Shown here: piece by piece, positions 1-64,000 of the stretch | How the letters are laid out: the number at the start of each line of letters is the position of its first letter | How positions within the stretch are numbered: the stretch's first letter is position 1 | Assembly (NCBI GenBank): GCA_964642475.1 | Contig: CAZXRC010000004.1 | Coordinates: 4,604-68,603, forward strand | Origin: an uncultured Gemmatimonadaceae bacterium | GTDB taxonomy: Bacteria; Gemmatimonadota; Gemmatimonadetes; Gemmatimonadales; GWC2-71-9 | Reading direction: 5' to 3' | Length of the DNA stretch: 64,000 nt | Program-made: the position numbers and the translations under genes | Notes under the pieces: generated by a model | Database searches by the model: none | Told to the model about the DNA's origin: nothing | The model's input: the letters and a program-made list of their open reading frames with translations, nothing else

Positions 1-134
1 GACTTTCCCGCTGGCCCAACCGGTATGACCGCCAGGATTCGGCGTCTTGCGCTCCCTGCCCGGGCCCTCCCGGGAGGCGCCGCCGACCGGCGCATTCGTT
101 CCCGTGGCGCGGCACTCTTCAGCGTGGAGGCCCG

Positions 135-1502
135 ATGACCCATCGCCTGCTGGTGGTGGATGACGAGCCCGGGATCCGGGACGCCCTGAAGCAGGTCCTG
201 GAGTACGAGGGCCTCGAGGTCCGGGTGGCAGGCTCCGGCGGGGAGGCCCTGACGGTCTATCCCGACCTCCGGCCCCACCTCGTCTTCCTCGACGTGAAGA
301 TGGCGGGTCTCGATGGCCTGGAAACGCTCACCCGGCTCCGGGAGCTCGATCCCGCCGCGGTGGTGGTGATGATCTCGGGTCATGGGACCATCGCGACGGC
401 GGTCGAGGCCACCCGGCGGGGGGCCTTCGACTTCCTGGAGAAGCCGCTCGACACCGACCGCCTGCTCGTCACGGTCCGCAATGCCCTCGAGCGGGCCCAG
501 CTCACCGGCGAGAACCAGCGGCTGAAGCGGGAGACGGCGTCGCGCTTCGCGATGATCGGGACCGGTCCGGCGCTCAAGGAAGTGCGCGAGGTCATCACCC
601 GGGTAGCGCCGACCAACGCCCGGGTGCTCATCACCGGCGAAAACGGCAGCGGCAAGGAACTGGTGGCCCGGGCGATCCACGATGCCTCTCCCCGGAAGAC
701 CCAGGCTTTCGTCGAGGTGAATTGCGCGGCCATCCCTTCGGAGCTGATCGAGAGCGAGCTCTTCGGCCACATGAAGGGTTCGTTCACCGGGGCGGTGACG
801 GACCGGGCCGGCAAGTTCGAGCTGGCGGACGAGGGCACCCTCTTCCTCGACGAGATCGGCGACATGTCCCCTTCGGCCCAGGCCAAGGTGCTCCGGGCAC
901 TGCAGGAAGGGGTCATTACCCGGATCGGCGGGGCCAAGCCGATCCAGGTGGATGTCCGGGTCATCGCGGCGACCAACAAGGCGCTGGAGGAGGAGATTGG
1001 GGCGGGACGCTTCCGGGAGGACCTCTTTTACCGCCTCAACGTCGTGCCGATCGAGGTGCCCCCTCTGCGGGAGCGGCGCGAGGACATCCCGGCCCTGGTG
1101 GACCACTTCGTGAAGCAGCTGGTCGGAACCACCGGCATCGCCCCGCGTACATTTGACGCGGGAGCGCTGGAGCGACTGGGGGACCGGAGCTGGCCCGGCA
1201 ACGTGCGGGAGCTGCGGAACGCGGTGGAACGGCTCCTGATCCTCGCACCGGGCAAGACGATTACCGCCGCCGACGTGAGCCGGCTCCTGGGGGAAGGGGC
1301 CACGCCGGAGGTGGTCGAGGGCGCCGCTGCGCCGGACGGGACCTTCGAGGCGTTCAAGCACGAGGCCGAGCGGAGCTTCCTGGCCGCCAAGCTCCGGGAG
1401 CACGACTGGAACGTGTCGGAGACGGCGCGGGCGCTCAAGATGCCCCGCTCCAATCTGTACAAGAAGATCGAGCGCTACGGCCTCTCACGGGATACGCCAT
1501 GA
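135..1502 (+). CDS. sigma-54-dependent response regulator (NtrC/Fis family: REC + AAA+ + HTH)
   Basis: 455-aa ORF. Receiver N-terminus (LVVDDEPGIRD, FLDVKMAGLDG). AAA+ core with Walker A GENGSGKE, ESELFGH, and a GAFTGA-type loop present as GSFTGA. C-terminal Fis-type HTH (ETARALKMPRSNLYKKI). Confidence 0.9.
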   Translation: MTHRLLVVDDEPGIRDALKQVLEYEGLEVRVAGSGGEALTVYPDLRPHLVFLDVKMAGLDGLETLTRLRELDPAAVVVMISGHGTIATAVEATRRGAFDFLEKPLDTDRLLVTVRNALERAQLTGENQRLKRETASRFAMIGTGPALKEVREVITRVAPTNARVLITGENGSGKELVARAIHDASPRKTQAFVEVNCAAIPSELIESELFGHMKGSFTGAVTDRAGKFELADEGTLFLDEIGDMSPSAQAKVLRALQEGVITRIGGAKPIQVDVRVIAATNKALEEEIGAGRFREDLFYRLNVVPIEVPPLRERREDIPALVDHFVKQLVGTTGIAPRTFDAGALERLGDRSWPGNVRELRNAVERLLILAPGKTITAADVSRLLGEGATPEVVEGAAAPDGTFEAFKHEAERSFLAAKLREHDWNVSETARALKMPRSNLYKKIERYGLSRDTP

Positions 1503-1966
1503 GCGATCAGCCGCGGGACTGGGACAAGGAGCTCGCCGATATCGACAAGGTGATCTCGCGGATGCCGGCGCAGGGGGCCGCGCCCGCCGGGACCGCTCCA
1601 GCGGCGCTGCCGGCGGGACGTCCGGGGGCTGCGGGGCCCACCGGCGGGAAGCTCGCGGTTTTCACCACCTGGCTCCGGGTGGGGCTCGGCATCGCGCTGG
1701 CCGTCGGCATTACGCAGTGGCCGTACCCCAGCGCCTGTGGACTCAACCTGATCGTGTATCTCGGCGCCATCGGGGTGGTGATCGTGGCCGGTCTCTGGAG
1801 TTCCATCAGCTCGTGGCGTCGGCGGATGGGCCTGGCGCACACCCTCTCCCTGTTGGTGCTGCTCTGGGGCCTGATTCTCGGCGCCCGGGAGATCCTCCCC
1901 CGTGCCGGCTACGCCCGACACGTGCGAACCTGGTCCTGTCCCGCCGGGACAGTGGAAGCCTCCTGA
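1499..1966 (+). CDS. hypothetical small membrane protein (about 3 TM segments)
   Basis: ATGA overlap with the stop of the upstream regulator. Hydrophobic segments LRVGLGIALAVGI, LIVYLGAIGVVIVAGLW, LSLLVLLWGLILG. No recognisable family. Confidence 0.5.
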   Translation: MSDQPRDWDKELADIDKVISRMPAQGAAPAGTAPAALPAGRPGAAGPTGGKLAVFTTWLRVGLGIALAVGITQWPYPSACGLNLIVYLGAIGVVIVAGLWSSISSWRRRMGLAHTLSLLVLLWGLILGAREILPRAGYARHVRTWSCPAGTVEAS

Positions 1967-1994
1967 CCCGAACGCCCCCCTGGCGCACCGCTCC

Positions 1995-3485
1995 ATGACG
2001 ACCAACTACAAGAATCTCATCGGCGGGCGCTGGCTCGCCCCGGCGACCGGCCGTTACCTCGAGAATCGTAACCCCGCGGACACCACCGACCTGATCGGTC
2101 GCTTCCCCGACTCGGGGCCGGAGGACGTCGATGGCGCGGTAGAGGCGGCGTCCCGGGCCTTCGAGGTGTGGCGACGGGTGCCCGCGCCCGCGCGGGGGGA
2201 TCTGCTCCAGCGGCTCGGCGATCTGCTGGCCGCCGGCAAGGAGTCGCTGGCGGCGGGCATGACCCGGGAAATGGGGAAGGTCCTGGCCGAGACCCGCGGG
2301 GACGTCCAGGAAGGGATCGACACCGCGTACTACGCGGCGAGCGAGTGTCGCCGGCTCTTCGGACACACGGTGCCGTCGGAGCTTCGGGACAAGTGGGCCA
2401 TGAGCTGGCGCCGGCCGATCGGGGTATGCGGTCTCATCACGCCATTCAACTTCCCGCTGGCGATACCCACCTGGAAGATGTTCCCGGCCCTGGCCTGCGG
2501 GAACACCGTGGTGCTCAAGCCGTCCGAGGACGTTCCCCACACGGCGCATCGGTTGGTCGAGATGGCGCGGGACGCGGGATTCCCGCCCGGCGTGATCAAC
2601 CTGGTGCATGGGCGCGGGGAACTCGCCGGGCGGGCCTTGGTCAGCCATCCGCGGGTCCGGGCCATCTCCTTCACCGGGTCGAGCGAGACCGGATCGCTGA
2701 TCGGCGAGACGGCCGGCCGGCTGCACAAGCGGCTTTCGCTCGAGATGGGTGGCAAGAACGCCCTCATCGTGATGGATGACGCCGACCTCGATCTGGCGCT
2801 TGACGGGGTGCTGTGGGGCGCATTCGGCACGAGTGGACAGCGCTGCACCGCCACCAGCCGCCTGCTCCTCCACCGCAGGATTCACGACCGGTTTCTCGCC
2901 CGCCTGGCGGAACGGGCCGCCGGGCTTCGGCTGGGCGACGGCCGCAAGCGTGGCGTCGAGGTGGGCCCGCTCATTCACGCCGACGCCCGCGCGAAGGTGG
3001 AGCGGTACGTCGCGATCGGGCGGGAGAGCGGCGCCGACCTGGTGACCGGCGGGGTGCGGCCCCGGGGCAAGGCCTTCGCCAACGGCTGGTTTTTCGCGCC
3101 GACGATCTTCGCCGGGGTCAGGCCGGGAGACCGGCTGGAACAGGAGGAGATCTTTGGACCGGTGCTGAGCGTGATCCGGGTCGGCTCGCTCGACGAGGCG
3201 ATCCGCATCAACAACGGTGTCCGCTACGGCCTTTCGAGTTCCCTCTATACCCGGGATGTACGGGCCGCCTTCCGCGCACTCGAGGACCTCGACACCGGGA
3301 TTACCTACATCAATGCCCCCACCATCGGGGCCGAGGCGCACCTGCCGTTCGGCGGCGTGAAGCAGACCGGGAACGGACATCGGGAAGGCGGCTGGGAGGT
3401 CTACGAGTTCTATTCCGAGACGAAGGTGGGCTACCTCGACTACTCCGGACGGCTGCAGCGGGCGCAGATCGACAACCATGAGTGA
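1995..3485 (+). CDS. NAD(P)-dependent aldehyde dehydrogenase family protein
   Basis: Track ORF 1902..3485 trimmed to ATG 1995 (MTTNYKNLIGGRW). Catalytic motifs LEMGGKNA (Glu) and GQRCTATS (Cys). PFGGVKQTGNG near the C-terminus. Confidence 0.9.
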   Translation: MTTNYKNLIGGRWLAPATGRYLENRNPADTTDLIGRFPDSGPEDVDGAVEAASRAFEVWRRVPAPARGDLLQRLGDLLAAGKESLAAGMTREMGKVLAETRGDVQEGIDTAYYAASECRRLFGHTVPSELRDKWAMSWRRPIGVCGLITPFNFPLAIPTWKMFPALACGNTVVLKPSEDVPHTAHRLVEMARDAGFPPGVINLVHGRGELAGRALVSHPRVRAISFTGSSETGSLIGETAGRLHKRLSLEMGGKNALIVMDDADLDLALDGVLWGAFGTSGQRCTATSRLLLHRRIHDRFLARLAERAAGLRLGDGRKRGVEVGPLIHADARAKVERYVAIGRESGADLVTGGVRPRGKAFANGWFFAPTIFAGVRPGDRLEQEEIFGPVLSVIRVGSLDEAIRINNGVRYGLSSSLYTRDVRAAFRALEDLDTGITYINAPTIGAEAHLPFGGVKQTGNGHREGGWEVYEFYSETKVGYLDYSGRLQRAQIDNHE

Positions 3486-3576
3486 GTCGCGTCCCGACCC
3501 CCGCTTGCGCCGCGTTTTTGGCCCGGCTAAGGTTCTGACTGGTGCACCTTCCTGCCGGCAGTGAGGCAACTCTCTA

Positions 3577-4449
3577 ATGCGTCCCATGCGAGTCGGCACT
3601 GGCAAGCGCGGGTCATCGTCCTTCGACGAGGGCTCGCTCGACCAGTACCTGCGTGAAATCAGCAAGTATCCGCTGATCACGCAGGACGAAGAAGTCGAAC
3701 TGGCCAAGCGCATTCGGGCGAAGGACCCGGAGGCGCTGGACAAGCTGGTGCGCAGCAACCTGCGATTCGTGGTGTCGGTCGCCAAGAAGTACCAGAACCA
3801 GGGTGTCTCGCTCTCCGACCTGATCAACGAGGGGAATCTCGGCCTCATCCGCGCGGCCCACAAATTCGACGAGACCAAGGGTATCAAGTTCATTTCGTAC
3901 GCGGTCTGGTGGATCCGCCAGGCGATTCTCCAGGCCCTGGCCGAGCAGAGCCGCATCGTCCGGGTGCCGCTCAATCGGGCGGGGACGCTGCACCGGATCG
4001 GCAAGCGCTCCTCGATGCTCCTCCAGGAGCTGGGCCGCGAACCCACGCCCGCCGAAATCGCCGAGGGGATGGACATCTCGATGGAGGAGGTCCAGAAGAC
4101 GCTCTCCATCAGCCAGAACCACCTCTCCCTCGATGCCCCCCTCACTCCGGGTGAGGACAACAAACTCCTCGACTACCTCCCCGATACCCAGAACGCCGGC
4201 CCCGACAGCGATACCTTCGAGAAGGCGCTGACCGAATCGATCGAAGAGGTCCTGTCCACCCTGAAGGAGCGGGAGGCCAAGATCCTGCGGCTCTACTTCG
4301 GCCTCGATGGTCCCGAGCCCATGACCCTCGAGGAGATCGGGAGCCAGCTCGGCATTACCCGGGAACGGGTCCGCCAGATCAAGGAGAAGGCCCTGACGCG
4401 TCTGCGGCACGTGAGTCGGGCCCGGGCGCTGGAGTCGTTCCTGACGTAG
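3577..4449 (+). CDS. RNA polymerase sigma-70 family factor, compact RpoD/SigA-like (no region 1.1)
   Basis: Regions 1.2-4.2 recognisable: YLREISKYPLIT, DLINEGNLGLIRAAHKFD, YAVWWIRQAI, LEEIGSQLGITRERVRQIKEKAL. Only 290 aa. Confidence 0.9.
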   Translation: MRPMRVGTGKRGSSSFDEGSLDQYLREISKYPLITQDEEVELAKRIRAKDPEALDKLVRSNLRFVVSVAKKYQNQGVSLSDLINEGNLGLIRAAHKFDETKGIKFISYAVWWIRQAILQALAEQSRIVRVPLNRAGTLHRIGKRSSMLLQELGREPTPAEIAEGMDISMEEVQKTLSISQNHLSLDAPLTPGEDNKLLDYLPDTQNAGPDSDTFEKALTESIEEVLSTLKEREAKILRLYFGLDGPEPMTLEEIGSQLGITRERVRQIKEKALTRLRHVSRARALESFLT

Positions 4450-4473
4450 GCCGACGGCCAACGGCCAGCGGCC
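4449..4473. repeat. heptamer tandem repeat (GGCCRNC x3.5) between convergent genes
   Basis: GGCCGAC GGCCAAC GGCCAGC GGCC starts at the last base of the sigma-factor stop codon. Same ACGGCCA/TTGGCCG unit as the arrays at 62695-62811. Confidence 0.7.
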
Positions 4474-4485
4474 TCAAGCCAACCG

Positions 4486-5522
4486 TTAGCTCCCTCCCAG
4501 GATCCGCCCCACCTGCTCGAACTCGATCAAGAACGCATCATGACCGTACGGGGTGGCGATCTCCTCGTAGCGCGCGTTGGCGCCGCCCCGGGTGTACGCC
4601 TCGACCCAGCGACGCACCTCCCAGGGGTAGTAAAGGATGTCGGTGTCGATGCCGACGCCGATCACTTCCGCGACGCCGGCCGCGGTATGTCTGCCGGCGC
4701 TCTCAGCCGGCCCGACGTCGTGCGCGTCCATCGACCCCATCAGGCTCACGTAACTCCGGGCGTCGAATCGGTCGACCAGTTTTTGCCCATGGCGGCGGAG
4801 GTAGTGGTCGACGTCGAACCGCCCCGGGGTGCGGGTCTCCAGTCGCCCGAAGCGCTGATCGAACTCGATGACCGAGCGGTAGGTGATCATCGCAATGGCC
4901 CGGGCCGCCGCCAGGCCGGCCACCGGGCCCTCGCCCGGCCCATAACGGCCACCGGCCCACCCCGGGTCGGCCTCGATGGCCATCCGCTGCGCCGCATTCC
5001 AGGCGATGGCCTGGGCGCTGGTGCGCTCCGGGGCGGCAAAGACCACGAGCCGATCGACGGGGATCGGAGTCAGCAGCCCCCATTGCAGTGCGACCATCCC
5101 GCCGAGCGAGCCACCGCTCACCAGACGAAGCCGCTCGATACCCAGATGCCGAATCAACGGGAGGTGGGCCCGCGCGAGGTCGGCGGTCGTTAGGGCGGGA
5201 AAGTCCCCGTCGCTCGCCCCGGCCGGACCGGAGGACCCATAGCAGCTGCCCAGCAGGTTGGCGCAGAGGATCGGGCCCCGGGCCGGGTCGAGCGGCAGGT
5301 CGGGTCCCACCAGTGGCCCCCACCACTCTTGGACCCGTGCATTGCCCGTCAAGGCGTGAAAAATCAGGCGCCAGCCTGCCCGCCGCCCGACTTCGGGATC
5401 CCCCAGCACCTGGTACTGGAGTCTGGCGTCCCGGATCACGCCTCCGCGCTCGGTCCGGAAGTCACCCAGCGCCAGCGCGCCGGGATGACCCTCGAGAATG
5501 GAGGGGAGGGTCGTGGCCACGG

Positions 5523-5526
<4 letters not shown>
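4486..5526 (-). CDS. metX: homoserine O-acetyltransferase
   Basis: GTG at 5526 (VTVATTLPSILEG...) overlaps the stop of the upstream gene (GTGA). Alpha/beta-hydrolase nucleophile elbow GGSLGGM; C-terminal YGHDAFL. The upstream part of the 728-aa track ORF is an out-of-frame overlap with the aspartokinase gene. Confidence 0.85.
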
Positions 5527-7990
<2,464 letters not shown>

Positions 7991-8021
7991 TGGGCTTCGT
8001 CGAACGGTCTGGGCGGTTACA

Positions 8022-8114
8022 TCAGTGCGCCGGACCGGGACGTGCGCTGGCACAGTCCACCCCGCGGGGGGTGCACTTGCGCAGACAGCGACACATCATC
8101 GGGCAGCGCTTCAT
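8022..8114 (-). promoter_or_regulatory. candidate 30-codon Cys/Met-rich leader peptide (uORF) upstream of metY
   Basis: ATG at 8114 preceded by GAGGGA 11 nt upstream. Encodes MKRCPMMCRCLRKCTPRGVDCASARPGPAH (5 Cys, 3 Met). The stop lies about 30 nt before the terminator at 7953-7990. Confidence 0.3.
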
Positions 8115-8148
8115 GGTAGAAACGTTCCCTCGGGTCGCGCGGCGGTGC

Positions 8149-8181
8149 AAATACAAACCCCCGCGGCCACGAGCGCGGGGG
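8149..8181 (-). terminator. intrinsic terminator-like hairpin
   Basis: Minus strand reads CCCCCGCG-CTCGTGGC-CGCGGGGG followed by TTTGTATTT. Confidence 0.6.
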
Positions 8182-8262
8182 TGATCCCACGGCTCTTTAG
8201 CTCTTTGTTTCGAGGCTTTCGCCTCAGGCGGTAGCAAGTGGCCCTAAATCCGTCCGCCGAAA
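8182..8262 (-). ncRNA. candidate short structured RNA or first part of the metY leader
   Basis: Lies between a sigma-70-like promoter (8265-8293) and the terminator at 8149-8181. Contains GGCGG...CCGCC and GAGGC-GAAA-GCCUC (GNRA loop) helices. No class could be assigned by eye. Confidence 0.25.
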
Positions 8263-8264
8263 GC

Positions 8265-8293
8265 AACCTATGGTCGCGGGCACAGCTAGTCAA
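8265..8293 (-). promoter_or_regulatory. sigma-70-like promoter TTGACT-N17-TAGGTT
   Basis: Minus strand reads cTTGACTagctgtgcccgcgaccaTAGGTTg, immediately downstream of the hairpin repeat at 8294-8342. Confidence 0.4.
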
Positions 8294-8342
8294 GAGTCGA
8301 GAGTCGAGGAGTCAGTGCCGGTTACCCCCGGGCTCTCGACTC
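8294..8342. repeat. heptamer repeats (GAGTCGA x2-3) forming a hairpin with a 10-bp inverted partner
   Basis: GAGTCGA GAGTCGA GGAGTCA at 8294-8314. GAGTCGAGAG (8294-8303) is the exact reverse complement of CTCTCGACTC (8333-8342). Sits directly after the stop of the 134-aa gene. Confidence 0.7.
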
Positions 8343-8343
8343 A

Positions 8344-8748
8344 TCAATACTCCTCGAGATCCAACCCCTCGACCGGATCGATCGAGTCGGTCTCCGCGAC
8401 CGGGTACATCGCCACGCTGACATAATGGCCCGGGTGATTTCGGATCCACGAGCGGAAGGTCAGTTGCTGCTGGAGCGCGGCTTCGACCTCGGCCAGCTCA
8501 CGAGTGGTGTAGCCCTCCGGCAGCGCCCGCTTGTGCCGCTGGATTTCGCGGATGCTCGCCGAGAGGAGCGACATCAGCAGGTCGCGGTTGATACAGAGCT
8601 CCACCGGCATCAGCATATTGATACCGCGGGGCATGGCATACCCGCCCTCGGCACCCTCCGCGGGGGTGGCGGACTCCGGGGTGCCGGCCGGCGGCGCGGG
8701 GAGCTCGGGGTGCCAGTCGTTGAGCAGGCGGCGAATTCGGTTCTGCAT
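8344..8748 (-). CDS. hypothetical protein (134 aa)
   Basis: Strong GC3 codon bias. GGAGAG about 8 nt upstream of the ATG. No family recognised. Confidence 0.6.
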   Translation of the reverse strand: MQNRIRRLLNDWHPELPAPPAGTPESATPAEGAEGGYAMPRGINMLMPVELCINRDLLMSLLSASIREIQRHKRALPEGYTTRELAEVEAALQQQLTFRSWIRNHPGHYVSVAMYPVAETDSIDPVEGLDLEEY

Positions 8749-8871
8749 GGGGCGTCTCTCCAGGATTTCCTCCCTCTAGGTTTCGGATCATCCCGGTGAA
8801 AACTTGAGGCTTCGGCGCTACATTAGAAGTCCATGTAGTACAGCAGCTTACACCACGTCGCCAGGGTGCTC

Positions 8872-9375
8872 ATGGCCAGCAATCCCTCGTTCGATGTCTC
8901 GACCGGAGCCGACCTGCAGGAGGTCGACAACGCCGTCAACCAGGCGCTCAAGGAGATCGCCCAACGCTATGACTTCAAGGGCACCCACTGCGTCATCGAA
9001 TTCGACCGCACCAAGGCGGAAATCCGGCTGAGTGCCGACGACGATTTCCGGATGGATCAGCTGCTGGAGGTGCTTCGAACCAAGCTGGTCAAGCGCAACG
9101 TCCCGGTGAAGAATCTCAACATCGGCGATCCCGTCGCCGGGACTGGCACCACGGTCCGGCGCACCGTGGGGCTGACCCAGGGGATTCCGCAGGACGCCGC
9201 CAAGAAGATGATCAAGGCCATCAAGGACCAGGGATTCAAGAAGGTCCAGTCCACGATCCAGGGCGACGAAGTCCGGGTCACCGCGCCCTCCCGGGACGAG
9301 CTGCAGGCGGTCATCGCGTTCCTGCGCGGCCAGGACTTCGGGATCGAGCTCAAATTCGGCAACTATCGTGGCTGA
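8872..9375 (+). CDS. yajQ: YajQ family nucleotide-binding protein (UPF0234)
   Basis: MASNPSFDVS...DLQEVDNAVNQALKEIAQRYDFKG...IELKFGNYRG is typical of the YajQ family. Start moved from GTG 8866 to ATG 8872. Confidence 0.85.
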   Translation: MASNPSFDVSTGADLQEVDNAVNQALKEIAQRYDFKGTHCVIEFDRTKAEIRLSADDDFRMDQLLEVLRTKLVKRNVPVKNLNIGDPVAGTGTTVRRTVGLTQGIPQDAAKKMIKAIKDQGFKKVQSTIQGDEVRVTAPSRDELQAVIAFLRGQDFGIELKFGNYRG

Positions 9376-10660
9376 TCCGCGGGCGCACCGGGGGGCGCGT
9401 CGGCTTCGCTGGCTCCTCGGCGCGGCCTCCACTGCCGGGGTGATGACCTGCACGCCGCAGGAGCCACCGGGGGTCTCGCCGGCGCCGCCGAACGAACCCG
9501 CCACCGAGGTCCCCGGGCCCGAGATCCGGATCGGACTCGTGGTCGGGGGTGGGCGGGTCGAGTTGTCGGGGGATAGCGGACTCGCAATCCTCGACGCCGA
9601 CAGCACTCCGGCCGGCGATGGGGCCCCGGGCGCGGCCTGGACGGTACGCCCGGACGGGGCGCGCCTCACCGCGACCGCGCCGGGCGGATGGCGCCTCGAC
9701 AACCAGATCGCCCTCACCTTCCTCCCCCGCACGTCGGTGGGGCGGGTGCTGGTCAACGGTCGACCCTACCGCGGGCGGGTGAGTGTCGTGCGGGACCGCT
9801 CCGGGGTGACCGCGGTGAATCTGGTGGACGTCGAGTCCTACCTGCTGGGGGTCGTGCCGGCCGAAATGGGCCGGCGCGATCCCTCCGAGCTCGAGGCTCT
9901 CGCCGCCCAGTCGGTTGTTTCCCGCACCTTCGCCATCAGGAACCTGGGAAAGCGCGCCGCCGAGGGGTTCGACCTCTACGGCACGGTGGTAGACCAGGTC
10001 TATGGCGGGGTGAGTGCCGAGAACGAGCTGACGAGCGGTGCCGTCCGCCGCACCGCGGGGCAGGTGCTTACCTGGCAGGGCGTTCCGATCGATGCCTTCT
10101 TCTTCTCGACCTGCGGCGGCCGGACCGCCTCCGGCACCGAAGTCTTCGTCGCCGCCGACCGCCCCTACCTCAAGACTGTCCCGGACCTGGACGGGTCGGG
10201 GCAGGCCTGGTGCCGAATCTCCCCCCGCTACCGCTGGCGGGAGGAGTGGAGCGGCGACCAGCTCCGAGGCACGCTCCGCCAGTCGTTGCCGCCCGCGACG
10301 GGCACGCCGGCCGAAGAGGCGGCCACGGCGACGGGGGTGGCGGTGGCCACCCGAACCGGATCCGGCCGGGTGGCGAGCGTGACAGTGCAGCTCCAGAGCG
10401 GCGCCGTCGAAGTCCGGGGCCCAGCCGTGCGACAGGTGCTCCGTCCGCCGGGGGAAGCCCTCCTGCGCAGTGCCATCTTTCGCCTGACCGAGGTCCGAAG
10501 CGAGGGGCGACTGCTCCGGCTGGTGGCCGACGGGAATGGCGCGGGCCACGGCGTCGGTTTCTGTCAGTGGGGGGCGGTGGGCCGGGCCCGGGGCGGGCAG
10601 GATGCGCGCGCTATCCTATCTGCCTACTTTCCCGGCACGACCATCAGTCGAGCCTACTAG
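9368..10660 (+). CDS. SpoIID/LytB domain-containing protein (secreted/lipoprotein)
   Basis: SYLLGVVPAEMG, ALAAQSVVSRTFAI, VVDQVYGG, FFFSTCGGRT, HGVGFCQWGA. N-terminal signal ending in ...GVMTC. Confidence 0.85.
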   Translation: MADPRAHRGARRLRWLLGAASTAGVMTCTPQEPPGVSPAPPNEPATEVPGPEIRIGLVVGGGRVELSGDSGLAILDADSTPAGDGAPGAAWTVRPDGARLTATAPGGWRLDNQIALTFLPRTSVGRVLVNGRPYRGRVSVVRDRSGVTAVNLVDVESYLLGVVPAEMGRRDPSELEALAAQSVVSRTFAIRNLGKRAAEGFDLYGTVVDQVYGGVSAENELTSGAVRRTAGQVLTWQGVPIDAFFFSTCGGRTASGTEVFVAADRPYLKTVPDLDGSGQAWCRISPRYRWREEWSGDQLRGTLRQSLPPATGTPAEEAATATGVAVATRTGSGRVASVTVQLQSGAVEVRGPAVRQVLRPPGEALLRSAIFRLTEVRSEGRLLRLVADGNGAGHGVGFCQWGAVGRARGGQDARAILSAYFPGTTISRAY

Positions 10661-10673
10661 TCACGGGGGATCC

Positions 10674-11684
10674 ATGTCCGACCCGATCCGGATCGGGATT
10701 ATCGGAGCCGGTGCCATCACCCAGGTCGCCCATCTTCCCGTGCTCCGGAAGCTCAAAGGCGTCCAGGTGGTCGGGATCTGCGATGCCGACCTCCCCAAGG
10801 CCCGGGCTCTGGCGGAGCGATTTCAGGTCCGAGACGCCTTCGCCGACATCGAAGAGTTGCTGGAGTTCGAAGAACTCGATGCGGTGGCCGTCTGTACCCC
10901 CAACCACCTGCATGAGCCCCACGTGGTCGCGGCGCTCTCGGCCGGGGTTCACGTCCTGGTGGAGCGCCCGCTGGCGCTCAACTTCGCCGGGGCCCAGCGA
11001 CTCCTGCGACAGGCCGAGAAACGTGACCGATTCCTGGTCGTGGGGATGAACCACCGCTACCGGGCCGACGTGCAGCTGGTGCGGAGCTTCATCCAGAGCG
11101 GTGAGCTGGGTCGACTGGAGAGTGTCCGGGGGAGCTGGCACGTCTTCCGCCCTACCCGGGCGCAGCTTGGCTGGCGGCAGCGGCGGGACGAGTCGGGCGG
11201 CGGAGCGATGCTCGACCTGGGTCACGCCATTCTCGACCTGGGCCTCTGGTTCGCCAACAACCCCAAGCCAGTACGGGTGAGCGCCAGTCTGCACGGAGGC
11301 GACTCCGCCAGAGGCGTGGAATCTTCGGGCAGCGCCTTCGTGGTCTGCGAGGGTGGCCTCTCGATCTTCCTCGACGTGACCTGGCACCATGTGGGGGAGG
11401 GGGAACGCTTCGGGCTCGGGCTGCGGGCGGCGAAGGGGACCGCCGGCATCAACCCACTGCACGTCTGGAAGGAACTGCATGGCGTTCCTACCGATGTCGC
11501 GCCGACCGGGGCGATCAGCCGGGAGAATGCCTTCACCGCCTCGTACCGGGCCGAGTGGGCCCACTTCCTCGCCGTGCTCCGGGGGGAGGCCAAACCCTTC
11601 GACAACGCCGAGCAGCTGGTCCTCCACAAGATCATCGATGCGATCTACAAGTCCGCGGCGGAAGGCAAGGACGTGGATCTGTGA
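10674..11684 (+). CDS. Gfo/Idh/MocA family oxidoreductase
   Basis: Trimmed to ATG 10674 (MSDPIRIGIIGAGAITQVAH). Rossmann GxGxxG, and the ERPLA motif (VLVERPLAL). Confidence 0.85.
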   Translation: MSDPIRIGIIGAGAITQVAHLPVLRKLKGVQVVGICDADLPKARALAERFQVRDAFADIEELLEFEELDAVAVCTPNHLHEPHVVAALSAGVHVLVERPLALNFAGAQRLLRQAEKRDRFLVVGMNHRYRADVQLVRSFIQSGELGRLESVRGSWHVFRPTRAQLGWRQRRDESGGGAMLDLGHAILDLGLWFANNPKPVRVSASLHGGDSARGVESSGSAFVVCEGGLSIFLDVTWHHVGEGERFGLGLRAAKGTAGINPLHVWKELHGVPTDVAPTGAISRENAFTASYRAEWAHFLAVLRGEAKPFDNAEQLVLHKIIDAIYKSAAEGKDVDL

Positions 11685-12976
11685 GGTGGCGGGCGGTCAG
11701 GCGGTCGGTGGGTCAGTCGCTGTGGCTGGTGCTTCTGCTCCTCCTCGTGCCGCCGAGTGTGGCGCAAACCGGGCCAATCACGCAGAAAGCCCAGACGGCT
11801 CCCGCTCCAGGTTCCGAGCTCACCATCTACGTAATGACGATGGGGGTCGGGGCCGAAGTGTGGGAGCGGTTCGGGCATAACGCCATCGTGGTCGAGGACC
11901 GCAGCCGCGGCACCGCCATCGCCTACAACTACGGGATGTTCAGCTTCCGGCAGGAGAATTTCGTCCTGCGGTTCATCCAGGGGCGCATGGACTACTGGAT
12001 GGCCGGGTACCCGGTGGCCGATGAAGTCCCCCGCTATCGAGGGATGCGCCGCTCGATCTGGCGCCAGGAGCTCAACCTCACCCCGACCGAACGGGCCGAG
12101 ATGCGCGATTTCCTGGAATGGAATGCGCGTGACGAGAACAAGTTCTACCGCTACGACTACTACCTCGACAACTGCTCCACCCGGGTGCGCGATGCCCTCG
12201 ACCGGATTCTGCATGGCGCGCTCAAGGCACAGTCCGCCGGCACCGCCTCCGGCAACTTTCGATTCCACACCCTCCGACTGGTAGCCGCCAATCCCTTCCT
12301 GTGGCTCGGTCTCGGCCTGATCGAAGGCCAGCCGGTCGACCGGCCCAACACCCGGTGGGAGGAGATGTTCCTGCCGCTCAAGCTGCGGGACTACCTCCGG
12401 GAGGTCACCGTCAAGGACTCCGCCGGCACCACCATGCCACTGGTTGTGCGCGAGGAGACGCTCTACCAGAGCACCGCGTTCCCCGTGCCCGAGGCACCGC
12501 CCAACTGGCAACTGCCGCTCCTGGGCATCGGGGCGCTGCTCGGCGCTCTCTTCTGGTGGGGAGGCACCCGAGGCAGGGCCGCGGCCCCGGCGCGGTACGC
12601 CCTCCTGGTGGGCGGGAGCTTCTGGGCCCTGCTGACGGGGGTGGCGGGGACGATCATGGTTGGGCTTTGGGCCTTCACCGACCATGCGGTCGCGGCCCGC
12701 AACGAGAACGTGCTGCAATGCTCCCTGGTGGCGCTGGTCCTCGCCGCGGCGCTGCCGTTTGCGGTGGGGGACCGCGATTGGGGAGGCCGCTGGGCCCGCG
12801 GGGCGGCGCTGTTGATCGGTGGGCTCTCGCTAGCCGGGGTGCTGCTCAAGCTGCTTCCCGGGTTCCACCAGGCGAACTGGCCGGTGCTGGCCGTGCTCGT
12901 CCCGGCGAATCTCGGGCTGGTGGCGGGGGTGCTGGCATGGACCAGGCCCAGCGAGCCCTCGCTCCGCGCGCGGTAG
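11681..12976 (+). CDS. DUF4105-type N-terminal domain membrane protein
   Basis: GTG 11681 overlaps the upstream stop (GTGA). Signal LWLVLLLLLVPPSVAQ; YVMTMGVGAEVWERFGHNAIVV; C-terminal multi-TM region. Confidence 0.7.
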   Translation: MRWRAVRRSVGQSLWLVLLLLLVPPSVAQTGPITQKAQTAPAPGSELTIYVMTMGVGAEVWERFGHNAIVVEDRSRGTAIAYNYGMFSFRQENFVLRFIQGRMDYWMAGYPVADEVPRYRGMRRSIWRQELNLTPTERAEMRDFLEWNARDENKFYRYDYYLDNCSTRVRDALDRILHGALKAQSAGTASGNFRFHTLRLVAANPFLWLGLGLIEGQPVDRPNTRWEEMFLPLKLRDYLREVTVKDSAGTTMPLVVREETLYQSTAFPVPEAPPNWQLPLLGIGALLGALFWWGGTRGRAAAPARYALLVGGSFWALLTGVAGTIMVGLWAFTDHAVAARNENVLQCSLVALVLAAALPFAVGDRDWGGRWARGAALLIGGLSLAGVLLKLLPGFHQANWPVLAVLVPANLGLVAGVLAWTRPSEPSLRAR

Positions 12977-13004
12977 CGGGGGACCGCCGCTCGCCGCTCC
13001 CGCC

Positions 13005-14972
13005 CTACGGCCGATTCACCGCGATGCTGGCGCGCCGCCTCTCCTGGCGCTCCTCCCAGACCCGCGCCTCGATGAACACCCGGAACAGGTCGCCGTCGAG
13101 CTGACCCCGTTCCACCTCGTCCACCATGATGTCGAGCGCCCGTTCCGCCGGGAGCGCCCGCTTATAGGGGCGGTCCTGGGCGGTGAGGGCGTCGAAAATA
13201 TCGGCGATGGTCATCATCCGGGTCTGCAGCGGAATCTCCTCCGCCTTCACGTGCCGGGGATAGCCGGTGCCATCCAGCTTCTCATGGTGCCCCAGAGCGA
13301 TCTCCGGCACCCGGGCCAGCCCCCGGGTCCAGGGAATCCGCTCCAGGAAGGCGAAGGTGTGGTTGACGTGGCTCTCGATTTCGAGCCGTTCCCGCTCGTC
13401 CAGGCTGCCTTTGCGGATCGAGAGGTGTTTCTGCTCCCGGGCCGTGAGGAACGGCTGGGGTGCGCCGTCGATGTCGATGTACTGCCGCCCGGCGAACTCG
13501 CCCAGCTGGGCGAAATCGCCCTCCGCCAGCACGGTGGGCTCATTGGAGGCGAGGACCACCTTGAGAAAGCGGTCGGCCGTCTCGAGTGACTCCCGCTGGC
13601 GCTCGGACAGTTCCTTGAGGAATCGCTCGTAGCCCTCCCGGCCATGGGCCAGGAGGTAGTCGGCCCGGGCCCGTTCGAATTCCCACTCCGCGCTCCGGCG
13701 GACGAACGCATGACGCTGCCGGATGAGCGCGAGTTCCCCCTCGTACAGCTTTTTCGCCTTGACCAGCACCTGTTCCCGCACCCCGACCTTGCCGAAATCG
13801 TGGAGCAGCCCGGCGTAGCGGAGCTCCCGGACCTGCTCGGGACTGAAGCGGATCAGCTTGAACGGGCCCTCCTGGGCCCGGTCGAGCGCCTCGGCCAGGG
13901 CGACGGTCCGGAGCGCGACTCGCTCGGAATGCCCCGAGGTGGTCGGATCGCGCTGTTCGATGGCGTGGACCGCCGCCCGTACGAACCCCTCGAAGAGCCG
14001 CTCGATCGCTTCGTACAGCTGGCTGTTCTCGATCGAGACCGCCGCCTGGGAGGCCAGTGCGTTCACGATCTTCACCGTGTGGGCGCTGAAGGGCACGATC
14101 TGGCCTTCGGCGTCCTTCTCGCCCAGCCGGATCTCGGGGTCGCGCTTGCGGTTGATGAGCTGCAGCACGCCGATGACTTCCCCGTGGTGATTCTGCATCG
14201 GAATCACCAGCATGCTCTTGGTCCGGTACCCGTACCGCTCGTCAAACGACCGATTGAAGGAGTACTCCACCTCGGGCGGCAGGGTGTATACGTCCTCGAT
14301 GACCAGGGGGGAGCCCTCGGTGGCGACGTAGCCGGCCAGAGACGAGTGGTCGATGGGGACGCTGAATTCGACGAACGGGATGTCGGGGCGACTGTGGTTC
14401 TGGCTCAGCTTGACGCAGAGCCGCCGCTCGCCGCCGGGACTGGCCTCGGCGATGTAGAGGCTCCCGGCATCCGACTGGGTCACCCGGCGGGCCTGGGTGA
14501 GTATCAGGTCGAGCAGGGTCTCGAGGTTCTTCTCGGTTGTGAGCTGCACGCCGATATCGGCCAGCTCGGAGAGTTCGCTGAGCCGGGCGGCGCTCTCGTG
14601 CCGGGCCTGTCGGTGTTCCAGCGCGGAGGCCGACACCTGGAACGCCGCGCGTAGGGCCACCAGCAGCTGGCGCGGGCCGGCGGTGGAGGGGAGGAAGACG
14701 CTGAGCAGGTCGGCCGGCAGCTCCGCCGGGACATCCAGTTCGCCGGGGAGCCCCAGCGCCAGGATCGCCACCCCAGCGTCTTTGAGCCGGCCCAGGGTCG
14801 CGCGGCTCGCCCGGGTCCGGGCGGCGCCGTCGAGGAGGTAGGCGGAGGGACGGTGGTCGGGGCGGATCCGATCGGGGTGGTCCACCGCTTCGAGCTTCAC
14901 CTGCTCGGTCGCCAGCGCTTCGGCGACCGCCCCCGGATTCCACCCCGGCGCGTGATAGAGCAGGTACGTCAC
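13005..14972 (-). CDS. pseudo-receiver / GAF / HD-GYP domain protein (putative c-di-GMP phosphodiesterase)
   Basis: GTG 14972 overlaps the MlaD-like stop. REC-like N-terminus lacks the acidic pair and Lys. GAF region (SDAGSLYIAE...VIPMQNHHGEVIGVLQLINR). HD-GYP core (LLHDFGK ... HHEKLDGTGYP). The 1002-aa track ORF is a read-through artefact. Confidence 0.85.
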   Translation of the reverse strand: MTYLLYHAPGWNPGAVAEALATEQVKLEAVDHPDRIRPDHRPSAYLLDGAARTRASRATLGRLKDAGVAILALGLPGELDVPAELPADLLSVFLPSTAGPRQLLVALRAAFQVSASALEHRQARHESAARLSELSELADIGVQLTTEKNLETLLDLILTQARRVTQSDAGSLYIAEASPGGERRLCVKLSQNHSRPDIPFVEFSVPIDHSSLAGYVATEGSPLVIEDVYTLPPEVEYSFNRSFDERYGYRTKSMLVIPMQNHHGEVIGVLQLINRKRDPEIRLGEKDAEGQIVPFSAHTVKIVNALASQAAVSIENSQLYEAIERLFEGFVRAAVHAIEQRDPTTSGHSERVALRTVALAEALDRAQEGPFKLIRFSPEQVRELRYAGLLHDFGKVGVREQVLVKAKKLYEGELALIRQRHAFVRRSAEWEFERARADYLLAHGREGYERFLKELSERQRESLETADRFLKVVLASNEPTVLAEGDFAQLGEFAGRQYIDIDGAPQPFLTAREQKHLSIRKGSLDERERLEIESHVNHTFAFLERIPWTRGLARVPEIALGHHEKLDGTGYPRHVKAEEIPLQTRMMTIADIFDALTAQDRPYKRALPAERALDIMVDEVERGQLDGDLFRVFIEARVWEERQERRRASIAVNRP

Positions 14973-15907
14973 GGGACCGGTTGCTCCAGCACCGAGTCGC
15001 GGGAGATCTGGCGGACGCCGGTGAGCAGCCGGTGGGGTCGGCGGCTCACCTGATCGATGAAGTACTCGAACTTGGCGCTCACCACTCGCATCGTCTTGAG
15101 GGTTTGACGCACATCGGGCCCGACATCGGTGGTCAGCTGGTCGATGTTCCGGGTCAGGGTGTCGGCGTGGTTGATGAGCTGACGGGTGTCGGCCATCAGT
15201 ACCGTGAGCGAGTCGTGGATGGCCGCGAATCCGGTGTCGGCGTTGGCCAGGGTGGTTGTGGCGCGCGCCAGGAGCGGTTCCAGCCGGTCGAGGGCGGCCC
15301 GGGCACTGGCCAGGGTCTGGCGCACCTCCGGGGCGGTGCGCTGCACCTCCCGTTCGGCGGCTTCTGCGGTCCGGTTGAGAGTGCCGAGGAGGCTCCGGGT
15401 GTCGCGGAGGATGCCGGAGACCTGAGTCCGGAGGGTGTCGGCGACCTCCTTGACGACGTCGGTCCACCCCTGGGTCAGGGTGCCCCGGATGGTGTCGCCG
15501 GGCTGCAGCGCCGCCTGGATCTGATTGGGGGGTACCAGGAGCGAAATCGAGGCGCTCCCGATAAGCCCGGTCGAGATGATCTCCGCCCGGGTTCCGAGCG
15601 GCAGCCGGATGGGGAGGCCGTTGGCATAGCGCTCCCGGAGCCGGAGCCCCACCACGAAGAGCGGCGGGCCCATCCGCCCGCCGGTATCGGGCAGGGGAGA
15701 GATGTCCTTCACCTCGCCGATCGCCAGGCCCTGCAGGAGGACCGGCGTCTCCTGCTTGATGTCGGCGACGGTGGGGGTCACCATGTTGATGATGATTCGG
15801 CGCTCGGTCCAGCCGCGGGTGACCACCAGCGCGGCGAGGACTACGCCGATCGCCCCGAGGACCAGGGCGCCGACCAGGGCATCGGCGGTGCGGGGGCGGA
15901 GGCTCAT
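14969..15907 (-). CDS. MlaD/MCE family protein with long helical C-terminus
   Basis: N-terminal TM (LVGALVLGAIGVVLAALVV). MCE domain (VLLQGLAIGEVKDI). ATGA overlap with the upstream gene. Confidence 0.85.
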   Translation of the reverse strand: MSLRPRTADALVGALVLGAIGVVLAALVVTRGWTERRIIINMVTPTVADIKQETPVLLQGLAIGEVKDISPLPDTGGRMGPPLFVVGLRLRERYANGLPIRLPLGTRAEIISTGLIGSASISLLVPPNQIQAALQPGDTIRGTLTQGWTDVVKEVADTLRTQVSGILRDTRSLLGTLNRTAEAAEREVQRTAPEVRQTLASARAALDRLEPLLARATTTLANADTGFAAIHDSLTVLMADTRQLINHADTLTRNIDQLTTDVGPDVRQTLKTMRVVSAKFEYFIDQVSRRPHRLLTGVRQISRDSVLEQPVP

Positions 15908-16617
15908 GCCGGCTGCTCCACCTGGCCGCGGCGGACCCGGATCTGGCGGTCCACCCGTCGGCGGAGCAGCGCCGGCAGATCCTGCCCGGTGATGAACACG
16001 GTCCGCCGGCCACCCTCCGCCACCTCGCCGCCGCGCGCCAGCTCCAGCAGCTCGGCCGCCGCCTTCTCGGTGAGGCCGTCGAACGGCTCCTCGAGGATCA
16101 CCAGGTCGGGGTCGAACGCCAGGGCGCGTCCCAGGGCGGCGCGCCGCCGTTCCTCGGCGTTGGCCTGCGCCGGGCGGCGGTCGGCCACGCCGGTCAGCCG
16201 CAGCTGGGCCACGATCACGTCCACACGTCCCTCGATGTCCCTGGGGCGGAAGTTGCTTCCGAAACGAAGCGGGAGCCGGATGTTGTCGCGCAGGGAGAGA
16301 TTCTGCAACAGGCCGTCGCCGGCGGGAAGGTATCCGACCCTCCGGCGGAAGGCGAGTTGCCCCAACCGGTCGAGCGCGGCGACCTCGGTTCCCAACACCA
16401 GGACCCGGCCCTCGGGCACCCGATCGAGGCCCAGGGCGAGCCCGCCGAGGAGGTCGACGCCGCTGGTCTCGTCCCCGGTGGCGGCCACCGTCTGATGGGC
16501 CTGTACCTCGAGCGTGAGGAGACCCTCCCCGTCCACCGGCTGATGAGCCGGACCGCCGATGCTCGAACGTCGGATCCGGCGGAGCGCCACCCGCTCGAAG
16601 CTCAGCAGCGAGGTCAC
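15904..16617 (-). CDS. ABC ATPase-fold protein (MlaF-like) with degenerate catalytic motifs
   Basis: The ABC scaffold is recognisable (NLSLRDNIRLPL, RRRAALGRALAFDPDLVILEEPFDGL). Walker A reads TGDETSGVD (no Lys/Ser). The LSGGQ position reads ANAEE. Walker B Asp is replaced by Glu. The H-loop region reads FITGQD. Confidence 0.8.
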   Translation of the reverse strand: MTSLLSFERVALRRIRRSSIGGPAHQPVDGEGLLTLEVQAHQTVAATGDETSGVDLLGGLALGLDRVPEGRVLVLGTEVAALDRLGQLAFRRRVGYLPAGDGLLQNLSLRDNIRLPLRFGSNFRPRDIEGRVDVIVAQLRLTGVADRRPAQANAEERRRAALGRALAFDPDLVILEEPFDGLTEKAAAELLELARGGEVAEGGRRTVFITGQDLPALLRRRVDRQIRVRRGQVEQPA

Positions 16618-17399
16618 TGGGTCACCCCCACGATCAGCGCGGCGATCACGAAGATCAGGGCGATCGATCCGACCGTCCCGCGGATCACCGCCTGGGGGAT
16701 CTCGGTGGGGCCATGGCGGACCGAGAGGCCCTGGTAGCTGGGGATGATCCCGATGACGAGGCCGAAGAGGAGACCCTTCACCACGGTCAGGACCACGTCC
16801 TGGGTCGTGAGGTTCTGCAGGACGATGCCGAGGTAGCGGGCCCCGCTCATGCCGCCGTAGGCCACGGCGGCCAGATACCCGCCGACGATGGCGATCACGT
16901 CGAAGAGTATCATGAGGGTACCGACCGACAGGACACAGCCGAAGAGCCGGGGGAGGACCAGGTAGTGGTAGGGATCGATCCCCAGGCCCTCCAGGGCCCG
17001 GACTTCGCCCATGACCATGTTGGTGGCCAGCTCGGCGGTGATGGCGGTGCCGCTCCGGCTCACCACGGCGAGCGCGGTCAGCAGCGGCCCCAGCTCGCGC
17101 ACGATCACCACCACCATCAGCTCCCCGATGAACTCTGAGGCCCCGACCCGCGAGAGCTGGGTGAGGGTCGCGGAGATGGTCAGATAGCTGAGGACCCCGG
17201 AGAGCAGGACGATGAGGCCCACCGCCTGCAGGGCGGTGAAGCGGAGCTGGTTGAGGAGCACCCGGGCCGCGACCCGGCGCCCGGCGCCCGGGAGGGTGGG
17301 GATGGAGGCGACGGCCTCAAAGGCGAAGCGCGCCTGCGCGCCCACCAGGGCGAGCCAGCGCGCTGTCCCACGACCGATCGCGGTGAGGAGCCCGAGCAC
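16614..17399 (-). CDS. MlaE family ABC transporter permease
   Basis: 261 aa, multi-TM. Conserved stretch EFIGELMVVVIVRELGPLLTALAVVSRSGTAITAELATN is typical of MlaE/YrbE permeases. Confidence 0.85.
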   Translation of the reverse strand: MLGLLTAIGRGTARWLALVGAQARFAFEAVASIPTLPGAGRRVAARVLLNQLRFTALQAVGLIVLLSGVLSYLTISATLTQLSRVGASEFIGELMVVVIVRELGPLLTALAVVSRSGTAITAELATNMVMGEVRALEGLGIDPYHYLVLPRLFGCVLSVGTLMILFDVIAIVGGYLAAVAYGGMSGARYLGIVLQNLTTQDVVLTVVKGLLFGLVIGIIPSYQGLSVRHGPTEIPQAVIRGTVGSIALIFVIAALIVGVTQ

Positions 17400-17403
17400 G
17401 GAC

Positions 17404-18123
17404 TCAGGCTGGGTTGATCTTCTTCAGTCCCTCGCGGGCCTCGGTGTAATCCGGGAAGACCTTGAGCGCCCGACTGAAGTAGTCCGCGGCCTTGGCCTTG
17501 TCGCCCTGGTCCTGGTAGAGGAGGGCCCGGCTGTAGTACGAGAGCGCTTCGGTCGGGACGTTCCGGGCCTTGATCGCCCGGGCCTGCTCCTCGGTGAGGG
17601 GCGGCAGCTTGGTCTCCTTCATGAGGTTCTCGGCCACGGTCTGCATCAGCCGGGAAATGTCTTCCCGCTTCTCCAGCTTGGGATCGCCCCGCACCACCTT
17701 GAGGATCTCGCCGGTCTCGACCGAGACGAGGCGGGCATGAACCCGAAAGGTGCCATAGAGGTCGGTGAAGCCGCCGAGGACCATGTAGCGGGCGCCGACC
17801 AGCTTGCCGACCTTCGCCGCGGTCGCCGCATCCACGGCGCCGTCCTTGCCGAGCTTCTGCTCGTCGAGGATCTGCTGGATGGCCTCGCGGTCGACCAGGC
17901 GGGCGCCGGGGTTCTGGCCCAGCTCGTAAATGAGCATGCCGGCGAGCCCCTTCTCGAGCGCCTGGAAGTCCTCCTTGTCCCGGCCGTAGGAGCCGCCGTT
18001 GGTGAAGGGCATGACGGCAATGCCCGGCCGCGAGTCCTGGGCCCGGAGGGCGGGCGACAGAGACGCGAGGGCCACCACAGTCAGGGCACACAACACGCTA
18101 CGGCGTCGCATAGTCCACCTCAT
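17404..18123 (-). CDS. secreted CsgG/LpoB/FlgO-like domain protein with C-terminal TPR
   Basis: Signal peptide, then IAVMPFTNGG...LVDREAIQQILDEQKL...ARYMVLGGFTD, then TPR-like YYSRALLYQDQGDKAKAADYFSRALKVFPDYTEA. Family assignment is by pattern only. Confidence 0.6.
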   Translation of the reverse strand: MRWTMRRRSVLCALTVVALASLSPALRAQDSRPGIAVMPFTNGGSYGRDKEDFQALEKGLAGMLIYELGQNPGARLVDREAIQQILDEQKLGKDGAVDAATAAKVGKLVGARYMVLGGFTDLYGTFRVHARLVSVETGEILKVVRGDPKLEKREDISRLMQTVAENLMKETKLPPLTEEQARAIKARNVPTEALSYYSRALLYQDQGDKAKAADYFSRALKVFPDYTEAREGLKKINPA

Positions 18124-19037
18124 CAGAGAGTCAGCGCCATGCCTTCCATCGCGGCGTCCACCGCGAGCTCTGGCGCGCGCACGGCGGCGTTGCGTCGGGC
18201 GCCCGCGAGGAGCGCGTCGATCGCCGCGTCGTCGTGTTCCGGCTCATGGTGGAACAGCACCAGGCGCCGGCATCCCGCATCCCGGGCCAGGTCGATCGCC
18301 TGGTCGGGCGTGGAGTGTCCCCACCCGGACCGGCTCTCGATCATCGCCTCGGAGTACATCCCGTCATGTATTAACGTGTCCACCCCACTCAGGAATCTCA
18401 CCAGCGTGTGCCGCCAGTCGGGTGCCACGTCGTAGGTCCCCCCCTCACCCAGCTCGTTATCGGTCAGGTAGGCGAAGGTCCTCCCGCCCGAGACCGGGAC
18501 CAGCTTGTAGCCCAGCGTGGTTCCCGGGTGCCGCAGCCGGAACGCCTCGACCCGGAACCCATCGATTTCGAACGACCCCGAGCCCACCTCGGTGATGGTC
18601 AGGTCCGCGGCCAGCGCTTTGAGCGGCACCGGGAAGACCACCGGGTCCATCTGCCGATCGAGGATCCGCTCCAGGGACACCCCCGCCTGGGGAGCACCGT
18701 AGATCCGGACCGCGTTTCCCCGCGTGTTAAGCGGCTGGAAAAAGGGCAGGCCCTGGATGTGGTCCCAGTGGGTATGCGAGAGCAGGATATCGAGCTGCAT
18801 CGGGCCCTCGGTGGCCTTCGACAGCGCCCGTCCCAGCGGCCGGATGCCACTCCCGGCATCCAGGATGACCAGCTGGCCCGGCTGCCCCGAAACCGCCACA
18901 CAGGAGGTATTTCCGCCATAGCGCGCGGTATGTGCCCCAGGTGTCGGGATCGACCCTCTCGTTCCCCAGAACGTGACCGTGTAGCCCAACGGCTCCTCGG
19001 TGTAACTGTGTCTCTCAGTGTGCAAGGACCCTGCCAT
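18123..19037 (-). CDS. MBL-fold metallo-hydrolase (possible phosphodiesterase)
   Basis: HTHWDH metal-binding motif, LTDNE, GWGHST, FHHEP. The stop overlaps the downstream start by 1 nt (TGATG). Confidence 0.85.
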   Translation of the reverse strand: MAGSLHTERHSYTEEPLGYTVTFWGTRGSIPTPGAHTARYGGNTSCVAVSGQPGQLVILDAGSGIRPLGRALSKATEGPMQLDILLSHTHWDHIQGLPFFQPLNTRGNAVRIYGAPQAGVSLERILDRQMDPVVFPVPLKALAADLTITEVGSGSFEIDGFRVEAFRLRHPGTTLGYKLVPVSGGRTFAYLTDNELGEGGTYDVAPDWRHTLVRFLSGVDTLIHDGMYSEAMIESRSGWGHSTPDQAIDLARDAGCRRLVLFHHEPEHDDAAIDALLAGARRNAAVRAPELAVDAAMEGMALTL

Positions 19038-19078
19038 GGAGCACGCGGATGGGCGTCACGGCGGGGATGTGGGCATGG

Positions 19079-19756
19079 TCACGAACGGCCGGCGGCGCGC
19101 TCCAGCAGCGGGCGATTGGCGATCGAAATCTCCCGGCGGGTCACCTTGATCAGGCCGCGCTCGACAAAGTCTCGCATCGTGCGGGAAACGGTCTCCCGGC
19201 TGGAGCCGATCATCTGGGCGATGACGTGGTGGGTGATCTTCTTGGTGATCTCCTGGCCCCCCTCCTCGTCCGCCAGGCGGAGCAGCAGGTCGGCCACCCG
19301 ACCGTTGACGTCGAGGAGGACCAGGCTGCCGATCTTCTCGTCGGCGCGCCGCAGGCGGCGAGACAGCTCGCGCAGGAGCGCGATGGCGACCTCGGGGGAG
19401 TTCCTGAGTCGGGCCTGGAAGTCCTCGCGCCGAAGCACCAGTACCGCGGCATCGGTCATTGCGATCACGGTGGCGGAGCGGGGCTGATCGTCGATCAGGC
19501 TCATCTCGCCGAAGAAACTCCCTTCCGCGAGCACCGAGAGAATGACTTCCCGGCCGTCTTCGCCGATGAGGACCACTTTCACCTGTCCGGACGCGACCAG
19601 GTAGAGGGCGTCTCCCGGATCGTCCTCAAAGACGATCACACTCCCTTTGGGATAGCTTCGCTCCCGCACCAGCTCGGCAAAGGCAGTGATGTCACCTTCC
19701 CGCATGGTGGCGAACAGGGGAACCTTCTTCAGGACCTCAAGCGGGGTCAGGGACAC
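19079..19756 (-). CDS. Crp/Fnr family transcriptional regulator (cNMP-binding + HTH)
   Basis: cNMP-binding fold (FGEMSLIDDQPRSATV). C-terminal HTH (TVSRTMRDFVERGLI). GTG start at 19756. Confidence 0.9.
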   Translation of the reverse strand: MSLTPLEVLKKVPLFATMREGDITAFAELVRERSYPKGSVIVFEDDPGDALYLVASGQVKVVLIGEDGREVILSVLAEGSFFGEMSLIDDQPRSATVIAMTDAAVLVLRREDFQARLRNSPEVAIALLRELSRRLRRADEKIGSLVLLDVNGRVADLLLRLADEEGGQEITKKITHHVIAQMIGSSRETVSRTMRDFVERGLIKVTRREISIANRPLLERAAGRS

Positions 19757-19788
19757 AGGCCCTCGATGTGGTGGAAGTGACGGTAGAG

Positions 19789-19818
19789 ACTATACTTAGA
19801 CTGCCGGCTCGTTGTCAA
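19789..19818 (-). promoter_or_regulatory. near-consensus sigma-70 promoter TTGACA-N18-TATAGT upstream of the crp-like gene
   Basis: Minus strand reads TTGACAacgagccggcagtctaagTATAGT. The -10 lies about 33 nt upstream of the GTG start. Confidence 0.55.
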
Positions 19819-19894
19819 ACGGGCGACGGCTGGGCCGACCGCCCTGGGGCTGCCGCCGGATGGACCCAGGATGGTGCCAATGGGGACCGCGCAG

Positions 19895-19924
19895 TTGAAC
19901 CCAACCGCGCATCCCGGCTATATT
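19895..19924 (+). promoter_or_regulatory. sigma-70-like promoter TTGAAC-N18-TATATT upstream of rpmE
   Basis: TTGAACccaaccgcgcatcccggcTATATT. Followed by a CCTCGG-CCAAAT-CCGAGG hairpin and GGAG before the GTG start. Confidence 0.5.
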
Positions 19925-19993
19925 TGCAGGCTCTCCGGGACCCGGAAGTCATGTCCTCGGCCAAATCCGAGGCATCCACACATGGAGTAGACA

Positions 19994-20218
19994 GTGAAAG
20001 CGAATGCCCACCCGGTGTACCACAAGGTCATGGTGCAGTGCGCCTGCGGGAATCAGTTCGAGACCCGTTCCACCAGCGCCAATGTCCACGTGGAAATCTG
20101 CGCCAAGTGCCACCCCTACTTCACCGGCAAACAGCGGCTGATCGACACCCAGGGCCGCGTCGACCGTTTCCGGAAGAAGTACCAGGCCGAGAAGGCGCCG
20201 GCCTCGAGCCAGAGCTGA
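19994..20218 (+). CDS. rpmE: 50S ribosomal protein L31
   Basis: MKANAHPVYHKVMVQCACGNQFETRST...CAKCHPYFTGKQ, the Zn-ribbon (Cys-containing) form. GTG start. Confidence 0.95.
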   Translation: MKANAHPVYHKVMVQCACGNQFETRSTSANVHVEICAKCHPYFTGKQRLIDTQGRVDRFRKKYQAEKAPASSQS

Positions 20219-20221
20219 CCG

Positions 20222-21280
20222 ATGGAGGCCCGACTCCGCCAGGCGCTGGCCCGGGCGGAGGAGGTCGCCGCGGCGCTGGCCGACCCTTCGACCGCCGCCA
20301 ATCCCGCCAAACTCAGGGCCCTCGGTCGGGAGCACACCCGGCTCGCGCCGGTGGTGCGCGCCGCGGAGCGGCTCCAGAAACTCCAGGACGAACTCGCCCA
20401 GGCCAGGGAGATGGCGGCGGAGCCCGATCCCGAGCTCGCCGCCCTCGCCAGGGCTGACCTTGCCCGGCTCCCCGCTGAGATGGCGCCGCTCGAAACCGAG
20501 CTCCATGACCTGCTCCTCCCGCGCGACCCGCTCGACGACCGCGACGCGATCGTGGAAATCCGGGCCGGTACCGGAGGGGACGAGGCGGCCCTTTTCGCCG
20601 CCGATCTGCTCCGGATGTATCAACGGTTCGTGCAGCGGAAGAATCTCACCGTCGAGCCGATCTCGCTCAGCGACGGGGTGAGCGGCGGCCTCAAGGAAGC
20701 GATCTTCGCGGTGCGGGGCGACGATGCCTTCGGTCTGCTCCGGCGCGAGGCTGGAGTGCATCGGGTGCAGCGGGTCCCGGCCACCGAGTCGCAGGGGCGC
20801 ATCCACACCTCGGCCGCGACGGTGGCGGTGCTTCCCGAGGCGGAGGAAGTGGACGTTACCATCCAGCCGCAGGACCTCCGGATCGACGTCTTTCGCTCCG
20901 GGGGCCCGGGTGGCCAGAGCGTGAATACCACCGACAGTGCGGTGCGGATCACCCACCTGCCGACCGGCCTGGTGGTGTCGCAGCAGGACCAGAAGTCGCA
21001 GCTCCAGAACAAGCTCAAGGCCATGGAGGTGCTGCGGGCGCGGCTGCTCGACCGGATGATCGCGGAACAGGAGGCGGCCCGTTCCCGGGAGCGGCGCTCG
21101 ATGGTCGGGACCGGCGATCGCTCGGCCAAGATCCGGACCTACAACTATCCGCAGAGCCGGGTGACCGACCATCGCATCAACCTCTCGGTGCACAATCTCG
21201 CGGAAGTGCTGGATGGCAAGCTGGACGATTTCGTCGACGCCCTTCGCATGGCCAGCCGGCAGGAGCAGCTGGGTGCCTGA
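20222..21280 (+). CDS. prfA: peptide chain release factor 1
   Basis: PAT tripeptide (RVPATES) and GGQ motif ([24 protein letters not shown]). Confidence 0.95.
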
Positions 21281-22130
21281 TGGGGAGGTGCGGGTGAGCA
21301 CGCTGCTGGACCGGGCGACCACTCGACTCCGCGCGGCAGGTATCGAGCAGCCGCGGCGCGAGGCCCGCCGGATCTGGAGCGATCTCGAGGAACTCGCCGG
21401 CAGGGCTGCCGCACGCGCCGACCAGGAAACCGTCCCCGGGCCTGCCGCGGTGGCGGCCTACGAGGCGGCGACCGAACGGCGGGCGGCGGGCGAGCCGCTG
21501 GCCTACGCCACCGGACTCGCCGGCTTCCGCCGCCTCACGCTCCGGGTGGACCGCCGGGTGCTGATCCCGCGGCCCGAGACGGAGGGGCTGGTCGACCTGG
21601 TACTCCAGCGCTGCCCCACCGGGCGGGTTGCCGACGTCGGCACCGGCAGCGGATGCGTCGCCCTGGCGCTGGCGGATGAGGGTCGCTTCACGCTGGTGGC
21701 CGGGATTGACCGGTCGGCCGCCGCGCTGGAGGTTGCCGGAGAGAACCGGCGCCGGACGGGGTGTCGGGTGGCGCTGGTACGGGGTGACCTGCTCGACGCG
21801 GTCGGCGCCCGGACGCTGGACGCGGTGGTGTCGAACCCGCCCTACATTTCCGAGCGGGAGTACCTCGCACTTGATCCTTCAGTGCGGGCGTGGGAGCCGA
21901 GGGAGGCGCTGGCCAGCGGTGCCGACGGCATGGACGCGACCGTTCGGGTGATCGCCGAGGCCCGGCGGGTGACACGGCGGGACGGGTGGCTGGCACTCGA
22001 GGTCGACGCCAGTCGGGCCGGCGCGGTTGCGACCGCGGCGGCCGGAGCCGGATGGAACGAGGTGAGCGTACACATGGACCTTTTCGGCCGCGCTCGATAC
22101 GTACTGGCGCGGAGAAACGAGGCGGAGTGA
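21273..22130 (+). CDS. prmC: release factor glutamine N5-methyltransferase
   Basis: SAM-binding [15 protein letters not shown] and the NPPY motif (VSNPPYISE). The start is ambiguous among GTG 21273/21288/21294. Confidence 0.85.
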
Positions 22131-22480
22131 TCTGGGACAAGGCGGAAGATCTCGGGCGCATGATCGGGCAGACGCCGGAGTACAAGGCGCTGCGGCGGGC
22201 GGAGACGGCGCTTCGGGAGGACCAGGAGGCGCAGGCCAAGGTAGACACCATCCAACGGCTGGCGCGCCAGATGGACGAGCTGGTGGCGCAGGGCCAGATG
22301 CCCGACCAGGCCACCGCCGAGACCTACGAACAGGCCGTGCGCGATCTCGAGGTGAGTCCCTCGGGGCAGGCCTACGCGGTTGCCCGGGCCAACTTCGAGA
22401 AGGTGATGATCAAGGTGAATCAGCTGATCGCCCAGGGGATGGAGAAGGGCGCGACGAGCAACATCATTACGCTGGGATGA
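22127..22480 (+). CDS. YlbF/YmcA-like (UPF0342-type) helical protein
   Basis: GTG 22127 overlaps the prmC stop. 117 aa, helical, pattern ...IGQTPEYKALRRAETALREDQEAQAKVDTIQRL...NFEKVMIKVNQLI. Assigned by pattern only. Confidence 0.5.
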   Translation: MIWDKAEDLGRMIGQTPEYKALRRAETALREDQEAQAKVDTIQRLARQMDELVAQGQMPDQATAETYEQAVRDLEVSPSGQAYAVARANFEKVMIKVNQLIAQGMEKGATSNIITLG

Positions 22481-23115
22481 GCCGCGGGTTCTTCCTGGTG
22501 GTGGAAGGCACCGAGGGGGCCGGCAAGTCGACCCTCGCCCGGGGCCTGGCCGAGCGTTTGACCGCGGCGGGGCTCGAGCCGGTGCTGGTGCGGGAGCCGG
22601 GGGGAACACCCGTGGCCGAGCGGATCCGGGCGATCCTGCTCGATCCCGACCACCCGATCGAGCCGGTGAGCGAGCTGCTGCTCTTCCTGGCCGCCCGCGC
22701 CGACCTGGTGGCCCGGGTCATTGCGCCGGCACTCGCCGCCGGGCGAACCGTGCTCGCCGATCGCTTTCAGCTTTCGACCGAGGCGTACCAGTGTGGGGGG
22801 CGCGGCCTCGCGACGTCCCTCTTTCAGGATGCCAATCGGGCCGCGACCGGCGGACTGCAACCCGATCTGACGCTGATCCTCGATCTCCCGCCCCAGGTCG
22901 GATTCCAGCGCATCGCGGCGAAGGGCCTCGGGCTCGACCGGATCGAACAGGCCGGCCCTGACTTCCATGCCCGGGTGGCGGAGGTCTTCCGACGGGCCAC
23001 AGGCCCCGGAATCGCCCACCTGGACGCTACCCACCCGGCGGAACAGGTCTTGCTGGCCGCATGGGAGGAGATCCGGAACCGTCATCCGGGCGCGCGGCCG
23101 GCCGGTCACCATTAG
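22477..23115 (+). CDS. tmk: dTMP (thymidylate) kinase
   Basis: FFLVVEGTEGAGKST P-loop; REPGGTPV; ATGA overlap with the upstream stop. Confidence 0.9.
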   Translation: MSRGFFLVVEGTEGAGKSTLARGLAERLTAAGLEPVLVREPGGTPVAERIRAILLDPDHPIEPVSELLLFLAARADLVARVIAPALAAGRTVLADRFQLSTEAYQCGGRGLATSLFQDANRAATGGLQPDLTLILDLPPQVGFQRIAAKGLGLDRIEQAGPDFHARVAEVFRRATGPGIAHLDATHPAEQVLLAAWEEIRNRHPGARPAGHH

Positions 23116-23128
23116 CTTGCAAGCAGGC

Positions 23129-23158
23129 GCGCCGGGGCCTCGTTCGGGGCCCCGGCGC
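23129..23158 (+). terminator. GC-rich hairpin after tmk (possible terminator, no U-tract)
   Basis: GCGCCGGGGCC-tcgttcgg-GGCCCCGGCGC, a perfect 11-bp stem. Confidence 0.35.
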
Positions 23159-23178
23159 AGATTCACTGGAGGAATCGC

Positions 23179-24813
23179 ATGCGACAGCGGTGGGGTTTGA
23201 TTGCCCTGGTGGCCATCCTCTCGTTCTTCACCGGCGGATGGCTGTTGCAGCGCGGGACCACCCGCGACGGGAATGTATACCAGCAGGCGCGGTTGTTCGA
23301 CGACGTGCTGTCGCACATCAGCGCCTACTACGTGGATTCCATCCCCCAGACCGACCTCTACGAAAAGGCCACGACCGGGCTCCTGGAGCAGCTCAAGGAC
23401 CCCTACTCGGTGCTCCTGGTCGACGACGACTACAAGGCACTGACCGAGACCACCACCGGGAATTACGGCGGTCTGGGGATCCAGATCGATGTACGGGATG
23501 GGTGGATCACGGTGGTGGCCCCATTGCCGGACACGCCGGCGGAACGGGCCGGGGTAGAGACCGGAGACCAGATCATCTCGGTCGACAGCAAGTCGACCGA
23601 GGGCTGGAATAACGACCAGGCGGTGAAGGCCTTGCGGGGCGCGCCGGGGAGTGTCGTCCTGCTCAAGATCCGCCGCGTCGGCATGGCCACCCCGATCAAC
23701 TACAACCTGACACGGGCCACGATCCACGTGCGCTCGGTGCCGCCGGGCAACATGTTCCCCGGCAATGTCGGTTACATCTCGCTCAACCCGGTGTCCGAGA
23801 CCTCGAGCGCCGAACTCCGGCGGGAGATCACCACGCTCCTTGGCAAGGGAATGAAGAGCCTGGTGCTGGATCTGCGGGGCAACCCCGGCGGCTTGCTCGA
23901 CCAGGGCGTCAAGGTGGCGGACCTGTTCCTCAACAAGGACCAGGAGATCGTTGCGACCCGGGGTCGGGCCCGGGGGTCAACCAAGACCTTCATCGACCAG
24001 GCCAATCAGGAGTGGCCGTCGCTGCCGATCGTCGTGCTGGTGAACGATGGCACCGCCTCCGCCGCCGAAATCATCTCGGGCGCGCTCCAGGACCATGACC
24101 GCGCGGTCGTGGTCGGGGTCCCGACCTTCGGCAAGGGGCTGGTACAGACGCTGTTCCCCTTCTCCGACAATACCGCGCTCAAGCTGACCACCGGCCGCTG
24201 GTACACCCCGAGCGGCCGGACCATCCAGCGTAAGGCGCGGAACGAGGAAGACCAGGCGCGTATCGCCGCGGGCGAGGCCGGTCCGGGCCCGGTCGACAGC
24301 GCGGCCGGCGATACCGCCAACCGGCCGACCTACAAGACCGACGCCGGACGGGCGGTCCGTGGGGGTGGCGGGATCGTGCCCGACCTGGTGATCCGGCAGG
24401 ATACCCTGACCGACTCGGAGCGGGCGTTCGCGGCGGCCCTGGCGGCCAAGTTCGCCGAGTACCGGGACGCTATCACCACCACGGCGCTGCAGATCAAGAC
24501 CGAGAAGGGTGTCACCTCGGAGGAGTTCAGCGTCACCCCGGCGATGCGGGCCGAGGTCTTGCGCCGGATGCGGTCCAAAGGTGTGCAGGTGGCGGATTCG
24601 GTGTTCGCCAAGGCCGAGCCCCTCGTGAGCGAGCAGCTGGGCTATGAGATCGCGCGGTACGTCTTCGGCCGGCCGGCGGAGTTCCGGCGCCGCAGCCGCG
24701 ACGACCGGCAGATGCAGGTCGCCCTCGATCTGCTCCACAAGGCTCAGACGCCCAAGGATCTGATGTCCCTGGCGACGGTGCAGGGTACGGAAGCGCCGGT
24801 TCGCAGGAACTAG
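23179..24813 (+). CDS. S41 family carboxyl-terminal processing peptidase with PDZ domain
   Basis: PDZ (GGLGIQIDVRDGWITVVAPLPDTPAERAGVETGDQI). Catalytic region LDLRGNPGGLL ... GTASAAEIISGAL ... FGKGLVQ. Confidence 0.9.
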   Translation: MRQRWGLIALVAILSFFTGGWLLQRGTTRDGNVYQQARLFDDVLSHISAYYVDSIPQTDLYEKATTGLLEQLKDPYSVLLVDDDYKALTETTTGNYGGLGIQIDVRDGWITVVAPLPDTPAERAGVETGDQIISVDSKSTEGWNNDQAVKALRGAPGSVVLLKIRRVGMATPINYNLTRATIHVRSVPPGNMFPGNVGYISLNPVSETSSAELRREITTLLGKGMKSLVLDLRGNPGGLLDQGVKVADLFLNKDQEIVATRGRARGSTKTFIDQANQEWPSLPIVVLVNDGTASAAEIISGALQDHDRAVVVGVPTFGKGLVQTLFPFSDNTALKLTTGRWYTPSGRTIQRKARNEEDQARIAAGEAGPGPVDSAAGDTANRPTYKTDAGRAVRGGGGIVPDLVIRQDTLTDSERAFAAALAAKFAEYRDAITTTALQIKTEKGVTSEEFSVTPAMRAEVLRRMRSKGVQVADSVFAKAEPLVSEQLGYEIARYVFGRPAEFRRRSRDDRQMQVALDLLHKAQTPKDLMSLATVQGTEAPVRRN

Positions 24814-24861
24814 CCTATCGCTCCTCTGCTGGAAGTCCCCGCCGCCTTCGCCACCGGGCTG

Positions 24862-25647
24862 GTGGTGGGCCTGCTCTCCGCGCTCGCGGGGATCGGCGGC
24901 GGGGTCATCATGGTGCCGTTCCTGTACCTGGTTTACGCCGGTTCGGGCGTAACCCACTCCGCCCAGACTGTCGTGGCGCACGCCACCAGTCTGGGCGTCG
25001 CGTTTGTGGCCTCCACGGTCGGGACCTGGCGCTACGCTTCGGCCCGGGCCATCCACTGGCGCGCCGCGACGACCTACGCCGTGCCGGGGGTCCTCTCCGC
25101 CTTCGTCATGGCCCGGGTGCTGACTCGGGTGGACCAGGCCAGCTGGATCCGGGCCGTGTTCGGAGGGTTCCTGGTCCTGACCGCGGCTGACCTGGTGCGG
25201 CGCGCCCGCCGGGGTGACCGGCCGGAGTCGCCCCATGACCCTCACTCGTCCTGGTGGCTGGTGCTGGTAGGGTTCGTGGGCGGGGGCCTGTCCGCCCTGC
25301 TGGGCATCGGGGGCGGACTGATCGCGGTGCCGGTGCTGCTTTACGTCGGCCGGCTCCCGGTGAAGGCGGTGGCGCCCACGGCGCTGGCGGGTGTCTGTCT
25401 CACCACGCTCGCCGGGGGGCTGGGCTATCTCACCGCCGGGGAGGGGCCGCCGATCTCGTCGATGATGGTGGGCTTCATGGACCTCCGGATGGCGCTGCCG
25501 CTGGCGCTGGGCACGCTCGTGACGGTGCCGATCGGCGTCCGGATGCAACGGCGCTCGAGCGCCCCGGCGCTCTACTGGGTCTTCGCCGCGGTGTTCGGGC
25601 TGATCGGCCTGGAGCTGTTCCGGGAATGGACCCGGGTGGCCCGGTGA
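24862..25647 (+). CDS. TauE/SafE family sulfite exporter-like membrane protein (start uncertain)
   Basis: Two GxGGG-type motifs (LAGIGGGVIMVP, LLGIGGGLIAVP). The in-frame sequence upstream to 24814 also looks like part of TM1 but has no ATG/GTG/TTG. Confidence 0.75.
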   Translation: MVGLLSALAGIGGGVIMVPFLYLVYAGSGVTHSAQTVVAHATSLGVAFVASTVGTWRYASARAIHWRAATTYAVPGVLSAFVMARVLTRVDQASWIRAVFGGFLVLTAADLVRRARRGDRPESPHDPHSSWWLVLVGFVGGGLSALLGIGGGLIAVPVLLYVGRLPVKAVAPTALAGVCLTTLAGGLGYLTAGEGPPISSMMVGFMDLRMALPLALGTLVTVPIGVRMQRRSSAPALYWVFAAVFGLIGLELFREWTRVAR

Positions 25648-26504
25648 TCGCGATCGTCGGTGGGGGCCGGATGGGGCGGGGGCTGGCCGGAGCCCTCTCA
25701 GGCGCGGTGGAGCGAGTGACGCTCTGGTCCCGGCGGGAGGCGGGCGGCGCGGTGGAGGAGGCGGTCAGTGGCGCCGCCACGATCATCCTGGCGGTGCCGG
25801 ATGATGCCATCGTCGTCGTGGCCGCGGCCCTGGCTCGGGGCCGGGCGGTGGGGGGAGACCAGGTGGTGCTGCACCTCTCCGGGCTTCACGGCCGGGAGGC
25901 GCTTGCCGCCCTCTCGGCGAGTGGCGCGGCCCTCGGGTCGCTGCATCCACTGCAGACGGTATCGGACCCCGAGACGGCCCCGGCCCGCTGGCGGGGCGCC
26001 TACGCCGCCGTGGAGGGTGATGCCCGGGCGGTGCTGGAGGGTGAGCGGCTGGCCCGGCTCCTTGGTCTCACATCGTTTCGGCTCGAGGCCGGACAGAAGG
26101 CGGCCTATCATGCCGGCGCGGTGATGGTGGGGAATTACGCGGTGGCGCTGGCTGGAGCGGCTGCCCGGCTCGCCCGCGGCGCTGGTGTTCCGGAACCGCT
26201 GGCTTCGAGAATGTACCTCCCGCTGCTGGCGGGGGCGCTCGAGAATCTCGGACGGCAACCGATCGCGTTGGCCCTGACCGGCCCGGTGCGCCGGGGCGAT
26301 CTCAACACCATCCACGAGCACCTGGCGGCCCTTGAGGGGGATGACCGGCTGCTCTATGCGGTGCTGGGGCTCGAAGCCGTGCGGCTGGCGCGGGAAGCGG
26401 GGCTCGCGGGATCGCAGGCGGAGGACGTGGAGCGCGTGCTCCGGGCCGCGATGGCGCGCCCGTTCGATGGCCAGGCTACTGATCCACCACCCGGACGCCG
26501 CTAG
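25644..26504 (+). CDS. Rossmann-like NAD(P)-binding protein with DUF2520-type C-terminus
   Basis: GTG 25644 overlaps the upstream stop. VIAIVGGGRMGRGLAGAL dinucleotide-binding motif. The rest of the 416-aa track ORF is an out-of-frame overlap. Confidence 0.65.
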   Translation: MIAIVGGGRMGRGLAGALSGAVERVTLWSRREAGGAVEEAVSGAATIILAVPDDAIVVVAAALARGRAVGGDQVVLHLSGLHGREALAALSASGAALGSLHPLQTVSDPETAPARWRGAYAAVEGDARAVLEGERLARLLGLTSFRLEAGQKAAYHAGAVMVGNYAVALAGAAARLARGAGVPEPLASRMYLPLLAGALENLGRQPIALALTGPVRRGDLNTIHEHLAALEGDDRLLYAVLGLEAVRLAREAGLAGSQAEDVERVLRAAMARPFDGQATDPPPGRR

Positions 26505-27192
26505 GGATGCTGAATGCGAAGGTTGCGGGTGACACGCGGCGGTTGGTTTCCACGCCAGAGAGAATGAGCGTCCGCTGGTTGCCCCCCTTCTCGCGAACTT
26601 CGAGGCGGCGGGGGAGATTGTCGTACTGATCGAGGTAGACGACTGCGCCCGTGAAGGGGAGCGACTTGTCGAGGGGAGCCAGGGCGAGGACGTCCACCGC
26701 CCGCCCGCCGATCGCATCGGACCTGAGATACCGGACGCTGTAGCGTTCCGAGGGATTGGTCAGGAACCAGGCGATGAGGTTCGGGCCGTAGGTCGGATCG
26801 GACGGGATCTTGAGCCGGATCACCTGGCCGGGGGTGGTGCTGGGCGTGTAGACCCAGATGTGCTCTCCATCCATTACGATGGCCTCGCCGGCGGGGTCGG
26901 TGAAGCGCATCGCCAGCTTGGCCTCTCCCGCCTGAATCAGATTCCCCCGACTCTCGAAGGTGCCGATCATCGAATCGGCGATGATCTGGTGAAAAGCGGC
27001 CGAGAACGAGCTGATGGTCTGATAGGCCCGGGCGGCGCGCTCGATGAGGGCCTTGGGATCGGGATCCTGACAGGCGGTCAGGCGGTCCGCCGGGCAGGCC
27101 GACAGTCGATCTGGCGACGGTCCGACCGCGACCAACGCCAGGAGAGTTGCGACCCTCCGGAGCCGCCACCTGCCCACCATTCCGCCCATCAT
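26476..27192 (-). CDS. LolA-like outer-membrane lipoprotein carrier family protein
   Basis: Signal/lipobox-like N-terminus. Pattern ...AAFHQII...[22 protein letters not shown]...GEHIWVYTP... is typical of the LolA fold. ATGA overlap with the aroF-like stop. Confidence 0.65.
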
Positions 27193-28229
27193 GCTCTCGA
27201 CCCTGCCGGGGCCGCGATCCGCCGGCCGATCGCCTCCGCGATGAGCCGAGTCTCTCTCATCAGTCGGGCGAACTGCTCCGGGTAGAGGCTCTGGGCCCCG
27301 TCCGAGAGGGCCCGATCGGGGGTGGGGTGGACCTCCACCAGCAGCCCATCGGCGCCGGCGGCCACGGCGGCGCGGGCCATGGGGGTCACCATGTCCCGAT
27401 GGCCGGTCCCGTGGCTCGGGTCGGCCACGATGGGAAGGTGGGAAAGCCCTTTCACCACGGGAATCGCGGACAGGTCGAACAGGTTACGGGTCGCCGAGTC
27501 GAAACCGCGCACGCCCCGCTCGCACAGGATGACGTTGGGATTGCCTTCCGCCAGGATGTACTCGGCGGAGAGCAGCAACTCCTGGATGGTGGCGGAGAGC
27601 CCGCGCTTGAGGAGTACCGGCCTGGGCAGCCGGCCCACCTTCTTGAGCAACGAGTAGTTCTGCATGTTGCGCGCGCCGATCTGGATGATGTCGGCGATTT
27701 CGGCAACCGACTCGGCTCCTTCGGGGTCCATCGCCTCGGTCACGATCAGAAGCCCGGTCTCCTCGCGGGCCCGGGCCAGCAGGCGGAGGCCTTCGAGACC
27801 GAGTCCCTGGAAGGAGTAGGGGGACGACCGGGGCTTGAACGCGCCGGCCCGAAGCACGGTGGCCCCGGCCTCACGCACGGCCTCCGCGGCGGCCAGGATC
27901 TGGCGCTCGCTCTCGACCGAGCAGGGGCCGGCCATCACCACGACCTCCTCGCCCCCGATCGCCAGGCCACCCGGGAGCTTCACGATGGTCGGGTCGGCGC
28001 GCCACTCACGCGACACCTGCTTGTAGGGCTGGGTGACGTGAATGACCTCCTGCACCCCGGGGAGGGCCGAAATGCGGGAGCCGTCGACCCGGCCATCGTT
28101 CCCCACCAGACCGACGGTCGTACGCTGGCGACCAGGCATGGGCCGCGCCTGGTAGCCCATTTCCTGGACGGCATCGCACACCCGGCGGACTTGGTCCTCG
28201 GTGGCGTCGTGGTGCATGACGATGAGCAT
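27189..28229 (-). CDS. 3-deoxy-7-phosphoheptulonate (DAHP) synthase, type I-beta with N-terminal regulatory domain
   Basis: [26 protein letters not shown] (ferredoxin-like/ACT-like domain), then [35 protein letters not shown]. Confidence 0.85.
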
Positions 28230-28260
28230 CGGTGTGTCGCTCGGTTCCGTGATCTGGCTA

Positions 28261-28397
28261 TTGACTGTTGGCAGTTGGCCGTAAGCCGCAAGCCGTAAGC
28301 CGTAAGCTGTAAGCTGTAAGCTGTAAGCTGTAGGGTATGTGGCTGTACCGCCTGTGGCTTATTGCCTATGGCGCACTGCCAAACAACCCAGGGCCCT
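28261..28397. repeat. 7-nt periodic tract; core of eight tandem heptamers GCYGYAA
   Basis: Core at 28278-28333: GCCGTAA GCCGCAA GCCGTAA GCCGTAA GCTGTAA GCTGTAA GCTGTAA GCTGTAG. Flanked by degenerate 7-nt units (TTGACTG TTGGCAG TTGGCCG ... TGGCTTA TTGCCTA TGGCGCA CTGCCAA). Lies between the smc stop and the DAHP synthase start. Confidence 0.85.
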
Positions 28398-28404
28398 TCG
28401 TCCG

Positions 28405-31400
28405 CTATACCCGCTCCAGCTCTCCCAGCCGTACCCCTACGATCGTGGATACGCCCGGCTCCTGCATGGTAACACCGTAAACCGCTTCGGCGGCCTGCAT
28501 GGTCCGGGGATTGTGGGTGATCACGATGAACTGGGTCGACTTCTTGAACTCCTCCAGCAGGCGGATGAACCGCCCCACGTTGGCATCGTCGAGCGGGGCG
28601 TCGACTTCGTCCATCAGGCAGAAGGGGCTTGGCTTGGTCAAGTAGATGCTGAACAGCAGCGACACCGCCACCAGGTAGCGCTCCCCGGTGGACAACAGGT
28701 GGATCCGCTGCACCTTCTTGCCCCGGGGTGCGGCGTGGATGTCGATCTCGCTCTCGAGCGGGTCGTCGGGGTTGGCGAGCCGGAGGTCGCACTCGCCGCC
28801 GCCGAAGAGGGTCTGGAAGACGTGGAGGAAGTTTCCCCGGATGGCGGTGAACGTGTCCATGAACATGGTGCGCGCGGTGCCATCGATCTCCCGGATCGCC
28901 TGGGTCAGGGAGTGCCGGGCGGCGACCAGATCGTCACGCTGGGCGGACAGGAACTCGAGCCGCTTGGACTCCTCGGCATGCTCCTCGACCGCCAGGGCGT
29001 TCACCGGTCCGATGCCGTCGAGCGCCTCGACGATCCGCCGGGATTCGTTTTCCAGGGTCTCCAGGTCGAGGTCGAGCATCGGCGCCTCGGCCAGCAGGGT
29101 GTCGAGCGGCTTCTTCCACTCGCTTTCCACCCGCTCAACGATGGCGCGGCGGCGGCCGGCCGCCTCCGTGGTTTCGAGTTCGAGCCGGTGGTATTCCTCG
29201 GTGAGCTGGTCCACCCGGTTCCTGGCATCGTGCAGGGTGCGTTCGGCCTCGGCCAGGGTCTGCTCCGCCCGCTCGGCCCCCTGATCGGCTTCGGCAGCCG
29301 CGACTTCGAGCTCCTGCACCGCCACCCGGCGCTCCGATCGGGCCTCGATCCACTGGGCCTGCTGCGCGGCGAGCGCCGCGGTGTCGGTTTCGATCTGCGT
29401 GAGCTCGCCCGCGAGGGTTACCACCGCCTGGTCGGCCTCGGAGCCGATCCGGCTGGCCCGATCCAGCGCCTGGCGGGCGCCATCGAGCCGGGCCTGCAGC
29501 TGGGCCTCCTGGACCTGCCAGTGCACCCGGGCGTCGCGGGCGGCTTCCTGCTGGGCCTCGAGATCGGCGAGAAGGGCCCGACCCTGACCCAGGTTCTCGT
29601 CCAGTCGGGCGCGAGTGAGGTCGCCCTCGGTCAGCGCGGCGTCGATCTCCTGCAGCCGGCGTTCGGAGCGTTCGATCCGCTCCTCCAGCGATGCGAGCTG
29701 GGTGGACGCCTCGGCGAGCTCGCGCTTCATCTGATTGGCCAGCCGGACGGCGTCTTCCTTCGCCCCGGCCGTCGCGCGCTCCGCCTCGCGGGCCTGATCG
29801 GCGGCGTGAGTGGCGGCCTCGAGGGCGGTCTCCGCTTCGGCCAACCGGGCGACGGTGGCGCCGAGGGCGAGGTCGGCCCGGTGGAGCGCGGACTGGGCCT
29901 CGCTCACCTCGGTGGCGAGGCTCTCGAGCTCGGCCCGGCGACGGAGGGGGCCGGAGGGGCTCGGGGCGCCGGCCAGCAGGATGGCGCCATTCGGGCGGCG
30001 GAGCGCTCGGCCGCTCGGTTCCAGCACCTCGGATCCGGAGAGGAGCGAGCGTACCCACCCATCGGCGGGGCCCTGGGCGTAGAGTCGCGAGCCGAGGGGC
30101 CCGTCGCCCAGGGGACCGGACGGCCCGCTGTCGGCGGGGAGCAGGACGATGGCCCCGGGCTGCTCCTCGGCGTGCCAAGCCTGGATCGCCGGGATGGCGG
30201 AGGCATCGCGGACCAGCACCGCGTGCACCCATTCGCCCAGCAGTCGCTCGGCCAGTTCGGCGTCCTCGCGGCCGGTCCGGATGAAGTCGCTCAAGGGGCC
30301 CAGGATGGCGCCGCCGAAACGGTCGCGGACGGACAGCAGGGCCGCGGCACCGGGGGCGAGCCCCACCCGATCACGCTCGAGTTCCTCCAGGGCCTGGCGG
30401 CGGGCGGTGAGCTGGGCCAGCGATTCCTCGGCGGTCCGGCGATCGGCGCGCTCCAGGGCCTCGCGGCGGCGGAGCTCGGCGACCAGGTGGCGGGCCCGCT
30501 CGGCCTCACCGGCGAGGCGCCGGGCCTCGCTGGCGTGACGGTCCGCGACATCGGTTGCCTCCGCCTGGCGGCGCTCGGCCACGTCCAGCTCGGCCGCCGC
30601 CGAACTCTTCCGGGCGGAGGCGGCGGTCGCCTGCTCGCGGAGCGACGCCAGATCGGTCTCGAGGGAGGTCCGCTCGCCTTCCAGCGAGCGCAGCGTGTGA
30701 ATGCGCTTCTGGAGCTCCTCTTCCAGCTGGCGGACCAACTGGCGCTGCTCACCCAGACGGAGCCGTACGTCCTGCTCAGTCGTGGTCCGGGAGGTGAGTT
30801 CGGCCTGGATTCGCTCCTTCTCCTGCAGCGCGGTGGTGTGCTCGGTCTCGGCGGCGTCGCGGTCGCGCACCGCCTGCTGGCGGCGGGACTCCATCTGGCC
30901 GCGCTCTTCGGAGGCACGGAGCTTCCGGGCCGCGGCGTTGGCGAGACGCTCCGCGGCCAAGGCCAGATCGCCATCCAGCTTCCCGAGCTCGAGCCGCACG
31001 TCGCCCAGGCGCCGGGCAATTTCGGTCCGCTGCCCTTCGGTACGGGCCCGGGTCCGCGCGGCCTCCTCCCGGCGTTCCTCCAGGGTGACCAGCTCCTCGC
31101 GCGAGGTGGGAAGTTCCCGCTCCAGGTCGCTGTGACGGGCGGTGGAGGTGGCCATGTGCTCGCTCAGGTCGTGCAGCACCCGCTTCGCGAGGGTGAGCTG
31201 GACGGCGAACTTCTCCTCCATGAGACGGGCGTGGCGTTCGGTCTTTCCCTTCTGCCGCGCCAGGCTCCGGATCTGGCTCTGCACTTCCGCGATGAGATCC
31301 TCCACCCGCTGGAGGTCGCCGGCGGTCTCCTCGAGCCGGCGCTCGGTGGTCTGCCGGCGGTCGCGATAGAGTCCGATGCCGGCGGCCTCCTCGAAGAGCG

Positions 31401-31875
31401 AGCGGCGCTCCTCGGCCCGATCGGAGAGGAGCCACTCGATCATCTTCGACTCGATCACCACCCCCGCGTCACTTCCCAGCCCGGTGCCGCGCAGCAGGTC
31501 CTGGATGTCGCGCAGGCGCACCACCGTCCCGTTCAGCAGGTAGTCCGACTGTCCGCTCCGGGAGAGCCGGCGGGTGATCTGGACTTCGCGATAGGCGATC
31601 GGGAGATCGCCGTCGGAGTTGTCGAGGAAGAGGGAGGCTTCGGTCACGTTGACCGGACGACGGGCCGCCGAGCCCTGGAAGATCACGTCCTCCATCTTGC
31701 CGCCGCGCAGGAGCCGGGCCGACTGCTCGCCCAGCACCCAGCGCACCGCATCGGAGACGTTGGACTTGCCACACCCGTTGGGGCCGACGATCGCGGTGAC
31801 GCCGTCGTGGAAGGTGAGCGAGACGGTGTCGGCGAAGGATTTGAAGCCGGACAGTTCGAGCTTCGTGAGCTTCAT
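28405..31875 (-). CDS. smc: chromosome segregation protein SMC
   Basis: 1156 aa. N-terminal Walker A FHDGVTAIVGPNGCGKSN, long coiled coils, hinge, C-terminal LSTGE signature (LLSTGERYLVAVSLLF) and Walker B (FCLMDEVDAPLD). Confidence 0.95.
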   Translation of the reverse strand: MKLTKLELSGFKSFADTVSLTFHDGVTAIVGPNGCGKSNVSDAVRWVLGEQSARLLRGGKMEDVIFQGSAARRPVNVTEASLFLDNSDGDLPIAYREVQITRRLSRSGQSDYLLNGTVVRLRDIQDLLRGTGLGSDAGVVIESKMIEWLLSDRAEERRSLFEEAAGIGLYRDRRQTTERRLEETAGDLQRVEDLIAEVQSQIRSLARQKGKTERHARLMEEKFAVQLTLAKRVLHDLSEHMATSTARHSDLERELPTSREELVTLEERREEAARTRARTEGQRTEIARRLGDVRLELGKLDGDLALAAERLANAAARKLRASEERGQMESRRQQAVRDRDAAETEHTTALQEKERIQAELTSRTTTEQDVRLRLGEQRQLVRQLEEELQKRIHTLRSLEGERTSLETDLASLREQATAASARKSSAAAELDVAERRQAEATDVADRHASEARRLAGEAERARHLVAELRRREALERADRRTAEESLAQLTARRQALEELERDRVGLAPGAAALLSVRDRFGGAILGPLSDFIRTGREDAELAERLLGEWVHAVLVRDASAIPAIQAWHAEEQPGAIVLLPADSGPSGPLGDGPLGSRLYAQGPADGWVRSLLSGSEVLEPSGRALRRPNGAILLAGAPSPSGPLRRRAELESLATEVSEAQSALHRADLALGATVARLAEAETALEAATHAADQAREAERATAGAKEDAVRLANQMKRELAEASTQLASLEERIERSERRLQEIDAALTEGDLTRARLDENLGQGRALLADLEAQQEAARDARVHWQVQEAQLQARLDGARQALDRASRIGSEADQAVVTLAGELTQIETDTAALAAQQAQWIEARSERRVAVQELEVAAAEADQGAERAEQTLAEAERTLHDARNRVDQLTEEYHRLELETTEAAGRRRAIVERVESEWKKPLDTLLAEAPMLDLDLETLENESRRIVEALDGIGPVNALAVEEHAEESKRLEFLSAQRDDLVAARHSLTQAIREIDGTARTMFMDTFTAIRGNFLHVFQTLFGGGECDLRLANPDDPLESEIDIHAAPRGKKVQRIHLLSTGERYLVAVSLLFSIYLTKPSPFCLMDEVDAPLDDANVGRFIRLLEEFKKSTQFIVITHNPRTMQAAEAVYGVTMQEPGVSTIVGVRLGELERV

Positions 31876-31891
31876 GCTGGGCGGATCCTGT

Positions 31892-33271
31892 TCAGCGGTC
31901 GGGTTGGTAGATGAAGAACGGCCGGCCCAGGCGCTTGCCGGTGGACTCGGCGGCCTCGCGGGTGGGGTAGGGGCCCAGCACGACCCGGAAGCCCTCGTCG
32001 GGGCTATGGGGATCGAGGACCGATGCCGGCAGCCCCTGCTGCTCCAGCTGGCGGGCCAACTCGGAGGACCAGGCCTTGTTCTGCGAACTCGAGACCTGGA
32101 GGTAGACCTTGCTCTCGCCGCCGTCGGTGGTATCCGCGACCGCGGTGCTGTCGGCGCCCGGGGCGGTGCCGATGCTCGCGGTGCCGGTCTCCGGGGTCCA
32201 GGCGAGGGGGAGCCAGTAGTCGGCGGCGCCGCCCTTCACCCGGCCGGTCGCCGGGGCGTCGGGCTTGGTGAGGTCGAAGGCTACCAGGTCGTCGCCCTGC
32301 TTGACCAGCAGGGTCTGCGAGTTGGTGACCGTCGGGAGGTCGACCGCCCAATCGGCGTGCAGGCCACGGACGAACTTGTTCCGGGCCAGGTCTACCAGCC
32401 AGAGCGAGTCGTTTCCCTGCGGGTGCACCATCAGCCAGCGACCGAAGGGGTCGGACCGGAGCGACGCGGCCGCGCCGGGGAGGCGGATCTCGTCGACCTG
32501 CTCCCGGGTGAAGCGGTTGAACACGAGGATGGAGCCTTCCCGTCGGGCCACGTAGAACCGGTGTCCGGAGGGCGAGAAGAGAATCGCGCGGGCATGGCCG
32601 TGTACCGGAATCGACACGCTCCGGTCGGGATGATCGGGCTCCACCAGCACGACCGCGGTGTCGGCGGCGACGGCCACGAGGTCGCCCCAGAAGGTGGCGG
32701 CGGCGTCCCCCGGGGGCAGCGGGATCTTGGCGGGCGGATCGTCGCTGCGGAGGACGGTGAGGGTGCTCCCCTGGCCACTGGAGACCGCAAGGAGGGCGGA
32801 GCCGCGGGTGCCGTACAGCTCGCGAGGCCGGGCCGGGAGCCGGGCTTCGAAGCGCTGGGGATTGCGGCGGACGAACTGGACCACCCGCAGGCTATCGTCG
32901 ACGGTGTAGAGAGTGCCGTCGGGCCCGACGGCGACTTCACGGACCCCGGTGGTGGGCTGCGGCCGGGGCCGGGCGGTAACGAGGTCGAAGCCGAGCACTT
33001 CGTTCTTGCCGGTGAGGCTGTAGACCACACCCAGGTCCAGATCGGCCCCGATAGGGCGCCGAAGCGCGGGGAGCGGGGCGGCGGACCGCCAGCCCCACGG
33101 CTCGAGCCGCGGCACGCGGTAGAGCTCGGCGGTGCCTCCGGCGGCCACCAGTCTCAGCAGACTCGAGGGCGGGGTAGTGGTGGCGACGGAGAGACCGCGG
33201 TAGGGCTGGGAGCCGGACCGGCAGGCGAGGACGAGCGCGATCGCGGCGGCCAGAATGGGGCGTCTGGGCAC
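31892..33271 (-). CDS. lipoprotein with beta-propeller-like body and C-terminal SPOR domain
   Basis: Probable GTG start 33271 gives the signal VPRRPILAAAIALVLAC (lipobox). C-terminal SPOR-like VYLQVSSSQNKAWSSELARQLEQQGLPASVL...FRVVLGPYPTREAAES. The track ORF extends to 33370. Confidence 0.7.
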   Translation of the reverse strand: MPRRPILAAAIALVLACRSGSQPYRGLSVATTTPPSSLLRLVAAGGTAELYRVPRLEPWGWRSAAPLPALRRPIGADLDLGVVYSLTGKNEVLGFDLVTARPRPQPTTGVREVAVGPDGTLYTVDDSLRVVQFVRRNPQRFEARLPARPRELYGTRGSALLAVSSGQGSTLTVLRSDDPPAKIPLPPGDAAATFWGDLVAVAADTAVVLVEPDHPDRSVSIPVHGHARAILFSPSGHRFYVARREGSILVFNRFTREQVDEIRLPGAAASLRSDPFGRWLMVHPQGNDSLWLVDLARNKFVRGLHADWAVDLPTVTNSQTLLVKQGDDLVAFDLTKPDAPATGRVKGGAADYWLPLAWTPETGTASIGTAPGADSTAVADTTDGGESKVYLQVSSSQNKAWSSELARQLEQQGLPASVLDPHSPDEGFRVVLGPYPTREAAESTGKRLGRPFFIYQPDR

Positions 33272-33399
33272 GCCGGAAAGTAGCGGATTGGAGGGGGGGC
33301 ACAAAGGGCTGATGTTCTTGCACGGCCCGAACATTGGCTTACCGCGGCGGGGGTATCGTGGCCGACTCACACCGCGACCTCACTTGGGCAGGTGTTCAT

Positions 33400-33435
33400 G
33401 CCCGGCACTCGCCCCGGTGACGGGGAGTGCCGGGC
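33400..33435 (+). other. very stable imperfect hairpin in the amidohydrolase 5' region
   Basis: GCCCGGCACTCGCCCCG-GTGA-CGGGGAGTGCCGGGC (about 16 bp with one bulge). Ends about 10 nt before the GGAGGA RBS. Confidence 0.5.
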
Positions 33436-33455
33436 GCGCTGCGACGGAGGAGACC

Positions 33456-34850
33456 ATGCACTACCCCTCGCTCACCAGGCCGGGATGGCGCCAGACAGCC
33501 ATCTGTGGGCTGGCCATTGCATGTATTACCGCCTCCAACCCTCCGTTACCTCCCGCTCGCCTGCCTGGTCAGCTGGACGGACCGTTCGCCCTGGTGGACG
33601 TGACGGTCATCACCATGACGCCGGCGGGAACCCTGGCGCATCGCACCGTCGTGGTGGACTCGGGCCGGATCGCGGCCATTGGTCCGGCCGATACCCTGCT
33701 CGAGACCGTGCCGGTCCTGGGAGTCCCGCGTGGGACCGTGGTCCTCCCGGGCCTGATGGATCTGCATGTGCACCTCCTGGACCGCGACGAGTTCCTGCTC
33801 TACCTCGCCAACGGTGTCACCACCGTGCGGAACCTCCACGGTCTCGGCCGCCATCTCGCATGGCGCGACAGCCTGGAGCGAGGCCAGCTTGTGGGGCCGC
33901 GGCTGGTCACAAGCGGCCCGATCCTCGAGTCACCCCCGCTGCATCGCGGCACCAACACGCCGGTGGGCGGCCCATCGGAGGCCGAAGCGCTGGTGGCCGC
34001 CCAGGCCGGGGCGGGCTATGACTACATCAAGATCTACGACAACGTCCCGCTTCCCGTCTACGACGCCCTGGCGCAGGCCGCACGGCGCCACGGCCTGCCC
34101 CTGATCGGGCACCTTCCCGACCTGGTCGGGCTCGATGGGCTGTTCTCCCGTGGGCGCCAGGCCGAGGTGGAGCACCTCGAAGAGCTACTGCCATTCACCG
34201 CAGATGGGCGCGATCCGGGGTTGGTCGACTCCATCGCGCGGGGGCTGGCCCGGGGAGGGATCGCGGTGGTGCCGACGGCGAGCGTATTCACCAGTGCCCT
34301 GACCCAGTCCGAGGCTCTCGACGCGCACTGGAACCGCCCCGAAATGGCGTACGTGAATCCCGCCACCGCGACCCTGTGGGGGTGGCGGGAGACCTCCGCC
34401 AGTCGGGCTAACAATCCCCAGGCGGTCGCGCGCTACCGTCGGACGGTCGGCTTCTTCCGTGAGGTCCTCCTGCCACGGCTTCACCAGGCCGGGGTTCGGA
34501 TCATCGCGGGCAGCGATGCCCCGGTCGCGATGGTGGTTCCGGGATTTTCCCTGCTCGACGAACTGGAATTCTATCGCTCGGCGGGGCTGAGTCCGGAGGA
34601 GGTCTTGCGGACCGCGACGGTCGATGCCGCGAGCGCGCTGCCGCCCCACCTCGCGGCGACGGGCCTCGGCACGATCCGTCCGGGCGCGCCCGCTGACCTG
34701 ATCGTCCTGTCCGGCAACCCCCTTCAATCCATCGGTGCGCTGCGTGATCGCCTCGGGGTGATTGCCCGGGGGCGCTGGTGGTCCGCCGACCGCCTCCAGA
34801 GCAGCCTCGACAGTCTCGCGCACGCCTACCGGGCGGGGCACCGGCGGTAA
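33456..34850 (+). CDS. amidohydrolase family protein (secreted)
   Basis: ATG 33456 with GGAGGA upstream. Metal-binding HxH (LMDLHVHLL), GSDAP near the C-terminus, signal-like N-terminus. Confidence 0.85.
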   Translation: MHYPSLTRPGWRQTAICGLAIACITASNPPLPPARLPGQLDGPFALVDVTVITMTPAGTLAHRTVVVDSGRIAAIGPADTLLETVPVLGVPRGTVVLPGLMDLHVHLLDRDEFLLYLANGVTTVRNLHGLGRHLAWRDSLERGQLVGPRLVTSGPILESPPLHRGTNTPVGGPSEAEALVAAQAGAGYDYIKIYDNVPLPVYDALAQAARRHGLPLIGHLPDLVGLDGLFSRGRQAEVEHLEELLPFTADGRDPGLVDSIARGLARGGIAVVPTASVFTSALTQSEALDAHWNRPEMAYVNPATATLWGWRETSASRANNPQAVARYRRTVGFFREVLLPRLHQAGVRIIAGSDAPVAMVVPGFSLLDELEFYRSAGLSPEEVLRTATVDAASALPPHLAATGLGTIRPGAPADLIVLSGNPLQSIGALRDRLGVIARGRWWSADRLQSSLDSLAHAYRAGHRR

Positions 34851-35050
34851 CCGTGCCCCGGGAGCGCGGGACCGCCACTCCCAGGCGAGGGGTGACGTTC
34901 GGCAGGCTCCGTTCCGGCGCACCGCCAACCAGGGTACCGCGCGCGAGCCGCGTGCATGGATGGCAAGAGGCCGCGCGTTTCACGAGCTTCGGACACGCGC
35001 TCCCTGCGGTGGCCACAGGTTGGTCGCGACCCCGGAATACGGAGCAACCA

Positions 35051-35500
35051 ATGTGGAGACGGGTGCTGGGAAGGCTCAGCGTGCTGGCGGCGGTGCAGAG
35101 CAAGGGGGCCGAGCCTGTCGGCGAGGCGAGACTGCTGGTCGCAGGGAACTATGAGGTATCGCTCGAGTATCGCAGCAATACCTGCTCTTTCCAGGATGCC
35201 CTCGGTTCGCTCCGGGTCGCGGTGCGCCACACCCCCGATGCGCCAACCCTGACTCTCGTCGACGGCAACGCGACCTTCGCCGCCACCATCGACTCCACAG
35301 CGAGCTTCCGGACGACACCCCTCTCCGGCTCGGATGGCCGGGGTAACCAGCTCTCCGGAATCCAGTTGACCGGCCGGTTCACCCGCACCGGTTTCGACGC
35401 GGAACTCGGCGTGAACGTCCTGCCGCCGGCGGGGGTGGCGTGCCGTTATGTGATCAGCTGGACCGGCCGTAAGCTCGGCCCGGACAACGTCATTCCCTGA
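35051..35500 (+). CDS. hypothetical secreted protein (149 aa)
   Basis: ATG 35051 with GGAG upstream. N-terminal signal-like MWRRVLGRLSVLAAVQS. No family recognised. Confidence 0.5.
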   Translation: MWRRVLGRLSVLAAVQSKGAEPVGEARLLVAGNYEVSLEYRSNTCSFQDALGSLRVAVRHTPDAPTLTLVDGNATFAATIDSTASFRTTPLSGSDGRGNQLSGIQLTGRFTRTGFDAELGVNVLPPAGVACRYVISWTGRKLGPDNVIP

Positions 35501-35518
35501 GGCGGGTACCGGCGGCAC

Positions 35519-36226
35519 TCAGCGGAGCGGTTCGCAGGGCGGACCGATCCGGTATCCGACCTTGCGGATGGTGAGGACGATGTCCGGGTGATTGGGGTCG
35601 GCTTCGATCCGCGACCGGAGAGCGGCGATGTGGGTATCGACCGTGCGGGTGAACACCCCGGCATCATAGCCCCACACTCGCAGGAGCAGGTTGCCCCGCG
35701 CCACCACACCGCCCCGGGCGCGGCAGAGCGCGATCAGGAGATCGAGCTCCTTGGGTCGGAGCGCCACCGGGATCCCTCCGCGCAACACGGTACGCTCCGT
35801 GACGCGCACCTCGATCGGCCCGACCCGGTAACCTTCGAGCAGCTCCGAGCGGGCCCGATCGGGACCGACGCGGCGCAGGAGCGCCTTGATCCGGGCGAGG
35901 AGCTCGAGGAGGCCGAAGGGCTTCACCATGTAGTCATCGGCGCCCCCGGAGAGCGCGCGGACCTTCTCGCTCTCGCCACCCCGGGCGGAGAGGACCAGGA
36001 TCGGCATCGTCGCCCCCCGGCTCCGGACCGTGGCGAGGACCGAAAACCCATCACGCCGTGGGAGCATGAGGTCGAGGAGGAGCAGCTCGGGATTCCAGGT
36101 ATCGACCTGGGTCACGCCGTCGATCCCGTCGCGGGCCACTCGTACCTCGTAGCCCTCGGCCTCCAGGTTGTCCCGGAGTCCGTTGGCGATGGCGCTGTGG
36201 TCTTCGACCACAAGGACCCGCGTCAT
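35519..36226 (-). CDS. OmpR/PhoB family response regulator
   Basis: MTRVLVVEDH..., LLLLDLMLP, KPF, winged-helix C-terminus (IRKVGYRI). ATGA overlap with the kinase stop. Confidence 0.9.
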   Translation of the reverse strand: MTRVLVVEDHSAIANGLRDNLEAEGYEVRVARDGIDGVTQVDTWNPELLLLDLMLPRRDGFSVLATVRSRGATMPILVLSARGGESEKVRALSGGADDYMVKPFGLLELLARIKALLRRVGPDRARSELLEGYRVGPIEVRVTERTVLRGGIPVALRPKELDLLIALCRARGGVVARGNLLLRVWGYDAGVFTRTVDTHIAALRSRIEADPNHPDIVLTIRKVGYRIGPPCEPLR

Positions 36227-37914
36227 GCGGACACCGCTCGCCAGCGGACGAGTACGCGGGCGCCGCCGGTCTCGCCGGTTTCGATCCGGCAGTCTCCGCC
36301 CTGGGCGCTCATCAGCTCCCGGACCACGGCCAGCCCGAGGCCCGTTCCGGTGACGGCGCCCTGCACGACCGAATCCAGGCGCACGAACGGCTCCCAGACT
36401 CGCGCGCGCTCGGACTCGGGAATGCCCGGTCCCTCGTCCTCGACGGCAATCTCGACATGACCCGCCTCCCGCCGGCCCCGCACCATCACGCGGCCGTCCG
36501 GAGGACCATAGCGAACGGCGTTGTCGAGCAGGTTCCGCAGGACCTGTCGCACCGCCCCGGGATCGGCCATCGCGCGCAGCGACGGGGGGAGGTCGAGGGC
36601 CCAGGTCACTCCGGTTTCGCCCGCGGTGTGAAAGCCGGAGACGACGTCTTCCACCAGCGGCGCCATCGCGACCGGTTCGAGCGCGACGCGCACCATTTGC
36701 CGTTCGGCCCGGCTGAAGTGAAGCACATTGTCGATCAACTCCTGCAGCCGCGTGGTCTCCTCCACGATGCCCCGTAACAGGTGCGCCGCCGAGCCCCGCC
36801 CGAGCAGGACGGTCTCGGCCGCCAGGCGGATCTGGGTCACCGGGGTCCGCAGCTCATGGGTGACGCTGGATGCGAAATCGCTTCGGATGCGCGCCAGCTG
36901 GACCGCCTTGAGGCCGACGACCGCGATCGTGAGCAGGAGGCCGAAGGCGAGGGCCAGCATCGCGAGCTCCCGCCAGGGGATAGATGGGGGATCGCCACCG
37001 GGAAGGAGTGCACCCTTGAGGGCAGGGTTGAGGCGGGCCGTCACGACCAGCCCGCCCCGGCCCAGGGGAAGCGAGAGTCGGTCGGACGCTCCCTCCGCAA
37101 ACGCCGGTGTGGAGGCGAAGAGTCGCTCCCCGTTTGGGAGCTCCACCGTGACCCCGACGAACCCCTGGTTATCCGGCACCGTGGCGAGGAGGAACCTTGG
37201 GACCAGTCGCACGTTCCGGTACGTCCGGGCGAACACCTCCCGCGCCATGTGGTCCGCAGGGACGACCAGCCCGTAGATGTAGTGCTCGCCCTCTTTGCCC
37301 CGCCGCTGGCTGACAAAGAGAACCTGGGTTCCCGCGGGAGTCGCGACGGCGGCGTAGCCGAAGCGCCACCCGGTCAGGGCCACCGTATCGGCGAGGCGCA
37401 ACGCCATGGTGGCCAAAGCCGAGTCGAGCTGTCGCAGGGGCTGCAGACTGCTGTCGACCGCGACGAACCGCCCTCGTTCACGGTGACCACGGAAGAGGAT
37501 CGTCACGCCGGCGTCGAGATAACAGGAGCAGGGATCGTCCCGCAGGCGGCGGATCATCTCGGCCAGGTCCCGCAGTGGGATCGGATCCGGGAGGACGGCG
37601 GGGGCCGCCGTGCCCGGCGGTGGGAGGATCGGTGCCCAGTGCTGGCGGAGCAGCGCCTCGGCCCCATTGGCGAACTGCTCCGTGACTACACTGGCGTAGT
37701 TGGTCAGCGTCGCCCGGACCGCGAGCCGCACCCGCCGCCGGGCCGCGATGCTGGCGGTAGCGACCACGCCGATCGCCCCCGCGGCGACCACCACGCCGAC
37801 CGCGATGGCCCAGGTCCACCGGCTCCGGGGGGGACGGGGCCCGCCTCCCGGCGCGGCGCGCCGCCTGCTCAGCAGAGGGCCGATGCCCCGTGGTCCGTCA
37901 TGCGCTCCTCCCAC
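36223..37914 (-). CDS. sensor histidine kinase (HisKA + HATPase_c)
   Basis: H-box SVTHELRTPVT, N-box NLLDNAVRYG, G-boxes EDEGPGIP and GTGLGLAVV. The true start may lie downstream of 37914. Confidence 0.85.
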   Translation of the reverse strand: MGGAHDGPRGIGPLLSRRRAAPGGGPRPPRSRWTWAIAVGVVVAAGAIGVVATASIAARRRVRLAVRATLTNYASVVTEQFANGAEALLRQHWAPILPPPGTAAPAVLPDPIPLRDLAEMIRRLRDDPCSCYLDAGVTILFRGHRERGRFVAVDSSLQPLRQLDSALATMALRLADTVALTGWRFGYAAVATPAGTQVLFVSQRRGKEGEHYIYGLVVPADHMAREVFARTYRNVRLVPRFLLATVPDNQGFVGVTVELPNGERLFASTPAFAEGASDRLSLPLGRGGLVVTARLNPALKGALLPGGDPPSIPWRELAMLALAFGLLLTIAVVGLKAVQLARIRSDFASSVTHELRTPVTQIRLAAETVLLGRGSAAHLLRGIVEETTRLQELIDNVLHFSRAERQMVRVALEPVAMAPLVEDVVSGFHTAGETGVTWALDLPPSLRAMADPGAVRQVLRNLLDNAVRYGPPDGRVMVRGRREAGHVEIAVEDEGPGIPESERARVWEPFVRLDSVVQGAVTGTGLGLAVVRELMSAQGGDCRIETGETGGARVLVRWRAVSA

Positions 37915-37976
37915 GGGCGGAAGGTACCCGTCGGGGGACCGGGATTGTCCGAGAACGGAAAGAAATCCGATCCCCG

Positions 37977-38404
37977 GGCGGCGACGGCCACGAGGTCGCC
38001 TCAGAAGGTGGCGGCGGCGTCCCCCGGTGGCAGGGGGATCTTGGCGGGCGGATCCTCGCCGCGGAGGACGGCGATGGTGCTCCCCTGGCCCCTGGAGTCC
38101 GCGAGGAGGGCGGAGCCGCGGGTGCCGTACAGCTCGCGAGGCCGGTCCGGGAGCCTGGCTTCGAACCGATCGGGCGCCGAAGCGCGGGGAGCGGGGCGGC
38201 GGACCGCCAGCCCCACGGCTCGAGCCGCGGCACGCGGTAGAGCTCGGCGGTGCCTCCGGCGGCCACCAGTCTCAGCAGACTCGAGGGCGGGGTAGTGGCG
38301 GCGACGGAGAGACCGCGGTAGGGCTGGAGGCCGGACCGGCAGGCGAGGACGAGCGCAATCGCGGCGGCCAGAATGGGGCGTCTGGGCACGCCGGAAAGTA
38401 GCGG
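37977..38404 (-). pseudogene. decayed partial copy of the 5' end of the SPOR lipoprotein gene (31892-33271)
   Basis: Hand alignment to 32663-33286 gives near identity over the first ~230 nt (including the GTG start and the signal peptide VPRRPILAAAIALVLAC). There is a ~196-nt internal deletion (frame-shifting) at a GAAGCGC microhomology. The distal ~190 nt carry about a dozen substitutions. Confidence 0.75.
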
Positions 38405-38705
38405 TCCCTGGTGGGGGACGAAAGCGCTTGCGGCGGCGGTCTGCGGTCCGAGCGAGCCCGGGATCGGCGCGTCGTCACCGCGGCACCTGTGGGTGTTGCG
38501 CTCGGGGCGAGGGGGACCGCTTCGCGGGCCTGAAGTTCCCTCTTCGCGAAAATCCTCAAAGGGGACGGGCTCACTTAGGCGAACGAGCGCCATCTGGAGC
38601 GAAGCGCGGCTCGGCGCGCAGGGATCCATTCAGGGCCCGCTCCGCTTACCCCTCGCCCCTCGCGCACGCGGCCGGCTTTCGCGACCAGCCGCCCGCCCGC
38701 CCGCC

Positions 38706-41700
38706 TTAGAACACCGGCCCCAGGCTCAGCGTCCAGTACCCGCCGATCGCCCGACGCTCCTGCGGGATCGAGTAGTCCAGCCGCAGAATCACGAAGCCGA
38801 ACAGGTTCATCCGGACCGAGGCACCGAGGGTCTGGAGCGGCGTCCGCACCGTGGTGGCGTTGTCGCTCGCGCTCCGGCTCCACTTGAGCTTGTCTCCCTC
38901 GTTCCAGGTGAGCCCGACGTCGTAGAACAGGGCCCCCTCGATGGGGGGGAAGGCGGCCGGCAGGATGTGCATGTCCGGCGTGAGGATGGGGAAGCGAAGT
39001 TCGGCCGAGCCGACGGCGAGCTGGGTGCCGACCAGGCGATCGAGCTCGACGCAGCCGGTCTCGGTGTTGGGATCGGTGGTCCGGCACTCGTTGCGGTAGT
39101 AGCTGCCCGACGTGTTCCCTCGCAGGAGGTCGGTGCTGCCGAGGAAGATCCGGAACCGCTCGGCGTCGCGGCCGATCCGGCCGAAGTAGAGGCCGCGGGT
39201 GGCCAGCGTGATGGGCCCGAGGAGCTTGTCGTAGCGCCGGTAGTCCACCAGCCCCTCGAAGTAGCGCCAGCCGCCGATGGTCTGCGAGGCCGACAGACGC
39301 CACCGCCGCCCGTAGAACGGGCCCACCCATCCCGGCAGAGAATTGTCGAACGTCATGGCTAGCGATGGAGCGACGTAACTCGCCCCGGGGAGGCTGACTT
39401 CCCGGGAGAAGGGATTGTCGGTCGCGACCCCGGTCCTCCGGTTATACGGCTCGAAGATCGACTGGAGCCGGTCACTGATCGTGGTGGCCTCGAGCCCCAG
39501 CTCGATCCGCTGGAATCGGCTCAGCGGGTAGTAGCCGAACCCCTGTACCGACCGGGCCACGATCCGGCGGAGGTTGGTGACGAAGATGGCACCGTCGGGA
39601 GTGGTGGTGTCCGGGAGAACATCGCTCGGCTCCAGGAAGTAGTAGGGCTCCTGGCCGACGGCGACCGCCCAGTTCATCCGGTGGGTCTGGTTGATGTACG
39701 CCGCGTTGACCATCGCCTCGCTGATCCGGCCGTTGACGAACGCCCCGAAGACCAGGGTGTGGTTGCCGAGGATATCGGAGAGCGAGATCGCGCTGCCGCC
39801 GTAGAACCCGCGGCCGAAGTTGTCGCGGGTATAGCCGATGGTCGGCCGGGCGATATAGTCGGGCTGGAACTTGACCTTGTACTTCCCGGTGCTGAACTCG
39901 GCGGTGTCGGGAAGCGGCACGTCGACCGAGTCGAGCAGCGCCGAGATGGTGAGTGGCCGCAGAGTCGAGTCGGTGACGGCCGGGGTCGAATCGGCCTGCC
40001 GGAAGCCACCCCGGGTCACGTAGATCGAGCCGGAAGAGACCAGCGGACTGGGGGCGGTATCCGGGACGACCCGCGGATTAGTGATGGCGGAGTCGCGCGG
40101 CTGGTCGGGCACCACCGTGGGGTTGGTGATGGCGGAGTCGCGTGCAGGGTGGTCAGGAATCACCTGGGGGTTGGTGATAGCCGAGTCGCGAAGCGCCAGG
40201 GCCGGCCGCCGCCAGGGCTCCTGCTTGTGTGAGCGGGGATCGGCGATCTCGTACACGTCAAAGACGTTTCGGGCGTAGTACACGAACGCCAGCCGGTCGG
40301 CCTGGCGGGCCCAGGAGATGACCGGCGAGAGCGGGGTGATGCCCTGGGCCCCGGTGAACAGGTCGGTGATCTGGTACGACTGCTGCTCGCGGACATCGTA
40401 GAGGTAGATGTTGCTCACGCCGTTACGGTCGGAGACGTAGGCCAGTTCCTGTCCGTCGGGCGACCACTGGGGGTTCACGTTCTTGCCCAGGTCCATGCCC
40501 GGCAGGGTCTCGATCCGCGAGGTCGCGACGTCGAAGGTCGCGATCTTCATGTTGCCGATCTTGAGGGTGCCGAAGTCGGTATCCGGCCCGCGGTCCGTGG
40601 CGAACGCGATGGTCCGGCCGTCGGGCGAGAAGACCGGATGCAGGTCGGCGTAGCGATCGTTGGTGAGGCGGCGGAGGTCGCTGCCGTTCACGTTGATCAG
40701 GTACAGATCGGAGATGCCGCCGTCGTATCCGGTGAAGACCAGCTGCTTGCCGTCGGGGCTCCACGAGGGCGTGGTGATGCCGTTGAGCTTGACCTTGATC
40801 CGGCGCTCTTCCCGGTTATGCTCGACGTCGATGATCAGGATGACGTCCCGTGGGCCGCTCTTGGCAGCGACCGCGATCTTCTTCCCGTCGGGCGACCAGC
40901 TGGCCGCCGAGGTGATGAACCGGAAGGTCTCGTAGTTGCTGCTGTAGGACGACTTGAGCAGCCGCCGCTTGACCTTGCCGGTGCTCGCATCGGCCAGGTA
41001 GAGGTCGATGAAGTAGAAATCCTTCTCCGAAAAGAACGCCACCTGCTTTCCGTCGGGCGAGAGAGCCGGCGAGAGGTGATAGGTGCCTTCGGACTTCGGC
41101 TCGCTCAGCATCTCCCGGGCGATGTCCCGGGCGCGCCGGCGGGTGCCCACCTCCGGCAGGTAGGTCTGCTGGATGTGCGCCTTCCAGAGGTCGGAGAGCT
41201 GGCGATAGTCCACCCCGATCACGCGCCGGATCGAGCCCTCGAGTCCGCCCCCGCCGGCGAGGGTGCCCTGCATGATCGCGCCGATGGCCTCGTCACCCCA
41301 GCGCTGGCCGATGAAGGCGAGCAGCGCCTGGCCGTAGCGGTAGGGGAAGACCCGGGGATCGTTCTCCAGCTGGTGGATCGTGGGGATCTTGCCTTCGAAC
41401 GCGGCATCCCGCAGCCACATGGCGGTGTTGGGATCGACCCCGCCGAGGGAGAGATACTCCGCCATGCCTTCCACGAACCAGAGCGGCGGATTCACATTGA
41501 TGATGGTCTGGATGCCGGCGCCGGCCCGGCCGCGGCTCCAGATGTCGTACTGGAACTGGTGCACCATTTCATGCTGCAGCACGTGCTCCAGCTCCTCGTA
41601 GGAGCCGGTGAACGGCAGGATGATCCGCTGCTTGAAGAAGTCCGTGACGCCGCCGGTGCCTTCGCTCGGCTGCTCCCCCCCCAGCGCATTGGTCTGCTGG

Positions 41701-41981
41701 AAGTCGGAGTGGGAGGCGTAGAGCAGGATCGGCTTGCGCTCCCGGTACTCGTGACGGAGGATTTTGGAGAGCCGCTGATAGGAGCGCTCCGCCATCCGGG
41801 CCGCGTCCAGGGTGGCTTCGCGGGCTTCGGGATAGAAATAGACGTCGAAGTGCTCGGTCTTGAGCACCTGGAAGTTGAAGGCGCGATACTGGACCTTGTT
41901 CTGTCCGAAGTAGCCCTGCGCGGAAAGCCCGGCGGGAGCGACAGCCAGAAGGAACAGCGCGAGCGCGGAACGACGCATCAT
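38706..41981 (-). CDS. giant outer-membrane protein: peptidase-MA-like (HExxH) domain + PD40/TolB-type beta-propellers + C-terminal beta-barrel
   Basis: ATG 41981 (MMRRSALALFLLAVAPAGLSAQ). HEMVHQF zinc-peptidase-like motif. Five SPDG[KRQ] PD40 repeats. Repeat linker. C-terminal region ends in ...LDYSIPQERRAIGGYWTLSLGPVF (terminal Phe, typical OMP beta-signal). Confidence 0.8.
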   Translation of the reverse strand: MMRRSALALFLLAVAPAGLSAQGYFGQNKVQYRAFNFQVLKTEHFDVYFYPEAREATLDAARMAERSYQRLSKILRHEYRERKPILLYASHSDFQQTNALGGEQPSEGTGGVTDFFKQRIILPFTGSYEELEHVLQHEMVHQFQYDIWSRGRAGAGIQTIINVNPPLWFVEGMAEYLSLGGVDPNTAMWLRDAAFEGKIPTIHQLENDPRVFPYRYGQALLAFIGQRWGDEAIGAIMQGTLAGGGGLEGSIRRVIGVDYRQLSDLWKAHIQQTYLPEVGTRRRARDIAREMLSEPKSEGTYHLSPALSPDGKQVAFFSEKDFYFIDLYLADASTGKVKRRLLKSSYSSNYETFRFITSAASWSPDGKKIAVAAKSGPRDVILIIDVEHNREERRIKVKLNGITTPSWSPDGKQLVFTGYDGGISDLYLINVNGSDLRRLTNDRYADLHPVFSPDGRTIAFATDRGPDTDFGTLKIGNMKIATFDVATSRIETLPGMDLGKNVNPQWSPDGQELAYVSDRNGVSNIYLYDVREQQSYQITDLFTGAQGITPLSPVISWARQADRLAFVYYARNVFDVYEIADPRSHKQEPWRRPALALRDSAITNPQVIPDHPARDSAITNPTVVPDQPRDSAITNPRVVPDTAPSPLVSSGSIYVTRGGFRQADSTPAVTDSTLRPLTISALLDSVDVPLPDTAEFSTGKYKVKFQPDYIARPTIGYTRDNFGRGFYGGSAISLSDILGNHTLVFGAFVNGRISEAMVNAAYINQTHRMNWAVAVGQEPYYFLEPSDVLPDTTTPDGAIFVTNLRRIVARSVQGFGYYPLSRFQRIELGLEATTISDRLQSIFEPYNRRTGVATDNPFSREVSLPGASYVAPSLAMTFDNSLPGWVGPFYGRRWRLSASQTIGGWRYFEGLVDYRRYDKLLGPITLATRGLYFGRIGRDAERFRIFLGSTDLLRGNTSGSYYRNECRTTDPNTETGCVELDRLVGTQLAVGSAELRFPILTPDMHILPAAFPPIEGALFYDVGLTWNEGDKLKWSRSASDNATTVRTPLQTLGASVRMNLFGFVILRLDYSIPQERRAIGGYWTLSLGPVF
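40072..40195 (-). repeat. three in-frame tandem repeats (45-48 nt) encoding RDSAITNPxV[IV]PD
   Basis: GTGATGGCGGAGTCGCG recurs at 40081 and 40126, with a variant at 40174. The protein reads RDSAITNPQVIPDHPARDSAITNPTVVPDQPRDSAITNPRVVPD. Confidence 0.85.
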
Positions 41982-41994
41982 GACACCTGCCGGT

Positions 41995-42339
41995 TCAGGC
42001 GCCGGGGTTGATCTCCGGCGCATCACTCCAGAGCCGCTCCAGCTGATAGAAGCTGCGAGTCTCCGGATGAAAGAGGTGGACGACGAAGTCCACGAAATCG
42101 AGCAACACCCAGCGGCCTGCGGGGAGGCCTTCGACGTGATGGGCCCGGGCACCCTTGCGATGCAGCTTCTCCACCACCGAGTCGGCAATGCCCCGGACGT
42201 GCGCATCCGAAGTGCCCGAGGCGATGATGAAGTAGTCGGTCGCCTCGCTCAGCCCCCGGAGGTCGAGGACCCGGACTTCCCGGCCCCGCAGGTCCTCGAT
42301 CGCCGCGACCGCCGCCTTCACCCCGTCGCGCGGGGTCAC
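41995..42339 (-). CDS. rsfS: ribosome silencing factor
   Basis: DYFIIASGTSDAHVRGIADSVVEKL...WVLLDFVDFVVHLFHPETRSFYQLERLW. Confidence 0.85.
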   Translation of the reverse strand: MTPRDGVKAAVAAIEDLRGREVRVLDLRGLSEATDYFIIASGTSDAHVRGIADSVVEKLHRKGARAHHVEGLPAGRWVLLDFVDFVVHLFHPETRSFYQLERLWSDAPEINPGA

Positions 42340-44174
42340 GGGCCGGTCCCGGGGGGGACGTGCGTCGGCGAGCCGTCCTCCACCTGCCAGAACACGCCCC
42401 AGGCCCCAAACCCTACGTGCGTTCCCAGCACACCGGTTGCCAGGGAGACGAAACAGTCGCGGGGCCGGTAGGCCGCCACCAGCGCGGCCCGGAGCCGCTC
42501 CGCAATGTCCGGGGCCTCCGCGTGGACGATGCCGAACCGCACCGTCTGGGGGCGGGGGGAGAGCCGGCGCTCCAGCAGGCTCAACACCCGGGGAACCACG
42601 TTCTTCCGTCCCCGCACCCGGTCGACCGGGATGATCCCGCCCTGGTCATCGAGGGAGAGGATCGGCTTCACGTCCAACATGCCGGCAATCAGGGCCTTGC
42701 CGCGGGTCACCCGGCCGGAGCGGAGCAGGTTGTCGAACCGGTCGACCGTAATAAAGCAGCCCGACTGCCTGCGGATCCGGCGCAATTCGTCCCCGATCGC
42801 CCGGGCGGGCCACCCTGACTCGGCCAATTCGGCGCCCCGCAGGGCCAGGAGGCCGAGCCCCAGGGAGGCGGTGGCACTGTCGACGAACTCCACCTTGTCG
42901 ATTCCGGCCGCCCGGCCCGCCGCGACGCCGGACTGGAACGTCCCCGACAGCCGCGAGGCCAGGAGCACCGCCACCACTTCATCGGCTTCGGCCCGGGCAT
43001 CCCGCAGCACTCGCACGAAGTCGGCCGGCGTCGGCTGGGAGGTGGTGGGGTTCACCTTCGACACCCGCATCCGCTGGTAAAACTCCTCCCCCTTCAACTG
43101 TACCCGGTCGCGATAGGTCTGATCTCCGAACATCACCTGGAGCGGGATCAGGGCGATGTGATGCCGGTCCAGGACCGCATCGGGAAGGTCGGCCGAGGAG
43201 TCGGCGACGATCGCCACCGGGCGGCGGGTGCCGTGGGCCAGCCGCCGGTGCTGCGCCCGCATGTCCTCGGCCTTGGTCGCTTCGAGGGAACCCCACCGGG
43301 CCGCGAAAGTAAAGACGGCCTCCGGGGCATCGGTGTGCACATGGATCTTGAGCAGATCCCCGGCGAGGACCACCTGGACCGACCCCCCGAAATTGCGGAT
43401 GGCCGACCGGACGTCGTTGGCCGGGGGCAACTGCTCCCCTCGGACCATGACCTCGGTGCAGTACTGGAAGTCGCGCTCGGCGGCGACCTCCACCATGGCG
43501 GCGGGAGCGAGCTCGGCGGGCTCCTCGGTCAAGGCGATCGGGAGGATGGGGTCGCCCTCGATGTAGCGCACGACCCCTTCCAGCATCCGGACGAACCCCT
43601 TGCCGCCGGCGTCAACCACCCCCGCTTCCTTGAGGACGGCCATCAACTCGGGGGTGCGGGCGAGAGCCAGCTCCCCTTCGTGCAGGAGCCGGGCCATGAA
43701 GACCGAGATGTCGGGAGAATCGGCGGCGGCGCGCTGCGCCGCTTCGGCGGCCTCGCGGGCGACCGTGAGGATGGTGCCTTCCCGGGGATCGTCGAGCGAG
43801 CTGTAGAGCCGCTCCGCCCCCACCCGGACCGCCTCGGCCACCTCCTGGGCGGTGGCCTGCTCCCGGTTGCCGATCGAATCGGCGAAGCCCAGGAGGAAGT
43901 GGGCCAGCATCATCCCGGAATTGCCCCGGGCGCCGAGTACGGCACCGCGCGCCGCGGTCCGGGCGGTGACGGCCAGCGGCGCATCGCCCAGGGCCCGAAG
44001 TGCGTCGGCGACGGCGCGGAGGGTCAGGCTGAAGTTGGTGCCGGTATCCCCGTCGGGAACGGGGAAGACATTGATCCGGTTGATCTCCTCCCGACCGGCG
44101 GCTACCCAGTCGGCGGCCGCGAGGAGCGACCGTGCCAGCCGGGCGCCGTCGATATACCGGATGCCAACGGTCAT
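42336..44174 (-). CDS. DAK2 (DhaL-like) domain fused to a DegV-family domain
   Basis: The N-terminus has the DhaL/Dak2 pattern (VFPVPDGDTGTNF, GARGNSG). The C-terminal half is DegV-like (VAIVADSSADLP...IALIPLQVMFGDQTYRD...TSQPTPADF). Confidence 0.8.
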   Translation of the reverse strand: MTVGIRYIDGARLARSLLAAADWVAAGREEINRINVFPVPDGDTGTNFSLTLRAVADALRALGDAPLAVTARTAARGAVLGARGNSGMMLAHFLLGFADSIGNREQATAQEVAEAVRVGAERLYSSLDDPREGTILTVAREAAEAAQRAAADSPDISVFMARLLHEGELALARTPELMAVLKEAGVVDAGGKGFVRMLEGVVRYIEGDPILPIALTEEPAELAPAAMVEVAAERDFQYCTEVMVRGEQLPPANDVRSAIRNFGGSVQVVLAGDLLKIHVHTDAPEAVFTFAARWGSLEATKAEDMRAQHRRLAHGTRRPVAIVADSSADLPDAVLDRHHIALIPLQVMFGDQTYRDRVQLKGEEFYQRMRVSKVNPTTSQPTPADFVRVLRDARAEADEVVAVLLASRLSGTFQSGVAAGRAAGIDKVEFVDSATASLGLGLLALRGAELAESGWPARAIGDELRRIRRQSGCFITVDRFDNLLRSGRVTRGKALIAGMLDVKPILSLDDQGGIIPVDRVRGRKNVVPRVLSLLERRLSPRPQTVRFGIVHAEAPDIAERLRAALVAAYRPRDCFVSLATGVLGTHVGFGAWGVFWQVEDGSPTHVPPGTGP

Positions 44175-44184
44175 GCGACGGAGC

Positions 44185-44628
44185 TTACTCCGCCGCCACC
44201 GTTACGCGAACCTCGGCGATCACCTCGGGATGGAGCCGCACCGGCACGGTGTGCTGGCCGATGGTCTTGATCGGGTGATCCAGCTCGATCTTCCGCTTGT
44301 CCACCGGGTGCCCCGCCGCGGCCAGCGCGTCGGCCAGATCCTGAGCGGTAATGGACCCGAAGAGTCGGTCGCCCTCCCCGGCCTTGCGGCTCAACGTCAG
44401 GGACACGGTGCCGAGCTTGGCGGCCAGGGCCCGGGCCTCTCCGGCTTCCTGCTCCAGCCGGGCACTCCGGGCCTTGGATTCGGCCTGGATCCGCTTCCGG
44501 TTACCCTCGGTGGCTTCGTAGGCGAGGCCCTTGGGCAAGAGGTAGTTCCGGGCATAGCCCGGCTTCACCTTCACCAGCTCGCCCGCCTTGCCCAGCGTCT
44601 TGATGTCTTCCCGGAGAATGACTTCCAT
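44185..44628 (-). CDS. rplI: 50S ribosomal protein L9
   Basis: MEVILREDIKTLGKAGELVKVKPGYARNYLLPKGLA. Confidence 0.95.
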   Translation of the reverse strand: MEVILREDIKTLGKAGELVKVKPGYARNYLLPKGLAYEATEGNRKRIQAESKARSARLEQEAGEARALAAKLGTVSLTLSRKAGEGDRLFGSITAQDLADALAAAGHPVDKRKIELDHPIKTIGQHTVPVRLHPEVIAEVRVTVAAE

Positions 44629-44631
44629 CGC

Positions 44632-45525
44632 TTACTCCCTTGTCTGATCGGCGGGCCGGAAGCGCCGCCGGAAATCCACCCAGGTATCGGCCAGGCCGAA
44701 GGCGAACCATCCACCCAGCGCGACCGGCAGAATGAACAGCATGCCCACCCCCACCACTACCAGGACGAAGGTGGGGAACGCGGCGATCGAACCCCAGGTA
44801 ATCGCGGCCCCCCGGGCGACGTAGAGTCCACCCATGGCGACCAGCAGGTTGGCGAACAGGTCCTGGGCCGGGTCAGGGACCGGGATCACGAACACCGCGA
44901 TCGACAGCACCACCAGCCAGACCAGCTGATCGTTGAACCGGAATTCCGCGAAGGTCTGGACCGGTTGCCCCAGCGGCCTGGCCGCCAGGCGATGATACCA
45001 GCTCCAGGCGATCGCGAGGCCGGGGAGCACCTTGAGCACCAGCACCGCCGGGAGCAGGGCCGAGCTGGCCGCTACCATATCGCTCATGGCGTTCACGAAC
45101 GCCGTCACCGACTCCTGCTGGTCGGCCGGGAGCGTCTGGCCCCAGGCCTGCACGGTGCGGCAGACTTCCCAGCCCTGGTGGAGCGCCGCCAGCTGGATGT
45201 CGTGCCAGCCGGTCCCCAGGACATCGATCCACACGCTCACCAGCCCGAGGGCCAGCACCGTGGCGCCGAGGGCGCCGGCCACCACGCCGGTCCGGACGAA
45301 CAGCATCAGGATCACGAAGCCAGCGGTGACCACGAGGGCCCAGGCATACTCTGCCTGCATCGCCAGTCCGCCGGGCCGGGTGAGCGACAGCGCCAGCCAG
45401 AGCCCGGCGGCCCCGATCCAGCCCCACTCTCTCGCGGTGGAGGGGCGGGATGCCAGCAGCAGGGCCGCCAGCGGTCCCAGGACGAACAGGGGCGGGAAGA
45501 GGAGCAGGTATCCCGCCAACAGCAC
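44632..45525 (-). CDS. multi-pass membrane protein, DUF2232/YybS-like
   Basis: About 8 hydrophobic segments. The position immediately upstream of rplI matches the yybS context known from Firmicutes. Family call is tentative. Confidence 0.55.
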   Translation of the reverse strand: MLLAGYLLLFPPLFVLGPLAALLLASRPSTAREWGWIGAAGLWLALSLTRPGGLAMQAEYAWALVVTAGFVILMLFVRTGVVAGALGATVLALGLVSVWIDVLGTGWHDIQLAALHQGWEVCRTVQAWGQTLPADQQESVTAFVNAMSDMVAASSALLPAVLVLKVLPGLAIAWSWYHRLAARPLGQPVQTFAEFRFNDQLVWLVVLSIAVFVIPVPDPAQDLFANLLVAMGGLYVARGAAITWGSIAAFPTFVLVVVGVGMLFILPVALGGWFAFGLADTWVDFRRRFRPADQTRE

Positions 45526-45569
45526 CAGTGCCCGCCACGTGACCGGTGGTCGCGCGGGGGCGGAGACCG

Positions 45570-45791
45570 TCAGCTCGCGCCCCGCTTCACATAGGGCAGG
45601 AGCGCCAGGTAGCGGGCGCGCTTGATAGCCACGCTGAGCTGACGCTGGTGCCGCGCGGTGATTCCCGAGAGCCGCGCGGGCAGGATCTTGCCACGCTCGG
45701 TGAGGAACCGCTGGAGCATCTTCTCGTCCTTGTAATCGATGTACCGGATGCCGGCTTCGGCGAGCGGGTCACCCTTCTTCATGCGCTTCAT
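45570..45791 (-). CDS. rpsR: 30S ribosomal protein S18
   Basis: [50 protein letters not shown]. Confidence 0.95.
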
Positions 45792-46132
45792 TCGTCGTCC
45801 TCCTCCATCTTGCGGTCCGTCAGGTCGCGGCTCGGCGTGTAGTCGTGCTCGTTGACGACCACCAGGAAGCGGAGCACCCCGTCGTCGAGCTTGATGGCAC
45901 GCTCGAACTCGGGGAGGGCCGCGGCCTTGGCCTCGAAATTGGCAATGACGTAGTAGCCGGTCTCCCGCTTCTTGATCGGGTAGGCCAGAGTGCGCTTGCC
46001 CCAGTGGTTCACCTTGATGGTGTCCTCACCGGGCTGCTGAATGAGTGCGTGGAAGCGAGCGAGCTTTTCGTTGATGGCGGTCTCTTCGAGGGCACTGTCG
46101 AAGATATAAACCGCCTCGTACTGACGGGGCAT
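45788..46132 (-). CDS. rpsF: 30S ribosomal protein S6
   Basis: [15 protein letters not shown]...[13 protein letters not shown]; acidic tail. ATGA overlap with rpsR. Confidence 0.95.
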
Positions 46133-46233
46133 GTCACCTTCCTTTGGTCTTGGCGCCCCGACCCTGGTGAGGGGTACGGGGAGGAGGAATGTTGGGGCGG
46201 GAAACGTAGCCGGGAGAAGGGGTTAGGGCAAGG

Positions 46234-46270
46234 GTCGGACAGTCGGAGGGCCGGACGGTCGGACGGGGGA
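46234..46270. repeat. octamer tandem repeat (GTCGGACR-like x4) upstream of rpsF
   Basis: GTCGGACA GTCGGAGG GCCGGACG GTCGGACG GGGGA. Confidence 0.7.
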
Positions 46271-46368
46271 CGGTGGGTACTCAAGGGCAGGGGCGACTTG
46301 CGTGCGCCCGCAGGTAGGGCATGTTGGGTCAGTGGATCCAGAGCCGCCTCCTCTCCAGGAGTCCCCCC

Positions 46369-47475
46369 ATGACTCGTCCTCTCGCTGTAGCAACCGCGCT
46401 CGCGGCCCTCATCGCCAGTGCCTGCACCGATTCATCCGCACCCATTGCCCAGCCTGACCTCGCCGCCGAAAGGGGTGGGCATGTCGGTCCTCATGGCCCG
46501 ACGTTGACCCCTCAGACCAGTGGCACCACGAGCCGGTTGCAGGCCGTCAGTCCGGTGAACCAGTGGGTGGTCTGGGCCAGCGGCGTGAACGGGACGTACG
46601 CCCGGACTCTGAATGGGGGGGCCACCTGGGAAACGGCGGTGGTTCCAGGGGCGGAGACACTCCAGTTCCGCGACGTGGAAGGGGTCAGCGCCCGGGAGGC
46701 CTACCTGATGGCCGCCGGGCCCGGCGATGCGTCCCGGATCTATAAGACGACTAACGGTGGGCGGACCTGGACCCTGCAGTTTCAGAACCAGGATCCGAAT
46801 GCGTTCTACGACTGCTTTGCGTTCTGGACGCCCGACCGCGGCATCACCTTCAGCGATGCGGTGAACGGTCGCTTCCCGGTGATCCGCACTGTGGACGGCC
46901 GGACCTGGCAGGACATCGGGGACCGTCTTCCGGCGGCGCAGCCCGGCGAGGCGGGCTTCGCGGCGAGTGGAACCTGTACCACGGTGCAGGGGGGGCAGCG
47001 GGCCTGGATCGCGACGGGCGGCGCCGAGAAGGCGCGGGTGCTGGCCACCACCGACGGGGGCCGGAGCTGGAAGGCCTACGGAACCCCGATCATTCAGGGC
47101 ACCCCCAGCTCGGGTGGCTTGAGCGTGGACTTCCGCGACCCGTTCCACGGAATCCTTGGGGGCGGGGAGCTGGCGGCGCCGGACGTCCTCTCCGACAACA
47201 TCGCCCGGAGTCGTGACGGTGGGAGGACCTGGACCCTCGGCACCGGCACACCGTTTCCGGGCGCGGTCTTCGGGCTGAGCTATACCAGGGACAATGGCTC
47301 GCGCACGGTGGTGGCCACCGGGCCCGGCGGAGCGGCTTGGTCGCCGGATGAGGGTGACACCTGGACCCTGTTGCCGGAGACGACCAACTTCTGGGCCGTG
47401 GCGTTCGCCAATCCCCGGGCCGGGTGGCTGGTGGGGACCGAGGGCCGGATCGTGAAGGTGAGCTTCGACCACTGA
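46369..47475 (+). CDS. BNR/Asp-box repeat beta-propeller lipoprotein (Ycf48/sialidase-like fold)
   Basis: Lipoprotein signal MTRPLAVATALAALIASAC. Six SxDxGxTW-type repeats (NGGATWE, NGGRTWT, VDGRTWQ, DGGRSWK, RDGGRTWT, PDEGDTWT). Confidence 0.75.
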   Translation: MTRPLAVATALAALIASACTDSSAPIAQPDLAAERGGHVGPHGPTLTPQTSGTTSRLQAVSPVNQWVVWASGVNGTYARTLNGGATWETAVVPGAETLQFRDVEGVSAREAYLMAAGPGDASRIYKTTNGGRTWTLQFQNQDPNAFYDCFAFWTPDRGITFSDAVNGRFPVIRTVDGRTWQDIGDRLPAAQPGEAGFAASGTCTTVQGGQRAWIATGGAEKARVLATTDGGRSWKAYGTPIIQGTPSSGGLSVDFRDPFHGILGGGELAAPDVLSDNIARSRDGGRTWTLGTGTPFPGAVFGLSYTRDNGSRTVVATGPGGAAWSPDEGDTWTLLPETTNFWAVAFANPRAGWLVGTEGRIVKVSFDH

Positions 47476-47492
47476 GCCTGGGGCGAAACAAC

Positions 47493-47523
47493 GAGTCGGG
47501 AGCCGACCACCGGCTCCCGACTC
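47493..47523. terminator. bidirectional terminator hairpin between convergent genes
   Basis: GAGTCGGGAGCCG-accac-CGGCTCCCGACTC, a perfect 13-bp stem. T-rich runs follow on both strands (TCTATCTT on plus; GTTGTTTCG on minus). Confidence 0.7.
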
Positions 47524-47547
47524 GGGTCTATCTTGGGTGGGACGGCC

Positions 47548-48258
47548 CTAGTTCCTCCGACCGCCGAACAGGCGCAGGAGGAAGAGGAACAGGTTGATGA
47601 AGTCGAGGTAGAGTGCCAACGCGCCCACGATGGCGTAGGACCCGGTGCGTCCGTCGGGCAGCGCGACCGCCATGGCCTTCAGACGCTGGGCATCGTACGC
47701 GGTCAGCGCGGTGAACACGAGGACGCCGCAGACCGAGAGCACGAACTGGAACATGCTGTTCTGCCAGAAGATCCCCACGATCGAAGCGATCACCACCCCG
47801 ATCAGCCCCATGAACGCGAACTGACCTACGCCCGCCAGGCTGCGCCGGGTCATTGTGCCGTAGAGCGCCAGGGCTCCGAACATGGCGGCGGTCGTGAGGA
47901 AGGTGCTGGCGATGGACCCGCCGGTATAGATGAGGAAAATTCCCGAGAGCAGCGCGCCCATGAGGGTCGAATACACCACGAACAGCGTGGCCGCGGTGCT
48001 GGGGGCCAGCTGGTCGACCTTGGCCGAGAGGTACCAGACCATGCCCAGGGTCACAAGGAAGAGCCCCCAGCGGGCGAAGGCGTTGCCGAACAGGAGGCTC
48101 AGCGCCGCCGGGGAGCCCGCCACGGCCATCGAGACGACCGCGGTGATCCCGAGCCCGATGCACATCCAGCCGTAGGTCTTGCTCAGGAAGGTGGAGATCC
48201 GCTCGGCCTGAGCGATCGAAGCGTTGTAACTCTGGGTGGAGCCGACGGGGCTCGACAT
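47548..48258 (-). CDS. Bax inhibitor-1/YccA family membrane protein
   Basis: Seven hydrophobic segments. C-terminal LYLDFINLFLFLLRLFGGRRN is typical of the BI-1 family. Confidence 0.85.
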   Translation of the reverse strand: MSSPVGSTQSYNASIAQAERISTFLSKTYGWMCIGLGITAVVSMAVAGSPAALSLLFGNAFARWGLFLVTLGMVWYLSAKVDQLAPSTAATLFVVYSTLMGALLSGIFLIYTGGSIASTFLTTAAMFGALALYGTMTRRSLAGVGQFAFMGLIGVVIASIVGIFWQNSMFQFVLSVCGVLVFTALTAYDAQRLKAMAVALPDGRTGSYAIVGALALYLDFINLFLFLLRLFGGRRN

Positions 48259-48296
48259 GGGCGACTCTGGGTTGAAGATGCCTGGAATCTAGCCGC

Positions 48297-50684
48297 TCAT
48301 TTCTCCAGAATGTTGAGGGCCCGCCGCCGGGTCACTTCCCGCTCCGTCCCGGTTTCCCTCACCGTCACCTCCAGCAGGTAGGCCCCCGGTTTCAAGTTGG
48401 CGAGCCCGACGCCGCGGGTGACCTGCTGGTAAGGGCCGGTAGCGGCCAGGGTAAACGAGGATTGCACCGCCGGCTTGTCCTGGGGTCTGGCGCCGGCCTT
48501 CCGGACAGAGGTCGTCACCTGGTATTCCTTGCCCAGCCTCAGGCCACCGACTTCGTGGAACAGCTCCACGTCGCCGCCCATGGGGAATGCGTTGAGGGGG
48601 TTCAGGTAGACCTCCTGGCCTTCATACGACCACCGCAATCCACTGGAGCGGAGTCCGAGGACCAGATCCGAGAGGACCAGGGCCGAGCGTGAGGTTGGGA
48701 TCATCACGCTGTCCCGCGCTTCAGCGGTGGCGGCATCGATGCCCGGTGCCGTGACCAGTGCCCTGACCTGGAAGTGTCCTGGCGGGATTGGCATCTCGAG
48801 GAGGCCGGTGATGAACTCCCCTTTCCCAAGCGGGGTGGGGGTCCGGAAAGTCCGGGTCGTGTCGATCTGGCGGACCGTTCCGTGGGCACGATCCAGGGCG
48901 ATCAGGCGGATCTGGATCGAGTAGAGCACCCCCGGCCCGCCATCGGGCCGGAGCCTGGGAGTGAGCCGGACGCCAGGCACCGCGAAGACGGCGAGCACGC
49001 GGGGCGATTCGCTTTCGGCAAACCCGACGCCATAGGCCTGGAGCGTGGCGCCGAGGTCTTCCTTGTACCGGAGAGGGAAGCCATCGGTGGTCACACCAAC
49101 CGCGATGGCCTCGCGGCCACGGGCGATCTCCCGGTAGGCGACCTCGGGATGGAACGGGCTTACATGTACGCTTCTGGCTTGCTTGGAGTCGAGGAGGGCG
49201 CTGAGGGCGACACTGGTCGCTGCTGAACCGGTGCGGGCGCCACTAGGTCCTGAGGTATCGATGCCTGCGAGCAGTAGCTCTGTGCGCATCTGGCTGATTC
49301 GGTTCTGCAGATCGGCGGCGATGGCACTGTACCGTGCGTCGAGTCCGCCACGAGAATCGAGCATGCGCGCGGTGAGGGGCAGGGCGGCGACGAGTGTCGT
49401 GGCGGCCGCGGTCCCCAACGCCCGGCTTCCGAGGAAGTGGAAGATGCGCGAGCCCTCAGGCATGTCGTACTGCCACGACTCATTGGGTGGGCCGGACGGG
49501 TCGATCGCGACCCGCGTCGGAGGTCCGTGTCGCAGGTAAATCACCCCGCGGTCGTCGACTTCCCACTGGGCGCGCCGATACGCCTTGAAGTTCGGGGTGG
49601 AGACGTTCAGGTCGTTGAGCACCAGTGCTTCCACTACCCGGAAGTTCTCCCCCGAGTTGGTCTGCTCAGCAAGGGTCATCCCCTCCGCATGAATCGGTGC
49701 GTCATCGGGCCGATGGATCAGGTAGTGCTGGTGCACAAATACCCAGCGGCGCAGATGCTCCGCCAGTCGTTCGTTTGGGCGCCTCACGGCGAGCGCATCG
49801 CGCTCCCGCCAGAAGCTGGCGATCCACCTCTTCAAGGCCGGGAGAGGGAGGCTGTCGAAGGCAACCAGCTCACTGTCCGCTGCAACCCAGGCAAGGTCAG
49901 CCCGGAACTCTGACCGTCCATCGCTCTCCATCGCTTCGACGCCCTGCAGGTATTCGCGGACTGCCTCCGTGGTCTGGCCGAGCGCCGAGAAGGCGCGGGC
50001 CCGTTCCAGGCCCGCCGTTCCCTTGTCGCCGCCCCGATGCTCGAAGTCCGCGATCTGTTCCAGTGCAGCCTGATAATGCCCGGCTCCGAACTCGAGGCGA
50101 AACCGTGCTAGCGAGACGACGGCCGGTGCTCCATCGGCGCCCAAGGCCCGAAGCATCGGCTCGGCGAAATCCTGCTCCAGCCGGCGGTGTCCCTGGGCGG
50201 CGATGAGGCTTCCCAGTGCGGCGCTGGCCGTCACGAAGCTCGAATCGGCCCGGATCGCCCTGGCAAACGCGTCCATGGCCGCCCGACGATACGAGATTCC
50301 CGCACCATGATACGGCGTCGCCTTCACCACGAACCGGCGCTCCGACATCGCCAGCCGGATCAGGCCCAGTGCATACCAGGCGTAGGGCCATTCGGAGTGA
50401 TGGTCCAGGGCACGTTCGACCCGGCGCAGCGCTTCGTCATAGGACCCACGGCTGGGTTCGACCTTACCCCTGGCGAGGAGGGCCATGCCTTCGCGCAGCC
50501 ACTGGATGTCCCGGTCGGAAGCCTTGCCTGGCAACGCCAGGAGCGAATCGGCGTAGACCGGTCGCTCGAGGCTGTCCCGAAGCCAATCCAGGGCGGCGCG
50601 ATCGCGCGCAGCCTGAGACGCGGCGGGTGGAGGGAACAACTGGGTCGAGGCGACGATGAGGCAGACGCGAACGGAAGCGCGCAC
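48297..50684 (-). CDS. TPR-like + GWxTD domain protein, paralog 1
   Basis: GTG start 50684 with GGAGG upstream and a signal peptide. FWRERD...HLRRWVFVHQHYL...AQWEVDDRGVIYLRHGPP...PNESWQYD is a GWxTD-type core. The C-terminal 59 aa are identical to those of paralog 2. Confidence 0.75.
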   Translation of the reverse strand: MRASVRVCLIVASTQLFPPPAASQAARDRAALDWLRDSLERPVYADSLLALPGKASDRDIQWLREGMALLARGKVEPSRGSYDEALRRVERALDHHSEWPYAWYALGLIRLAMSERRFVVKATPYHGAGISYRRAAMDAFARAIRADSSFVTASAALGSLIAAQGHRRLEQDFAEPMLRALGADGAPAVVSLARFRLEFGAGHYQAALEQIADFEHRGGDKGTAGLERARAFSALGQTTEAVREYLQGVEAMESDGRSEFRADLAWVAADSELVAFDSLPLPALKRWIASFWRERDALAVRRPNERLAEHLRRWVFVHQHYLIHRPDDAPIHAEGMTLAEQTNSGENFRVVEALVLNDLNVSTPNFKAYRRAQWEVDDRGVIYLRHGPPTRVAIDPSGPPNESWQYDMPEGSRIFHFLGSRALGTAAATTLVAALPLTARMLDSRGGLDARYSAIAADLQNRISQMRTELLLAGIDTSGPSGARTGSAATSVALSALLDSKQARSVHVSPFHPEVAYREIARGREAIAVGVTTDGFPLRYKEDLGATLQAYGVGFAESESPRVLAVFAVPGVRLTPRLRPDGGPGVLYSIQIRLIALDRAHGTVRQIDTTRTFRTPTPLGKGEFITGLLEMPIPPGHFQVRALVTAPGIDAATAEARDSVMIPTSRSALVLSDLVLGLRSSGLRWSYEGQEVYLNPLNAFPMGGDVELFHEVGGLRLGKEYQVTTSVRKAGARPQDKPAVQSSFTLAATGPYQQVTRGVGLANLKPGAYLLEVTVRETGTEREVTRRRALNILEK

Positions 50685-50763
50685 ATCCCCTCCAGCGTCA
50701 GTGTCAGGGGCACTGGAGGGGACGTCGCGCGATTGGCCCGGGACACACCGGCGAGATTTCCGG

Positions 50764-53115
50764 CTATTTCTCCAGAATGTTGAGGGCCCGCCGTCGGGTC
50801 ACTTCCCGCTCCGTCCCGGTTTCCCTCACCGTCACCTCCAGCAGGTAGGCCCCCGGTTTCAAGTTGGCGAGCCCGACGCCGCGGGTGACCTGCTGGTAAG
50901 GGCCGGTAGCGGCCAGGGTAAACGAGGATTGCACCGCCGGCTTGTCCCTGCGATCCGCCTCGGCCCTTCGGACCGACATGGTCACCTGGTAGGAGGCGCC
51001 GTCGCTGAGCCCGCCGAGCTCATAGAACAGATCGGCATCCGAGCCCCTGGGGTAGGCGTTGAGGGGATTGAGCGGGACCTTGGTGCCGGCGTAGCTCCAG
51101 CTCACTCCGCTCTCGGTCCGGCCCAGGATCAGGTCGGAGATGACCAGGGCTTTGGGTGATGCCGGAATCGCCACGCTGTCACGCCCGGCGCCGGTGGCGG
51201 CATCGACACCCGGGGCCGTAACCAGGCTTCTGATCTGGTAGGTGCCGGGCGGCACCGCCATCTCCAGGAGTCCGGTGAGGTGCTGTTCGCCGGTGAGTGG
51301 CTCCCGGGTCAGGAACGTGCGGGTGGTGTCGAGCTGCCGGATGATGCCGTGCTCGCGGTCCATCGCGATGAGCCGGATGGAAATCGGGTACAACACCCCG
51401 GGCCCGCCGTCGGTCCGCTGCTTGGGCACGAGATTGCGGCCCGGGACGGCAAAGACCGCCAGGATCCGGTGGGTCTCGCCCTCGTCGAACCCGACCCCGT
51501 ACACCTGGACCACCGCATCGAGCGGCTTCTTGAATACCTGGGGGAACCCGTCGCTCGTGACGCCGGCGGCGATGGCCTTCTGGTTCCGATTCACTTCCCG
51601 CTGCAGGACCGCGGCGCTGAGTCGCCCGCCACCGGTGGCGTCCTTGTCCATCCCCAACGCGCCGACCATCTGCTCCGGCGGCCGGAGGATCCGCCCCTTG
51701 CGCAAGTTGAGTTCGCTGGCCTGCGCCCGGTAATTCTGGATCCTGGCCGCGAGCCCGGCGTAGCGGCTGTCGAGCGAAGCACGTGAGTCCAGCAGCTCGG
51801 GCGTGAGGGGAAGCGCCGCTACCAGCGTGGTCGCCGCAGTGGTCCCCAGGGTCCGGCTACCGAGGAAATGGAAGATCCTCCGACCTTCGGGGAGGTCGTA
51901 GGCCCAGGACTCATTGGGTGGTCCGGTGGGACTGCTGACCTTCTGCACCGGCTCGCCGTGCCGGAGGTAGATGACGCCCCGGTCGTCGATTTCCCATTGG
52001 GTCCGGACATAGGACTTTAGGCGGGGGGGACCCAGCGCCACTTCCACGAGCACGTCGTCGGTGTAGGGCTGTTCGAAGAGGTCGTTGAAATCGGAGTCGT
52101 TCAGGCCTTCGCTGTGGATGGGCGCGTCGTCCGGCCGGTGAATCAGGAAGTTCTGGTGGACGAAGACCCAGCGGCGCAGGTGTTCTCGGAGCCGGTCGTT
52201 TTCGGCCCGCAGGGTCAGGGCATCGCGTTCGCGCCAGAAGCGGGTCACCCAGGCGGCCACCTTCTCGGATGGCAGGCTGTCGAACTGGGCCATTTCCCAC
52301 TCGGCGGCGACCCAGGCCAGGTCGGCCCGATACCCGGCGCGTCCATCCTCTCCCATGCTCGCGAGGCCGTCGAAGTAGGCGGCAATTCCCTCGTCGAGGC
52401 GCCCCAGCGCCGTCAGCGTGCGGGCCTGCTCCACCCGCGCCATGCCGCTGTCGCCACCGCCGCGGAGGTAGGCGCCCAAGTCGGTGACCGCCCCTTCGTA
52501 GTTCCGGGCCCCGAAATCCAGCCGGTAGATGGCGAGCCACACCTCGGCAGGCATGCCGGGAGACCTGGCGGCCTTCTGGAGCGGAGGCAGGAAATCGGGG
52601 GAGAGAAGCCGATGTCCCATCGCGATGACCAGCCCCGCCAATGCCTCGGCGCCAGGCACGAAGCTCGGATCGGTCTCGATGGCGCGCCCGAAGGCGTCCA
52701 TCGCGCCACGGCGATAGGAAATGCCCTGGCCCAGATAGCGGGTTTCCTTCACGACCACCGCCCGGCGCGACTCGGTGACCCGCAGAAGGCCCAGGGCGTA
52801 CCAGGGGTAGGGCCAGTCGTCTTCTTTGTAGACCGCTTCCTCGAGCGTCCGGGTGGCTTCGTCGAAGTCGCCGCGGTTGCCGGTCAGCTCGGCGCGGCGG
52901 AGATCGATGAGCCCGGCCCGGACAAGCTCCACGGCGCCGCTAGCCTTGCCGCTGTCGAGCCGGCTCAGATCCTCCGCGGTGCGGGCGCGGGAAAGCGTAT
53001 CCCGAAAGGCCTCCAGCGCGGCACGATCGGCGGCCCCCTGGGCGGAGAGGGGTCGAATCGCGGCAACCAGGAGGGCACACAGGAGCGTCGAACCAGCCGG
53101 AACGGCAAGTCGCAC
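50764..53115 (-). CDS. TPR-like + GWxTD domain protein, paralog 2
   Basis: Probable GTG 53115 (AGGAG 7 nt upstream) gives the signal VRLAVPAGSTLLCALLVAAIRPLSAQ. Core TQWEIDDRGVIYLRHGEP...PNESWAYD. The track ORF extends to 53190. Confidence 0.75.
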   Translation of the reverse strand: MRLAVPAGSTLLCALLVAAIRPLSAQGAADRAALEAFRDTLSRARTAEDLSRLDSGKASGAVELVRAGLIDLRRAELTGNRGDFDEATRTLEEAVYKEDDWPYPWYALGLLRVTESRRAVVVKETRYLGQGISYRRGAMDAFGRAIETDPSFVPGAEALAGLVIAMGHRLLSPDFLPPLQKAARSPGMPAEVWLAIYRLDFGARNYEGAVTDLGAYLRGGGDSGMARVEQARTLTALGRLDEGIAAYFDGLASMGEDGRAGYRADLAWVAAEWEMAQFDSLPSEKVAAWVTRFWRERDALTLRAENDRLREHLRRWVFVHQNFLIHRPDDAPIHSEGLNDSDFNDLFEQPYTDDVLVEVALGPPRLKSYVRTQWEIDDRGVIYLRHGEPVQKVSSPTGPPNESWAYDLPEGRRIFHFLGSRTLGTTAATTLVAALPLTPELLDSRASLDSRYAGLAARIQNYRAQASELNLRKGRILRPPEQMVGALGMDKDATGGGRLSAAVLQREVNRNQKAIAAGVTSDGFPQVFKKPLDAVVQVYGVGFDEGETHRILAVFAVPGRNLVPKQRTDGGPGVLYPISIRLIAMDREHGIIRQLDTTRTFLTREPLTGEQHLTGLLEMAVPPGTYQIRSLVTAPGVDAATGAGRDSVAIPASPKALVISDLILGRTESGVSWSYAGTKVPLNPLNAYPRGSDADLFYELGGLSDGASYQVTMSVRRAEADRRDKPAVQSSFTLAATGPYQQVTRGVGLANLKPGAYLLEVTVRETGTEREVTRRRALNILEK

Positions 53116-53311
53116 CTTCGGACTCCTCAGCTGTTGGTCTGGCGTAGTGGTACGGCCGCAAGGCAGGAACGGATCTAACGACCCGACCATAAAGACGACC
53201 AGGGCGGGGAATGCTGCACCTGCAGGATCGTTCGGGCAGGCCGCCTCAAGAGGATGGGGAGTCTCATATCAGGGAAGGGTGGTCCTCTCCGCTCACTCCC
53301 CAACTCTCATC

Positions 53312-55093
53312 CTACCAGTCCCGATTGGCGCTGCCACCCTTCTGCTGGCGGCGACCCTCATGGGTGTTGAGCTGCTGGCGCTCGACCTCCTCAAGCATGG
53401 CGCGTGCCTGCTGCTCGTCCAGCTCCTCGACCGATTCACCCTCATCTCCGCCCTGTCCCCCGCCCGCCATGGCGCCAACCGCGGTCTGTCGGTTGGCGTC
53501 GTACCCTTCTTCGCGGCTGTTCCCGCGGCCGTAGTCGGCCCGGCCGCCCTGACCCCGGGAGCCGCGTTCGTCGGTGTCGCCGCGGCGGCGGAGCGCCACC
53601 TCGAGATTCCACTTGGCATCGCGATCCGCCGGGTTGAGCCGGAGGGCCTCTTCATAGGCCTCCACGGCCCGGTCGAGATACCGACTGAGGGCGTTGGCAT
53701 CCTGCGCCGCCCGGACGTAGGCGTTGCCCATGTTGTAGAACGCGTCCTCCTTTTGGGCCGGAGCGGCGTTGAGCGCCTCCCGCCAGGTCTTGGCGGCCTC
53801 GGTGTACTGACGGAGCCGGTAGAGTGTGTTGCCGGTGTTGTAGCGCACCTCGGGGCCGCCCTCCTGCCGCAGCACCCTCTGGTACGCTTCGTAGGCCTCG
53901 AGGTACTTGCCGGACTCGTAGAGTTGCTGGCCCTTCACGAGATCGGCGCGGCCGCCGTCGTTGCAGCTCAGGCCGGCGAGGGTGGCAAGCAGCAGAATAG
54001 TCAGGTTCCGAGTTCCGAGTTGCGGGTTCCGCGTCAGTGGTGGCCGGCCGGCGAGGGCGGTCGCTGCCCACGCGCTACGGGTCACTCGGAACTCGGAACT
54101 CGGAACTCGGAACCAGAGCTCAACCAGCAGGCACACCACCGCAACGAGGAGCGGCCACTGGTACCGTTCGTTCGGTTCGGTGTTTTCCTGGCTGTGCAGG
54201 ATCCGGCTCTCCAGGTTGGAGATCGCGCGGGTCATCTCGTCGAGACCGCGGGGGTCGTTCCAGCGGGCGTAGGCCCCGTTGGAGACCCGGGCCAGCTGCT
54301 GGAGATCGGCCTCCGCCAGGCGCGAGATCACCGGCCGCCCGATGTTGTCGAGGTGCCAGGGGCCTTCCGCGGCCCCGGAGTCGTTGGGCACCTGGGCCCC
54401 CTCGAGCGCGCCGATGCCGATCGCGAAGATGGGGATGTGGGCCCGGCGATAGAGGTCGAAGATCGGGTCAAGGGCCCCTTCCGATCGCTCTCCGTCGGTC
54501 AGGAGAATCACGCCCCGTGACCCGATCAGGGTTCGCTCCTTGCGGAGCGCTCGCTCCGACACTCGGAGTGCCGAGGCCAGGTTGGTCGAGGGATCGGCGA
54601 TATCGTCGGGGGTGGCCGCCTCGAGGAAACGCTGCAGCGTTCCCAGGTCGCTGGTCGGCGGCAGCTGCAGGAACGCGGCTCCGGCGAAGATCACCATGCC
54701 GACCCGGTCGCCGGGGTGGGTCCCGGCCAGCTGCCACGCCAGCCGTTTGGCGAGGTCGAGCCGGGCCATCCCCACATCCGCCGCCTTCATCGAGCGCGAC
54801 AGGTCGAGCGCCACGATCAGGTCGCGGCCGGTCTTCGGCAGCTCGGCCGGGTGCCGTCCGACCTGGGGGCGGGCCAGGGCGATCACTGCGGCGGCGAGCC
54901 CGGTCCAGCGAAGCAGTCCCCGGCGGCGATCGGGGGTGAGCGGCGGCAGGATCGAGCTCTTGGCCAGGATGGTCCGGTCGCCGAAGCGCGCCAGCGCATC
55001 GTCGTGATCCCGCCGGGCCTGGCGAATGATCATCCAGAGCGCCGGCAGGACTGCCAGGAGGATCAGTGCGGTCGGAGTGACAAAGAGGCTCAT
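53312..55093 (-). CDS. vWA-domain protein (BatB-like) continuous in-frame with a TPR protein (BatC-like)
   Basis: MIDAS LIVALDLSRSM; TM WPLLVAVVCLLVELW; then a 35-aa linker encoded by the hairpin repeat; then a lipoprotein-like LTILLLATLAGLSC, TPR repeats and a Gly/Arg/Glu-rich tail. No in-frame stop between the two parts. Confidence 0.7.
   Translation of the reverse strand: MSLFVTPTALILLAVLPALWMIIRQARRDHDDALARFGDRTILAKSSILPPLTPDRRRGLLRWTGLAAAVIALARPQVGRHPAELPKTGRDLIVALDLSRSMKAADVGMARLDLAKRLAWQLAGTHPGDRVGMVIFAGAAFLQLPPTSDLGTLQRFLEAATPDDIADPSTNLASALRVSERALRKERTLIGSRGVILLTDGERSEGALDPIFDLYRRAHIPIFAIGIGALEGAQVPNDSGAAEGPWHLDNIGRPVISRLAEADLQQLARVSNGAYARWNDPRGLDEMTRAISNLESRILHSQENTEPNERYQWPLLVAVVCLLVELWFRVPSSEFRVTRSAWAATALAGRPPLTRNPQLGTRNLTILLLATLAGLSCNDGGRADLVKGQQLYESGKYLEAYEAYQRVLRQEGGPEVRYNTGNTLYRLRQYTEAAKTWREALNAAPAQKEDAFYNMGNAYVRAAQDANALSRYLDRAVEAYEEALRLNPADRDAKWNLEVALRRRGDTDERGSRGQGGRADYGRGNSREEGYDANRQTAVGAMAGGGQGGDEGESVEELDEQQARAMLEEVERQQLNTHEGRRQQKGGSANRDW
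54004..54114. repeat. inverted arrays of heptamers (GTTCCGA)n ... (TCGGAAC)n inside the BatB/BatC ORF
   Basis: Left arm 54005-54032: GTTCCGA GTTCCGA GTTGCGG GTTCCGC. A 53-nt spacer follows. Right arm 54086-54113: four perfect TCGGAAC units. Confidence 0.85.
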
Positions 55094-56082
55094 GGCAGCA
55101 TCCTGAGCCAGGTGGCCCGGAGGAGCATCTGGAGCAGGAGCAAGGCGAGACCGAGCCCCACCAGGCCGGGGAAGAGCTCATGGTACTGCCGAGTCTCGCT
55201 CACCGTCACTTCGATCCGCTCGAGTGGATCGATCTCCTTGAGGATCCGGTCGAGGCCCTCGGGGTCGTTCGCCTTGTAGAACTGCCCGCCGCTGCGGGCG
55301 GCGATGTCCTTGAGCGCCGCCTCGTCCCGGCCCGAGAGCCGGCTCGCCAGGTTGCGTACGCTCCACACCCCATTGAGCGCCACCTGGCTGGTATCGCCGT
55401 TCGAGAGCCCGATGGCGTGGATTCGGATGCCGAGCGACTTGGCCGCCTCCGCCGCCTCGGTGGGGGTGGGACGCCCGGTGTTGTTGGCCCCATCGGTGAT
55501 CAGCACGATGGTGCAGGCGTTCCGCGGAAGATTCTTGAGCTGGTTGAGGCTGAGCGCGAGGGCGGTGCCGATGGCCGTGCCGTCGGGCAGTGTGCCGATA
55601 TCGACCGTCTCCACCATCCGGTCGAGCACATCCAGATCGGTGGTGAGCGGCGCCTGCAGGAACGCCCGGCCGGCGAAGATCACCATGCCGATGAGGTCGC
55701 CGTTGCGCCGCTTGATGAACTCCCGGAGGACTTTGCGCGCGACCTCGAGCCGGTTGCCCGGCTGGAAGTCGGTGGCCTTCATGCTGCTCGAGATGTCGAG
55801 CACGATCATGATATTGCGCGACCGGACCCGGGTGGGCTCCGCCTCCCCCGCCACCTGGGGCCGGGCCAGCGCGATTACGAGGAGAACCAGCGCCACCAGT
55901 CCCAGGAGCGCCGGCAGCCGGTGCCAGGGGCTCCGCGGGCCCCGCCTGAGCCCCTGGAGGAACTGCATCCCGCTGAAGGCCACGTGGTGCTCCGGCGGCC
56001 GCCGGCGGCGCTGCCATTCCCGCCAGGCCAGCCAGAGCGGCCCCAGCAGGAGCAGAAGAAAGGCCGGATCAGCGAACCGCAC
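55090..56082 (-). CDS. vWA-domain membrane protein (BatA-like)
   Basis: N-terminal TMs, MIDAS IMIVLDISSSM, C-terminal TM. ATGA overlap with the downstream gene. Confidence 0.85.
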   Translation of the reverse strand: MRFADPAFLLLLLGPLWLAWREWQRRRRPPEHHVAFSGMQFLQGLRRGPRSPWHRLPALLGLVALVLLVIALARPQVAGEAEPTRVRSRNIMIVLDISSSMKATDFQPGNRLEVARKVLREFIKRRNGDLIGMVIFAGRAFLQAPLTTDLDVLDRMVETVDIGTLPDGTAIGTALALSLNQLKNLPRNACTIVLITDGANNTGRPTPTEAAEAAKSLGIRIHAIGLSNGDTSQVALNGVWSVRNLASRLSGRDEAALKDIAARSGGQFYKANDPEGLDRILKEIDPLERIEVTVSETRQYHELFPGLVGLGLALLLLQMLLRATWLRMLP

Positions 56083-56983
56083 CGGTGCCTCCCGCGGCTT
56101 CGCGCCAGGCTTCGAGCAGACTGCGGGCCCGGTGCACGTGGGAGGTGGCGGCGGCGCGGTCGGGCCGGACCCGGGCGAACTTCACCAGGTCGGCGTCTCC
56201 CAGCAGCACTTCGCAGCGCCGGGCGAGGTCCCCGGCCGCGAGCGCGGCGGGCAGCCGCGGCGGCACCTCCGGCGTGGTGAGCCCCTGATGGGGCAGCGCC
56301 CCCACTTCGACCAGGGTCTCCCGCACCAGCTCGGCCACGTTATCGAAGAGCGGGACGATACCGTTCCCACTCGCCTGGCTCGCCGTTTCCAGCGCCGCCA
56401 GCCTCGCCAGGGCCGCGTCGAAGGGTCCGGCTGGAATGGCCTCGGGCGGCCCGGCCGTCGGCCGGGCCTTGACGCGGCCGCGTTGCCAGAGCCAGAAGAC
56501 CCCGGCACCCACCATCGCGAGGAGGATCGTCAGTGGCAGGAGGACCGGCCCGCCGAGGAGCCGAAGGGGGCGGATGTCCTTGATTTCCTGATTGCCCGCG
56601 GGCAGGATCGGCTCGATCTCGATCGCGAGGGGCGCGTGAACCAGGGTATCGGCCGGGGCGCTGGCGTCGGGGCGGTAGAGCAGGGCCAGGGTCGGCACCG
56701 GCTGCTTCCCGATCCGGTAGAAGGCCATGCGCACGTCGCCGCGATATTCGCCGCCGCGCACCCGGCGCAGCGTATCGGTCGACACGATCCGCATCCCCTC
56801 CGGCGGTGGCAGCAGGGTGCGGGGCGAGAGGTCGAGGAGCTGCCAGCCCTGGGGGAGTCGGACCGTGAGATGCATCGTGAGCACGTCGCCCACATTGGCC
56901 TTGAGCTGGTCCGGCACGAGGTCGAGACTCTGGGCCACCGCCTGGGCGGGCAGCAGCAGGAAAAACAGCGGGAGCCGGCGCAT
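56069..56983 (-). CDS. secreted/membrane protein, DUF4381-like with BatD-like N-terminal region
   Basis: Trimmed to ATG 56983 (MRRLPLFFLLLPAQAVAQ). Central TM (VLLPLTILLAMVGAGVFWLW). The position between DUF58 and BatA matches the known Bat-operon order. Family call is tentative. Confidence 0.5.
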   Translation of the reverse strand: MRRLPLFFLLLPAQAVAQSLDLVPDQLKANVGDVLTMHLTVRLPQGWQLLDLSPRTLLPPPEGMRIVSTDTLRRVRGGEYRGDVRMAFYRIGKQPVPTLALLYRPDASAPADTLVHAPLAIEIEPILPAGNQEIKDIRPLRLLGGPVLLPLTILLAMVGAGVFWLWQRGRVKARPTAGPPEAIPAGPFDAALARLAALETASQASGNGIVPLFDNVAELVRETLVEVGALPHQGLTTPEVPPRLPAALAAGDLARRCEVLLGDADLVKFARVRPDRAAATSHVHRARSLLEAWREAAGGTGAVR

Positions 56984-56985
56984 AG

Positions 56986-57864
56986 CTAGAGCCGGCGCCG
57001 TTCCCGGCGGCTGAAGAACGCCGCCAGCCGTTCGCCGTAGGGGTGATCGGTATCGAGCCGCAGCAGGTCCACCCCGGCGCGGTTGCAGTGCAGGGCAAAG
57101 GCCTCGTCGAACGCGGCCCGGGCCGCGCGGTAGCCGTCGCGAAGGCCCGGCTCGTCGGCGTCGACCACTTCCCAGTGGCCGGTCTCCGGGTCGAACAGCG
57201 TCACCAGCCCCACGCCGGGGAGTTCCCGCTCGCGCGGGTCGGTGAGCTGCATGGCCATGACATCGTGGCGGTGCGCCAGGCGATCCAGGGCCGGCCACTG
57301 GGAACGGTCGAGGAAGTCGGAGAGGAGCACCACGGCGGCGCGCTGGCGCAGGACCGGCTCAAGGTAGTCGAGGGTGCCGTTGAGATCGGTGCCACGCCCG
57401 GTGGGCTCGAAGGCCAGAACCTGGCTCACCACGGTGAGGGCCTGACGCCGCCCGCTCTTGGGCGGGGCGAACCATTCGATCCGGTCGCTGTAGAACACCG
57501 CCCCCACCCGGTCGCGGTGGCGGGTCGCGGCGAGCGCGAGGACCGCCGCCACTTCGGCCGCCAGCTCCCGCTTGGTGCGGGTGGTGCTCCCGAACCCGCT
57601 CGAGGCGCTCAGGTCCACCAGCAGGAGCAGGGTGAGCTGGCGCTCCTCGTGGAAGCGCTTCACGTAGGGGGTGCCGAGCCGGGCGGTGACGTTCCAGTCG
57701 ATGGTGCGGACATCGTCACCGGGCAGGTATTCCCGCACCTCGGCGAACTCGACCCCACGGCCCCGGAAGGTGCTGGTGTAGTCGCCCGCCACCAGATCGC
57801 GCACCAGCTCCCGGGTGGTAAGCTCGATGCGCTTGACCTCGCGGAGCAGTTCGGCCGGTGTCAC
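56986..57864 (-). CDS. DUF58 domain-containing protein
   Basis: GTG 57864 overlaps the MoxR stop. REYLPGDDVRTIDWNVTARLGTPYVKRF and LLVDLSASS are typical of DUF58. Confidence 0.85.
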   Translation of the reverse strand: MTPAELLREVKRIELTTRELVRDLVAGDYTSTFRGRGVEFAEVREYLPGDDVRTIDWNVTARLGTPYVKRFHEERQLTLLLLVDLSASSGFGSTTRTKRELAAEVAAVLALAATRHRDRVGAVFYSDRIEWFAPPKSGRRQALTVVSQVLAFEPTGRGTDLNGTLDYLEPVLRQRAAVVLLSDFLDRSQWPALDRLAHRHDVMAMQLTDPRERELPGVGLVTLFDPETGHWEVVDADEPGLRDGYRAARAAFDEAFALHCNRAGVDLLRLDTDHPYGERLAAFFSRRERRRL

Positions 57865-58886
57865 GGAATCGGGACGGCGGCCAGGACCCGGTCCAGCATC
57901 TGGTCCGAGGTCACGCCATCGGCCTCGGCCTGGTAGGTGGGGATGAGGCGGTGCCGCAGGGTGTCGGGGACCATGACCTTGACGTCTTCCGGCAGGACGT
58001 AGGCCCGTCCGGCGAGAAACGCGTGGGCCTTGGCGGCCTTCACCAGGTAGATGCCGGCCCGGGGCGAGGCGCCGAACTGGATCAGCGTCTCCAGCTCGTT
58101 CAGCTTCCATTTGCCCGGTTCCCGCGTCGCCGCCACGACGTCGAGCACGTACTCCTTGATCCGGTCGTCGACGTAGAGCCCGCGGACGATGTCCCGGGCC
58201 CGGAGCACCCGGTCGGGATGCAGCACCACCCGGGCGCTGGGTTCCTCGGTGTCGGTCATCCGGTCGATGATCTCGCGCTCCTCCATCCGGCTGGGATAGC
58301 TCACCAGCAGCTTGAAGAGGAACCGGTCGACCTGGGCCTCGGGCAGCGGATAGGTCCCCTCGTGCTCCAGCGGGTTCTGGGTCGCGAGCACCAGGAAGAG
58401 GCTCGGCAGCCGGTGGGTCTCGCCGCCGATGGTGACCTGCTTCTCCTGCATCGACTCAAGCAGCGCGCTCTGCACCTTGGCCGGGGCCCGGTTCACCTCA
58501 TCCGCCAGCAGGATGTTGGTGAAGATCGGCCCCTTCTGCACCGTGAAGTCGCCGGAACGCTGGTTGTAGATCAACGTGCCGATCAGGTCGGCGGGCAGCA
58601 GGTCGGGGGTGAACTGGACCCGGCGGCAGTCGCAGTCCATCGTGGCGGAGAGGGTCCGGACCGCCAGGGTCTTGGCCAGACCGGGCAGCCCCTCCAGGAG
58701 GATGTGCCCGTCGGCCAGCAGGCCGATGAGCAGCCGCTCCAGCAGGACCTGCTGCCCCACGATCACTTTGCCGATCTCGGCGAGGACGTCGCGGAACACG
58801 GCGCTTTCCCGGGCGATTTCTGGAGCGCGGGCCAGCGCCGAGTCAGGACCGAATCTGGAGAGGGCGCCGCTCGTGGCTGTGGTCAT
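57861..58886 (-). CDS. MoxR family AAA+ ATPase
   Basis: Trimmed to ATG 58886. Walker A LEGLPGLAKT, Walker B ILLADEVNRA, VLATQNPLEHEGTYPLPEAQVDRF. Confidence 0.9.
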   Translation of the reverse strand: MTTATSGALSRFGPDSALARAPEIARESAVFRDVLAEIGKVIVGQQVLLERLLIGLLADGHILLEGLPGLAKTLAVRTLSATMDCDCRRVQFTPDLLPADLIGTLIYNQRSGDFTVQKGPIFTNILLADEVNRAPAKVQSALLESMQEKQVTIGGETHRLPSLFLVLATQNPLEHEGTYPLPEAQVDRFLFKLLVSYPSRMEEREIIDRMTDTEEPSARVVLHPDRVLRARDIVRGLYVDDRIKEYVLDVVAATREPGKWKLNELETLIQFGASPRAGIYLVKAAKAHAFLAGRAYVLPEDVKVMVPDTLRHRLIPTYQAEADGVTSDQMLDRVLAAVPIP

Positions 58887-58992
58887 GCGGTCGGAGTCCT
58901 TGGGGGCAGGGAGCATAAGTATACACCGCCCCGTCCACCCCGAAACGAGGCCACTCTTGTACACACGCCGACCCCGGCTACACTGTTGGGGC

Positions 58993-59736
58993 ATGACCCC
59001 CGCCGGCGACAGCGCCCCCCATGGCTTTCCCACTACCCGGGTGTCGGTGGTGGCGGCGGCGGCGGGCGCCGACCCCGACGCCCGTGGCCGCGCGCTGGCC
59101 ACGCTGGTCGACGTCTACTGGCGGCCCTGCTACATCCATCTCCGTCTCAAGTGGGGCCTGGTGCGGGAGGAGGCGGAGGACCTGACCCAGGAGTTCTTTG
59201 TCCGGAGCCTCGACGGCGGTTTCTTCGAGCGGTTCGATCCGGCCCGGGCCCGCTTTCGCACCTTTCTCCGGAGTGCGCTCGACCACCTGGCGGCCAACGC
59301 CCGTCGGGCCGAGCAGCGGCTCAAGCGCGGCGCCGGCGTCGTCCACCTCTCGCTCGATTTCGCGGCGGCGGAACAGGATCTCGCCTTCGCCGCGGCGGCG
59401 GAGGATCCCGACGAGCGCTTCCACCGCGAGTGGGTTCGGAGCCTGTTCGTGGTGGCGGTCGAAGCGCTGGAAGCGCACGCGGCCGCACTGGGCCACAGCA
59501 CCCGATTCCGGGTCTTCTCACGGGCCGATCTCGAGCCGGTCGAGGGCGGCCCGCGGCCGTCCTACCGTGACCTCGCGGAGGAGTTCGATCTGCCGCTGAC
59601 CCAGGTGACCAATCACCTGGCCTGGGCCCGGCGGGAGTTCCGCCGCATCGTGCTGGAGCGGCTCCGCGCTCTGACCGGCAGTGAGGCCGAGTACCGCGCC
59701 GAGGCCCGCGAACTCTTCGGGATGGACCCCCCATGA
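58993..59736 (+). CDS. ECF-type sigma-70 family factor
   Basis: Trimmed to ATG 58993. Region-2-like YWRPCYIHLRLKWGLVREEAEDLTQEFF and region-4-like DLAEEFDLPLTQVTNHLAWARREFRRIV. ATGA overlap with the kinase start. Confidence 0.65.
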   Translation: MTPAGDSAPHGFPTTRVSVVAAAAGADPDARGRALATLVDVYWRPCYIHLRLKWGLVREEAEDLTQEFFVRSLDGGFFERFDPARARFRTFLRSALDHLAANARRAEQRLKRGAGVVHLSLDFAAAEQDLAFAAAAEDPDERFHREWVRSLFVVAVEALEAHAAALGHSTRFRVFSRADLEPVEGGPRPSYRDLAEEFDLPLTQVTNHLAWARREFRRIVLERLRALTGSEAEYRAEARELFGMDPP

Positions 59737-60695
59737 CCCGTCTCACGGATGCGGCGGTGGCGCACCTGCGCCGGGTTGCCGACTGGCCCGAGCTGCCCGG
59801 CGAGCGCTTCGAGGTGCAGGAGGCGATCGGCCAGGGTGGAATGGGGACGGTCTACCGCGCCCGCGACCGGGTGCTCGATCGCGACGTGGCTCTCAAGGTC
59901 CTGCGGCCGGAGATCGCCGGCCACGATTGGGCAGTGCGACTCGAGCGTGAGGCCAGGGTCCTCGCCCGGCTGGAGCACCCCGGCGTGGTGCCGGTGCACG
60001 ACGTGGGAACCCTGGTCGATGGCCGGGTCTACTACCTCATGAAGCTGGTCCGGGGCGAGCGACTCGATGTCCTGGCCCGGTCGGCCTCGCTCGCGGCCCG
60101 GCTCAGGCTCTTTCTCCGGGTCCTGGACACCGTCGCCTTCGCGCATGCCAACGGGGTGGTGCATCGCGACCTCAAGCCCTCCAACATCATGGTGGGGAGT
60201 TTCGGCGAAGTCATGGTCCTCGACTGGGGCATCGCCAAGCTGGGCGAGGGCGAGGTGATGCCGCCTGGCACGCCGGCCCCCGCCCGCCCGACCGACGGTG
60301 ACACCGCGCCCGGCACCATTCTCGGGACCCCGGGGTTCATGGCGCCGGAGCAGGCCTCGGGGGCGGTCCACCTTGTGGGGCCCCGGACCGACATCTTCGC
60401 TCTGGGCGCCATCCTCCATGCTCTGATCACCGACGATTCGCCGGGACCCCCGCCACGGCCGCTCAGCGCCATCGCCAGTCGCGCCTCGTCGCCCGACCTC
60501 GACGCCCGTTTCGCGTCGGTGTCGGAGCTCTCGGCCGAGGTGACCCGGTTCCTCGACGGAGAGCAGGTCCAGTCGTACCGGGAGCCGCTGCACGAGCGCC
60601 TCGGTCGGTGGTATGTCCGCTACCAGACCCCGATCCTCCTGGTGCTGGCCTACCTGACGATGCGCCTGCTGTTTCTGGTCTCGCGGGGGCTCTAG
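59733..60695 (+). CDS. Ser/Thr protein kinase with C-terminal TM anchor
   Basis: GQGGMGTVY, VALKVL, HRDLKPSNIMV, DWGIAK, GTPGFMAPEQ. C-terminal hydrophobic ILLVLAYLTMRLLFLV. Confidence 0.9.
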   Translation: MTRLTDAAVAHLRRVADWPELPGERFEVQEAIGQGGMGTVYRARDRVLDRDVALKVLRPEIAGHDWAVRLEREARVLARLEHPGVVPVHDVGTLVDGRVYYLMKLVRGERLDVLARSASLAARLRLFLRVLDTVAFAHANGVVHRDLKPSNIMVGSFGEVMVLDWGIAKLGEGEVMPPGTPAPARPTDGDTAPGTILGTPGFMAPEQASGAVHLVGPRTDIFALGAILHALITDDSPGPPPRPLSAIASRASSPDLDARFASVSELSAEVTRFLDGEQVQSYREPLHERLGRWYVRYQTPILLVLAYLTMRLLFLVSRGL

Positions 60696-60777
60696 CCGCC
60701 CGGCACGTAATGGATCCGGCCGGGACGGGTAATGGGATGTCGAGGGAATCACCGCCACCTTTTCCAAGGACACGCTC

Positions 60778-61140
60778 ATGAACAAGCCTGTGCTCGGCCT
60801 GGTCCTCGGCGGCGCGCTGGGGGCGCTCGACGGTCTCACGGCGCTTTTTTCGGCCCCGGAGGTCGCTCCCCAGATCATGGGGATTGTGATCGGGTCGATG
60901 GGCAAGGGACTGGTGGCCGGGATCCTGATCGGTTGGATCTCCAGGAAGGTGAACTCCCTCCCGCTGGGCCTGGTGATCGGGTTGGGGTTGGGGGCGCTGT
61001 TCGCGCTGCCCTTCGCGCTGGCCGTCGATCCTGCCTCCGGCAAACGCTATTTCTGGGAGATCATGATTCCCGGCTCGATGGTCGGGTTGATCGTGGGCTA
61101 CGCCACCCAGAAGTACGGGACCAGGCCGCGCGTGGCGTGA
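60778..61140 (+). CDS. hypothetical small membrane protein (about 4 TM)
   Basis: Gly-rich hydrophobic segments. No family recognised; weak RBS. Confidence 0.45.
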   Translation: MNKPVLGLVLGGALGALDGLTALFSAPEVAPQIMGIVIGSMGKGLVAGILIGWISRKVNSLPLGLVIGLGLGALFALPFALAVDPASGKRYFWEIMIPGSMVGLIVGYATQKYGTRPRVA

Positions 61141-61174
61141 GCAACCACCACTTCCCCCACCAGGAGGACCGGTC

Positions 61175-61543
61175 ATGCCCCGTCCGATGCATTTCGAGAT
61201 CCCGGCAGACGATACCGGGCGCGCCGCCCAGTTCTACCAGAAGGTCTTTGGCTGGAAGTTCCAGAAGTGGGAGGGCCCGATGCCCTACTGGCTGGTGGGC
61301 ACCGGCGAGGGATCGCCGGGCATCGATGGCGGACTCCATCCCCGGGCTCATCCGGGGCAGCGGGGCACGGTGAATACGATCGACGTGCCGTCGTGCGATG
61401 AGTTCGTCCGCAAAGTGGAGTCGGCCGGGGGCGCGGTGGCGGTGCCCAAAATGGCGATTCCCGGCATGGGATGGCTGGCCTACTGTACCGATACCGAGGG
61501 GAACACCTTCGGCGTCATGCAGATGGACCCCCAGGCCGCCTGA
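61175..61543 (+). CDS. VOC (glyoxalase/bleomycin-resistance fold) family protein
   Basis: AGGAGG RBS. MHFEIPADD...FYQKVFGWKF...GWLAYCTDTEGNTFGVMQ. Confidence 0.8.
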   Translation: MPRPMHFEIPADDTGRAAQFYQKVFGWKFQKWEGPMPYWLVGTGEGSPGIDGGLHPRAHPGQRGTVNTIDVPSCDEFVRKVESAGGAVAVPKMAIPGMGWLAYCTDTEGNTFGVMQMDPQAA

Positions 61544-61589
61544 GCGCGCCGTCGTCCGTCGCGCACGGCCGGGGCCTCACCGCCAGGGC

Positions 61590-62687
61590 TCAGGTGTTGA
61601 AGCGGAACAGCATCACGTCGCCGTCCTTCACGACGTATTCCTTGCCCTCGGCCCGGGAGAGGCCCTGGTCCCGCGCCGGCTTCCAGCCGCCGACCCGCAC
61701 GAAGTCGGCATAGGCCACGGTTTCGGCCTTGATGAACCCCTTCTCGAAATCGGAGTGGATCACCCCGGCGGCCTGGGGGGCGCGGTCGCCGCGGTGGATG
61801 GTCCAGGCCCGCACTTCTTTCTCGCCGGCGGTGAAGTAGCTCTGGAGGCCGAGCAGGTGATAGGCTGCGTGCGCCAGCCGGTCGAGTCCCGACTCGGTAG
61901 CGCCGAGGGAGGCGAGAAATTCGGCCCGGTCTTCGACCGGCAGCTCGGCCAGCTCGGCCTCCACTTTGCCGGAGAAGATCACGATCTCCGCCTCCTCGCC
62001 GTCCCGCGCCACCGCCGCGCGCAGCGCCTCGACGTGGCGATTGCCGGTGGAGAGCTCGCCTTCGAGCACGTTGGCGGCGTACAGCACCGGCTTCGACGTC
62101 AGCAGGTTGAAGGCGCGGTAGGTGGGCGTCTCTTCCTCGGCGGGCCGCACGGTGCGGGCCGCTTTGCCATCCGCCAAGGCCTCCTTGAGCCGGGTGAGGA
62201 GCCGGGTCTCCAGCTTGGCCTGGGCGTCGCCCGACTTGGCGGCGCGCGCTGACTTGTCGAGGCGCTTCTCGACCGAGGCGAGATCAGCCAGCTGGAGCTC
62301 GATGTTGATCACCTCGCGGTCCCGGGCCGGGTCCACCGAGGTCATCACGTGCTGCACGTCCTCATCCTCGAAGCAGCGCACCACATGGACGATCGCATCG
62401 ACCTCGCGGATGTTGGCGAGGAACTGGTTGCCCAGGCCTTCGCCTTTGCTCGCTCCCTTTACCAGGCCGGCGATGTCGACGAATTCCACCGCCGCCGGTA
62501 CGGTCCGCTCCGGGTTCACGATCCGGGCCAGCTCGGCGAGTCGCGGATCGGGCACGGTCACGACGCCGGTGTTGGGCTCGATGGTCGCGAACGGATAGTT
62601 GGCCACCAGCGCCCCCGCCGAGGTGAGGGCGTTGAAAAGCGTGGACTTGCCGACGTTGGGGAGACCGACGATGCCTAGGCGAAGCAT
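61590..62687 (-). CDS. ychF: redox-regulated ribosome-binding ATPase YchF
   Basis: LGIVGLPNVGKSTLFNALT; C-terminal TGS-like ...GKEYVVKDGDVMLFRFN. Confidence 0.95.
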   Translation of the reverse strand: MLRLGIVGLPNVGKSTLFNALTSAGALVANYPFATIEPNTGVVTVPDPRLAELARIVNPERTVPAAVEFVDIAGLVKGASKGEGLGNQFLANIREVDAIVHVVRCFEDEDVQHVMTSVDPARDREVINIELQLADLASVEKRLDKSARAAKSGDAQAKLETRLLTRLKEALADGKAARTVRPAEEETPTYRAFNLLTSKPVLYAANVLEGELSTGNRHVEALRAAVARDGEEAEIVIFSGKVEAELAELPVEDRAEFLASLGATESGLDRLAHAAYHLLGLQSYFTAGEKEVRAWTIHRGDRAPQAAGVIHSDFEKGFIKAETVAYADFVRVGGWKPARDQGLSRAEGKEYVVKDGDVMLFRFNT

Positions 62688-62694
62688 GGGGCCT

Positions 62695-62811
62695 TTGGCC
62701 GTTGGCCGTTGGCCATTGGCCGCTGTAGCTGGTTGGGCGCGTGCGAGCGCGTTATCTGGGAAACCATGTATGACATCGTACTACCAACGGCCAACGGCCA
62801 ATGGCTAACGG
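62695..62811. repeat. inverted arrays of heptamers (TTGGCCG)4 ... (CCAACGG)4 between pth and ychF
   Basis: Left arm 62695-62722: TTGGCCG TTGGCCG TTGGCCA TTGGCCG. A 61-nt spacer follows. Right arm 62784-62811: CCAACGG CCAACGG CCAATGG CTAACGG. The pth stop codon lies inside the right arm. Confidence 0.85.
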
Positions 62812-63374
62812 CTATTGAACCGGTTCATTGCCACTTCGATCCCGTCGCTGAGCCAGCATTCGATGGCCTGGCACATCGGGTCGAGCAGGTCCTCCACCAC
62901 CGCCCGCTCCTCGGGGGGGAACGGTTCCAGCACGAAGTCGGCGGTGTCGCGGGTGCCCGCCGGCAGCGGGCCGATCCCGATCCGGAGCCGGGCGTAATCC
63001 TGCCGCCGGAGCGCTCCCTCGATGCTCTTGAGACCGTTGTGCCCCCCGGCCGACCCCGCGCCCCGGAGGCGGAACTTGCCGAGCGGCAAGGCGAAGTCGT
63101 CGGTGACGACGAGCAGGTCCTGCGCCGGGTCGAACCCCGGAAGCGAACGGAGCGAGGCCAGCGCGGCCCCGCTCCGGTTCATGTAGGTCTGCGGCTTGAT
63201 CAGGGTCACGGGGCGACCCAGGGCGCTGCCCTGCGCCTCGCGGGCGGCCGGCACCCGCCGAAAGGGCGGGAGCTTCCAGCGCGCGGCCAGGCGGTCGACC
63301 AAGAGAAACCCGGCATTGTGCCGGGTATTCTCGTACTCCGAGCCTGGGTTGCCGAGACCGACGATGGCTCGCAG
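62805..63374 (-). CDS. pth: peptidyl-tRNA hydrolase (apparent CTG start)
   Basis: The conserved N-terminus AIVGLGNPGSEYENTRHNAGF lies upstream of the first ATG/GTG. The only in-frame candidates after the upstream TAA are CTG 63374 (AAGGAG 6 nt upstream) and ATC. Confidence 0.85.
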   Translation of the reverse strand: MRAIVGLGNPGSEYENTRHNAGFLLVDRLAARWKLPPFRRVPAAREAQGSALGRPVTLIKPQTYMNRSGAALASLRSLPGFDPAQDLLVVTDDFALPLGKFRLRGAGSAGGHNGLKSIEGALRRQDYARLRIGIGPLPAGTRDTADFVLEPFPPEERAVVEDLLDPMCQAIECWLSDGIEVAMNRFNSR

Positions 63375-63377
63375 GTC

Positions 63378-64000
63378 TTACTCCTTCTCGGCGGCCTCGC
63401 CCTCTTCCTCGGGCTTGGGCTTGCGGATGAGCTCCGGCTCGGCCGGCGCCTCGGCCGCGGCCACGGGGGCGGCGACCTCTTCGGTCCGCGGAGCCACGCA
63501 GGAACAGACCGGCAGGTGGGGCGGATTCAGGATCTCCGCCTTCTCCACCTTCACGTCCCGAACGAAGATCGACTTGCCGATCATCAGGGTGGTGACATCC
63601 ACGTCGATGTGTGCCGGGATGTCGGCCGGGAAGACCAGGATCTCGAGGCGGTGGAGCACCTGATCCAGCACGCCGCCGAAGTTGCGCACCCCATCGGCGG
63701 TGCCCACGAGGTGGACCGGCACTTCCACCGTGATCTTCTCGTCGGCCCGGACTTCGTAGAGGTCCAGGTGCAGGATGTCGGTCTGGCGCAGCGGATGCCG
63801 CTGGATCTCGCGGATCAGCGCCTTCACCGGCGCCTGGCCCTCGATGGCGACATCGAGGATGGTGCTGGCCGCGGCGATGCCGCCCAGCAGCCGGCCCAGG
63901 CTGGCGGCGTCGACCGAGAGGGCCTCGGCGGGACGGCCGTGGCCATAGATCACCGCCGGGACGCTGCCCGAACGACGGAGCGTGCGCGCGGCGCCCTTGC
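63378..64000 (-). CDS. 50S ribosomal protein L25/general stress protein Ctc (5' end beyond window)
   Basis: ...KGAARTLRRSGSVPAVIYGHGRPAEAL...LHLDLYEV...; acidic/Ala-Pro-rich tail. The ORF runs off the window edge. Confidence 0.85.
   Translation of the reverse strand, partial: KGAARTLRRSGSVPAVIYGHGRPAEALSVDAASLGRLLGGIAAASTILDVAIEGQAPVKALIREIQRHPLRQTDILHLDLYEVRADEKITVEVPVHLVGTADGVRNFGGVLDQVLHRLEILVFPADIPAHIDVDVTTLMIGKSIFVRDVKVEKAEILNPPHLPVCSCVAPRTEEVAAPVAAAEAPAEPELIRKPKPEEEGEAAEKE

Follow-up and report, generated by a model that had tools for sequence, protein, structure and literature searches.

The closest described relatives of the locus analysed here are the MlaFEDB complexes of E. coli and A. 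baumannii and the minimal MlaEFD system of Veillonella parvula; systems of the minimal type whose MlaD is long have been described as widespread, ancestral machinery for lipid trafficking (PMC10665443). In a window of 64,000 nt (the whole stretch of DNA that was analysed), we found a seven-gene module that encodes the same permease, ABC-fold subunit and anchored MCE protein, in the same gene order and with genes that overlap likewise. As in the minimal systems, the module operon carries no MlaA, MlaB or MlaC and its MlaD is elongated, although the C-terminal extension of about 170 residues is, compared with Veillonella MlaD, too short for an outer-membrane beta-barrel. In contrast to all of these systems, the MlaF-like subunit has lost its catalytic motifs, a loss that is fixed family-wide, and the module adds a periplasmic CsgG-N/TPR protein, a Crp regulator, an MBL hydrolase and an HD-GYP enzyme. 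These features suggest a transporter scaffold with an inactivated ATP motor that now serves signalling. The sequence-only reading of this DNA had not recognised the architecture as a characterised one, and we found no paper describing the arrangement in the literature searched. The features are as follows.

19789..19818, minus strand: sigma-70-type promoter TTGACA-N18-TATAGT, 5' of g1 (11/12 consensus match)
19079..19756, minus strand: g1, Crp/Fnr-family regulator, cNMP-binding domain and Crp-type HTH, 225 aa (Pfam)
18123..19037, minus strand: g2, MBL-fold phosphodiesterase-like protein (HTHWDH), RNase Z/ElaC-like, cytoplasmic, 304 aa (Pfam)
17404..18123, minus strand: g3, secreted protein, N-terminal CsgG/LpoB-like domain and C-terminal TPR, 239 aa (Pfam)
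16614..17399, minus strand: g4, MlaE-type permease, 261 aa (Pfam, NCBIfam)
15904..16617, minus strand: g5, MlaF-like ABC nucleotide-binding domain, pseudo-ATPase, 237 aa (motif alignments)
14969..15907, minus strand: g6, MlaD/MCE protein with N-terminal membrane anchor, one MCE domain and long C-terminal extension, 312 aa (Pfam)
13005..14972, minus strand: g7, pseudo-receiver, GAF and HD-GYP phosphodiesterase, 655 aa, cytoplasmic (Pfam, fold)
14673..14972, minus strand: g7 residues 1-100, receiver fold without phosphorylation pocket (AlphaFold2 and Foldseek)
13428..13760, minus strand: g7 residues ~405-515, helical insert within the HD-GYP domain (split Pfam matches, model)

The sequence-only reading had described seven same-strand ORFs with close junctions behind a near-consensus promoter. 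All seven lie on the minus strand where it had placed them, across 13005-19756, and the junctions are exactly those it listed: +41 nt, a 1-nt TGATG overlap, +4 nt, and then 4-nt GTGA, ATGA and GTGA overlaps. Profile-HMM searches of Pfam and NCBIfam upheld every one of its seven domain assignments, and the called frames have a third-position GC of 0.84-0.94. The promoter (19818-19789) agrees with the consensus at 11 of 12 positions; in 7.6 kb, only two promoter-like sites were seen, where 0.5 were expected. Of 66 related loci, 63 have a TTGAC-N16-19-TAnnnT element ahead of g1, and its spacing to the g1 start is equal in nearly all of them. Inside the module, neither a promoter nor a terminator was called on the minus strand, and we infer that all seven genes lie on a single transcript.

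To place the module in context, 85 Gemmatimonadota loci were compared, of which 61 span the whole module. The seven genes are collinear in 61/61 spanning loci with no order violation at any locus, and the adjacency of the MlaE, degenerate MlaF, MlaD and HD-GYP genes, first proposed from this one locus, holds in order in the same 61/61, in two clades. The second clade, whose g5 is ~50% identical, keeps the module though its downstream genes differ (hydantoinase, NTP_transf/APH, or PEMT/XdhC). Judged from these comparisons, the seven genes are an operon conserved across Gemmatimonadota. Tight coupling had been claimed for the module as a whole. This stands for g3-g7, where the stop/start overlaps are kept, while g1 and g2 are more loosely joined, with a median gap of 74 nt across loci.

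The looser head is one of several observations that would fit an operon of convenience. In that case the Crp and MBL genes (a cyclic-nucleotide pair), the Mla-like envelope genes and the gene of the GAF-HD-GYP enzyme would serve two or three functions unrelated to each other and would merely be co-transcribed, phylogenetic inertia within a single phylum keeping them side by side. The module-bearing loci all come from Gemmatimonadota, and the divergent, functionally unrelated rpmE-prfA(-prmC) neighbour is kept in 57/60 loci, almost as conserved as the module, so part of the linkage may reflect phylogenetic inertia or slow rearrangement. A paralogue of g7 (GAF-HD-GYP, 48% identical) is also located in a non-Mla context. 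We nevertheless consider such an operon unlikely, since the module is intact where its downstream flank has been replaced (the neighbour Lnb_N is kept in 42/68 loci and absent in 26/68), the g3-g7 overlaps are conserved, and the Mla part cannot act as a canonical ATP-driven transporter. Furthermore, a second, distant degenerate-MlaF system also neighbours a c-di-GMP enzyme: at locus L087, from another lineage, a trio of MlaE, degenerate MlaF and MlaD adjoins a divergently transcribed GAF-GAF-GGDEF cyclase. This association, seen on one contig and with no relatives found in a search for relatives of L087, is an independent hint of a signalling role.

The nucleotide-binding subunit g5 scores only 38 bits against Pfam ABC_tran. 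In alignments, its Walker A reads GDETSGVD where GxxGxGKS/T is expected, with the Lys and Ser/Thr gone; the signature LSGGQ has become ANAEE, the Q-loop Gln Ala, the Walker B Asp Glu and the H-loop His Gly. Each catalytic motif is thus lost, in agreement with the degeneracy that had been claimed for this protein. Among 14 homologues, with identities down to 63%, the degenerate Walker A core (G48, D49, S52-D55) does not vary, and clade-2 representatives, with their ~50% identical g5, carry related degenerate motif variants. On the strength of these alignments, g5 is a conserved pseudo-enzyme as opposed to a decaying gene, and is under selection for something besides catalysis. It is as well conserved as the permease (median identity 68% for g5 and 68% for g4), and its family is small and distinct: of 1.84 billion representatives, only 17 score below 1e-30. 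No second ABC ATPase gene was present within 10 kb in the inspected gene tables (L001, L002, L084-L086).

The remodelled pocket of g5 (GDExSGVD, ANAE[DE]) is invariant or nearly so among homologues and shows no drift, as might be expected if it bound a ligand. With three other cyclic-nucleotide-related proteins in the operon, g5 could be a second-messenger receptor whose pocket binds c-di-GMP or a cNMP, the MCE complex being messenger-gated and the HD-GYP protein tuning the local pool. We regard this as highly improbable: the former P-loop has three acidic residues and no Lys, which is unfavourable for phosphates, a known c-di-GMP-binding motif was not identified in g5, and ABC nucleotide-binding domains of this kind offer no supporting precedent.

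Both membrane components are bona fide family members. The permease g4 matches PF02405 (MlaE) at 181 bits over profile positions 2-209 of 212 and TIGR00056 at 136 bits, and lies within 10 nt of g3 in 94% of loci. The MCE protein g6 matches PF02470 at 33 bits (cut-off 25.1) and TIGR00996 at 49 bits, has its strongest hydrophobic segment at residues 11-29, and is the fastest-evolving member of the module (median identity 40%). We read its C-terminal extension as probably helical because of a weak DUF948 match in g6 and, at the unrelated locus L102, a weak Helical_needle match on MlaD.

Such membership, together with the ancestral lipid-trafficking role described for minimal systems of the long-MlaD type, is what one would expect if the module still transported lipids. 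MlaE, MlaD and the CsgG-like protein would then move phospholipid or other hydrophobic cargo without ATP, passively or otherwise energised, with the dead MlaF as a structural plug; the HD-GYP protein would be simply co-expressed, or would gate the transporter from inside on cNMP/c-di-GMP (inside-out). PqiAB and LetAB are MCE systems without an ABC ATPase that still move lipids, so the module may do likewise. Within g5, the segment RRRAALGRALAFDP and the Q-loop/coupling region GYLPAGDGLLQNL are very highly conserved, the latter being the best-conserved part of the protein, which is consistent with continued docking to MlaE; the 4-nt g4/g5 overlap is kept in 54/77 loci. Mla-like operons that have no c-di-GMP enzyme (L090, L092) can also encode a degenerate MlaF-like protein, which means that loss of the ATPase by itself does not imply signalling. 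We consider continued transport possible, if on the doubtful side. To our knowledge, an active ATPase is used by each MlaFEDB/Mce system so far characterised that has a permease of the MlaE/YrbE type. In addition, the 4-nt g6/g7 overlap, kept in 73/74 loci, is unexplained if g7 is a mere co-regulated bystander, and an intact HD-GYP domain at the C-terminus, behind sensors, speaks more for an output enzyme than for a receptor.

The terminal protein shares a GAF + HD-GYP core with PmGH, the GAF-HD-GYP c-di-GMP phosphodiesterase of Persephonella marina (PDB 4mcw), which is its best sequence match (E = 3e-34) and best fold match (TM-score 0.75 on target); V-cGAP3 (5z7c) is the other of its best solved relatives. 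Pfam scores are 62 bits for GAF and 111 bits for HD_5, with HHEKLDGTGYP at residues 562-572. The list of open reading frames shows g7 inside a 1002-aa ORF (13005-16013); orthologues support the GTG at 14972 as its start. The metal-binding HD residues, on which the sequence-only reading had staked its view of this protein, are present and invariant in 31 sequences (H348, H391, D392, H535, H562, H563, D591 and GYP 570-572), and the H, HD, HH, D and GYP of PmGH are all found in g7. The HD-GYP domain therefore looks catalytically competent on alignment. The output enzyme, ligands intact, is C-terminal to sensor-type domains, as would suit signalling. Where PmGH has the Glu that binds its third iron, g7 has Thr, which makes a two-metal site possible. 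Over its second half, the HD-GYP domain is most similar not to PmGH but to V-cGAP3, a 3'3'-cGAMP phosphodiesterase, so the substrate may be c-di-GMP or another cyclic dinucleotide.

Compared with PmGH, g7 adds an N-terminal pseudo-receiver and an HD-GYP insert of ~110 residues, helical and with a duplicated K-x-G-K-L...H segment. The Pfam HD/HD_5 matches are split (346-431 and 515-628), and the model places insert helices at 411-443 and 448-476. Two copies of the duplicated segment flank the insert, and PDB alignments match both; the post-insert His535 is invariant, while the pre-insert His421 occurs in 27/31 sequences. The N-terminus had been called a degenerate receiver, an assignment that holds by predicted fold, although there is no match to any Pfam domain. 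The AlphaFold2 model of residues 1-135 has a pLDDT of 92.9, and its top Foldseek matches are nearly all response-regulator receivers (StyR, CpxR, DctD; TM-scores 0.55-0.69). H7 stands in place of the acidic pair and G74 at the T/S position; D48 occurs in 27/31 sequences, and there is no conserved Lys. Lacking the acid pocket, the pseudo-receiver cannot depend on phosphorylation. Long helices, predicted to span residues 100-146 and 297-341, connect the domains, as is typical of signalling proteins that form dimers.

The order of the genes and the coupling of their translation point to a joint physical or functional unit of g7 with the Mla-like proteins, although no fusion between them was found. 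Our favoured reading, held tentatively, is that the core is a minimal MlaEFD-type MCE complex that has taken on a new role as signalling scaffold of the phosphodiesterase. The MCE core would consist of MlaE, the MlaF-like subunit, the anchored long MlaD and the secreted CsgG-N/TPR partner, with the nucleotide-binding subunit turned into a non-catalytic, strongly conserved scaffold. The dead-MlaF dimer would no longer power transport and would instead dock the pseudo-receiver of a dimeric phosphodiesterase, much as MlaB, a STAS protein, docks on MlaF (PMC7367683); in both cases a small alpha/beta domain would sit on the nucleotide-binding subunit. The condition of the MCE/MlaE assembly in the periplasm, reflecting lipid or envelope status, would be passed inward and would set the rate at which c-di-GMP or a related cyclic dinucleotide is hydrolysed, with the GAF domain contributing a small-molecule input. 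The Crp-family regulator, possibly aided by the MBL-fold phosphodiesterase, would place expression under cyclic-nucleotide control. The earlier interpretation of the module as an envelope complex wired to cyclic-nucleotide signalling is thus partly supported.

Several known systems resemble parts of this scheme. BceAB-BceS and FtsEX are ABC-transporter-based signalling modules that likewise carry information across the membrane via an ABC-type complex; they need ATP hydrolysis, whereas the nucleotide-binding domain of the module is dead, and the output here would be second-messenger hydrolysis and not a kinase or periplasmic hydrolase. Xanthomonas RpfG (REC-HD-GYP) works with Clp, a Crp-like c-di-GMP-responsive regulator, and there too a receiver-type domain controls an HD-GYP phosphodiesterase with a Crp-family factor in the same circuit. 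Unlike RpfG, g7 has a phosphorylation-independent receiver, no kinase is encoded, and the presumed partner is the ABC/MCE complex. The g7 GAF domain is nearest to cNMP-binding GAFs (CyaB2, PDE5/2, Lcd1-cAMP). Leptospira Lcd1 (GAF-GGDEF), which is activated by cAMP, similarly has a cNMP-type GAF ahead of a c-di-GMP-metabolising enzyme, although it is a cyclase, not a phosphodiesterase, and is without a membrane-complex partner. Its GAF with bound cAMP (PDB 5w10) matches the g7 GAF fold with a TM-score of 0.76 on target.

The head genes were assigned with varying precision. g1 matches PF00027 (cNMP_binding) at 101 bits and PF13545 (HTH_Crp_2) at 72 bits; its top NCBIfam match is CRP, at 123 bits under an equivalog cut-off of 266. 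Its orthologues are 64-99% identical (74 loci), and no Crp-type operator or palindrome was found upstream of it. g2, which carries HTHWDH, matches PF12706 (Lactamase_B_2) at 80 bits, and RNase Z is its best solved relative. Against the NCBIfam model 'cyclic nucleotide-degrading phosphodiesterase' it reaches 39 bits, the cut-off being 400, and two g2 orthologues show a weak match to PF23023 Apyc1. The secreted g3, whose start overlaps the g2 stop by 1 nt, has a signal peptide with N-terminal hydrophobicity highest at residue 10. It matches PF03783 at 64 bits over profile positions 6-100 of 210, i.e. the N-terminal part of CsgG, and TPR_1 at 32 bits, with a weak LpoB match.

The module and its flanks are arranged in the window as follows:

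about 11780-12976, plus strand: Lnb_N gene, downstream and convergent
13005-14972, minus strand: g7, HD-GYP protein
14969-15907, minus strand: g6, MlaD/MCE protein
15904-16617, minus strand: g5, MlaF-like protein
16614-17399, minus strand: g4, MlaE permease
17404-18123, minus strand: g3, CsgG-N/TPR protein
18123-19037, minus strand: g2, MBL-fold protein
19079-19756, minus strand: g1, Crp protein
19818-19789, minus strand: promoter-like TTGACA-N18-TATAGT, 11/12 positions
19895-19924, plus strand: divergent promoter-like site ahead of rpmE-prfA, 9/12 positions
19994-20218, plus strand: rpmE, upstream and divergent
20222-21280, plus strand: prfA, upstream and divergent

Third-position GC of the seven minus-strand ORFs (13005-19818) is 0.84-0.94. 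The junctions agree exactly with those of the sequence-only reading (+41 nt, a 1-nt TGATG overlap, +4 nt, and 4-nt overlaps at GTGA, ATGA and GTGA), and its seven domain calls were all borne out by profile-HMM assignment with Pfam and NCBIfam. No minus-strand intrinsic terminator-like site was called inside the cluster (13005-19756). The promoter-like sequence ahead of g1 is one of 2 such sites seen in 7.6 kb, where 0.5 were expected, and a promoter of the same form stands 5' of g1 in 63/66 loci. A Crp-type palindrome was not evident in ~60 aligned upstream regions, and a search for a riboswitch in the leader gave zero matches to Rfam families. Most clade-1 loci carry a conserved leader motif, ACTTCCAC, between the -10 box of g1 and the ribosome-binding site (~19770-19785, minus strand); it stands at the equivalent place in L001-L058 and may be an operator or leader element.

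The seven genes form a conserved and tightly coupled unit. A profile-guided scan with g5 over one genome per GTDB species gave 133 loci, all in Gemmatimonadota, and the best 80 of the 133 were retrieved. No module-bearing locus was found outside Gemmatimonadota, either in the g5-profile scan of genome contigs or among 1.84 billion representative proteins. Gene order is violated in none of the 85 loci counted, and all 61 that span the module are collinear; the proposed linkage is thus conserved. The order is unchanged even in the divergent clade 2, where g5 is about 50% identical and the downstream genes differ (hydantoinase, NTP_transf/APH, or PEMT/XdhC). Translational coupling is itself conserved across loci. 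The 4-nt overlap recurs at the g6/g7 junction in 73/74 loci and at g4/g5 in 54/77, and the g3/g4 gap is <=10 nt in 94% of loci; the g1/g2 junction is loose (median gap 74 nt). Adjacency is nevertheless weaker evidence than it appears, because synteny in Gemmatimonadota is slow to break: the divergent upstream prfA or rpmE-prfA block is kept in 57/60 loci. The downstream Lnb_N neighbor is kept in only 42/68. The earlier interpretation of the cluster as one signaling unit is supported in part, by the conserved tight coupling; slow synteny breakdown may account for some of the adjacency. That slow breakdown would favor an operon of convenience, whose genes inertia has kept together; with the coupling set against it, we consider this explanation improbable. 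A mobile or defence element was ruled out, the chromosomal site beside rpmE-prfA being fixed in the same 57/60 loci.

The transport-related genes were assigned from profile matches. The product of g4 is an MlaE-family permease (PF02405, 181 bits, nearly the whole profile; 136 bits against TIGR00056, under the subfamily cut-off of 212). The g6 protein matches MlaD/MCE (PF02470, 33 bits with a cut-off of 25.1; TIGR00996, 49 bits) and has a hydrophobic N-terminal anchor at residues 11-29 and, at the C-terminus, a tail of some 170 residues, taken to be helical; its sole solved relative is E. coli MlaD. By family membership both proteins are of Mla type, one a permease and the other an MCE protein, with phospholipid transport as a putative function. 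Genes for MlaB (STAS), MlaC and MlaA are absent from the operon, and none lies within 10 kb in L001 (clade 1) or in the clade-2 loci L084-L086. According to PMC10665443, their absence is normal in minimal MlaEFD systems, and such systems, with an elongated MlaD, are proposed there as an ancestral and widespread form. This is the closest framework found. In term searches that paper yields no mention of Gemmatimonadota and one of ‘Walker’, and the passages concerned describe no inactive MlaF.

The module shares an MlaE permease and an anchored MCE protein with the MlaFED(B) family of MCE ABC transporters. In contrast to their ATP-hydrolysing subunit with its five motifs, g5 has all five replaced, as had been claimed for its catalytic motifs. 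Pfam recognises the ABC fold of g5 (PF00005 ABC_tran) at only 38 bits, and alignment to solved ABC ATPases gave the following motif calls:

Walker A: canonical G-S-G-S-G-K-S-T, in g5 G-D-E-T-S-G-V-D
Q-loop: canonical Gln, in g5 Ala
Signature: canonical LSGGQ, in g5 ANAEE
Walker B: canonical DEP, in g5 EEP
H-loop: canonical His, in g5 Gly

The core Walker A replacements (G48, D49 and S52-D55) are invariant in 14 g5 homologues, down to 63% identity, and degenerate Walker A variants are also found in clade-2 representatives. Conservation is very high in the segments GYLPAGDGLLQNL, NIRLPLRFGS, RRRAALGRALAFDP and LEEPFDGLT. In real transporters the equivalents of these four segments touch the coupling helix of the permease and the partner subunit. 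A profile search of the 1.84 billion representative proteins with g5 gave only 17 matches below 1e-30, a small closed family, and all near-full-length matches inspected have degenerate variants such as GDExSGV and GGENSGV. Judged from these alignments, g5 is a pseudo-enzyme under selection and without decay, because it is as conserved as MlaE (median identity 68% for each over 85 loci). Decay of a pseudogene was ruled out: the 85 loci have an intact ORF, GC3 is 0.89, and even the degenerate motifs show conservation. A heterodimer of g5 with an active MlaF was also ruled out, on logic: because g5 is without both Walker A and signature, neither composite ATP site would be canonical. A lipid transporter that works independently of ATP, with g7 as its gate or mere companion, would retain the putative transport function of g4 and g6 together with the fixed motif losses in g5; we regard it as somewhat unlikely.

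The catalytic domain of g7 is preserved. Its closest solved relatives are PmGH, the GAF-HD-GYP phosphodiesterase of Persephonella marina (4mcw, E = 3e-34; Foldseek TM-score 0.75 on the target), and the 3'3'-cGAMP phosphodiesterase V-cGAP3 (5z7c). The GAF domain scores 62 bits, and the HD/HD_5 match is split into residues 346-431 and 515-628. On alignment, H348, H391-D392, H535, H562-H563 and D591/D594 fall on the conserved His and Asp residues of PmGH and V-cGAP3. These metal-binding HD residues, whose loss would have spoken against the sequence-only reading, are invariant in 31 sequences of the family, as is the GYP motif (G570-Y571-P572). A difference from the trinuclear PmGH type lies at the Glu of its ‘DPET’ segment, presumably Glu185, the third-iron ligand: the aligned residue of g7 is Thr344, with Thr in 30/31 sequences, and V-cGAP3 has Tyr there. 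Replacement of the third-iron Glu suggests a two-metal site, which is still compatible with activity on c-di-GMP or cGAMP. With its ligands intact, g7 is an active-looking, predicted cyclic-dinucleotide phosphodiesterase.

A mostly helical insert of ~110 residues (405-515; 13428-13760, minus strand) interrupts the HD-GYP domain of g7 and is flanked by two copies of a K-x-G-K-L...H segment; His535, after the insert, is invariant and His421 is not. The 1041-aa protein P0234 (L083 4252-7377) matches 82% of g7 at 48% identity and lies in a non-Mla context. It was rejected as a g7 fusion, being a paralogue in an unrelated context, and it probably shares the helical insert; if so, the insert marks an HD-GYP subfamily rather than association with Mla. 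On the long ENA contig of locus L088, the g7 orthologue (10529-12518) and several of its neighbors are fragmented, and tblastn aligns g7 in two pieces. These breaks most likely reflect frameshifts in the assembly rather than loss of genes.

Pfam gave no match to the first 100 residues of g7, Response_reg included, even at E = 10. When residues 1-135 were modelled alone (pLDDT 92.9), the leading Foldseek matches were almost all receiver domains, among them StyR, CpxR, DctD, Spo0A and NtrC1, with E down to 1e-5 and TM-scores of 0.55-0.69. In this model the first 100 residues take up the (beta-alpha)5 CheY-like receiver fold. Pocket positions were assigned through the secondary structure of the model, and the phosphorylation pocket is gone: His7 replaces the acidic pair, Gly74 occupies the Thr/Ser position, Asp48 is kept in only 27/31 sequences, and the conserved Lys after beta-5 is absent. 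‘Pseudo-receiver’ was therefore the right term for the degenerate receiver. The GAF domain is nearest to cNMP-binding GAFs (CyaB2, PDE5, PDE2, Lcd1-cAMP). As no hydrophobic segment was found in g7, the protein is taken to be cytoplasmic. In g7, an HD-GYP enzyme with intact ligands thus follows a cNMP-type GAF and a receiver fold that is independent of phosphorylation.

The promoter-proximal genes also include a cyclic-nucleotide-binding fold. The g1 protein has a cNMP beta-barrel and a C-terminal Crp-type HTH (PF00027 cNMP_binding, 101 bits; PF13545 HTH_Crp_2, 72 bits), and scores 123 bits against the NCBIfam CRP equivalog, which has a cut-off of 266. Its sequence is without an Fnr-type N-terminal Cys cluster, and its GEMSL...RSATV segment resembles the cAMP contacts E72/R82/S83 of E. 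coli CRP. It is possibly a CRP-like cAMP binder or, as in Clp, a c-di-GMP-binding Crp-like protein. In g2 (PF12706 Lactamase_B_2, 80 bits) the MBL-fold HxHxDH metal motif is present as HTHWDH and is invariant in 6 orthologues. The cut-offs of the RNase Z family model (85 bits against 293) and of NCBIfam cyc_nuc_deg_phdiest (39 bits against 400) were not reached, and PF23023 Apyc1 matched weakly, on two distant orthologues only. Because sequence and profile searches of the PDB with g2 gave only RNase Z/ElaC-type relatives, a cNMP phosphodiesterase remains a weak lead. The g3 protein combines a signal peptide with half of the CsgG/LpoB fold (the N-terminal half) and a single TPR unit.

These results can be joined in a mechanism that we hold tentatively, at somewhat less than an even chance. 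The phosphodiesterase dimer would dock on the pseudo-nucleotide-binding-domain dimer, which would also be its signal relay; the MCE/MlaE assembly would be a trans-envelope sensor setting cyclic-dinucleotide hydrolysis; and Crp, perhaps with the MBL hydrolase, would place the operon under cyclic-nucleotide control. An outside-in direction is favored by the domain order of g7, in which the intact catalytic domain follows the sensor-type domains. A more specific version, which we consider doubtful, makes the ABC/MCE scaffold a trans-envelope receptor, in which the MCE ring and MlaE sense lipid or envelope status, the ATP-free dimer relays the signal, and docked g7 hydrolyses c-di-GMP. If true, this would be a first in two respects: an MCE system acting as a signal transducer, and a homodimeric ABC nucleotide-binding domain retained purely as a signaling adaptor. 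That the dead MlaF-like subunit would itself be a second-messenger receptor is very improbable.

The components all belong to known families; by the literature searched, what is new is the way they are combined and the fact that loss of the ATPase is fixed. Full-text searches on MCE/Mla with c-di-GMP, on degenerate MlaF and on Gemmatimonadetes HD-GYP gave no description of the Mla-like/HD-GYP arrangement, in keeping with the initial impression that it is uncharacterised. Work on MCE/Mla systems has treated them as lipid transporters that are driven by ATP and keep up the outer membrane, and work on c-di-GMP networks has dealt mostly with sensors that are soluble or simple membrane proteins. 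A phylum-wide module in which a conserved dead motor is genetically tied to an active-looking HD-GYP protein would join the two fields, provide a testable case of second-messenger control by envelope-lipid status, and give one more clear instance of an ABC ATPase that became a pseudo-enzyme. These proteins are all annotated automatically as ‘MlaF ATPase’ or ‘ATP-binding cassette domain-containing protein’, names that conceal their loss of function.

Eroded MlaF-like proteins are also seen elsewhere. Many of the next-best MlaF-like representatives (P0267, P0277, P0289, P0339, P0358 and others) have an eroded Walker A and/or signature, and they adjoin MlaE and usually MlaD. Since they occur in other MlaE/MlaD contexts, non-catalytic paralogues of MlaF seem to be more widespread than this module; the literature searched gave no description of them, and the receptor system may belong to this wider class. 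Gene contexts were recovered for four of these proteins. Locus L092 has MlaE and degenerate MlaF only, L090 has MlaE, degenerate MlaF, MlaD, TPR and LemA, and in L102 a nucleotide cyclase lies three genes from the MlaE-F-MlaD set. In L087, a GAF-GAF-GGDEF cyclase lies directly upstream of MlaE, degenerate MlaF and MlaD and is divergently transcribed. The link to a c-di-GMP enzyme thus recurs once outside the Gemmatimonadota module, on this one contig; a metagenome scan with P0267 for relatives of the arrangement gave only generic ABC ATPases at 21-28% identity.

A YajQ/DUF520 gene (8866-9375, plus strand; PF04461, 201 bits) stands four genes downstream of the module in the window, and its synteny is kept in most clade-1 loci. 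In Xanthomonas, members of the YajQ family have been reported to bind c-di-GMP, and this gene could be part of the signaling neighborhood of the module.

Follow-up and report, generated by a model that had tools for sequence, protein, structure and literature searches.

What does an ABC protein contribute to an Mla/MCE operon when every one of its ATP motifs has been replaced? Lipid homeostasis of the outer membrane depends centrally on Mla/MCE systems, whose energetics and direction of transport are both debated. The question is raised by a gene of an uncultured soil bacterium of the Gemmatimonadaceae (order Gemmatimonadales; assembly GCA_964642475.1, contig CAZXRC010000004.1, positions 4,604-68,603; these 64,000 nt are referred to as the window), which occupies the MlaF position of such an operon and whose product is called the pseudo-NBD here. 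On balance, we favour the reading that selection keeps this protein in an ATP-independent MlaE-MCE complex, where it would serve as a scaffold or coupling subunit without catalysis, and that this complex is linked to c-di-GMP turnover.

With an MlaE permease and an MCE protein, the operon is an Mla/MCE system (Table 1). The cluster begins with a Crp/Fnr-family gene (median 79% identity of the product across loci), upstream of which lies the sole minus-strand TTGACA-18-TATAGT match between positions 12700 and 20100 of the window. The MBL-fold hydrolase weakly matches a cyclic-nucleotide phosphodiesterase family, and the CsgG/TPR gene, which is present at this place in every long-enough locus, ends 4 nt upstream of mlaE. 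From there on stop and start codons overlap by 4 nt at the junctions mlaE/pseudo-NBD (same overlap in 57/81 loci), pseudo-NBD/mlaD (37/81) and mlaD/HD-GYP, the latter with a GTG start (72/75). Judged by these overlaps, the pseudo-NBD gene is translationally coupled within the series CsgG/TPR-MlaE-pseudoNBD-MlaD-(REC-like-GAF-HD-GYP). The order MlaE - pseudo-NBD - MlaD was found in all loci, and the seven-gene order is intact in every locus of sufficient length. In the MlaD-family protein, an N-terminal membrane anchor is followed by the MCE domain and then by a C-terminal extension (~190 aa).

Table 1. Genes of the cluster and motif positions of the pseudo-NBD; coordinates are those of the window.
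Feature	Position	Strand	Description
REC-like pseudo-receiver/GAF/HD-GYP protein, 655 aa	13005..14972	minus	GTG start; Pfam GAF, HD_5/HD; translation
MCE/MlaD-family protein, 312 aa	14969..15907	minus	Pfam MlaD 7.1e-8; NCBIfam Mtu_fam_mce (TIGR00996) 3.9e-13
Pseudo-NBD gene	15904..16617	minus	GTG start, 237 aa, ABC fold, MlaF position between mlaE and MCE/mlaD
Former H-loop	15979..15990	minus	T-G-Q212-D; His replaced by Gln
Family-specific loop	16003..16035	minus	R195-G-G-E-x-x-E-G-x-R-R205; conserved in alignment
Former Walker B and D-loop	16069..16104	minus	L-V-I-L-E176-E177-P-F-D-G-L-T183
Former signature (LSGGQ)	16150..16164	minus	A152-N-A-E-E156
Q-loop position and next helical-subdomain stretch	16258..16332	minus	YLPAGDGLLQNLSLRDNIRLPLRFG; Gln replaced by A99, in YLPAGDG
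Former Walker A (P-loop)	16453..16476	minus	G48-D-E-T-S-G-V54-D55; DNA checked by hand
MlaE-family permease, 261 aa	16614..17399	minus	Pfam MlaE 2.4e-53, NCBIfam TIGR00056
Secreted CsgG/LpoB-like + TPR protein, 239 aa	17404..18123	minus	Pfam CsgG 1.9e-17, TPR
MBL-fold hydrolase, 304 aa	18123..19037	minus	RNase Z-like; position conserved
Crp/Fnr-family regulator, 225 aa	19079..19756	minus	cNMP-binding domain; first gene of the cluster
Sigma-70-like promoter match, 11/12	19789..19818	minus	TTGACA-18-TATAGT; consensus match only

The ABC relationship of the pseudo-NBD is supported by a match to Pfam ABC_tran (PF00005; 37.9 bits, cut-off 25 bits) and by its AlphaFold2 model (pLDDT 87), for which Foldseek retrieved YbbA, LolD, MacB and MlaF with a TM of ~0.8 and an E-value of ~1e-18. 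In this model, the protein is an ABC NBD by fold, with a RecA-like core and a helical subdomain. An NCBIfam search returned no model at cut-off (best DevA, 66.6 vs 295.8). MlaF of the E. coli and Acinetobacter baumannii MlaFEDB systems is likewise a single-domain NBD (TM 0.82 to 6xbd chain I), its gene also adjoins mlaE and the MCE/mlaD gene, the stop of one gene overlapping the start of the next, and a helical-subdomain stretch (NLSLRDNI..PL) is similar in the pseudo-NBD. Beyond this the two diverge. Every ATP motif is replaced, and the score against the MlaF equivalog (NCBIfam NF008809 / PRK11831) is 49.8 bits, below the 441-bit cut-off. The pseudo-NBD ends at residue 237 (269 aa in MlaF) without the C-terminal 'handshake' extension beyond ~240. 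A Pfam search of the seven cluster proteins detected no STAS domain, and the operon thus has no gene for an MlaB/STAS partner; instead it contains a long MlaD (312 aa) as well as CsgG/TPR, HD-GYP, Crp and MBL genes. An exact look-up of the protein from the window yielded no public record. Current annotations call proteins of this kind 'MlaF' or 'ATP-binding cassette domain-containing protein', and published MlaF surveys appear to overlook or misclassify them.

The motif positions were fixed by HMMER alignments to the solved NBDs DppD and PsdA (PDB), by a MAFFT alignment with E. coli MlaF and by the secondary-structure topology of the AlphaFold2 model. The former Walker A aligns to GPSGSGKT/GESGSGKS of the PDB sequences and to GPSGIGKT of MlaF, so that the Lys and Ser/Thr of GxxGxGK[ST] correspond to V54 and D55. 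In the model, the strand 43-48, the loop 49-53 and the helix 54-61 have P-loop topology; Walker B falls on strand 172-176, and the H-loop position follows strand 206-211. The Walker B Asp is replaced by E176 and the D-loop SALD by D-G-L-T; a Glu is kept at the catalytic position (E177), but this position is E, Q or D across orthologs. The A-loop aromatic residue is probably replaced by L12, in a region where the alignment is less sure. The RGGE..EG.RR loop is ~6 residues longer than the matching loop in LolD and MlaF. No intact GxxGxGK[ST] or LSGGQ was found elsewhere in the 237-aa protein. The original prediction had described degenerate Walker A, LSGGQ, Walker B and H-loop motifs and had named an alignment to MlaF and other NBDs and a structural mapping as checks; both placed the motifs at the same degenerate positions. 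Since the HMMER, MAFFT and topology assignments agree, a misalignment that masks intact motifs is ruled out. Losses at the Q-loop and D-loop, conserved replacement residues and the existence of several such families were not part of that prediction.

In E. coli MlaF, the Walker A substitution K47R abolishes both ATPase activity and complementation (PMC5016091). The position of K47 is occupied by Val in the pseudo-NBD. Taking the motif state and the inactivity of K47R together, ATP binding and hydrolysis are predicted to be lost.

Is such a protein still maintained? Orthologs were compared in the 120 closest protein clusters and in 80 inspected loci from at least 131 species-level genomes with a relative; all 80 loci belong to Gemmatimonadota. 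Carriers of the operon include long-contig MAGs such as GCA_016709265.1 (2.7-Mb contig), GCA_016716895.1 and MFD long-read MAGs. The degeneracy is common to all orthologs examined (120 protein clusters, 80/131 species-level loci), with a substituted Walker A in 119 of 120 homologs and Ala at the Q-loop position in 117 of 120. What has taken the place of the motifs is itself conserved. Among 77 distinct orthologs, the former Walker A retains G in 97%, D in 95%, E in 97%, S in 96%, G in 100%, V in 87% and D in 70%. At the signature position, E155 is invariant and the rest semi-conserved; E176 is kept in 96% of orthologs, followed by an invariant P-F-x-G, and the H-loop position is Gln, Pro or Ala. 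R195, G196, G197, G202 and R205 of the family-specific loop are invariant. The segments G-D-E-x-S-G-V-D, YLPAGDGL, PFDGLT and the ARGGE..EG.RR loop are thus near-invariant replacements.

Selection on the whole protein is purifying, with a dN/dS of 0.15-0.19 in the closest pairs, an overall range of 0.15-0.35 and a median of 0.31 across 2987 pairs. Its median identity across loci (68%) is like that of MlaE (67%; MlaD 40%), and in 80 independent genomes the open reading frame runs uninterrupted over 221-243 codons. With its fold kept, its catalytic residues lost and purifying selection acting on it, the pseudo-NBD is a pseudoenzyme in the operational sense. Apart from the missing canonical motifs nothing suggests that the gene is decaying, damaged in this strain only or misread in sequencing, a reading with virtually no likelihood against which the intact frames in 80 genomes, the dN/dS well below 1, the family-wide recurrence of the substitutions and the confident predicted fold all stand. 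Pseudogene and sequencing error are ruled out by the shared substitutions, the intact frames and the dN/dS. The core of the original prediction, a pseudo-ATPase retained as a subunit and not a broken gene, therefore withstands the ortholog comparison that it had proposed, as the degeneracy is shared and conserved and not a recent decay, purifying selection is evident and conservation is MlaE-like.

On the favoured reading, the pseudo-NBD would be unable to run the cycle of ATP binding, dimerisation and hydrolysis and would be selected as an integral cytoplasmic subunit of the MlaE-MCE complex. Two copies may dock on the MlaE dimer through residues 96-123, which follow the Q-loop position and, by sequence and the general architecture of ABC transporters, presumably form the groove for the MlaE coupling helix. 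Nowhere is the protein more conserved than in this post-Q-loop stretch (mean column entropy 0.21-0.48 bits vs 1.14 for the whole protein). The pseudo-NBD would act as a fixed clamp or adapter instead of a motor, and MlaE-MlaD would run without ATP hydrolysis at the pseudo-NBD. The complex probably works without an ATP motor at this subunit.

ATP could still be used if a canonical MlaF-like ATPase encoded elsewhere replaced the pseudo-NBD or formed a heterodimer with it. Mycobacterial Mce operons provide a precedent, as Mce/YrbE operons have no NBD gene and depend on the canonical, unlinked ATPase MceG (Mkl), which is shared in trans. They resemble the studied operon in combining MlaE-family permeases and MCE proteins without a functional ATPase (in the studied operon by prediction) but, unlike them, the latter keeps a conserved, translationally coupled and catalytically void gene of the NBD fold. 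Because of its translational coupling to mlaE, the pseudo-NBD presumably fills the NBD sites itself, as the retention of the presumed coupling-helix groove would also lead one to expect. Even paired with a canonical NBD, the pseudo-NBD would form no consensus site, because its Walker A and signature sides are both degenerate. This would set such a heterodimer apart from heterodimeric ABC transporters, which to our knowledge all keep one consensus ATP site. In TM287/288, TAP1/2, CFTR and MsRv1273c/72c, non-consensus Walker B, H-loop or signature residues are tolerated and used in regulation, with ATP still bound at the degenerate site; the pseudo-NBD, in contrast, is degenerate in both site halves, has lost the Walker A Lys and is accompanied by no second NBD gene within the window. 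A tblastn search of the 64-kb window with E. coli MlaF and LolD as queries returned the pseudo-NBD gene only and thus no second ABC ATPase. This search covered the window, and a published survey records that some Gemmatimonadetes genomes carry other MlaE/MlaD sets, some of them with a syntenic MlaF, so that a canonical ATPase may exist elsewhere in the studied genome (PMC10665443, Suppl. Data 1). Given the coupling to mlaE and the degeneracy of both composite-site halves, an ATPase supplied from elsewhere, which the original prediction had offered as one consequence, is disfavoured and appears improbable.

The same survey lists MlaE and MlaD without a syntenic MlaF in G. aurantiaca and G. phototrophica, which suggests that MlaE-MlaD of this phylum can dispense with an operon-encoded motor (PMC10665443, Suppl. 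Data 1). In Gemmatimonas species, no gene appears to intervene between those for MlaE and MlaD. A dispensable motor would also suit a purely structural pseudo-NBD that fixes the MlaE dimer in one conformation and leaves an energy-independent lipid conduit or tether, with HD-GYP, Crp and MBL proteins merely co-expressed and not physically coupled to it. PqiABC and LetAB are MCE envelope systems that use no ABC ATPase and provide a precedent; their membrane partners, PqiA and LetA, bear no relationship to MlaE and lack an NBD-like subunit, whereas the studied operon has both an MlaE permease and an NBD-like subunit. That the best-conserved part of the pseudo-NBD is the segment that presumably faces the transmembrane domain is consistent with a clamp as well. 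A mere clamp, however, would leave the near-invariance of the former ATP-site residues and of the RGGE..EG.RR loop unexplained, and the mlaD/HD-GYP overlap, together with a GAF-GGDEF neighbour in a sister family described below, suggests more than co-expression. We consider the purely structural role possible but rather unlikely.

Because the former ATP site and the new loop are under selection, a new binding role, for a partner protein, a cation or a small ligand, is suggested for them. The acidic former ATP site (G-D-E-x-S-G-V-D, A-N-A-E-E and L-E-E) and the R-G-G-E..E-G-x-R-R loop would form the binding region. The ligand might still be a nucleotide, either ATP or GTP bound in a non-canonical way or a cyclic (di)nucleotide such as c-di-GMP or cAMP, which would gate the transporter. 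The glycine/serine backbone of the loop is kept (G48, S52 and G53, invariant or, by position, 96-100% conserved), the replacement residues are conserved and the operon is rich in domains related to cyclic nucleotides (cNMP-binding Crp, GAF, HD-GYP and an MBL-fold hydrolase). Moreover, other ATPases, namely FleQ, MshE and FliI, are known as c-di-GMP receptors. Yet the sole basic phosphate-binding residue is lost and three or four acidic ones are gained (D49, E50, D55, E155/156, E176), which makes the site unfavourable to a phosphate-bearing ligand unless it is bridged by a metal, and no clean match to known c-di-GMP-binding motifs was found in the pseudo-NBD. We regard such a nucleotide-binding role as very improbable.

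The likeliest partner of the pseudo-NBD as a coupling subunit would be the product of the coupled downstream gene. This REC-like-GAF-HD-GYP protein is a putative c-di-GMP phosphodiesterase; the HDxGK and GYP motifs are intact in 68/68 full-length orthologs, and the N-terminal domain gives only weak profile matches to CpaE-N, HupR and response-regulator/HD receivers (PDB sequences). Like RpfG-type REC-HD-GYP phosphodiesterases, it begins with a receiver-like domain and carries, further on, an HD-GYP domain whose HD and GYP motifs are intact. Three things set it apart from them: the acidic pocket behind strand 1 is absent from its receiver, a GAF domain has been inserted, and the partner of its gene in translational coupling is an MCE gene instead of a sensor kinase. 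The complex would connect the state of the envelope MCE conduit with c-di-GMP turnover, with information flowing in either direction. Conserved gene order alone is weak evidence for this link, because a block of ~26 kb that includes housekeeping genes is syntenic across the order. From gene order and translational coupling together, the complex seems to be tied to c-di-GMP signalling. The further proposal of the original prediction, a sensor coupled to the HD-GYP protein, holds as far as the gene neighbourhood goes, its one line of support, which comprises the mlaD/HD-GYP overlap and the position of a sister family beside a GAF-GGDEF gene. In the full-text literature searched, no description of a link between MCE and c-di-GMP or of an Mla/MCE pseudo-NBD was found.

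The studied family is one of several at the MlaF position. In other Gemmatimonadota, a second family, which is degenerate in a different way, forms an MlaE-X-MlaD operon and adjoins a GAF-GAF-GGDEF cyclase, whose GGEEF motif is intact. A further degenerate family occurs in Spirochaetota and carries a G-x-E-x-S-G-[VI]-[DE] loop as in the studied family; no c-di-GMP gene was found near it. The c-di-GMP link cannot therefore be the general reason for a pseudo-NBD, and a matching loop motif with no signalling gene nearby favours the purely structural role. Neighbour-joining trees (100 bootstraps, with and without the motif columns) recovered the studied family with 99-100% and the second with 100% bootstrap support, but united the two with only 26-37%, where long-branch effects are likely; likewise, a clade of all degenerate proteins was unsupported in these trees. 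Should the replacement loop that the two phyla have in common be a product of convergence, a specific new function of the former ATP site would be indicated. Tentatively, and with more doubt than confidence, one may think of an unrecognised class of MCE complexes, present at least in Gemmatimonadota and Spirochaetota, in which the ABC motor has become a pseudo-NBD with a new conserved G-x-E-x-S-G-[VI]-[DE] loop where the P-loop was. It would serve as a transmembrane coupling device instead of an energiser and in Gemmatimonadota would pass on the state of the MlaE-MCE conduit, its lipid or its occupancy, to c-di-GMP enzymes (of the HD-GYP type in one lineage and the GGDEF type in another), or the reverse. 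If this is true, an Mla-like machine would be an envelope sensor or a c-di-GMP-gated conduit.

Conserved ABC NBDs that are degenerate in both site halves were found neither in the literature searched nor among the examples known to us, and this family would carry the pseudoenzyme concept into a core transporter motor. Signalling by c-di-GMP may be connected with the lipid machinery of the envelope in a way not yet explored, as the operon-level tie to HD-GYP and GGDEF enzymes suggests. Occurring naturally across a phylum, an MlaE-MCE complex whose NBD is predicted to be unable to cycle ATP offers a ready opportunity to find out how far MlaE-MlaD functions in the absence of ATP.

The product of the pseudo-NBD gene, a 237-residue protein with a GTG start, carries a Pfam ABC_tran domain (37.9 bits; cut-off 25 bits). 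The AlphaFold2 model, derived from 36 family members, was confident (pLDDT 87.4, pTM 0.87) and matched, in Foldseek, the NBDs of YbbA, LolD, MacB, FtsE, MetN and MlaF (E ~1e-18 to 1e-16, TM ~0.8), which bears out the ABC-fold scaffold recognized in the original prediction. Motif positions come from aligning the protein to solved ABC ATPases with HMMER and to E. coli MlaF with MAFFT, and each motif segment occupies its expected topological place in the model: strand 43-48 leads through a loop into helix 54-61 at the Walker A site, the Walker B strand spans residues 172-176, and strand 206-211 comes before the H-loop position. Alignments and topology agree that Walker A, the LSGGQ signature, the Walker B Asp and the H-loop His are replaced, as had been claimed. 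The Q-loop Gln and the D-loop, absent from that earlier list, are likewise lost, and so, probably, is the A-loop aromatic residue, as judged from the alignment. No intact catalytic motif was found elsewhere in the protein.

Genes of the operon (positions in the window) and catalytic-motif positions of the pseudo-NBD (protein numbering)
Feature	Position	Strand	Assignment or residues
Crp-like regulator	19079-19756	minus	domain assignment
MBL-fold hydrolase	18123-19037	minus	domain assignment
Secreted CsgG/LpoB-like plus TPR protein	17404-18123	minus	domain assignment
MlaE	16614-17399	minus	domain assignment
Pseudo-NBD	15904-16617	minus	between MlaE and MCE/MlaD genes
MCE/MlaD	14969-15907	minus	domain assignment
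REC-like-GAF-HD-GYP protein	13005-14972	minus	domain assignment
Walker A GxxGxGK[ST]			G48-D-E-T-S-G-V54-D55
Q-loop Gln			A99
Signature LSGGQ			A152-N-A-E-E156
Walker B Asp			E176
D-loop SALD			D-G-L-T
H-loop His			Q212

In ABC ATPases, the beta and gamma phosphates and Mg2+ are bound by the Lys and Ser/Thr of Walker A, and the opposite monomer closes the site with its signature motif. Coordination of Mg2+ and hydrolysis also require the Asp and Glu of Walker B, the Gln of the Q-loop and the His of the H-loop. With its altered residues the pseudo-NBD would be unable to run the ATP-driven dimerisation cycle; in E. coli MlaF, K47R alone abolishes ATPase activity and complementation (PMC5016091). 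Since the Walker A side and the signature side are both degenerate, a feature not shared by any known 'one degenerate site' ABC transporter, pairing with a canonical NBD in a heterodimer would still give no consensus site. This argues against a canonical ATPase encoded elsewhere in the genome, which we consider unlikely; no second ABC ATPase was found within the 64-kb window. Such an ATPase is favoured by a published census (PMC10665443 Suppl. Data 1), in which some Gemmatimonadetes genomes have a syntenic 'MlaF'. The same data list 1-4 MlaE and 1-3 MlaD in five of six Gemmatimonadetes genomes and none in the sixth, and they fit paralogous canonical systems in some of these genomes. They also include MlaE-?-MlaD triplets in Gemmatimonadetes MAGs whose middle gene is not called MlaF (for example OGU05225/OGU05227 and KPJ97199/KPJ97201), while G. 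aurantiaca and G. phototrophica have two MlaE and two MlaD without a syntenic MlaF. Pseudo-NBDs are probably missed by profile-based MlaF detection.

Searching ~5.8 billion proteins yielded over 1000 relatives; the top 120 (63-100% identity; where named, annotated as Gemmatimonadales or Gemmatimonadota MAG proteins) all share the same substitutions. Scanning one genome per GTDB species revealed a relative in 131 species, and in the 80 loci retrieved, all from Gemmatimonadota or Gemmatimonadales MAGs, the ORF is uninterrupted and 221-243 codons long. Comparison with the three closest orthologs gives dN/dS ratios (Nei-Gojobori) of 0.15-0.19; over 2987 pairs the median is 0.31, and the median identity to the window protein across species-level loci is 68% for the pseudo-NBD, 67% for MlaE and 40% for MlaD. 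The replacement residues are themselves conserved: G-D-E-x-S-G at the former Walker A (at least 95% conserved), an almost invariant G-Y-L-P-A-G-D-G-L-x-Q-N-L-x-L-R-D-N-x-x-L-P-L-R-F-G-S, the segments R-P-A..E-x-R-R-R-A-A-L-x-R-A-x-A-F-D-P and L-E-x-P-F-D-G-L-T, and a family-specific loop, A-R-G-G-E-x-x-E-G-x-R-R. Shared substitutions, intact ORFs, low dN/dS and conserved replacement residues refute a pseudogene or artefact; the degeneracy is conserved rather than recent, and the pseudo-ATPase has been kept, as originally proposed. At the catalytic-Glu position E, Q and D all occur, as would be expected without selection for catalysis. Because a relaxed dead site would predict variable residues, the near-invariant new ones lead us to argue that the former ATP site has acquired a new, selected role. 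The conserved acidic site and the RGGE..EG.RR loop point to a new binding function, whose target might be a partner protein, a cation or a ligand. Non-canonical binding of a nucleotide or cyclic dinucleotide, for which an acidic site is electrostatically unfavourable, appears less probable still than a separately encoded ATPase.

All related loci of sufficient length keep the seven-gene order. Conserved order alone is weak evidence of functional linkage here, because the whole ~26 kb block around the operon, including prfA, prmC, rpmE, tmk, SpoIID and YajQ, is syntenic in related genomes; codon overlaps are the stronger operon evidence. Overlaps of 4 nt join MlaE to the pseudo-NBD in 57/81 loci, the pseudo-NBD to MlaD in 37/81 (otherwise mostly gaps of 0-13 nt) and MlaD to the HD-GYP gene in 72/75, and between CsgG-TPR and MlaE most gaps measure 3-10 nt. 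On the minus strand, the region holds a single sigma-70-like match, a predicted promoter by consensus (TTGACA-18-TATAGT, 11/12), just upstream of crp. The crp-rpmE intergenic region (19789-19924) holds divergent promoter-like sites, the plus-strand one before rpmE being TTGAAC-18-TATATT (9/12); shuffled sequence gave 0.4 matches on average. The syntenic block (8359-12949 and 19994-26453) is shared with distant Gemmatimonadales genomes and comprises YajQ (8872-9369; YajQ-family proteins are nucleotide-binding), SpoIID (9395-10657), a GFO/IDH oxidoreductase (10674-11681) and an Lnb_N-family protein (11771-12949) on one side, and rpmE, prfA, prmC, ylbF-like, tmk, S41 protease, TauE and DUF2520 genes on the other. 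Many long spurious ORFs occur on both strands of 13005-16013. A 1002-aa minus-strand ORF spanning this interval, overlapping mlaD and the pseudo-NBD gene in another frame, was rejected as a high-GC artefact, orthologs placing the HD-GYP start at GTG 14972, which overlaps the mlaD stop.

The most conserved segment of the pseudo-NBD follows the Q-loop position; in ABC NBDs this region provides the groove that receives the coupling helix of the permease. Together with the translational coupling to mlaE, this makes it most likely that the protein has kept its docking to MlaE, with 2:2 stoichiometry. It would serve, without catalysis, as a clamp or adapter within an MlaE-MCE complex that does not depend on ATP. 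Gene context nominates the translationally coupled REC-like-GAF-HD-GYP protein, a putative c-di-GMP phosphodiesterase, as the best candidate partner; HDxGK and GYP are retained in 68/68 full-length orthologs, and no STAS/MlaB gene is present in the cluster. The first ~115 residues of the HD-GYP protein (14598-14972, minus strand) form a conserved receiver-like domain whose strand 3 still ends in Asp (LLD) but which has no acidic pair following strand 1 and looks like a pseudo-receiver; its profile matches, to CpaE-N, HupR and response-regulator/HD receiver structures, are weak. The MCE protein, encoded by the fastest-evolving gene of the cluster (median 40% identity), has 312 aa versus 183 aa for E. 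coli MlaD, and its C-terminal extension (~190 aa, weak coiled-coil-type Pfam matches, DUF948) may build a tube or bridge in the periplasm, as long MlaD or Mce proteins do.

Profile searching across 1.84 billion representatives of 50%-identity clusters yielded just 18 matches below 1e-30, of which three were full-length clusters (P0121, P0122, P0123) and most others fragments. From 329, 237 and 227 bits, scores fell to ~140 bits, the level of generic ABC ATPases, so the window family is narrow. Among the top 150, a list enriched by the query profile and thus no frequency estimate, 22/75 single-domain ABC-like representatives lack the Walker A Lys, which suggests that many such degenerate families exist. 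All five degenerate proteins with readable neighbourhoods lie in MlaE-X-MlaD operons, and they form three groups. A second Gemmatimonadota family (cluster P0147 and ~30 others, P0277-P0305; 278 aa; loci L087:5840-6676, L092 and L093:8001-8837, L094:8001-8837) has an MlaE-X-MlaD-AP_endonuc_2 operon and replacement motifs that differ from those of the window family and are equally conserved (x-[DE]-S-E-W-x-x-R, YLFHNSGLI, L-D-E-x-x-R-K-R, [IL]-E-D-P-L-x-D-I-D, T-S-Q-G). It is always adjoined by a divergent GAF-GAF-GGDEF cyclase with intact GGEEF and an RxxD site, a second, independent association with c-di-GMP enzymes. The Spirochaetota family (P0237 and ~50 clusters, proteins P0329-P0377; L089:6001-6777, GCA_018399855.1) has the cluster MlaE-X-MlaD-glycosyltransferase, the window family's replacement pattern at the P-loop position (G-x-E-[ND]-S-G-[IV]-[DE]), LLLIEHPLEGQC (L-I-E-H-P) at Walker B and Tyr at the H-loop. 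As this family has no c-di-GMP genes nearby, a c-di-GMP link is not the universal reason for a pseudo-NBD, and a purely structural clamp with no signalling link is quite possible. The third group comprises the degenerate ABC-like proteins P0180 (L088:1107-1802) and P0154 (L090:2313-2957), each encoded between an MlaE and an MlaD gene; in L088 the MlaE has an extra N-terminal region of ~150 aa. Neighbour-joining analysis left single origin and convergence undistinguished.

At the system level this is an Mla/MCE-type module with both MlaE and an MCE protein. Despite its NBD fold, the pseudo-NBD falls short on every catalytic motif and on the MlaF equivalog cut-off (49.8 versus 441 bits); annotation as MlaF or an ATPase is therefore not appropriate. 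Mycobacterial Mce operons likewise encode no functional ATPase and PqiABC/LetAB are likewise MCE systems without an ABC motor; unlike both, the window system keeps a conserved NBD-fold subunit. No description of pseudo-NBDs in Mla/MCE systems or of an MCE-c-di-GMP connection was found in the full-text literature searched. The pseudo-NBD should surprise specialists in ABC transporters and lipid trafficking and, with its function so far inferred, would offer a natural ATP-independent MlaE-MCE complex for experiments.

Follow-up and report, generated by a model that had tools for sequence, protein, structure and literature searches.

The 64,000-nucleotide stretch of DNA analysed here (the window) comes from a soil Gemmatimonadales bacterium, whose metagenome-assembled draft genome (G000) consists of 79 contigs and is 98.7% complete. 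A minus-strand gene at positions 53312-55093 was found by its ORF, Pfam matches and orthologues to encode a membrane protein of 593 residues in which BatB-like and BatC-like parts are fused. Pfam placed VWA_2/VWA at residues 91-230 and TPR_2/TPR_16/TPR_11 at residues 387-461. Three further minus-strand genes accompany it: an upstream BatA-like gene with a BatA N-terminal domain and a VWA domain (55090-56082; PF07584 and PF00092), a DUF58 gene (56986-58110; PF01882, E = 2e-72) and a gene for a MoxR-type AAA+ ATPase (57861-59102; AAA_3, AAA_lid_2 and bpMoxR). The Pfam assignments of all neighbours revealed the arrangement of the Bacteroides fragilis aerotolerance (Bat) operon, namely MoxR ATPase, DUF58, BatA-domain VWA, VWA and then TPR. 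As in BatC of that operon, the TPR part opens with a lipoprotein-signal-like segment. BatB and BatC are separate genes in B. fragilis. In contrast, this gene and its counterparts across this Gemmatimonadales group encode the VWA and TPR parts as a single polypeptide, with one ORF in every orthologue examined.

Within this ORF lies a hairpin element spanning positions 54005-54113. The original prediction had described it as a (GTTCCGA)n array, a 53-nt spacer and (TCGGAAC)4, and we confirmed this anatomy, with the left array consisting of two perfect and two degenerate units. On the plus strand, the two perfect GTTCCGA units occupy 54005-54018 and are followed by the degenerate units GTTGCGG and GTTCCGC up to 54032. 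Since the gene reads in the minus direction, its mRNA has the perfect four-unit arm ahead of the partly degenerate one. In the mRNA sense, the 5' arm (54086-54113) reads (GTTCCGA)4, which is (TCGGAAC)4 on the plus strand, and encodes roughly F328-V337; the 53-nt spacer (54033-54085), which forms the inner part of the hairpin and was found in this copy alone, codes for the middle of the loop; and the 3' arm (54005-54032) reads GCGGAAC, CCGCAAC and then (TCGGAAC)2 and encodes roughly T354-N363. As predicted, the element was translated without an in-frame stop, and the stops of the other two frames fall in the spacer. The in-frame GTG noted earlier is also present in the spacer, as V337.

Starting at the final base of the W327 codon, the element codes for residues 328-363 and so provides the whole 36-residue linker between the VWA and TPR halves. 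The placement originally proposed, between a TM helix and a lipoprotein-signal-like segment, was correct. The helix before the loop (TM3, codons W313-W327, positions 54113-54157; AlphaFold helix 312-328) shares its last base with the first base of the element, and the helix after the loop (codons L364-C377, positions 53963-54004; AlphaFold helix 359-376) ends in a Cys. Among 40 sequences, P314, L315 and C377 were invariant, and C377 belonged to a lipobox-like LLSC in most orthologues. AlphaFold predicted the region between the two helices to be disordered, with a pLDDT below 50 for residues 333-357. This loop is hypervariable and probably cytoplasmic, as judged from the inferred topology.

The two-unit pattern gave four matches in the window compared with 0.03 expected by chance. 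The sense RNA of the element was predicted to fold at -67.2 kcal/mol, with a z-score of -5.8 relative to 200 dinucleotide shuffles. An Rfam scan of positions 53000-55300 matched no family; the best match, a plant microRNA precursor model that is itself hairpin-shaped, reached 29.5 bits against a threshold of 90 and was attributed to chance.

We found the element to be one copy of a genome-wide family. The two-unit pattern matched 162 times in the genome, corresponding to about 106 loci, versus 0 matches for the reversed control. These formed 52 forward-then-reverse pairs and 0 reverse-then-forward pairs, with spacers of 17 to about 190 nt, and the 12-nt flanks of the paired copies showed no direct duplications that were evident by eye. 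Exact arrays of at least three units numbered 93 for period 7 and 45 for period 8, compared with 11, 1 and 1 for periods 6, 9 and 10, respectively. By crude gene calls, based on GC by codon position and stop-to-stop frames and therefore rough for such a tally, most copies were intergenic, many of them at -1 to 30 nt from a stop codon. Clear in-ORF hairpins accounted for 2 of the 52, this Bat copy and one in the interdomain linker of mutL; several other apparent in-ORF copies were upstream ORF extensions through stop-free arms and were not counted.

To relate the element to its orthologues, we compared the same loop in related species. Five species (G000, G021, G022, G023 and G048), which form one clade with 100/99 support, carry the element at the same site and with the same boundaries, whereas the sister species G009 lacks it. 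The loops of four bearers tested folded with z-scores of -3.6 to -6.6, compared with -0.5 to +1.5 for 16 element-free loops, and stem stability across the tested copies ranged from -67 to -100 kcal/mol. The orthologous copies have spacers that do not align with one another. The ending of the unit differs among the bearers (GA, GC, TC or CC) and does so in both arms together. In particular, GTTCCGA pairs with TCGGAAC in G000, GTTCCGR with TCGGMAC in G021, and GTTCCTC with GAGGAAC in both G023 and G022. G048 retained only the left arm, (GTTCCGC)3-GTTCCGA, its partner having been replaced by an 8-mer hairpin. In-frame hairpins with differing sequences were also present at this place in several JGI, ENA and Logan contigs, including (GTTCCGC)4 with (GCGGAAC)4 in JGI contig L080 and decayed GTTCCCC with GGGGAAC in JGI contig L079. 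More broadly, the same VWA-TPR loop holds this hairpin, or hairpins of other unit families, in many lineages.

The loop unit tracked the unit spectrum of its own genome, as evident from the two-unit counts for GA/GC/TC, which were 162/10/1 in G000, 150/76/3 in G021, 190/163/1 in G048, 62/85/317 in G023 and 10/9/75 in G022. Additionally, one arm of the G023 loop retains two GCGGAAC relics at its outer end. These GC-type units speak for rewriting at the existing site and make a fresh TC-type insertion the less probable alternative.

Genes of the 23S_rRNA_IVP family (PF05635) were found within the same kind of inverted repeat. The IVP gene of G000 (C57:4544-4858; PF05635, E = 3e-30) is flanked by (GTTCCGA)4 and by TCGGAAC-type units, four perfect and one variant, and the flanks at the orthologous IVP locus are GTTCCTC in G023 and GTTCCGC in G048 and G021. 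This IVP gene was found in four genomes, three of which have the same unit around it as in the loop; in G021, the loop units (GG, AG and GA) match the IVP flanks (GC) only partly. G000 contains four dominant 7/8-mer families, each of which flanks one IVP gene. The IVP loci are flanked by protein-coding genes, not by rRNA genes. Enclosure of a PF05635 gene is a property of the family, and the copy in the Bat gene holds no gene. A literature search found nothing relevant on a link between IVP proteins and tandem-unit hairpins.

A comparison of orthologous loci, suggested alongside the original prediction, revealed that the VWA and TPR parts are fused in all of them and that the element is present in one clade only. 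A full-length single VWA-TPR ORF without stops was found in about 24 species of the genus; 19 of these, all outside the five bearers, lack the element yet have the same TM-loop-TM-Cys architecture. The fused ORF also occurs in another family of the same order, at 29-31% identity, and more than 100 fused VWA+TPR single proteins were present in metagenomic data, the fusion being widespread in Gemmatimonadota. The helix, variable loop, second helix and invariant Cys are kept in all of these proteins. Since most fused orthologues lack the element, the VWA-TPR fusion is, on this sequence comparison, older than the hairpin. One original proposal was that the arrival of the element between BatB and BatC had joined two once-separate genes. 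The separate genes of B. fragilis, the lipoprotein-signal-like opening and invariant Cys of the second half, and the usual position of family members at gene ends would all fit such an origin, but the element-free fused orthologues contradict it and the element is confined to a single derived clade; we regard it as very improbable. Separate translation of the TPR half from the internal GTG, with the hairpin as an intercistronic regulator, is hardly credible either: V337 does offer an in-frame GTG, but the corresponding codon is GTT, GAA or another in the orthologous hairpins, no stop precedes it, a scan across the VWA-TPR gene found no promoter-like or terminator-like site, and a product started at V337 would still need the following helix. 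A third proposal was that this slippage-prone tract contains a sequencing or assembly error behind which a genuine stop or frameshift is hidden. Assembling repeat hairpins is difficult and the source is a metagenome-assembled draft, but the independent assemblies of the four related species and the public contigs are also in frame over differing sequences at this place; at least seven independent assemblies with the hairpin keep an intact frame, and an error is extremely improbable. Of the original interpretation, the in-frame translation of the element as the entire VWA/TPR linker stands, while the fusion origin, the internal start and the sequencing error do not.

Two further explanations assign a function to the hairpin, and we consider each of them unlikely. 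In one, slippage by a single unit would shift the frame and switch between full VWA-TPR and a BatB-only product truncated after the first helix. Seven bases do not divide evenly into codons, a simulated gain or loss of one unit in the first arm stopped translation at residue 334 or 341, with the frame kept only for changes of three units, and arm lengths vary by 2-4 units between copies of the family. Against such a phase-variable switch, the frame was open in each of the five species and in every related metagenomic protein that was recovered, a count in which frameshifted variants are under-sampled because the proteins came from a full-length search, and the arrays of 2-4 units are shorter than is usually needed for frequent slippage. 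The sole frameshifted orthologue (G005) was considered as a naturally split or frameshifted form, but its gene contains two or more frameshifts and the site lacks a repeat, and it was treated as probable assembly noise. In the other, the mRNA hairpin would be a selected RNA element that pauses ribosomes between the helices or is cut by a double-strand-specific RNase, tuning the ratio of the two halves. The stability of the stem, the survival of its pairing through changes of unit and its exact placement between two hydrophobic helices are consistent with this explanation, and the related hairpins of the 23S rRNA IVS are known RNase III substrates. However, the same pairing-preserving change of unit was seen at an intergenic hairpin in the window and at the IVP locus, which argues for a family-wide process rather than local selection; moreover, the loop is unstructured in the 19 orthologues without the element (z about 0 for the 16 loops that were folded), and no Rfam family was matched.

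We therefore consider it probable that the element is a tolerated passenger, homogenised at the DNA level, in the hypervariable loop of an anciently fused gene. As a copy of the GTTCCNN hairpin family, it consists of short tandem heptamer arrays and their complement around an arbitrary spacer; ribosomes would read through the hairpin, and the element would thereby supply the 36-residue loop. It may be tolerated because arrays of this heptamer are free of stop codons in all six frames and because the loop appears to be under no sequence constraint as long as it stays short and rich in Arg. The likeness and complementarity of the arms would be kept not by selection on the protein but by a DNA-level process in which both arms are overwritten with whichever unit variant prevails in the genome concerned. 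Nothing that we found points to a regulatory role of the hairpin in the VWA-TPR gene. A stem of -67 kcal/mol within an ORF is nevertheless unlikely to be without effect on translation or mRNA stability, so the term passenger may understate its part. The presence of hairpins at this loop in many lineages could also reflect preferential targeting or selection for a role and not mere tolerance.

A more tentative extension, which we consider possible but doubtful, is that the hairpins are gene-less satellites of a previously undescribed element whose master copies carry the gene for the IVP four-helix-bundle protein, each with its own 7- or 8-nt unit. An IVP-linked activity might then rewrite the arms of all copies, including the in-protein loops of Bat and mutL, with the current unit. 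If so, stretches of protein would be overwritten by a DNA-level process.

For annotation, these results indicate that VWA and TPR belong to one real gene of ancient origin and that the repeat is no ground for splitting it or for flagging a frameshift. The sister species also provide a natural experiment, as the same loop is encoded by hairpins whose unit was swapped in both arms, which argues that the protein sequence of the loop is dictated by repeat dynamics and not by selection on its residues. The match between the loop and IVP units offers a handle on the nature of long-unit dispersed repeats in high-GC bacteria as well as on the role of the widespread IVP four-helix-bundle proteins.

To place the family among known repeat systems, we compared it with published classes of dispersed repeats. 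The closest published analogue is the GGGAATC repeat pairs of Xanthomonas, which, with the GGGGAYT repeats of Nostoc, are dispersed heptameric repeats (Rehm et al. 2015, PMC4692102). Those repeats consist of tandem 7-nt units, usually in about 4 copies, at approximately 100-200 dispersed sites per genome; 89-93% are intergenic, often less than 50 bp from a stop codon, 7-11% are intragenic, and Xanthomonas has 70-75 convergent, stem-loop-capable pairs per genome (PMC4692102). The present family is similar in its short tandem arrays of 7-nt units at about 106 dispersed loci, in its 52 convergent stem-loop pairs and in its mostly intergenic position near stops, with few copies in ORFs. In contrast, the GTTCCGA/TCGGAAC unit is not G-rich and has no G-tract, so the G-quadruplex rationale of that class cannot be carried over; pairing is the norm in the present family and limited to a subset in the published one; the unit switches in both arms together between species; and each major unit family flanks a 23S_rRNA_IVP gene, a link that we did not find in PMC4692102.

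REP/REPIN sequences are likewise short, dispersed, hairpin-forming, mostly extragenic and lineage-specific in sequence, and in REP/REPIN-RAYT systems, as here, a gene-carrying copy is bracketed by the same repeat. Unlike them, the arms here are tandem 7-nt arrays and not a single 20-35-nt palindrome, and the flanked gene encodes a four-helix-bundle IVP protein and not RAYT. Membership was rejected because the Y1 transposase PF01797 (RAYT) had no match in G000, whereas control genomes matched. A MITE was also rejected since the spacers of the 52 pairs share no sequence. Leptospira is one case of a 23S rRNA IVS with an S23p/IVP ORF, and Coxiella is another (PMC4990558). Such an IVS, regarded as selfish, resembles the present family in having a small PF05635 gene within long, stem-forming inverted repeats. 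The copies described here differ in lying outside rRNA genes, the Bat copy being in a protein-coding gene, and in having inverted repeats that are tandem-unit arrays. A further distinction is that the unit recurs in approximately 100 hairpins that carry no gene, one of which is translated within a protein gene.

The repeat finders and a reading of both strands revealed an identical hairpin structure at 54005-54113. On the plus strand, this element (the Bat-gene hairpin) opens with an arm at 54005-54032, in which a perfect pair of GTTCCGA units (to 54018) precedes two degenerate ones; the second arm, four perfect TCGGAAC units at 54086-54113, is separated from it by a 53-nt spacer (54033-54085). 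The two-unit pattern matched four times in the window, compared with 0.03 matches expected from shuffles. Only one long ORF spanning the site looked protein-coding, and it was on the minus strand (53312-55093, 593 aa), so that the perfect four-unit arm comes first in the mRNA. Sequence reading, repeat finders and translation confirmed the original prediction of a hairpin embedded in-frame in this ORF, except for the strand. From the final base of codon W327 through codon N363, the element encodes a stop-free segment of 36 residues; both remaining frames contain stops in the spacer. The sense RNA folded into one long stem (-67.2 kcal/mol, z = -5.8). Pfam placed the VWA domains of the Bat protein at residues 91-230 and the TPR repeats at residues 387-461.

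Sequence comparison shows that the VWA-TPR fusion predates the repeat element and is independent of it. Six-frame searching revealed stop-free, full-length matches in roughly 20 congeneric species (59-86% identity) and in genomes of another family (29-31% identity over residues 7-586); four genus genomes included at a later stage also contained the full-length frame. A large protein database contained over 100 proteins, each 570-630 aa long, that combine VWA and TPR domains in a single chain; most are from Gemmatimonadota. These full-length ORFs contradict the proposal that the element fused two genes, and the comparative data likewise contradict separate translation of the BatC-like part from an internal GTG and a sequencing error in the tract. 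The Bat-operon reading is sound, because the adjacent genes encode BatA-domain VWA, DUF58 and MoxR proteins. In all aligned orthologues, a hydrophobic helix is followed by a loop that varies in both length and sequence, then by another hydrophobic segment with Cys as its last residue, and finally by the TPR part. An AlphaFold2 model built with the orthologue alignment showed helices at residues 312-328 and 359-376, with the element-encoded segment (residues 333-357) unstructured at pLDDT <50. Residues 364-377 (window 53963-54004) were hydrophobic, and the Cys, usually within LLSC, was invariant in 40 orthologues down to 46% identity; this segment is similar to a lipoprotein signal peptide placed internally. 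Processing, if it occurs, would free the TPR half as a lipoprotein and leave the repeat-encoded loop in the discarded part or attached to the VWA half.

A GTTCC-type array was found in the loop of only five genomes: the source genome (G000) and its relatives G021, G023, G022 and G048. In a tree built from the Bat protein minus the loop, these bearers formed one clade (100/99 support) with a sister that did not carry the element. Loops of the four bearers tested folded with z = -3.6 to -6.6 against shuffles; those of 16 other orthologues folded no better than shuffles (z = -0.5 to +1.5). In all bearer species the arms adjoined the two helix-coding segments at identical places, the spacers were unalignable, and the unit differed between species concertedly in both arms. 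The first and second arms were GTTCCGA and TCGGAAC in G000, GTTCCGR and TCGGMAC in G021, and GTTCCTC and GAGGAAC in G023 and G022. In G048, the first arm was (GTTCCGC)3 GTTCCGA; the second arm was lost, and an 8-mer hairpin was present instead, also filling the former spacer. Two JGI contigs carried (GTTCCGC)4 with (GCGGAAC)4 (L080, folding at -100 kcal/mol) and a decayed GTTCCCC arm with GGGGAAC (L079). One arm in G023 retained two GCGGAAC units at its outer edge, which look like a relic of an older, partly overwritten unit. Metagenomic relatives (73-85% identity) had matching peptide signatures as well as 8-mer-family hairpins, all in frame.

Other loop contents were also observed. The loops of L014 (genome G008) and L022 (G015) contained about 11 copies of the 8-mer CGCCGAAC in direct, non-inverted tandem; the translation repeats every 8 residues, and there was no significant fold (z about 0). 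An 8-mer family, with the peptide signatures SGGQAV and TARPPxRLTA, was also present in the loops of several lineages, namely those of the metagenomic proteins P0011, P0012 (= G048), P0013 and P0015-P0017. The heptamer and 8-mer arms of P0011 appear to alternate (arm7, arm8, spacer, arm7', arm8') instead of lying one inside the other, an arrangement not accounted for by simple insertion of a whole hairpin. The G005 orthologue (L078; G005:C149:17600-19900) had no repeat at the site and was broken by at least two frameshifts, in the loop and near the C-terminus, which are probably assembly indel noise.

The element belongs to a family dispersed through G000, a 4.17-Mb draft genome with 69% G+C whose relatives are Gemmatimonadales metagenome-assembled genomes; the window corresponds to C4:4604-68603 of this assembly. 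The two-unit pattern matched 162 times genome-wide (reversed control, 0), and clustering with one mismatch allowed gave 106 loci, 52 of which had forward-then-reverse arrays and none the opposite order. Spacers ranged from 17 to about 190 nt with no common sequence, which rules out a classical MITE or REP; a Y1/RAYT transposase was absent from G000. By rough gene calls, many copies started or ended 0-30 nt from a stop codon. Only two hairpins clearly lay in coding sequence, the Bat-gene copy and an in-frame GTTCCGA-type copy in mutL (C12:108560-108686), in the flexible linker from the ATPase to the dimerisation domain. Unbiased counting of exact arrays with three or more units in G000 gave 93 of period 7 and 45 of period 8, with 11, 1 and 1 of periods 6, 9 and 10, and four unit families dominated. 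The window also contained (GCCGTAA) x 7.9 at 28278-28332, whose unit includes a stop codon, and an 8-mer array, (GGTCGGAC) x 5.4, at 46233-46274, of the family that flanks the IVP gene on contig C43.

The Bat-loop unit follows each genome. Two-unit counts of the GA, GC and TC variants (the last two bases of GTTCCNN) were 162, 10 and 1 in G000; 150, 76 and 3 in G021; 190, 163 and 1 in G048; 62, 85 and 317 in G023; and 10, 9 and 75 in G022. A second, intergenic hairpin at 62690-62812, whose arms are (TTGGCCG)n and (CCAACGG)n, was found at the corresponding site in G023 and G048 as well, where both arms had a different unit (GTTAGCT-type in G023, L056; TCAGCC/GGCTGAC-type in G048, L059), and the outermost units by the right flank were alike in all three genomes. 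A profile search identified four 23S_rRNA_IVP (PF05635) genes in G000, one a pseudogene (C57:4437-4954, C30:36517-36834, C43:14837-15145 and C2:182791-183088), each of which had inverted arrays on both sides, built from one of the four dominant 7/8-mer families. The C57 gene (C57:4544-4858) had (GTTCCGA)4 on one side and TCGGAAC-type units, four perfect and one variant, on the other; this is also the unit of the Bat-gene hairpin. At the orthologous locus, judged from shared flanks, the arrays were GTTCCTC in G023 and GTTCCGC in G048 and G021.

Comparison of orthologues and metagenomic relatives revealed that the arm-encoded peptide changes along with the unit, which indicates that conservation acts on DNA or RNA and not on protein. 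Because the intergenic site and the IVP locus behave alike, we ascribe the concerted change to homogenisation across the whole family, not to a Bat-gene-specific function. Gene conversion between arms and between loci could produce it, as could some templated activity linked to the IVP gene. A slippage switch, in which gain or loss of heptamer units shifts the Bat-gene frame, is mechanically possible, since a change of one unit either way would end translation at residue 334 or 341, but the in-frame relatives give it no support and we consider it quite unlikely. The very stable stem would suit a role in the RNA, through ribosome pausing or RNase cleavage, which we regard as similarly improbable. 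On our reading, the Bat-gene copy is a family member tolerated in a loop without sequence constraint. Tolerance is probably helped by the arrays being stop-free, as the unit yields no stop codon in any frame, and by their Arg-containing translations, which would suit a short inter-helix loop; this loop is predicted to be cytoplasmic because it is positively charged.

A literature search found nothing connecting IVP proteins with tandem-unit hairpins. Among the publications consulted, the closest parallel is the set of GGGAATC heptamer arrays dispersed in Xanthomonas genomes (Rehm et al. 2015, PMC4692102): each genome has 70-75 convergent pairs, 89-93% of the arrays lie between genes, close to stop codons, and 7-11% lie within genes. 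In contrast to those arrays, the GTTCCGA family has no G-tracts, occurs in the paired form as a rule, shows concerted unit changes and is linked to the IVP gene.

Follow-up and report, generated by a model that had tools for sequence, protein, structure and literature searches.

The pth–ychF junction

Within the window, i.e., the whole 64,000-nt stretch of uncultured Gemmatimonadaceae DNA analysed here, the minus strand carries L25, pth, a repeat element and ychF in that order (ORF list), and the two arms and the spacer of this element occupy the entire gap between pth and ychF (Table 1). An initial annotation had proposed inverted heptamer arrays around a 61-nt spacer at this place, and both arrays were recovered with TRF. 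The arms are complementary at 86% over 29 nt or at 95% over 22 nt, with several shifted registers (inverted-repeat scan), in agreement with the earlier prediction of pairing over at least 16 bp in slipped registers. Read in the mRNA sense (minus strand), the right arm is the 5′ arm and gives pth its last two codons and its TAG stop codon (62805-62807), which lies in the first units of that arm, as had been annotated. The left arm is then the 3′ arm, and 2 nt separate its TRF edge from the ychF ATG (62685-62687); the distance of about 8 nt given earlier is close to the 7 nt counted from 62695, but does not apply to the arm as delimited by TRF.

Table 1. Coordinates of the pth–ychF element, its neighbours and related repeats. 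Positions are those of the window unless a contig of this genome (G000) or of the relative G023 is named.
Feature	Position	Strand	Description	Source or remark
Left arm	62690-62722	+	4.7 tandem GGCCGTT-type heptamers, period 7	TRF, inverted-repeat scan, sequence
Right arm	62784-62812	+	4.1 tandem CCAACGG-type heptamers (reverse complement), period 7	TRF, inverted-repeat scan
Spacer (loop)	62723-62783		61 nt	Unique in genome by all-against-all spacer BLAST
pth, peptidyl-tRNA hydrolase	62805-63302	minus	Gene upstream of element	ORF list, orthologues
ychF, GTPase/ATPase	61590-62687	minus	Gene downstream of element	ORF list, relatives
Clean pair	54005-54113		GTTCCGA arms, 53-nt spacer	Orthologous G023 element has GTTCCGC/GTTCCTC arms
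Pair with decayed right arm	28261-28397		Long left array GCCGTAA/GCTGTAA (7.9 units)	G023 orthologue is a spacer-less AGCTGTT hairpin
Small member	8288-8342		AGTCGAG array and short inverted right arm	TRF
Lone array	4449-4473		GGCCAAC array, convergent junction, same unit family as pth–ychF element	TRF
Lone octamer array	46233-46274		GGTCGGAC type	No array at matching G023 place
PF05635 cassette	G000 C30:36376-36913		GGCCGTT arms; PF05635 gene at C30:36517-36834	
PF05635 cassette	G000 C57		GAGTTCC arms; PF05635 gene at C57:4544-4858	
PF05635 cassette	G000 C2		G-rich octamer arms	
PF05635 cassette	G000 C43		G-rich octamer arms	
CGCAGAGG-family element	G000 C11:57866-58051		Longer, A-rich spacer	
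CGCAGAGG-family element	G000 C33:28539-28782		Longer, A-rich spacer	
CGCAGAGG-family element	G000 C36:14134-14218		Longer, A-rich spacer	
ACCCTCC...GGAGGGT hairpin	G000 C3:34758-34784		Terminator-like hairpin	
ACCCTCC...GGAGGGT hairpin	G000 C22:48413-48439		Terminator-like hairpin	
ACCCTCC...GGAGGGT hairpin	G000 C36:8862-8889		Terminator-like hairpin	
GTCATCCCGAGCG palindrome	G023:C1:189219-189341		Long palindromic repeat	
GTCATCCCGAGCG palindrome	G023:C12:279295-279412		Long palindromic repeat	

The minus-strand RNA of the element is predicted to fold at -64.2 kcal/mol, against -45.0 ± 3.8 kcal/mol in shuffled sequences (z = -5). The element gave no match to Rfam, and a scan for stems with a T-run found no such site there: an intrinsic terminator has a G+C-rich stem followed directly by a T-run, while the sense-strand stem here runs into the ychF start codon. 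A terminator-like stem with a T-rich tail does occur at window positions 63308-63326 (minus), between L25 and pth and just 5′ of the pth start. Consequences of the element for pth and ychF would probably be modest, i.e., a rewritten C-terminus and stop for pth and a stem over the 30 nt preceding the ychF start.

The same design or periodicity had been reported at five further sites of the window. This holds fully for one, the clean pair at 54005-54113, and in part for the others, which are partial pairs or lone arrays (Table 1). An ORF of 594 aa (window 53312-55093, minus) runs uninterrupted through the GTTCCGA hairpin of that clean pair; as the element measures 109 nt, which is not a multiple of three, a true fusion is less likely than two genes linked by a repeat that has no stop codon. 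The relative G023 carries an orthologous element at the matching place.

We compared the pth–ychF junction in 30 genomes of the genus; a metagenome scan and the genomes of the species yielded no strain nearer than about 83% DNA identity. Elements at this junction in G023 and G048 can be regarded as orthologous to the one described here, based on a common pth ending and a TAG inside the first unit. Their arms consist of AGCTGTT units in G023 and GCCGTCA units in G048, i.e., both arms have changed together, and their spacers cannot be aligned with the spacer here. Related arrays also occupy this junction in independently assembled genomes of relatives, which rules out the assembly artefact against which the annotation had asked for a check. 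Arrays of unrelated units were found here in other genomes (GAGCTAA; GCTATCA without a loop; GGGGAAC), and G020 retains decayed array remnants. In the GGGGAAC case, G016 (L104), the pth frame continues through the array, which yields a C-terminal tail of about 15 residues and places the stop codon in the spacer. Some relatives have a plain G+C hairpin of about 70 nt between the two genes, and in others the gap is just 10-30 nt (14 nt in a more distant relative).

A stretch of 21 nt in the spacer is weakly similar (17/21) to ychF-proximal intergenic DNA of the relative G046, at p about 0.005 before correction for multiple tests (local alignment against shuffles). We rejected the idea that spacers are ancestral intergenic DNA: at pth–ychF its support is this weak likeness, and elsewhere it is contradicted by an element whose counterpart site is a stop codon that overlaps a start codon.

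A genome-wide population of inverted arrays

The genome (G000; 4.17 Mb in 79 contigs, 69% G+C, 98.7% complete) contains 249 period-7 arrays and 119 period-8 arrays of at least 3.5 copies, compared with 15-21 and 7-15, respectively, in order-3 Markov genomes of equal size. The check for period-7 enrichment beyond chance suggested in the initial annotation was thereby passed, and the abundant family of periodic hairpins that it had postulated does exist, in a form that resembles STRR and other heptamer repeats. Overall, 110 inverted pairs were found, at gene junctions, and the pth–ychF element is a typical member of this population. GTTCCNN units form the left arm in 52 of the 110 pairs (GAGTTCC in 41), GGCCGTT and close variants in about 25, and G-rich octamers in about 20, with CGCAGAGG, GCCGTAA and AGTCGAG as minor unit groups.

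These pairs share a common geometry: arms fall in a narrow range of 24-35 nt (about 4.3-4.7 units), spacer lengths peak at 40-60 nt, and the median total is 114 nt. Polarity is strict, as every unit occurs in one only of the two possible arrangements, and on either strand G exceeds C in the 5′ arm of 87 elements versus 18, and of 23 unit families versus 4. With gene positions taken from a rough purpose-made GC3-based caller (3,749 genes), the median distance from element edge to the stop codon of the gene ending there is 2 nt, and that to the start of the gene beginning there is 13 nt. Orientations of flanking genes equal the genome background (40 + 34 tandem, 19 divergent and 17 convergent). 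The 24 elements lying inside called ORFs, many of them at ORF ends and mostly of lengths that are not multiples of three, are read-through artefacts, since the main units have no stop codon in any frame.

Spacers are unrelated among elements (no homology in all-against-all BLAST). Arrays fade out at their edges and lack sharp termini, and target duplications were seen neither there nor in pairs of filled and empty sites. Three accounts or leads did not survive closer inspection. An origin of gene-less elements from gene-carrying cassettes by deletion was rejected because no homology appeared between their spacers and the interior of any cassette. Three loci hinted that arrays grow on their loop side and keep older units outside, but no outer-to-inner gradient of unit types appeared in 45 and 79 arms. 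A Pfam look at ORFs in longer loops was dropped, the long-range pairs being neighbouring elements that flank ordinary genes.

The genome also carries a second small repeat, a terminator-like hairpin with the stem ACCCTCC...GGAGGGT (Table 1). Half of its 16 copies sit at convergent junctions; nine adjoin GGCCGTT-type arrays, five lie between two arms, and the hairpin is conserved in G023.

Shared junctions carry species-specific units

We next turn to G023 (about 83% DNA identity), the sole relative sampled in depth, for which 449 kb were examined in regions picked for their repeats. Unit families differ strongly between the two genomes. Counting three tandem units with at most one mismatch on both strands, GAGTTCC occurs 113 times in this genome and 52 times in G023, and GGCCGTT 44 times and 2 times; conversely, AGCTGTT is absent here and found 138 times in G023, and GTTCCTC occurs once here and 271 times in G023. 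The same shift is seen within a superfamily: TC makes up 87% of the last two positions of GTTCCNN units in G023, versus 3% here, where GA accounts for 63%.

The junctions themselves are largely shared. Through flanking genes, 48 paired elements of G023 were placed and 37 unique ones mapped to this genome; four identical elements with their flanks on G023 contigs C15 and C12 (about 382-400 kb), apparently an assembly duplication, were counted once. A partner at the same junction was found for 27 of the 37, or for about 70% of gene-less elements, and these partners were without exception (27/27) of the same superfamily and made of this genome's unit. Accordingly, all 13 occupied GTTCCTC sites of G023 face GTTCCGA or a near variant here, and all 7 occupied AGCTGTT-type sites face GGCCGTT-type arrays. 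The other 10 mapped sites are empty here, and mapping in the reverse direction, from this genome to G023, was in agreement. Gain or loss of whole elements also occurs: at the place of one G023 element, a stop and a start codon overlap in this genome.

Spacers at orthologous sites resemble each other more than spacers at non-orthologous sites do (Mann-Whitney p = 0.003). At C22:48362-48478, a terminator-like spacer hairpin is identical to its G023 counterpart at 41 of 44 positions, while every arm unit differs (GGCCGTT vs AGCTGTT), which indicates that at some loci the arms were rewritten and the spacer was inherited. Taken together, the same junctions, the species-specific units and the conservation of some spacers show that arms evolve in concert across the genome. 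We found no paper on species-specific arm rewriting at orthologous loci.

Unit families are patchy within the genus: GAGTTCC arrays occur in 7 of 25 genomes, and (GTTCAGC)3 is absent in 28 of 39. A long palindromic repeat beginning with GTCATCCCGAGCG fills G023 junctions where this genome has heptamer hairpins (Table 1), which suggests that gene junctions attract several kinds of hairpin repeat.

Hairpins that carry PF05635 and PF13366 genes

PF05635 is the 23S-IVS/Avd-like family of four-helix bundles, first seen in intervening sequences of 23S rRNA and related to Avd, the accessory protein of diversity-generating retroelements. Despite its large size and a solved structure, we know of no role and no enzyme in this family. 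All 4 PF05635 genes of the genome lie between inverted arrays (Table 1), and the same is true of both PF13366 genes, whose arrays are CGCAGAGG-type and CACAGA-type. The arm units of the PF05635 cassettes match the main gene-less unit families of the same genome. The minor GCCGTAA family has no cassette here. Across the genus, both arms were detected at 28 of 30 sampled PF05635 loci and one arm at the remaining 2, with very diverse units, and arrays flanked both sides in 9 of ten further cassettes. PF05635 cassettes occupy the same loci in related species (C57 in five genomes, C30 in three, C43 and C2 in two or three each). Three cassettes of G023 have arms of GTTCCTC, GCCGTAA/GCCGTTA and GCGGCAAG. 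Arms around PF05635 genes are often much longer (9-17 units) than gene-less arms (about 4-5 units), e.g., at L142, L143 and G000 C43:14685-14797.

In a tree of PF05635 proteins, octamer-armed genes form one clade apart from heptamer-armed genes with 100/100 support, and the latter also cluster by unit type. Such a match alone is no proof of co-evolution, as kin share labels and co-inheritance could produce it. Within the genus, (GTTCAGC)3 reaches its highest counts in G051 and G047, exactly the two genomes with a cassette of that unit. G003 and G017, on the other hand, have 160-186 GAGTTCC matches and no detected PF05635 cassette with this unit, implying that a family can persist without its cassette or that the cassette was missed. 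The nearest solved structure to the cassette PF05635 proteins is XCC0516 of Xanthomonas campestris (PDB 2GSC), a homopentamer of four-helix bundles (PMC4990558).

The unit of the CGCAGAGG-family elements is also that of the arms around a PF13366 nuclease-like gene. None of the three mapped elements of this family has a same-family counterpart in G023, where two of the sites lack any element and the third has an unrelated array; the family therefore looks recently active, unlike the families linked to PF05635.

Two further mechanisms were rejected. Mobility driven by a RAYT would involve a Y1 transposase, and its domain PF01797 was not found in this 98.7% complete genome. A reverse transcriptase that adds units in a telomerase-like way, with PF05635 as its cofactor, was likewise set aside, as no RVT_1 domain was found in the genome.

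Probable maintenance at the DNA level

The initial annotation had also suggested a terminator or RNA-stability function for these hairpins, which our data do not support; its other proposals, slippage, recombination and protein binding, may hold. For the 74 elements between co-directional genes, the stem has a median of 27 bp and is about 90% Watson-Crick, and its sense-strand mismatches comprise 55 G-U and 61 A-C. This equal frequency argues against a selected RNA stem, which should favour G-U. Fold z-scores of spacers equal those of ordinary intergenic DNA, and spacers as structured RNAs were rejected on this ground. Searches for the RNase III domains PF14622 and PF00636 gave matches in control genomes and none in this genome, and processing of the hairpins by RNase III was set aside as unlikely, no such enzyme having been detected. 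Among near-complete Gemmatimonadales genomes PF14622 was found in only 1 of 61; if this absence is real, the whole order may be without the canonical double-strand RNase. Symmetric mismatches, ordinary spacer folding, the missing RNase III and the lack of orientation bias together point to maintenance on DNA. With neither a T-run nor an Rfam match, the pth–ychF element resembles neither a terminator nor an RNA structure under selection.

Comparison with known repeat systems

Close in build are the convergent SSR pairs of the heptamer GGGAATC in Xanthomonas campestris and X. axonopodis (Rehm et al. 2015, PMC4692102). These number 70-75 pairs with one array per strand around a short spacer, and they share with the elements here tandem heptamers of about 4 or more units, a mostly intergenic location near gene ends and a G-rich unit in the 5′ arm of either strand. 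Intergenic heptamer arrays of at least three units and close opposite-strand pairs, both typical of that class, are present here; its G-quadruplex potential is not, as neither GGCCGTT nor GAGTTCC contains three consecutive G. Xanthomonas has a single unit with quadruplex-capable G-runs, whereas many families occur here, most without G-runs, in addition to octamers. In the searched text, neither a tie to a gene family nor a concerted change between species is mentioned.

REPIN/RAYT systems (Bertels and Rainey 2011, PMC3116915; bioRxiv 10.1101/2021.07.10.451892) likewise form populations of intergenic inverted doublets, i.e., hairpins around a spacer tens of bases long. Their gene is vertically inherited, present in single copy and set between repeats of its own type, as in the PF05635 cassettes, and several long-persisting gene/repeat families can coexist per genome, also as here. 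Unlike in REPIN/RAYT systems, the partner gene encodes a PF05635 four-helix bundle or PF13366 and not a Y1 HUH transposase (PF01797 not found), arms are tandem microsatellite arrays instead of a fixed palindrome, and elements mostly keep orthologous sites while their arm sequence is rewritten.

In the ORF-bearing 23S rRNA intervening sequences of Coxiella burnetii and Leptospira (Warrier et al. 2016, PMC4990558), the stem, about 28 bp long, has tandem heptamers, variable in number between strains, and the loop gene belongs to the same family (S23p/PF05635) as the cassettes here. The pth–ychF element differs from these in being gene-less and located between protein-coding genes, not in helix 25 or 45, and those sequences are excised by RNase III, an enzyme not found here.

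The elements resemble MITEs in being short, gene-less and intergenic with inverted ends, and some junctions that are occupied in one species lack an element in another. They fall outside that class in that copies have no common internal sequence, sharp termini, target duplication or transposase, and most are positionally conserved between species. The STRR class, in turn, consists of named unit sequences in heterocystous cyanobacteria; the units here differ and the host is a member of the Gemmatimonadales, which places the elements outside it. The STRR repeats of cyanobacteria and TAACTGA repeats are similar to the arrays here as abundant intergenic tandem heptamers near start codons (MacGregor 2015, PMC4679880), but have other unit sequences and other host phyla, and are mainly direct: a Beggiatoaceae genome holds 169 direct sets and one indirect (PMC4679880).

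Interpretation

We consider it probable that the pth–ychF element is a gene-less member of a DNA-maintained, cassette-linked population of hairpins with concerted units. Each element is made of two inverted arrays of about 4-5 units of 7 or 8 bases, with arms of about 30 nt that enclose some 55 nt of non-conserved spacer, in the gap from a stop codon to the following start, and each main unit family has as its counterpart a single-copy, vertically inherited PF05635 gene in the loop of a hairpin of like unit. For GGCCGTT, the unit of the pth–ychF element, this is the C30 cassette, and element and cassette arms have changed together since the divergence from the nearest relative. Units may spread within an array by slippage, and the two arms would be held complementary in a strand-symmetric manner. 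Homogenisation of the unit across dispersed loci and the cassette, with inheritance of the spacer, would leave orthologues bearing their own species' unit. The homogenising agent could be either ectopic conversion between arrays or a cassette protein that recognises its own unit in a REPIN/RAYT-like manner. By analogy with RAYT and REPINs (PMC3116915), we favour a cassette protein that may recognise its unit; conversion without a dedicated factor is a serious rival. Counting against our reading are the lack of any known enzyme in PF05635, the GAGTTCC arrays of G003 and G017 with no detected cassette of that unit, the GCCGTAA family with no cassette here, and the fading array edges with no target duplication; nor was movement of elements directly observed. 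A more specific version, in which the PF05635 paralogues are sequence-specific trans-acting partners that each recognise their own unit and drive or direct genome-wide rewriting of arrays, is possible and put forward tentatively.

If the arrays were a mutational by-product of slippage microsatellites, quasi-palindrome template switching and occasional ectopic conversion, with the PF05635 and PF13366 genes as mere cargo, one would expect the fading edges without sharp termini, the strand-symmetric mismatches and the lack of a detected transposase or reverse transcriptase, and the large GAGTTCC family of G003 and G017 would pose no difficulty. Such a process nevertheless leaves unexplained the strict polarity (87 vs 18 elements, 23 vs 4 families), the narrow arm length of about 4.3-4.7 units, the arrays at 30/30 sampled PF05635 genes, and a protein clade that predicts repeat period; we judge it unlikely, if still deserving of weight.

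A selected RNA element in the pth–ychF transcript, acting as terminator, stabiliser, RNase III processing site or occluder of the ychF ribosome-binding site, would account for the strong predicted fold and for a stem ending 2-5 nt from the ychF start codon, and has a precedent in the PF05635-bearing intervening sequence of Coxiella, whose 28-bp heptamer stem is cut by RNase III (PMC4990558). It is at odds with the balance of G-U and A-C mismatches, the missing T-run, Rfam match and RNase III domains, the rarity of PF14622 in the order, the indifference of the family to gene orientation (19/110 between divergent genes) and the short, plain pth–ychF gap of several relatives, and we regard it as highly improbable. 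The least probable reading in our view is that of host-serving double-stranded sites for a multimeric protein, e.g., in nucleoid organisation or boundary marking, in which inversion would reflect symmetric binding and not a hairpin. A uniform unit across many loci of one genome, the narrow arm length, the location at gene boundaries and the pentameric rings formed by PF05635 relatives (PDB 2GSC; PMC4990558) would suit such sites, but close relatives have no element at many junctions (10/37 mapped sites are empty here, and the pth–ychF site is empty in several genomes), unit families such as GAGTTCC are patchy across the genus, and neighbouring genes are tied by no common function.

Implications

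Many bacterial genomes have, to our knowledge, an excess of heptamer repeats whose origin and function are not understood. The present analysis demonstrates a DNA-level repeat population at gene junctions, its tie to vertically inherited cassettes, and the concerted evolution of arm units. Some of the components are already in print, namely inverted heptamer pairs in Xanthomonas (PMC4692102) and tandem heptamers in a PF05635-bearing stem in Coxiella (PMC4990558). The main new result is the location of every PF05635 and PF13366 gene of this genome inside such a hairpin, and no earlier description was found of the species-specific rewriting of arms at orthologous loci. For genome annotation, these hairpins provide stop codons and C-terminal residues, as for pth here, and can be read through in all frames, which yields spurious fused ORFs. 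More broadly, concerted evolution of the kind seen in REPIN populations extends to dispersed arrays of 30 nt, and the match between a species' hairpin units and the arms around its own PF05635 gene makes for a testable pairing of protein and repeat. If true, the PF05635 partnership would represent a second gene-and-repeat system of the REPIN/RAYT kind, one that works without a transposase.
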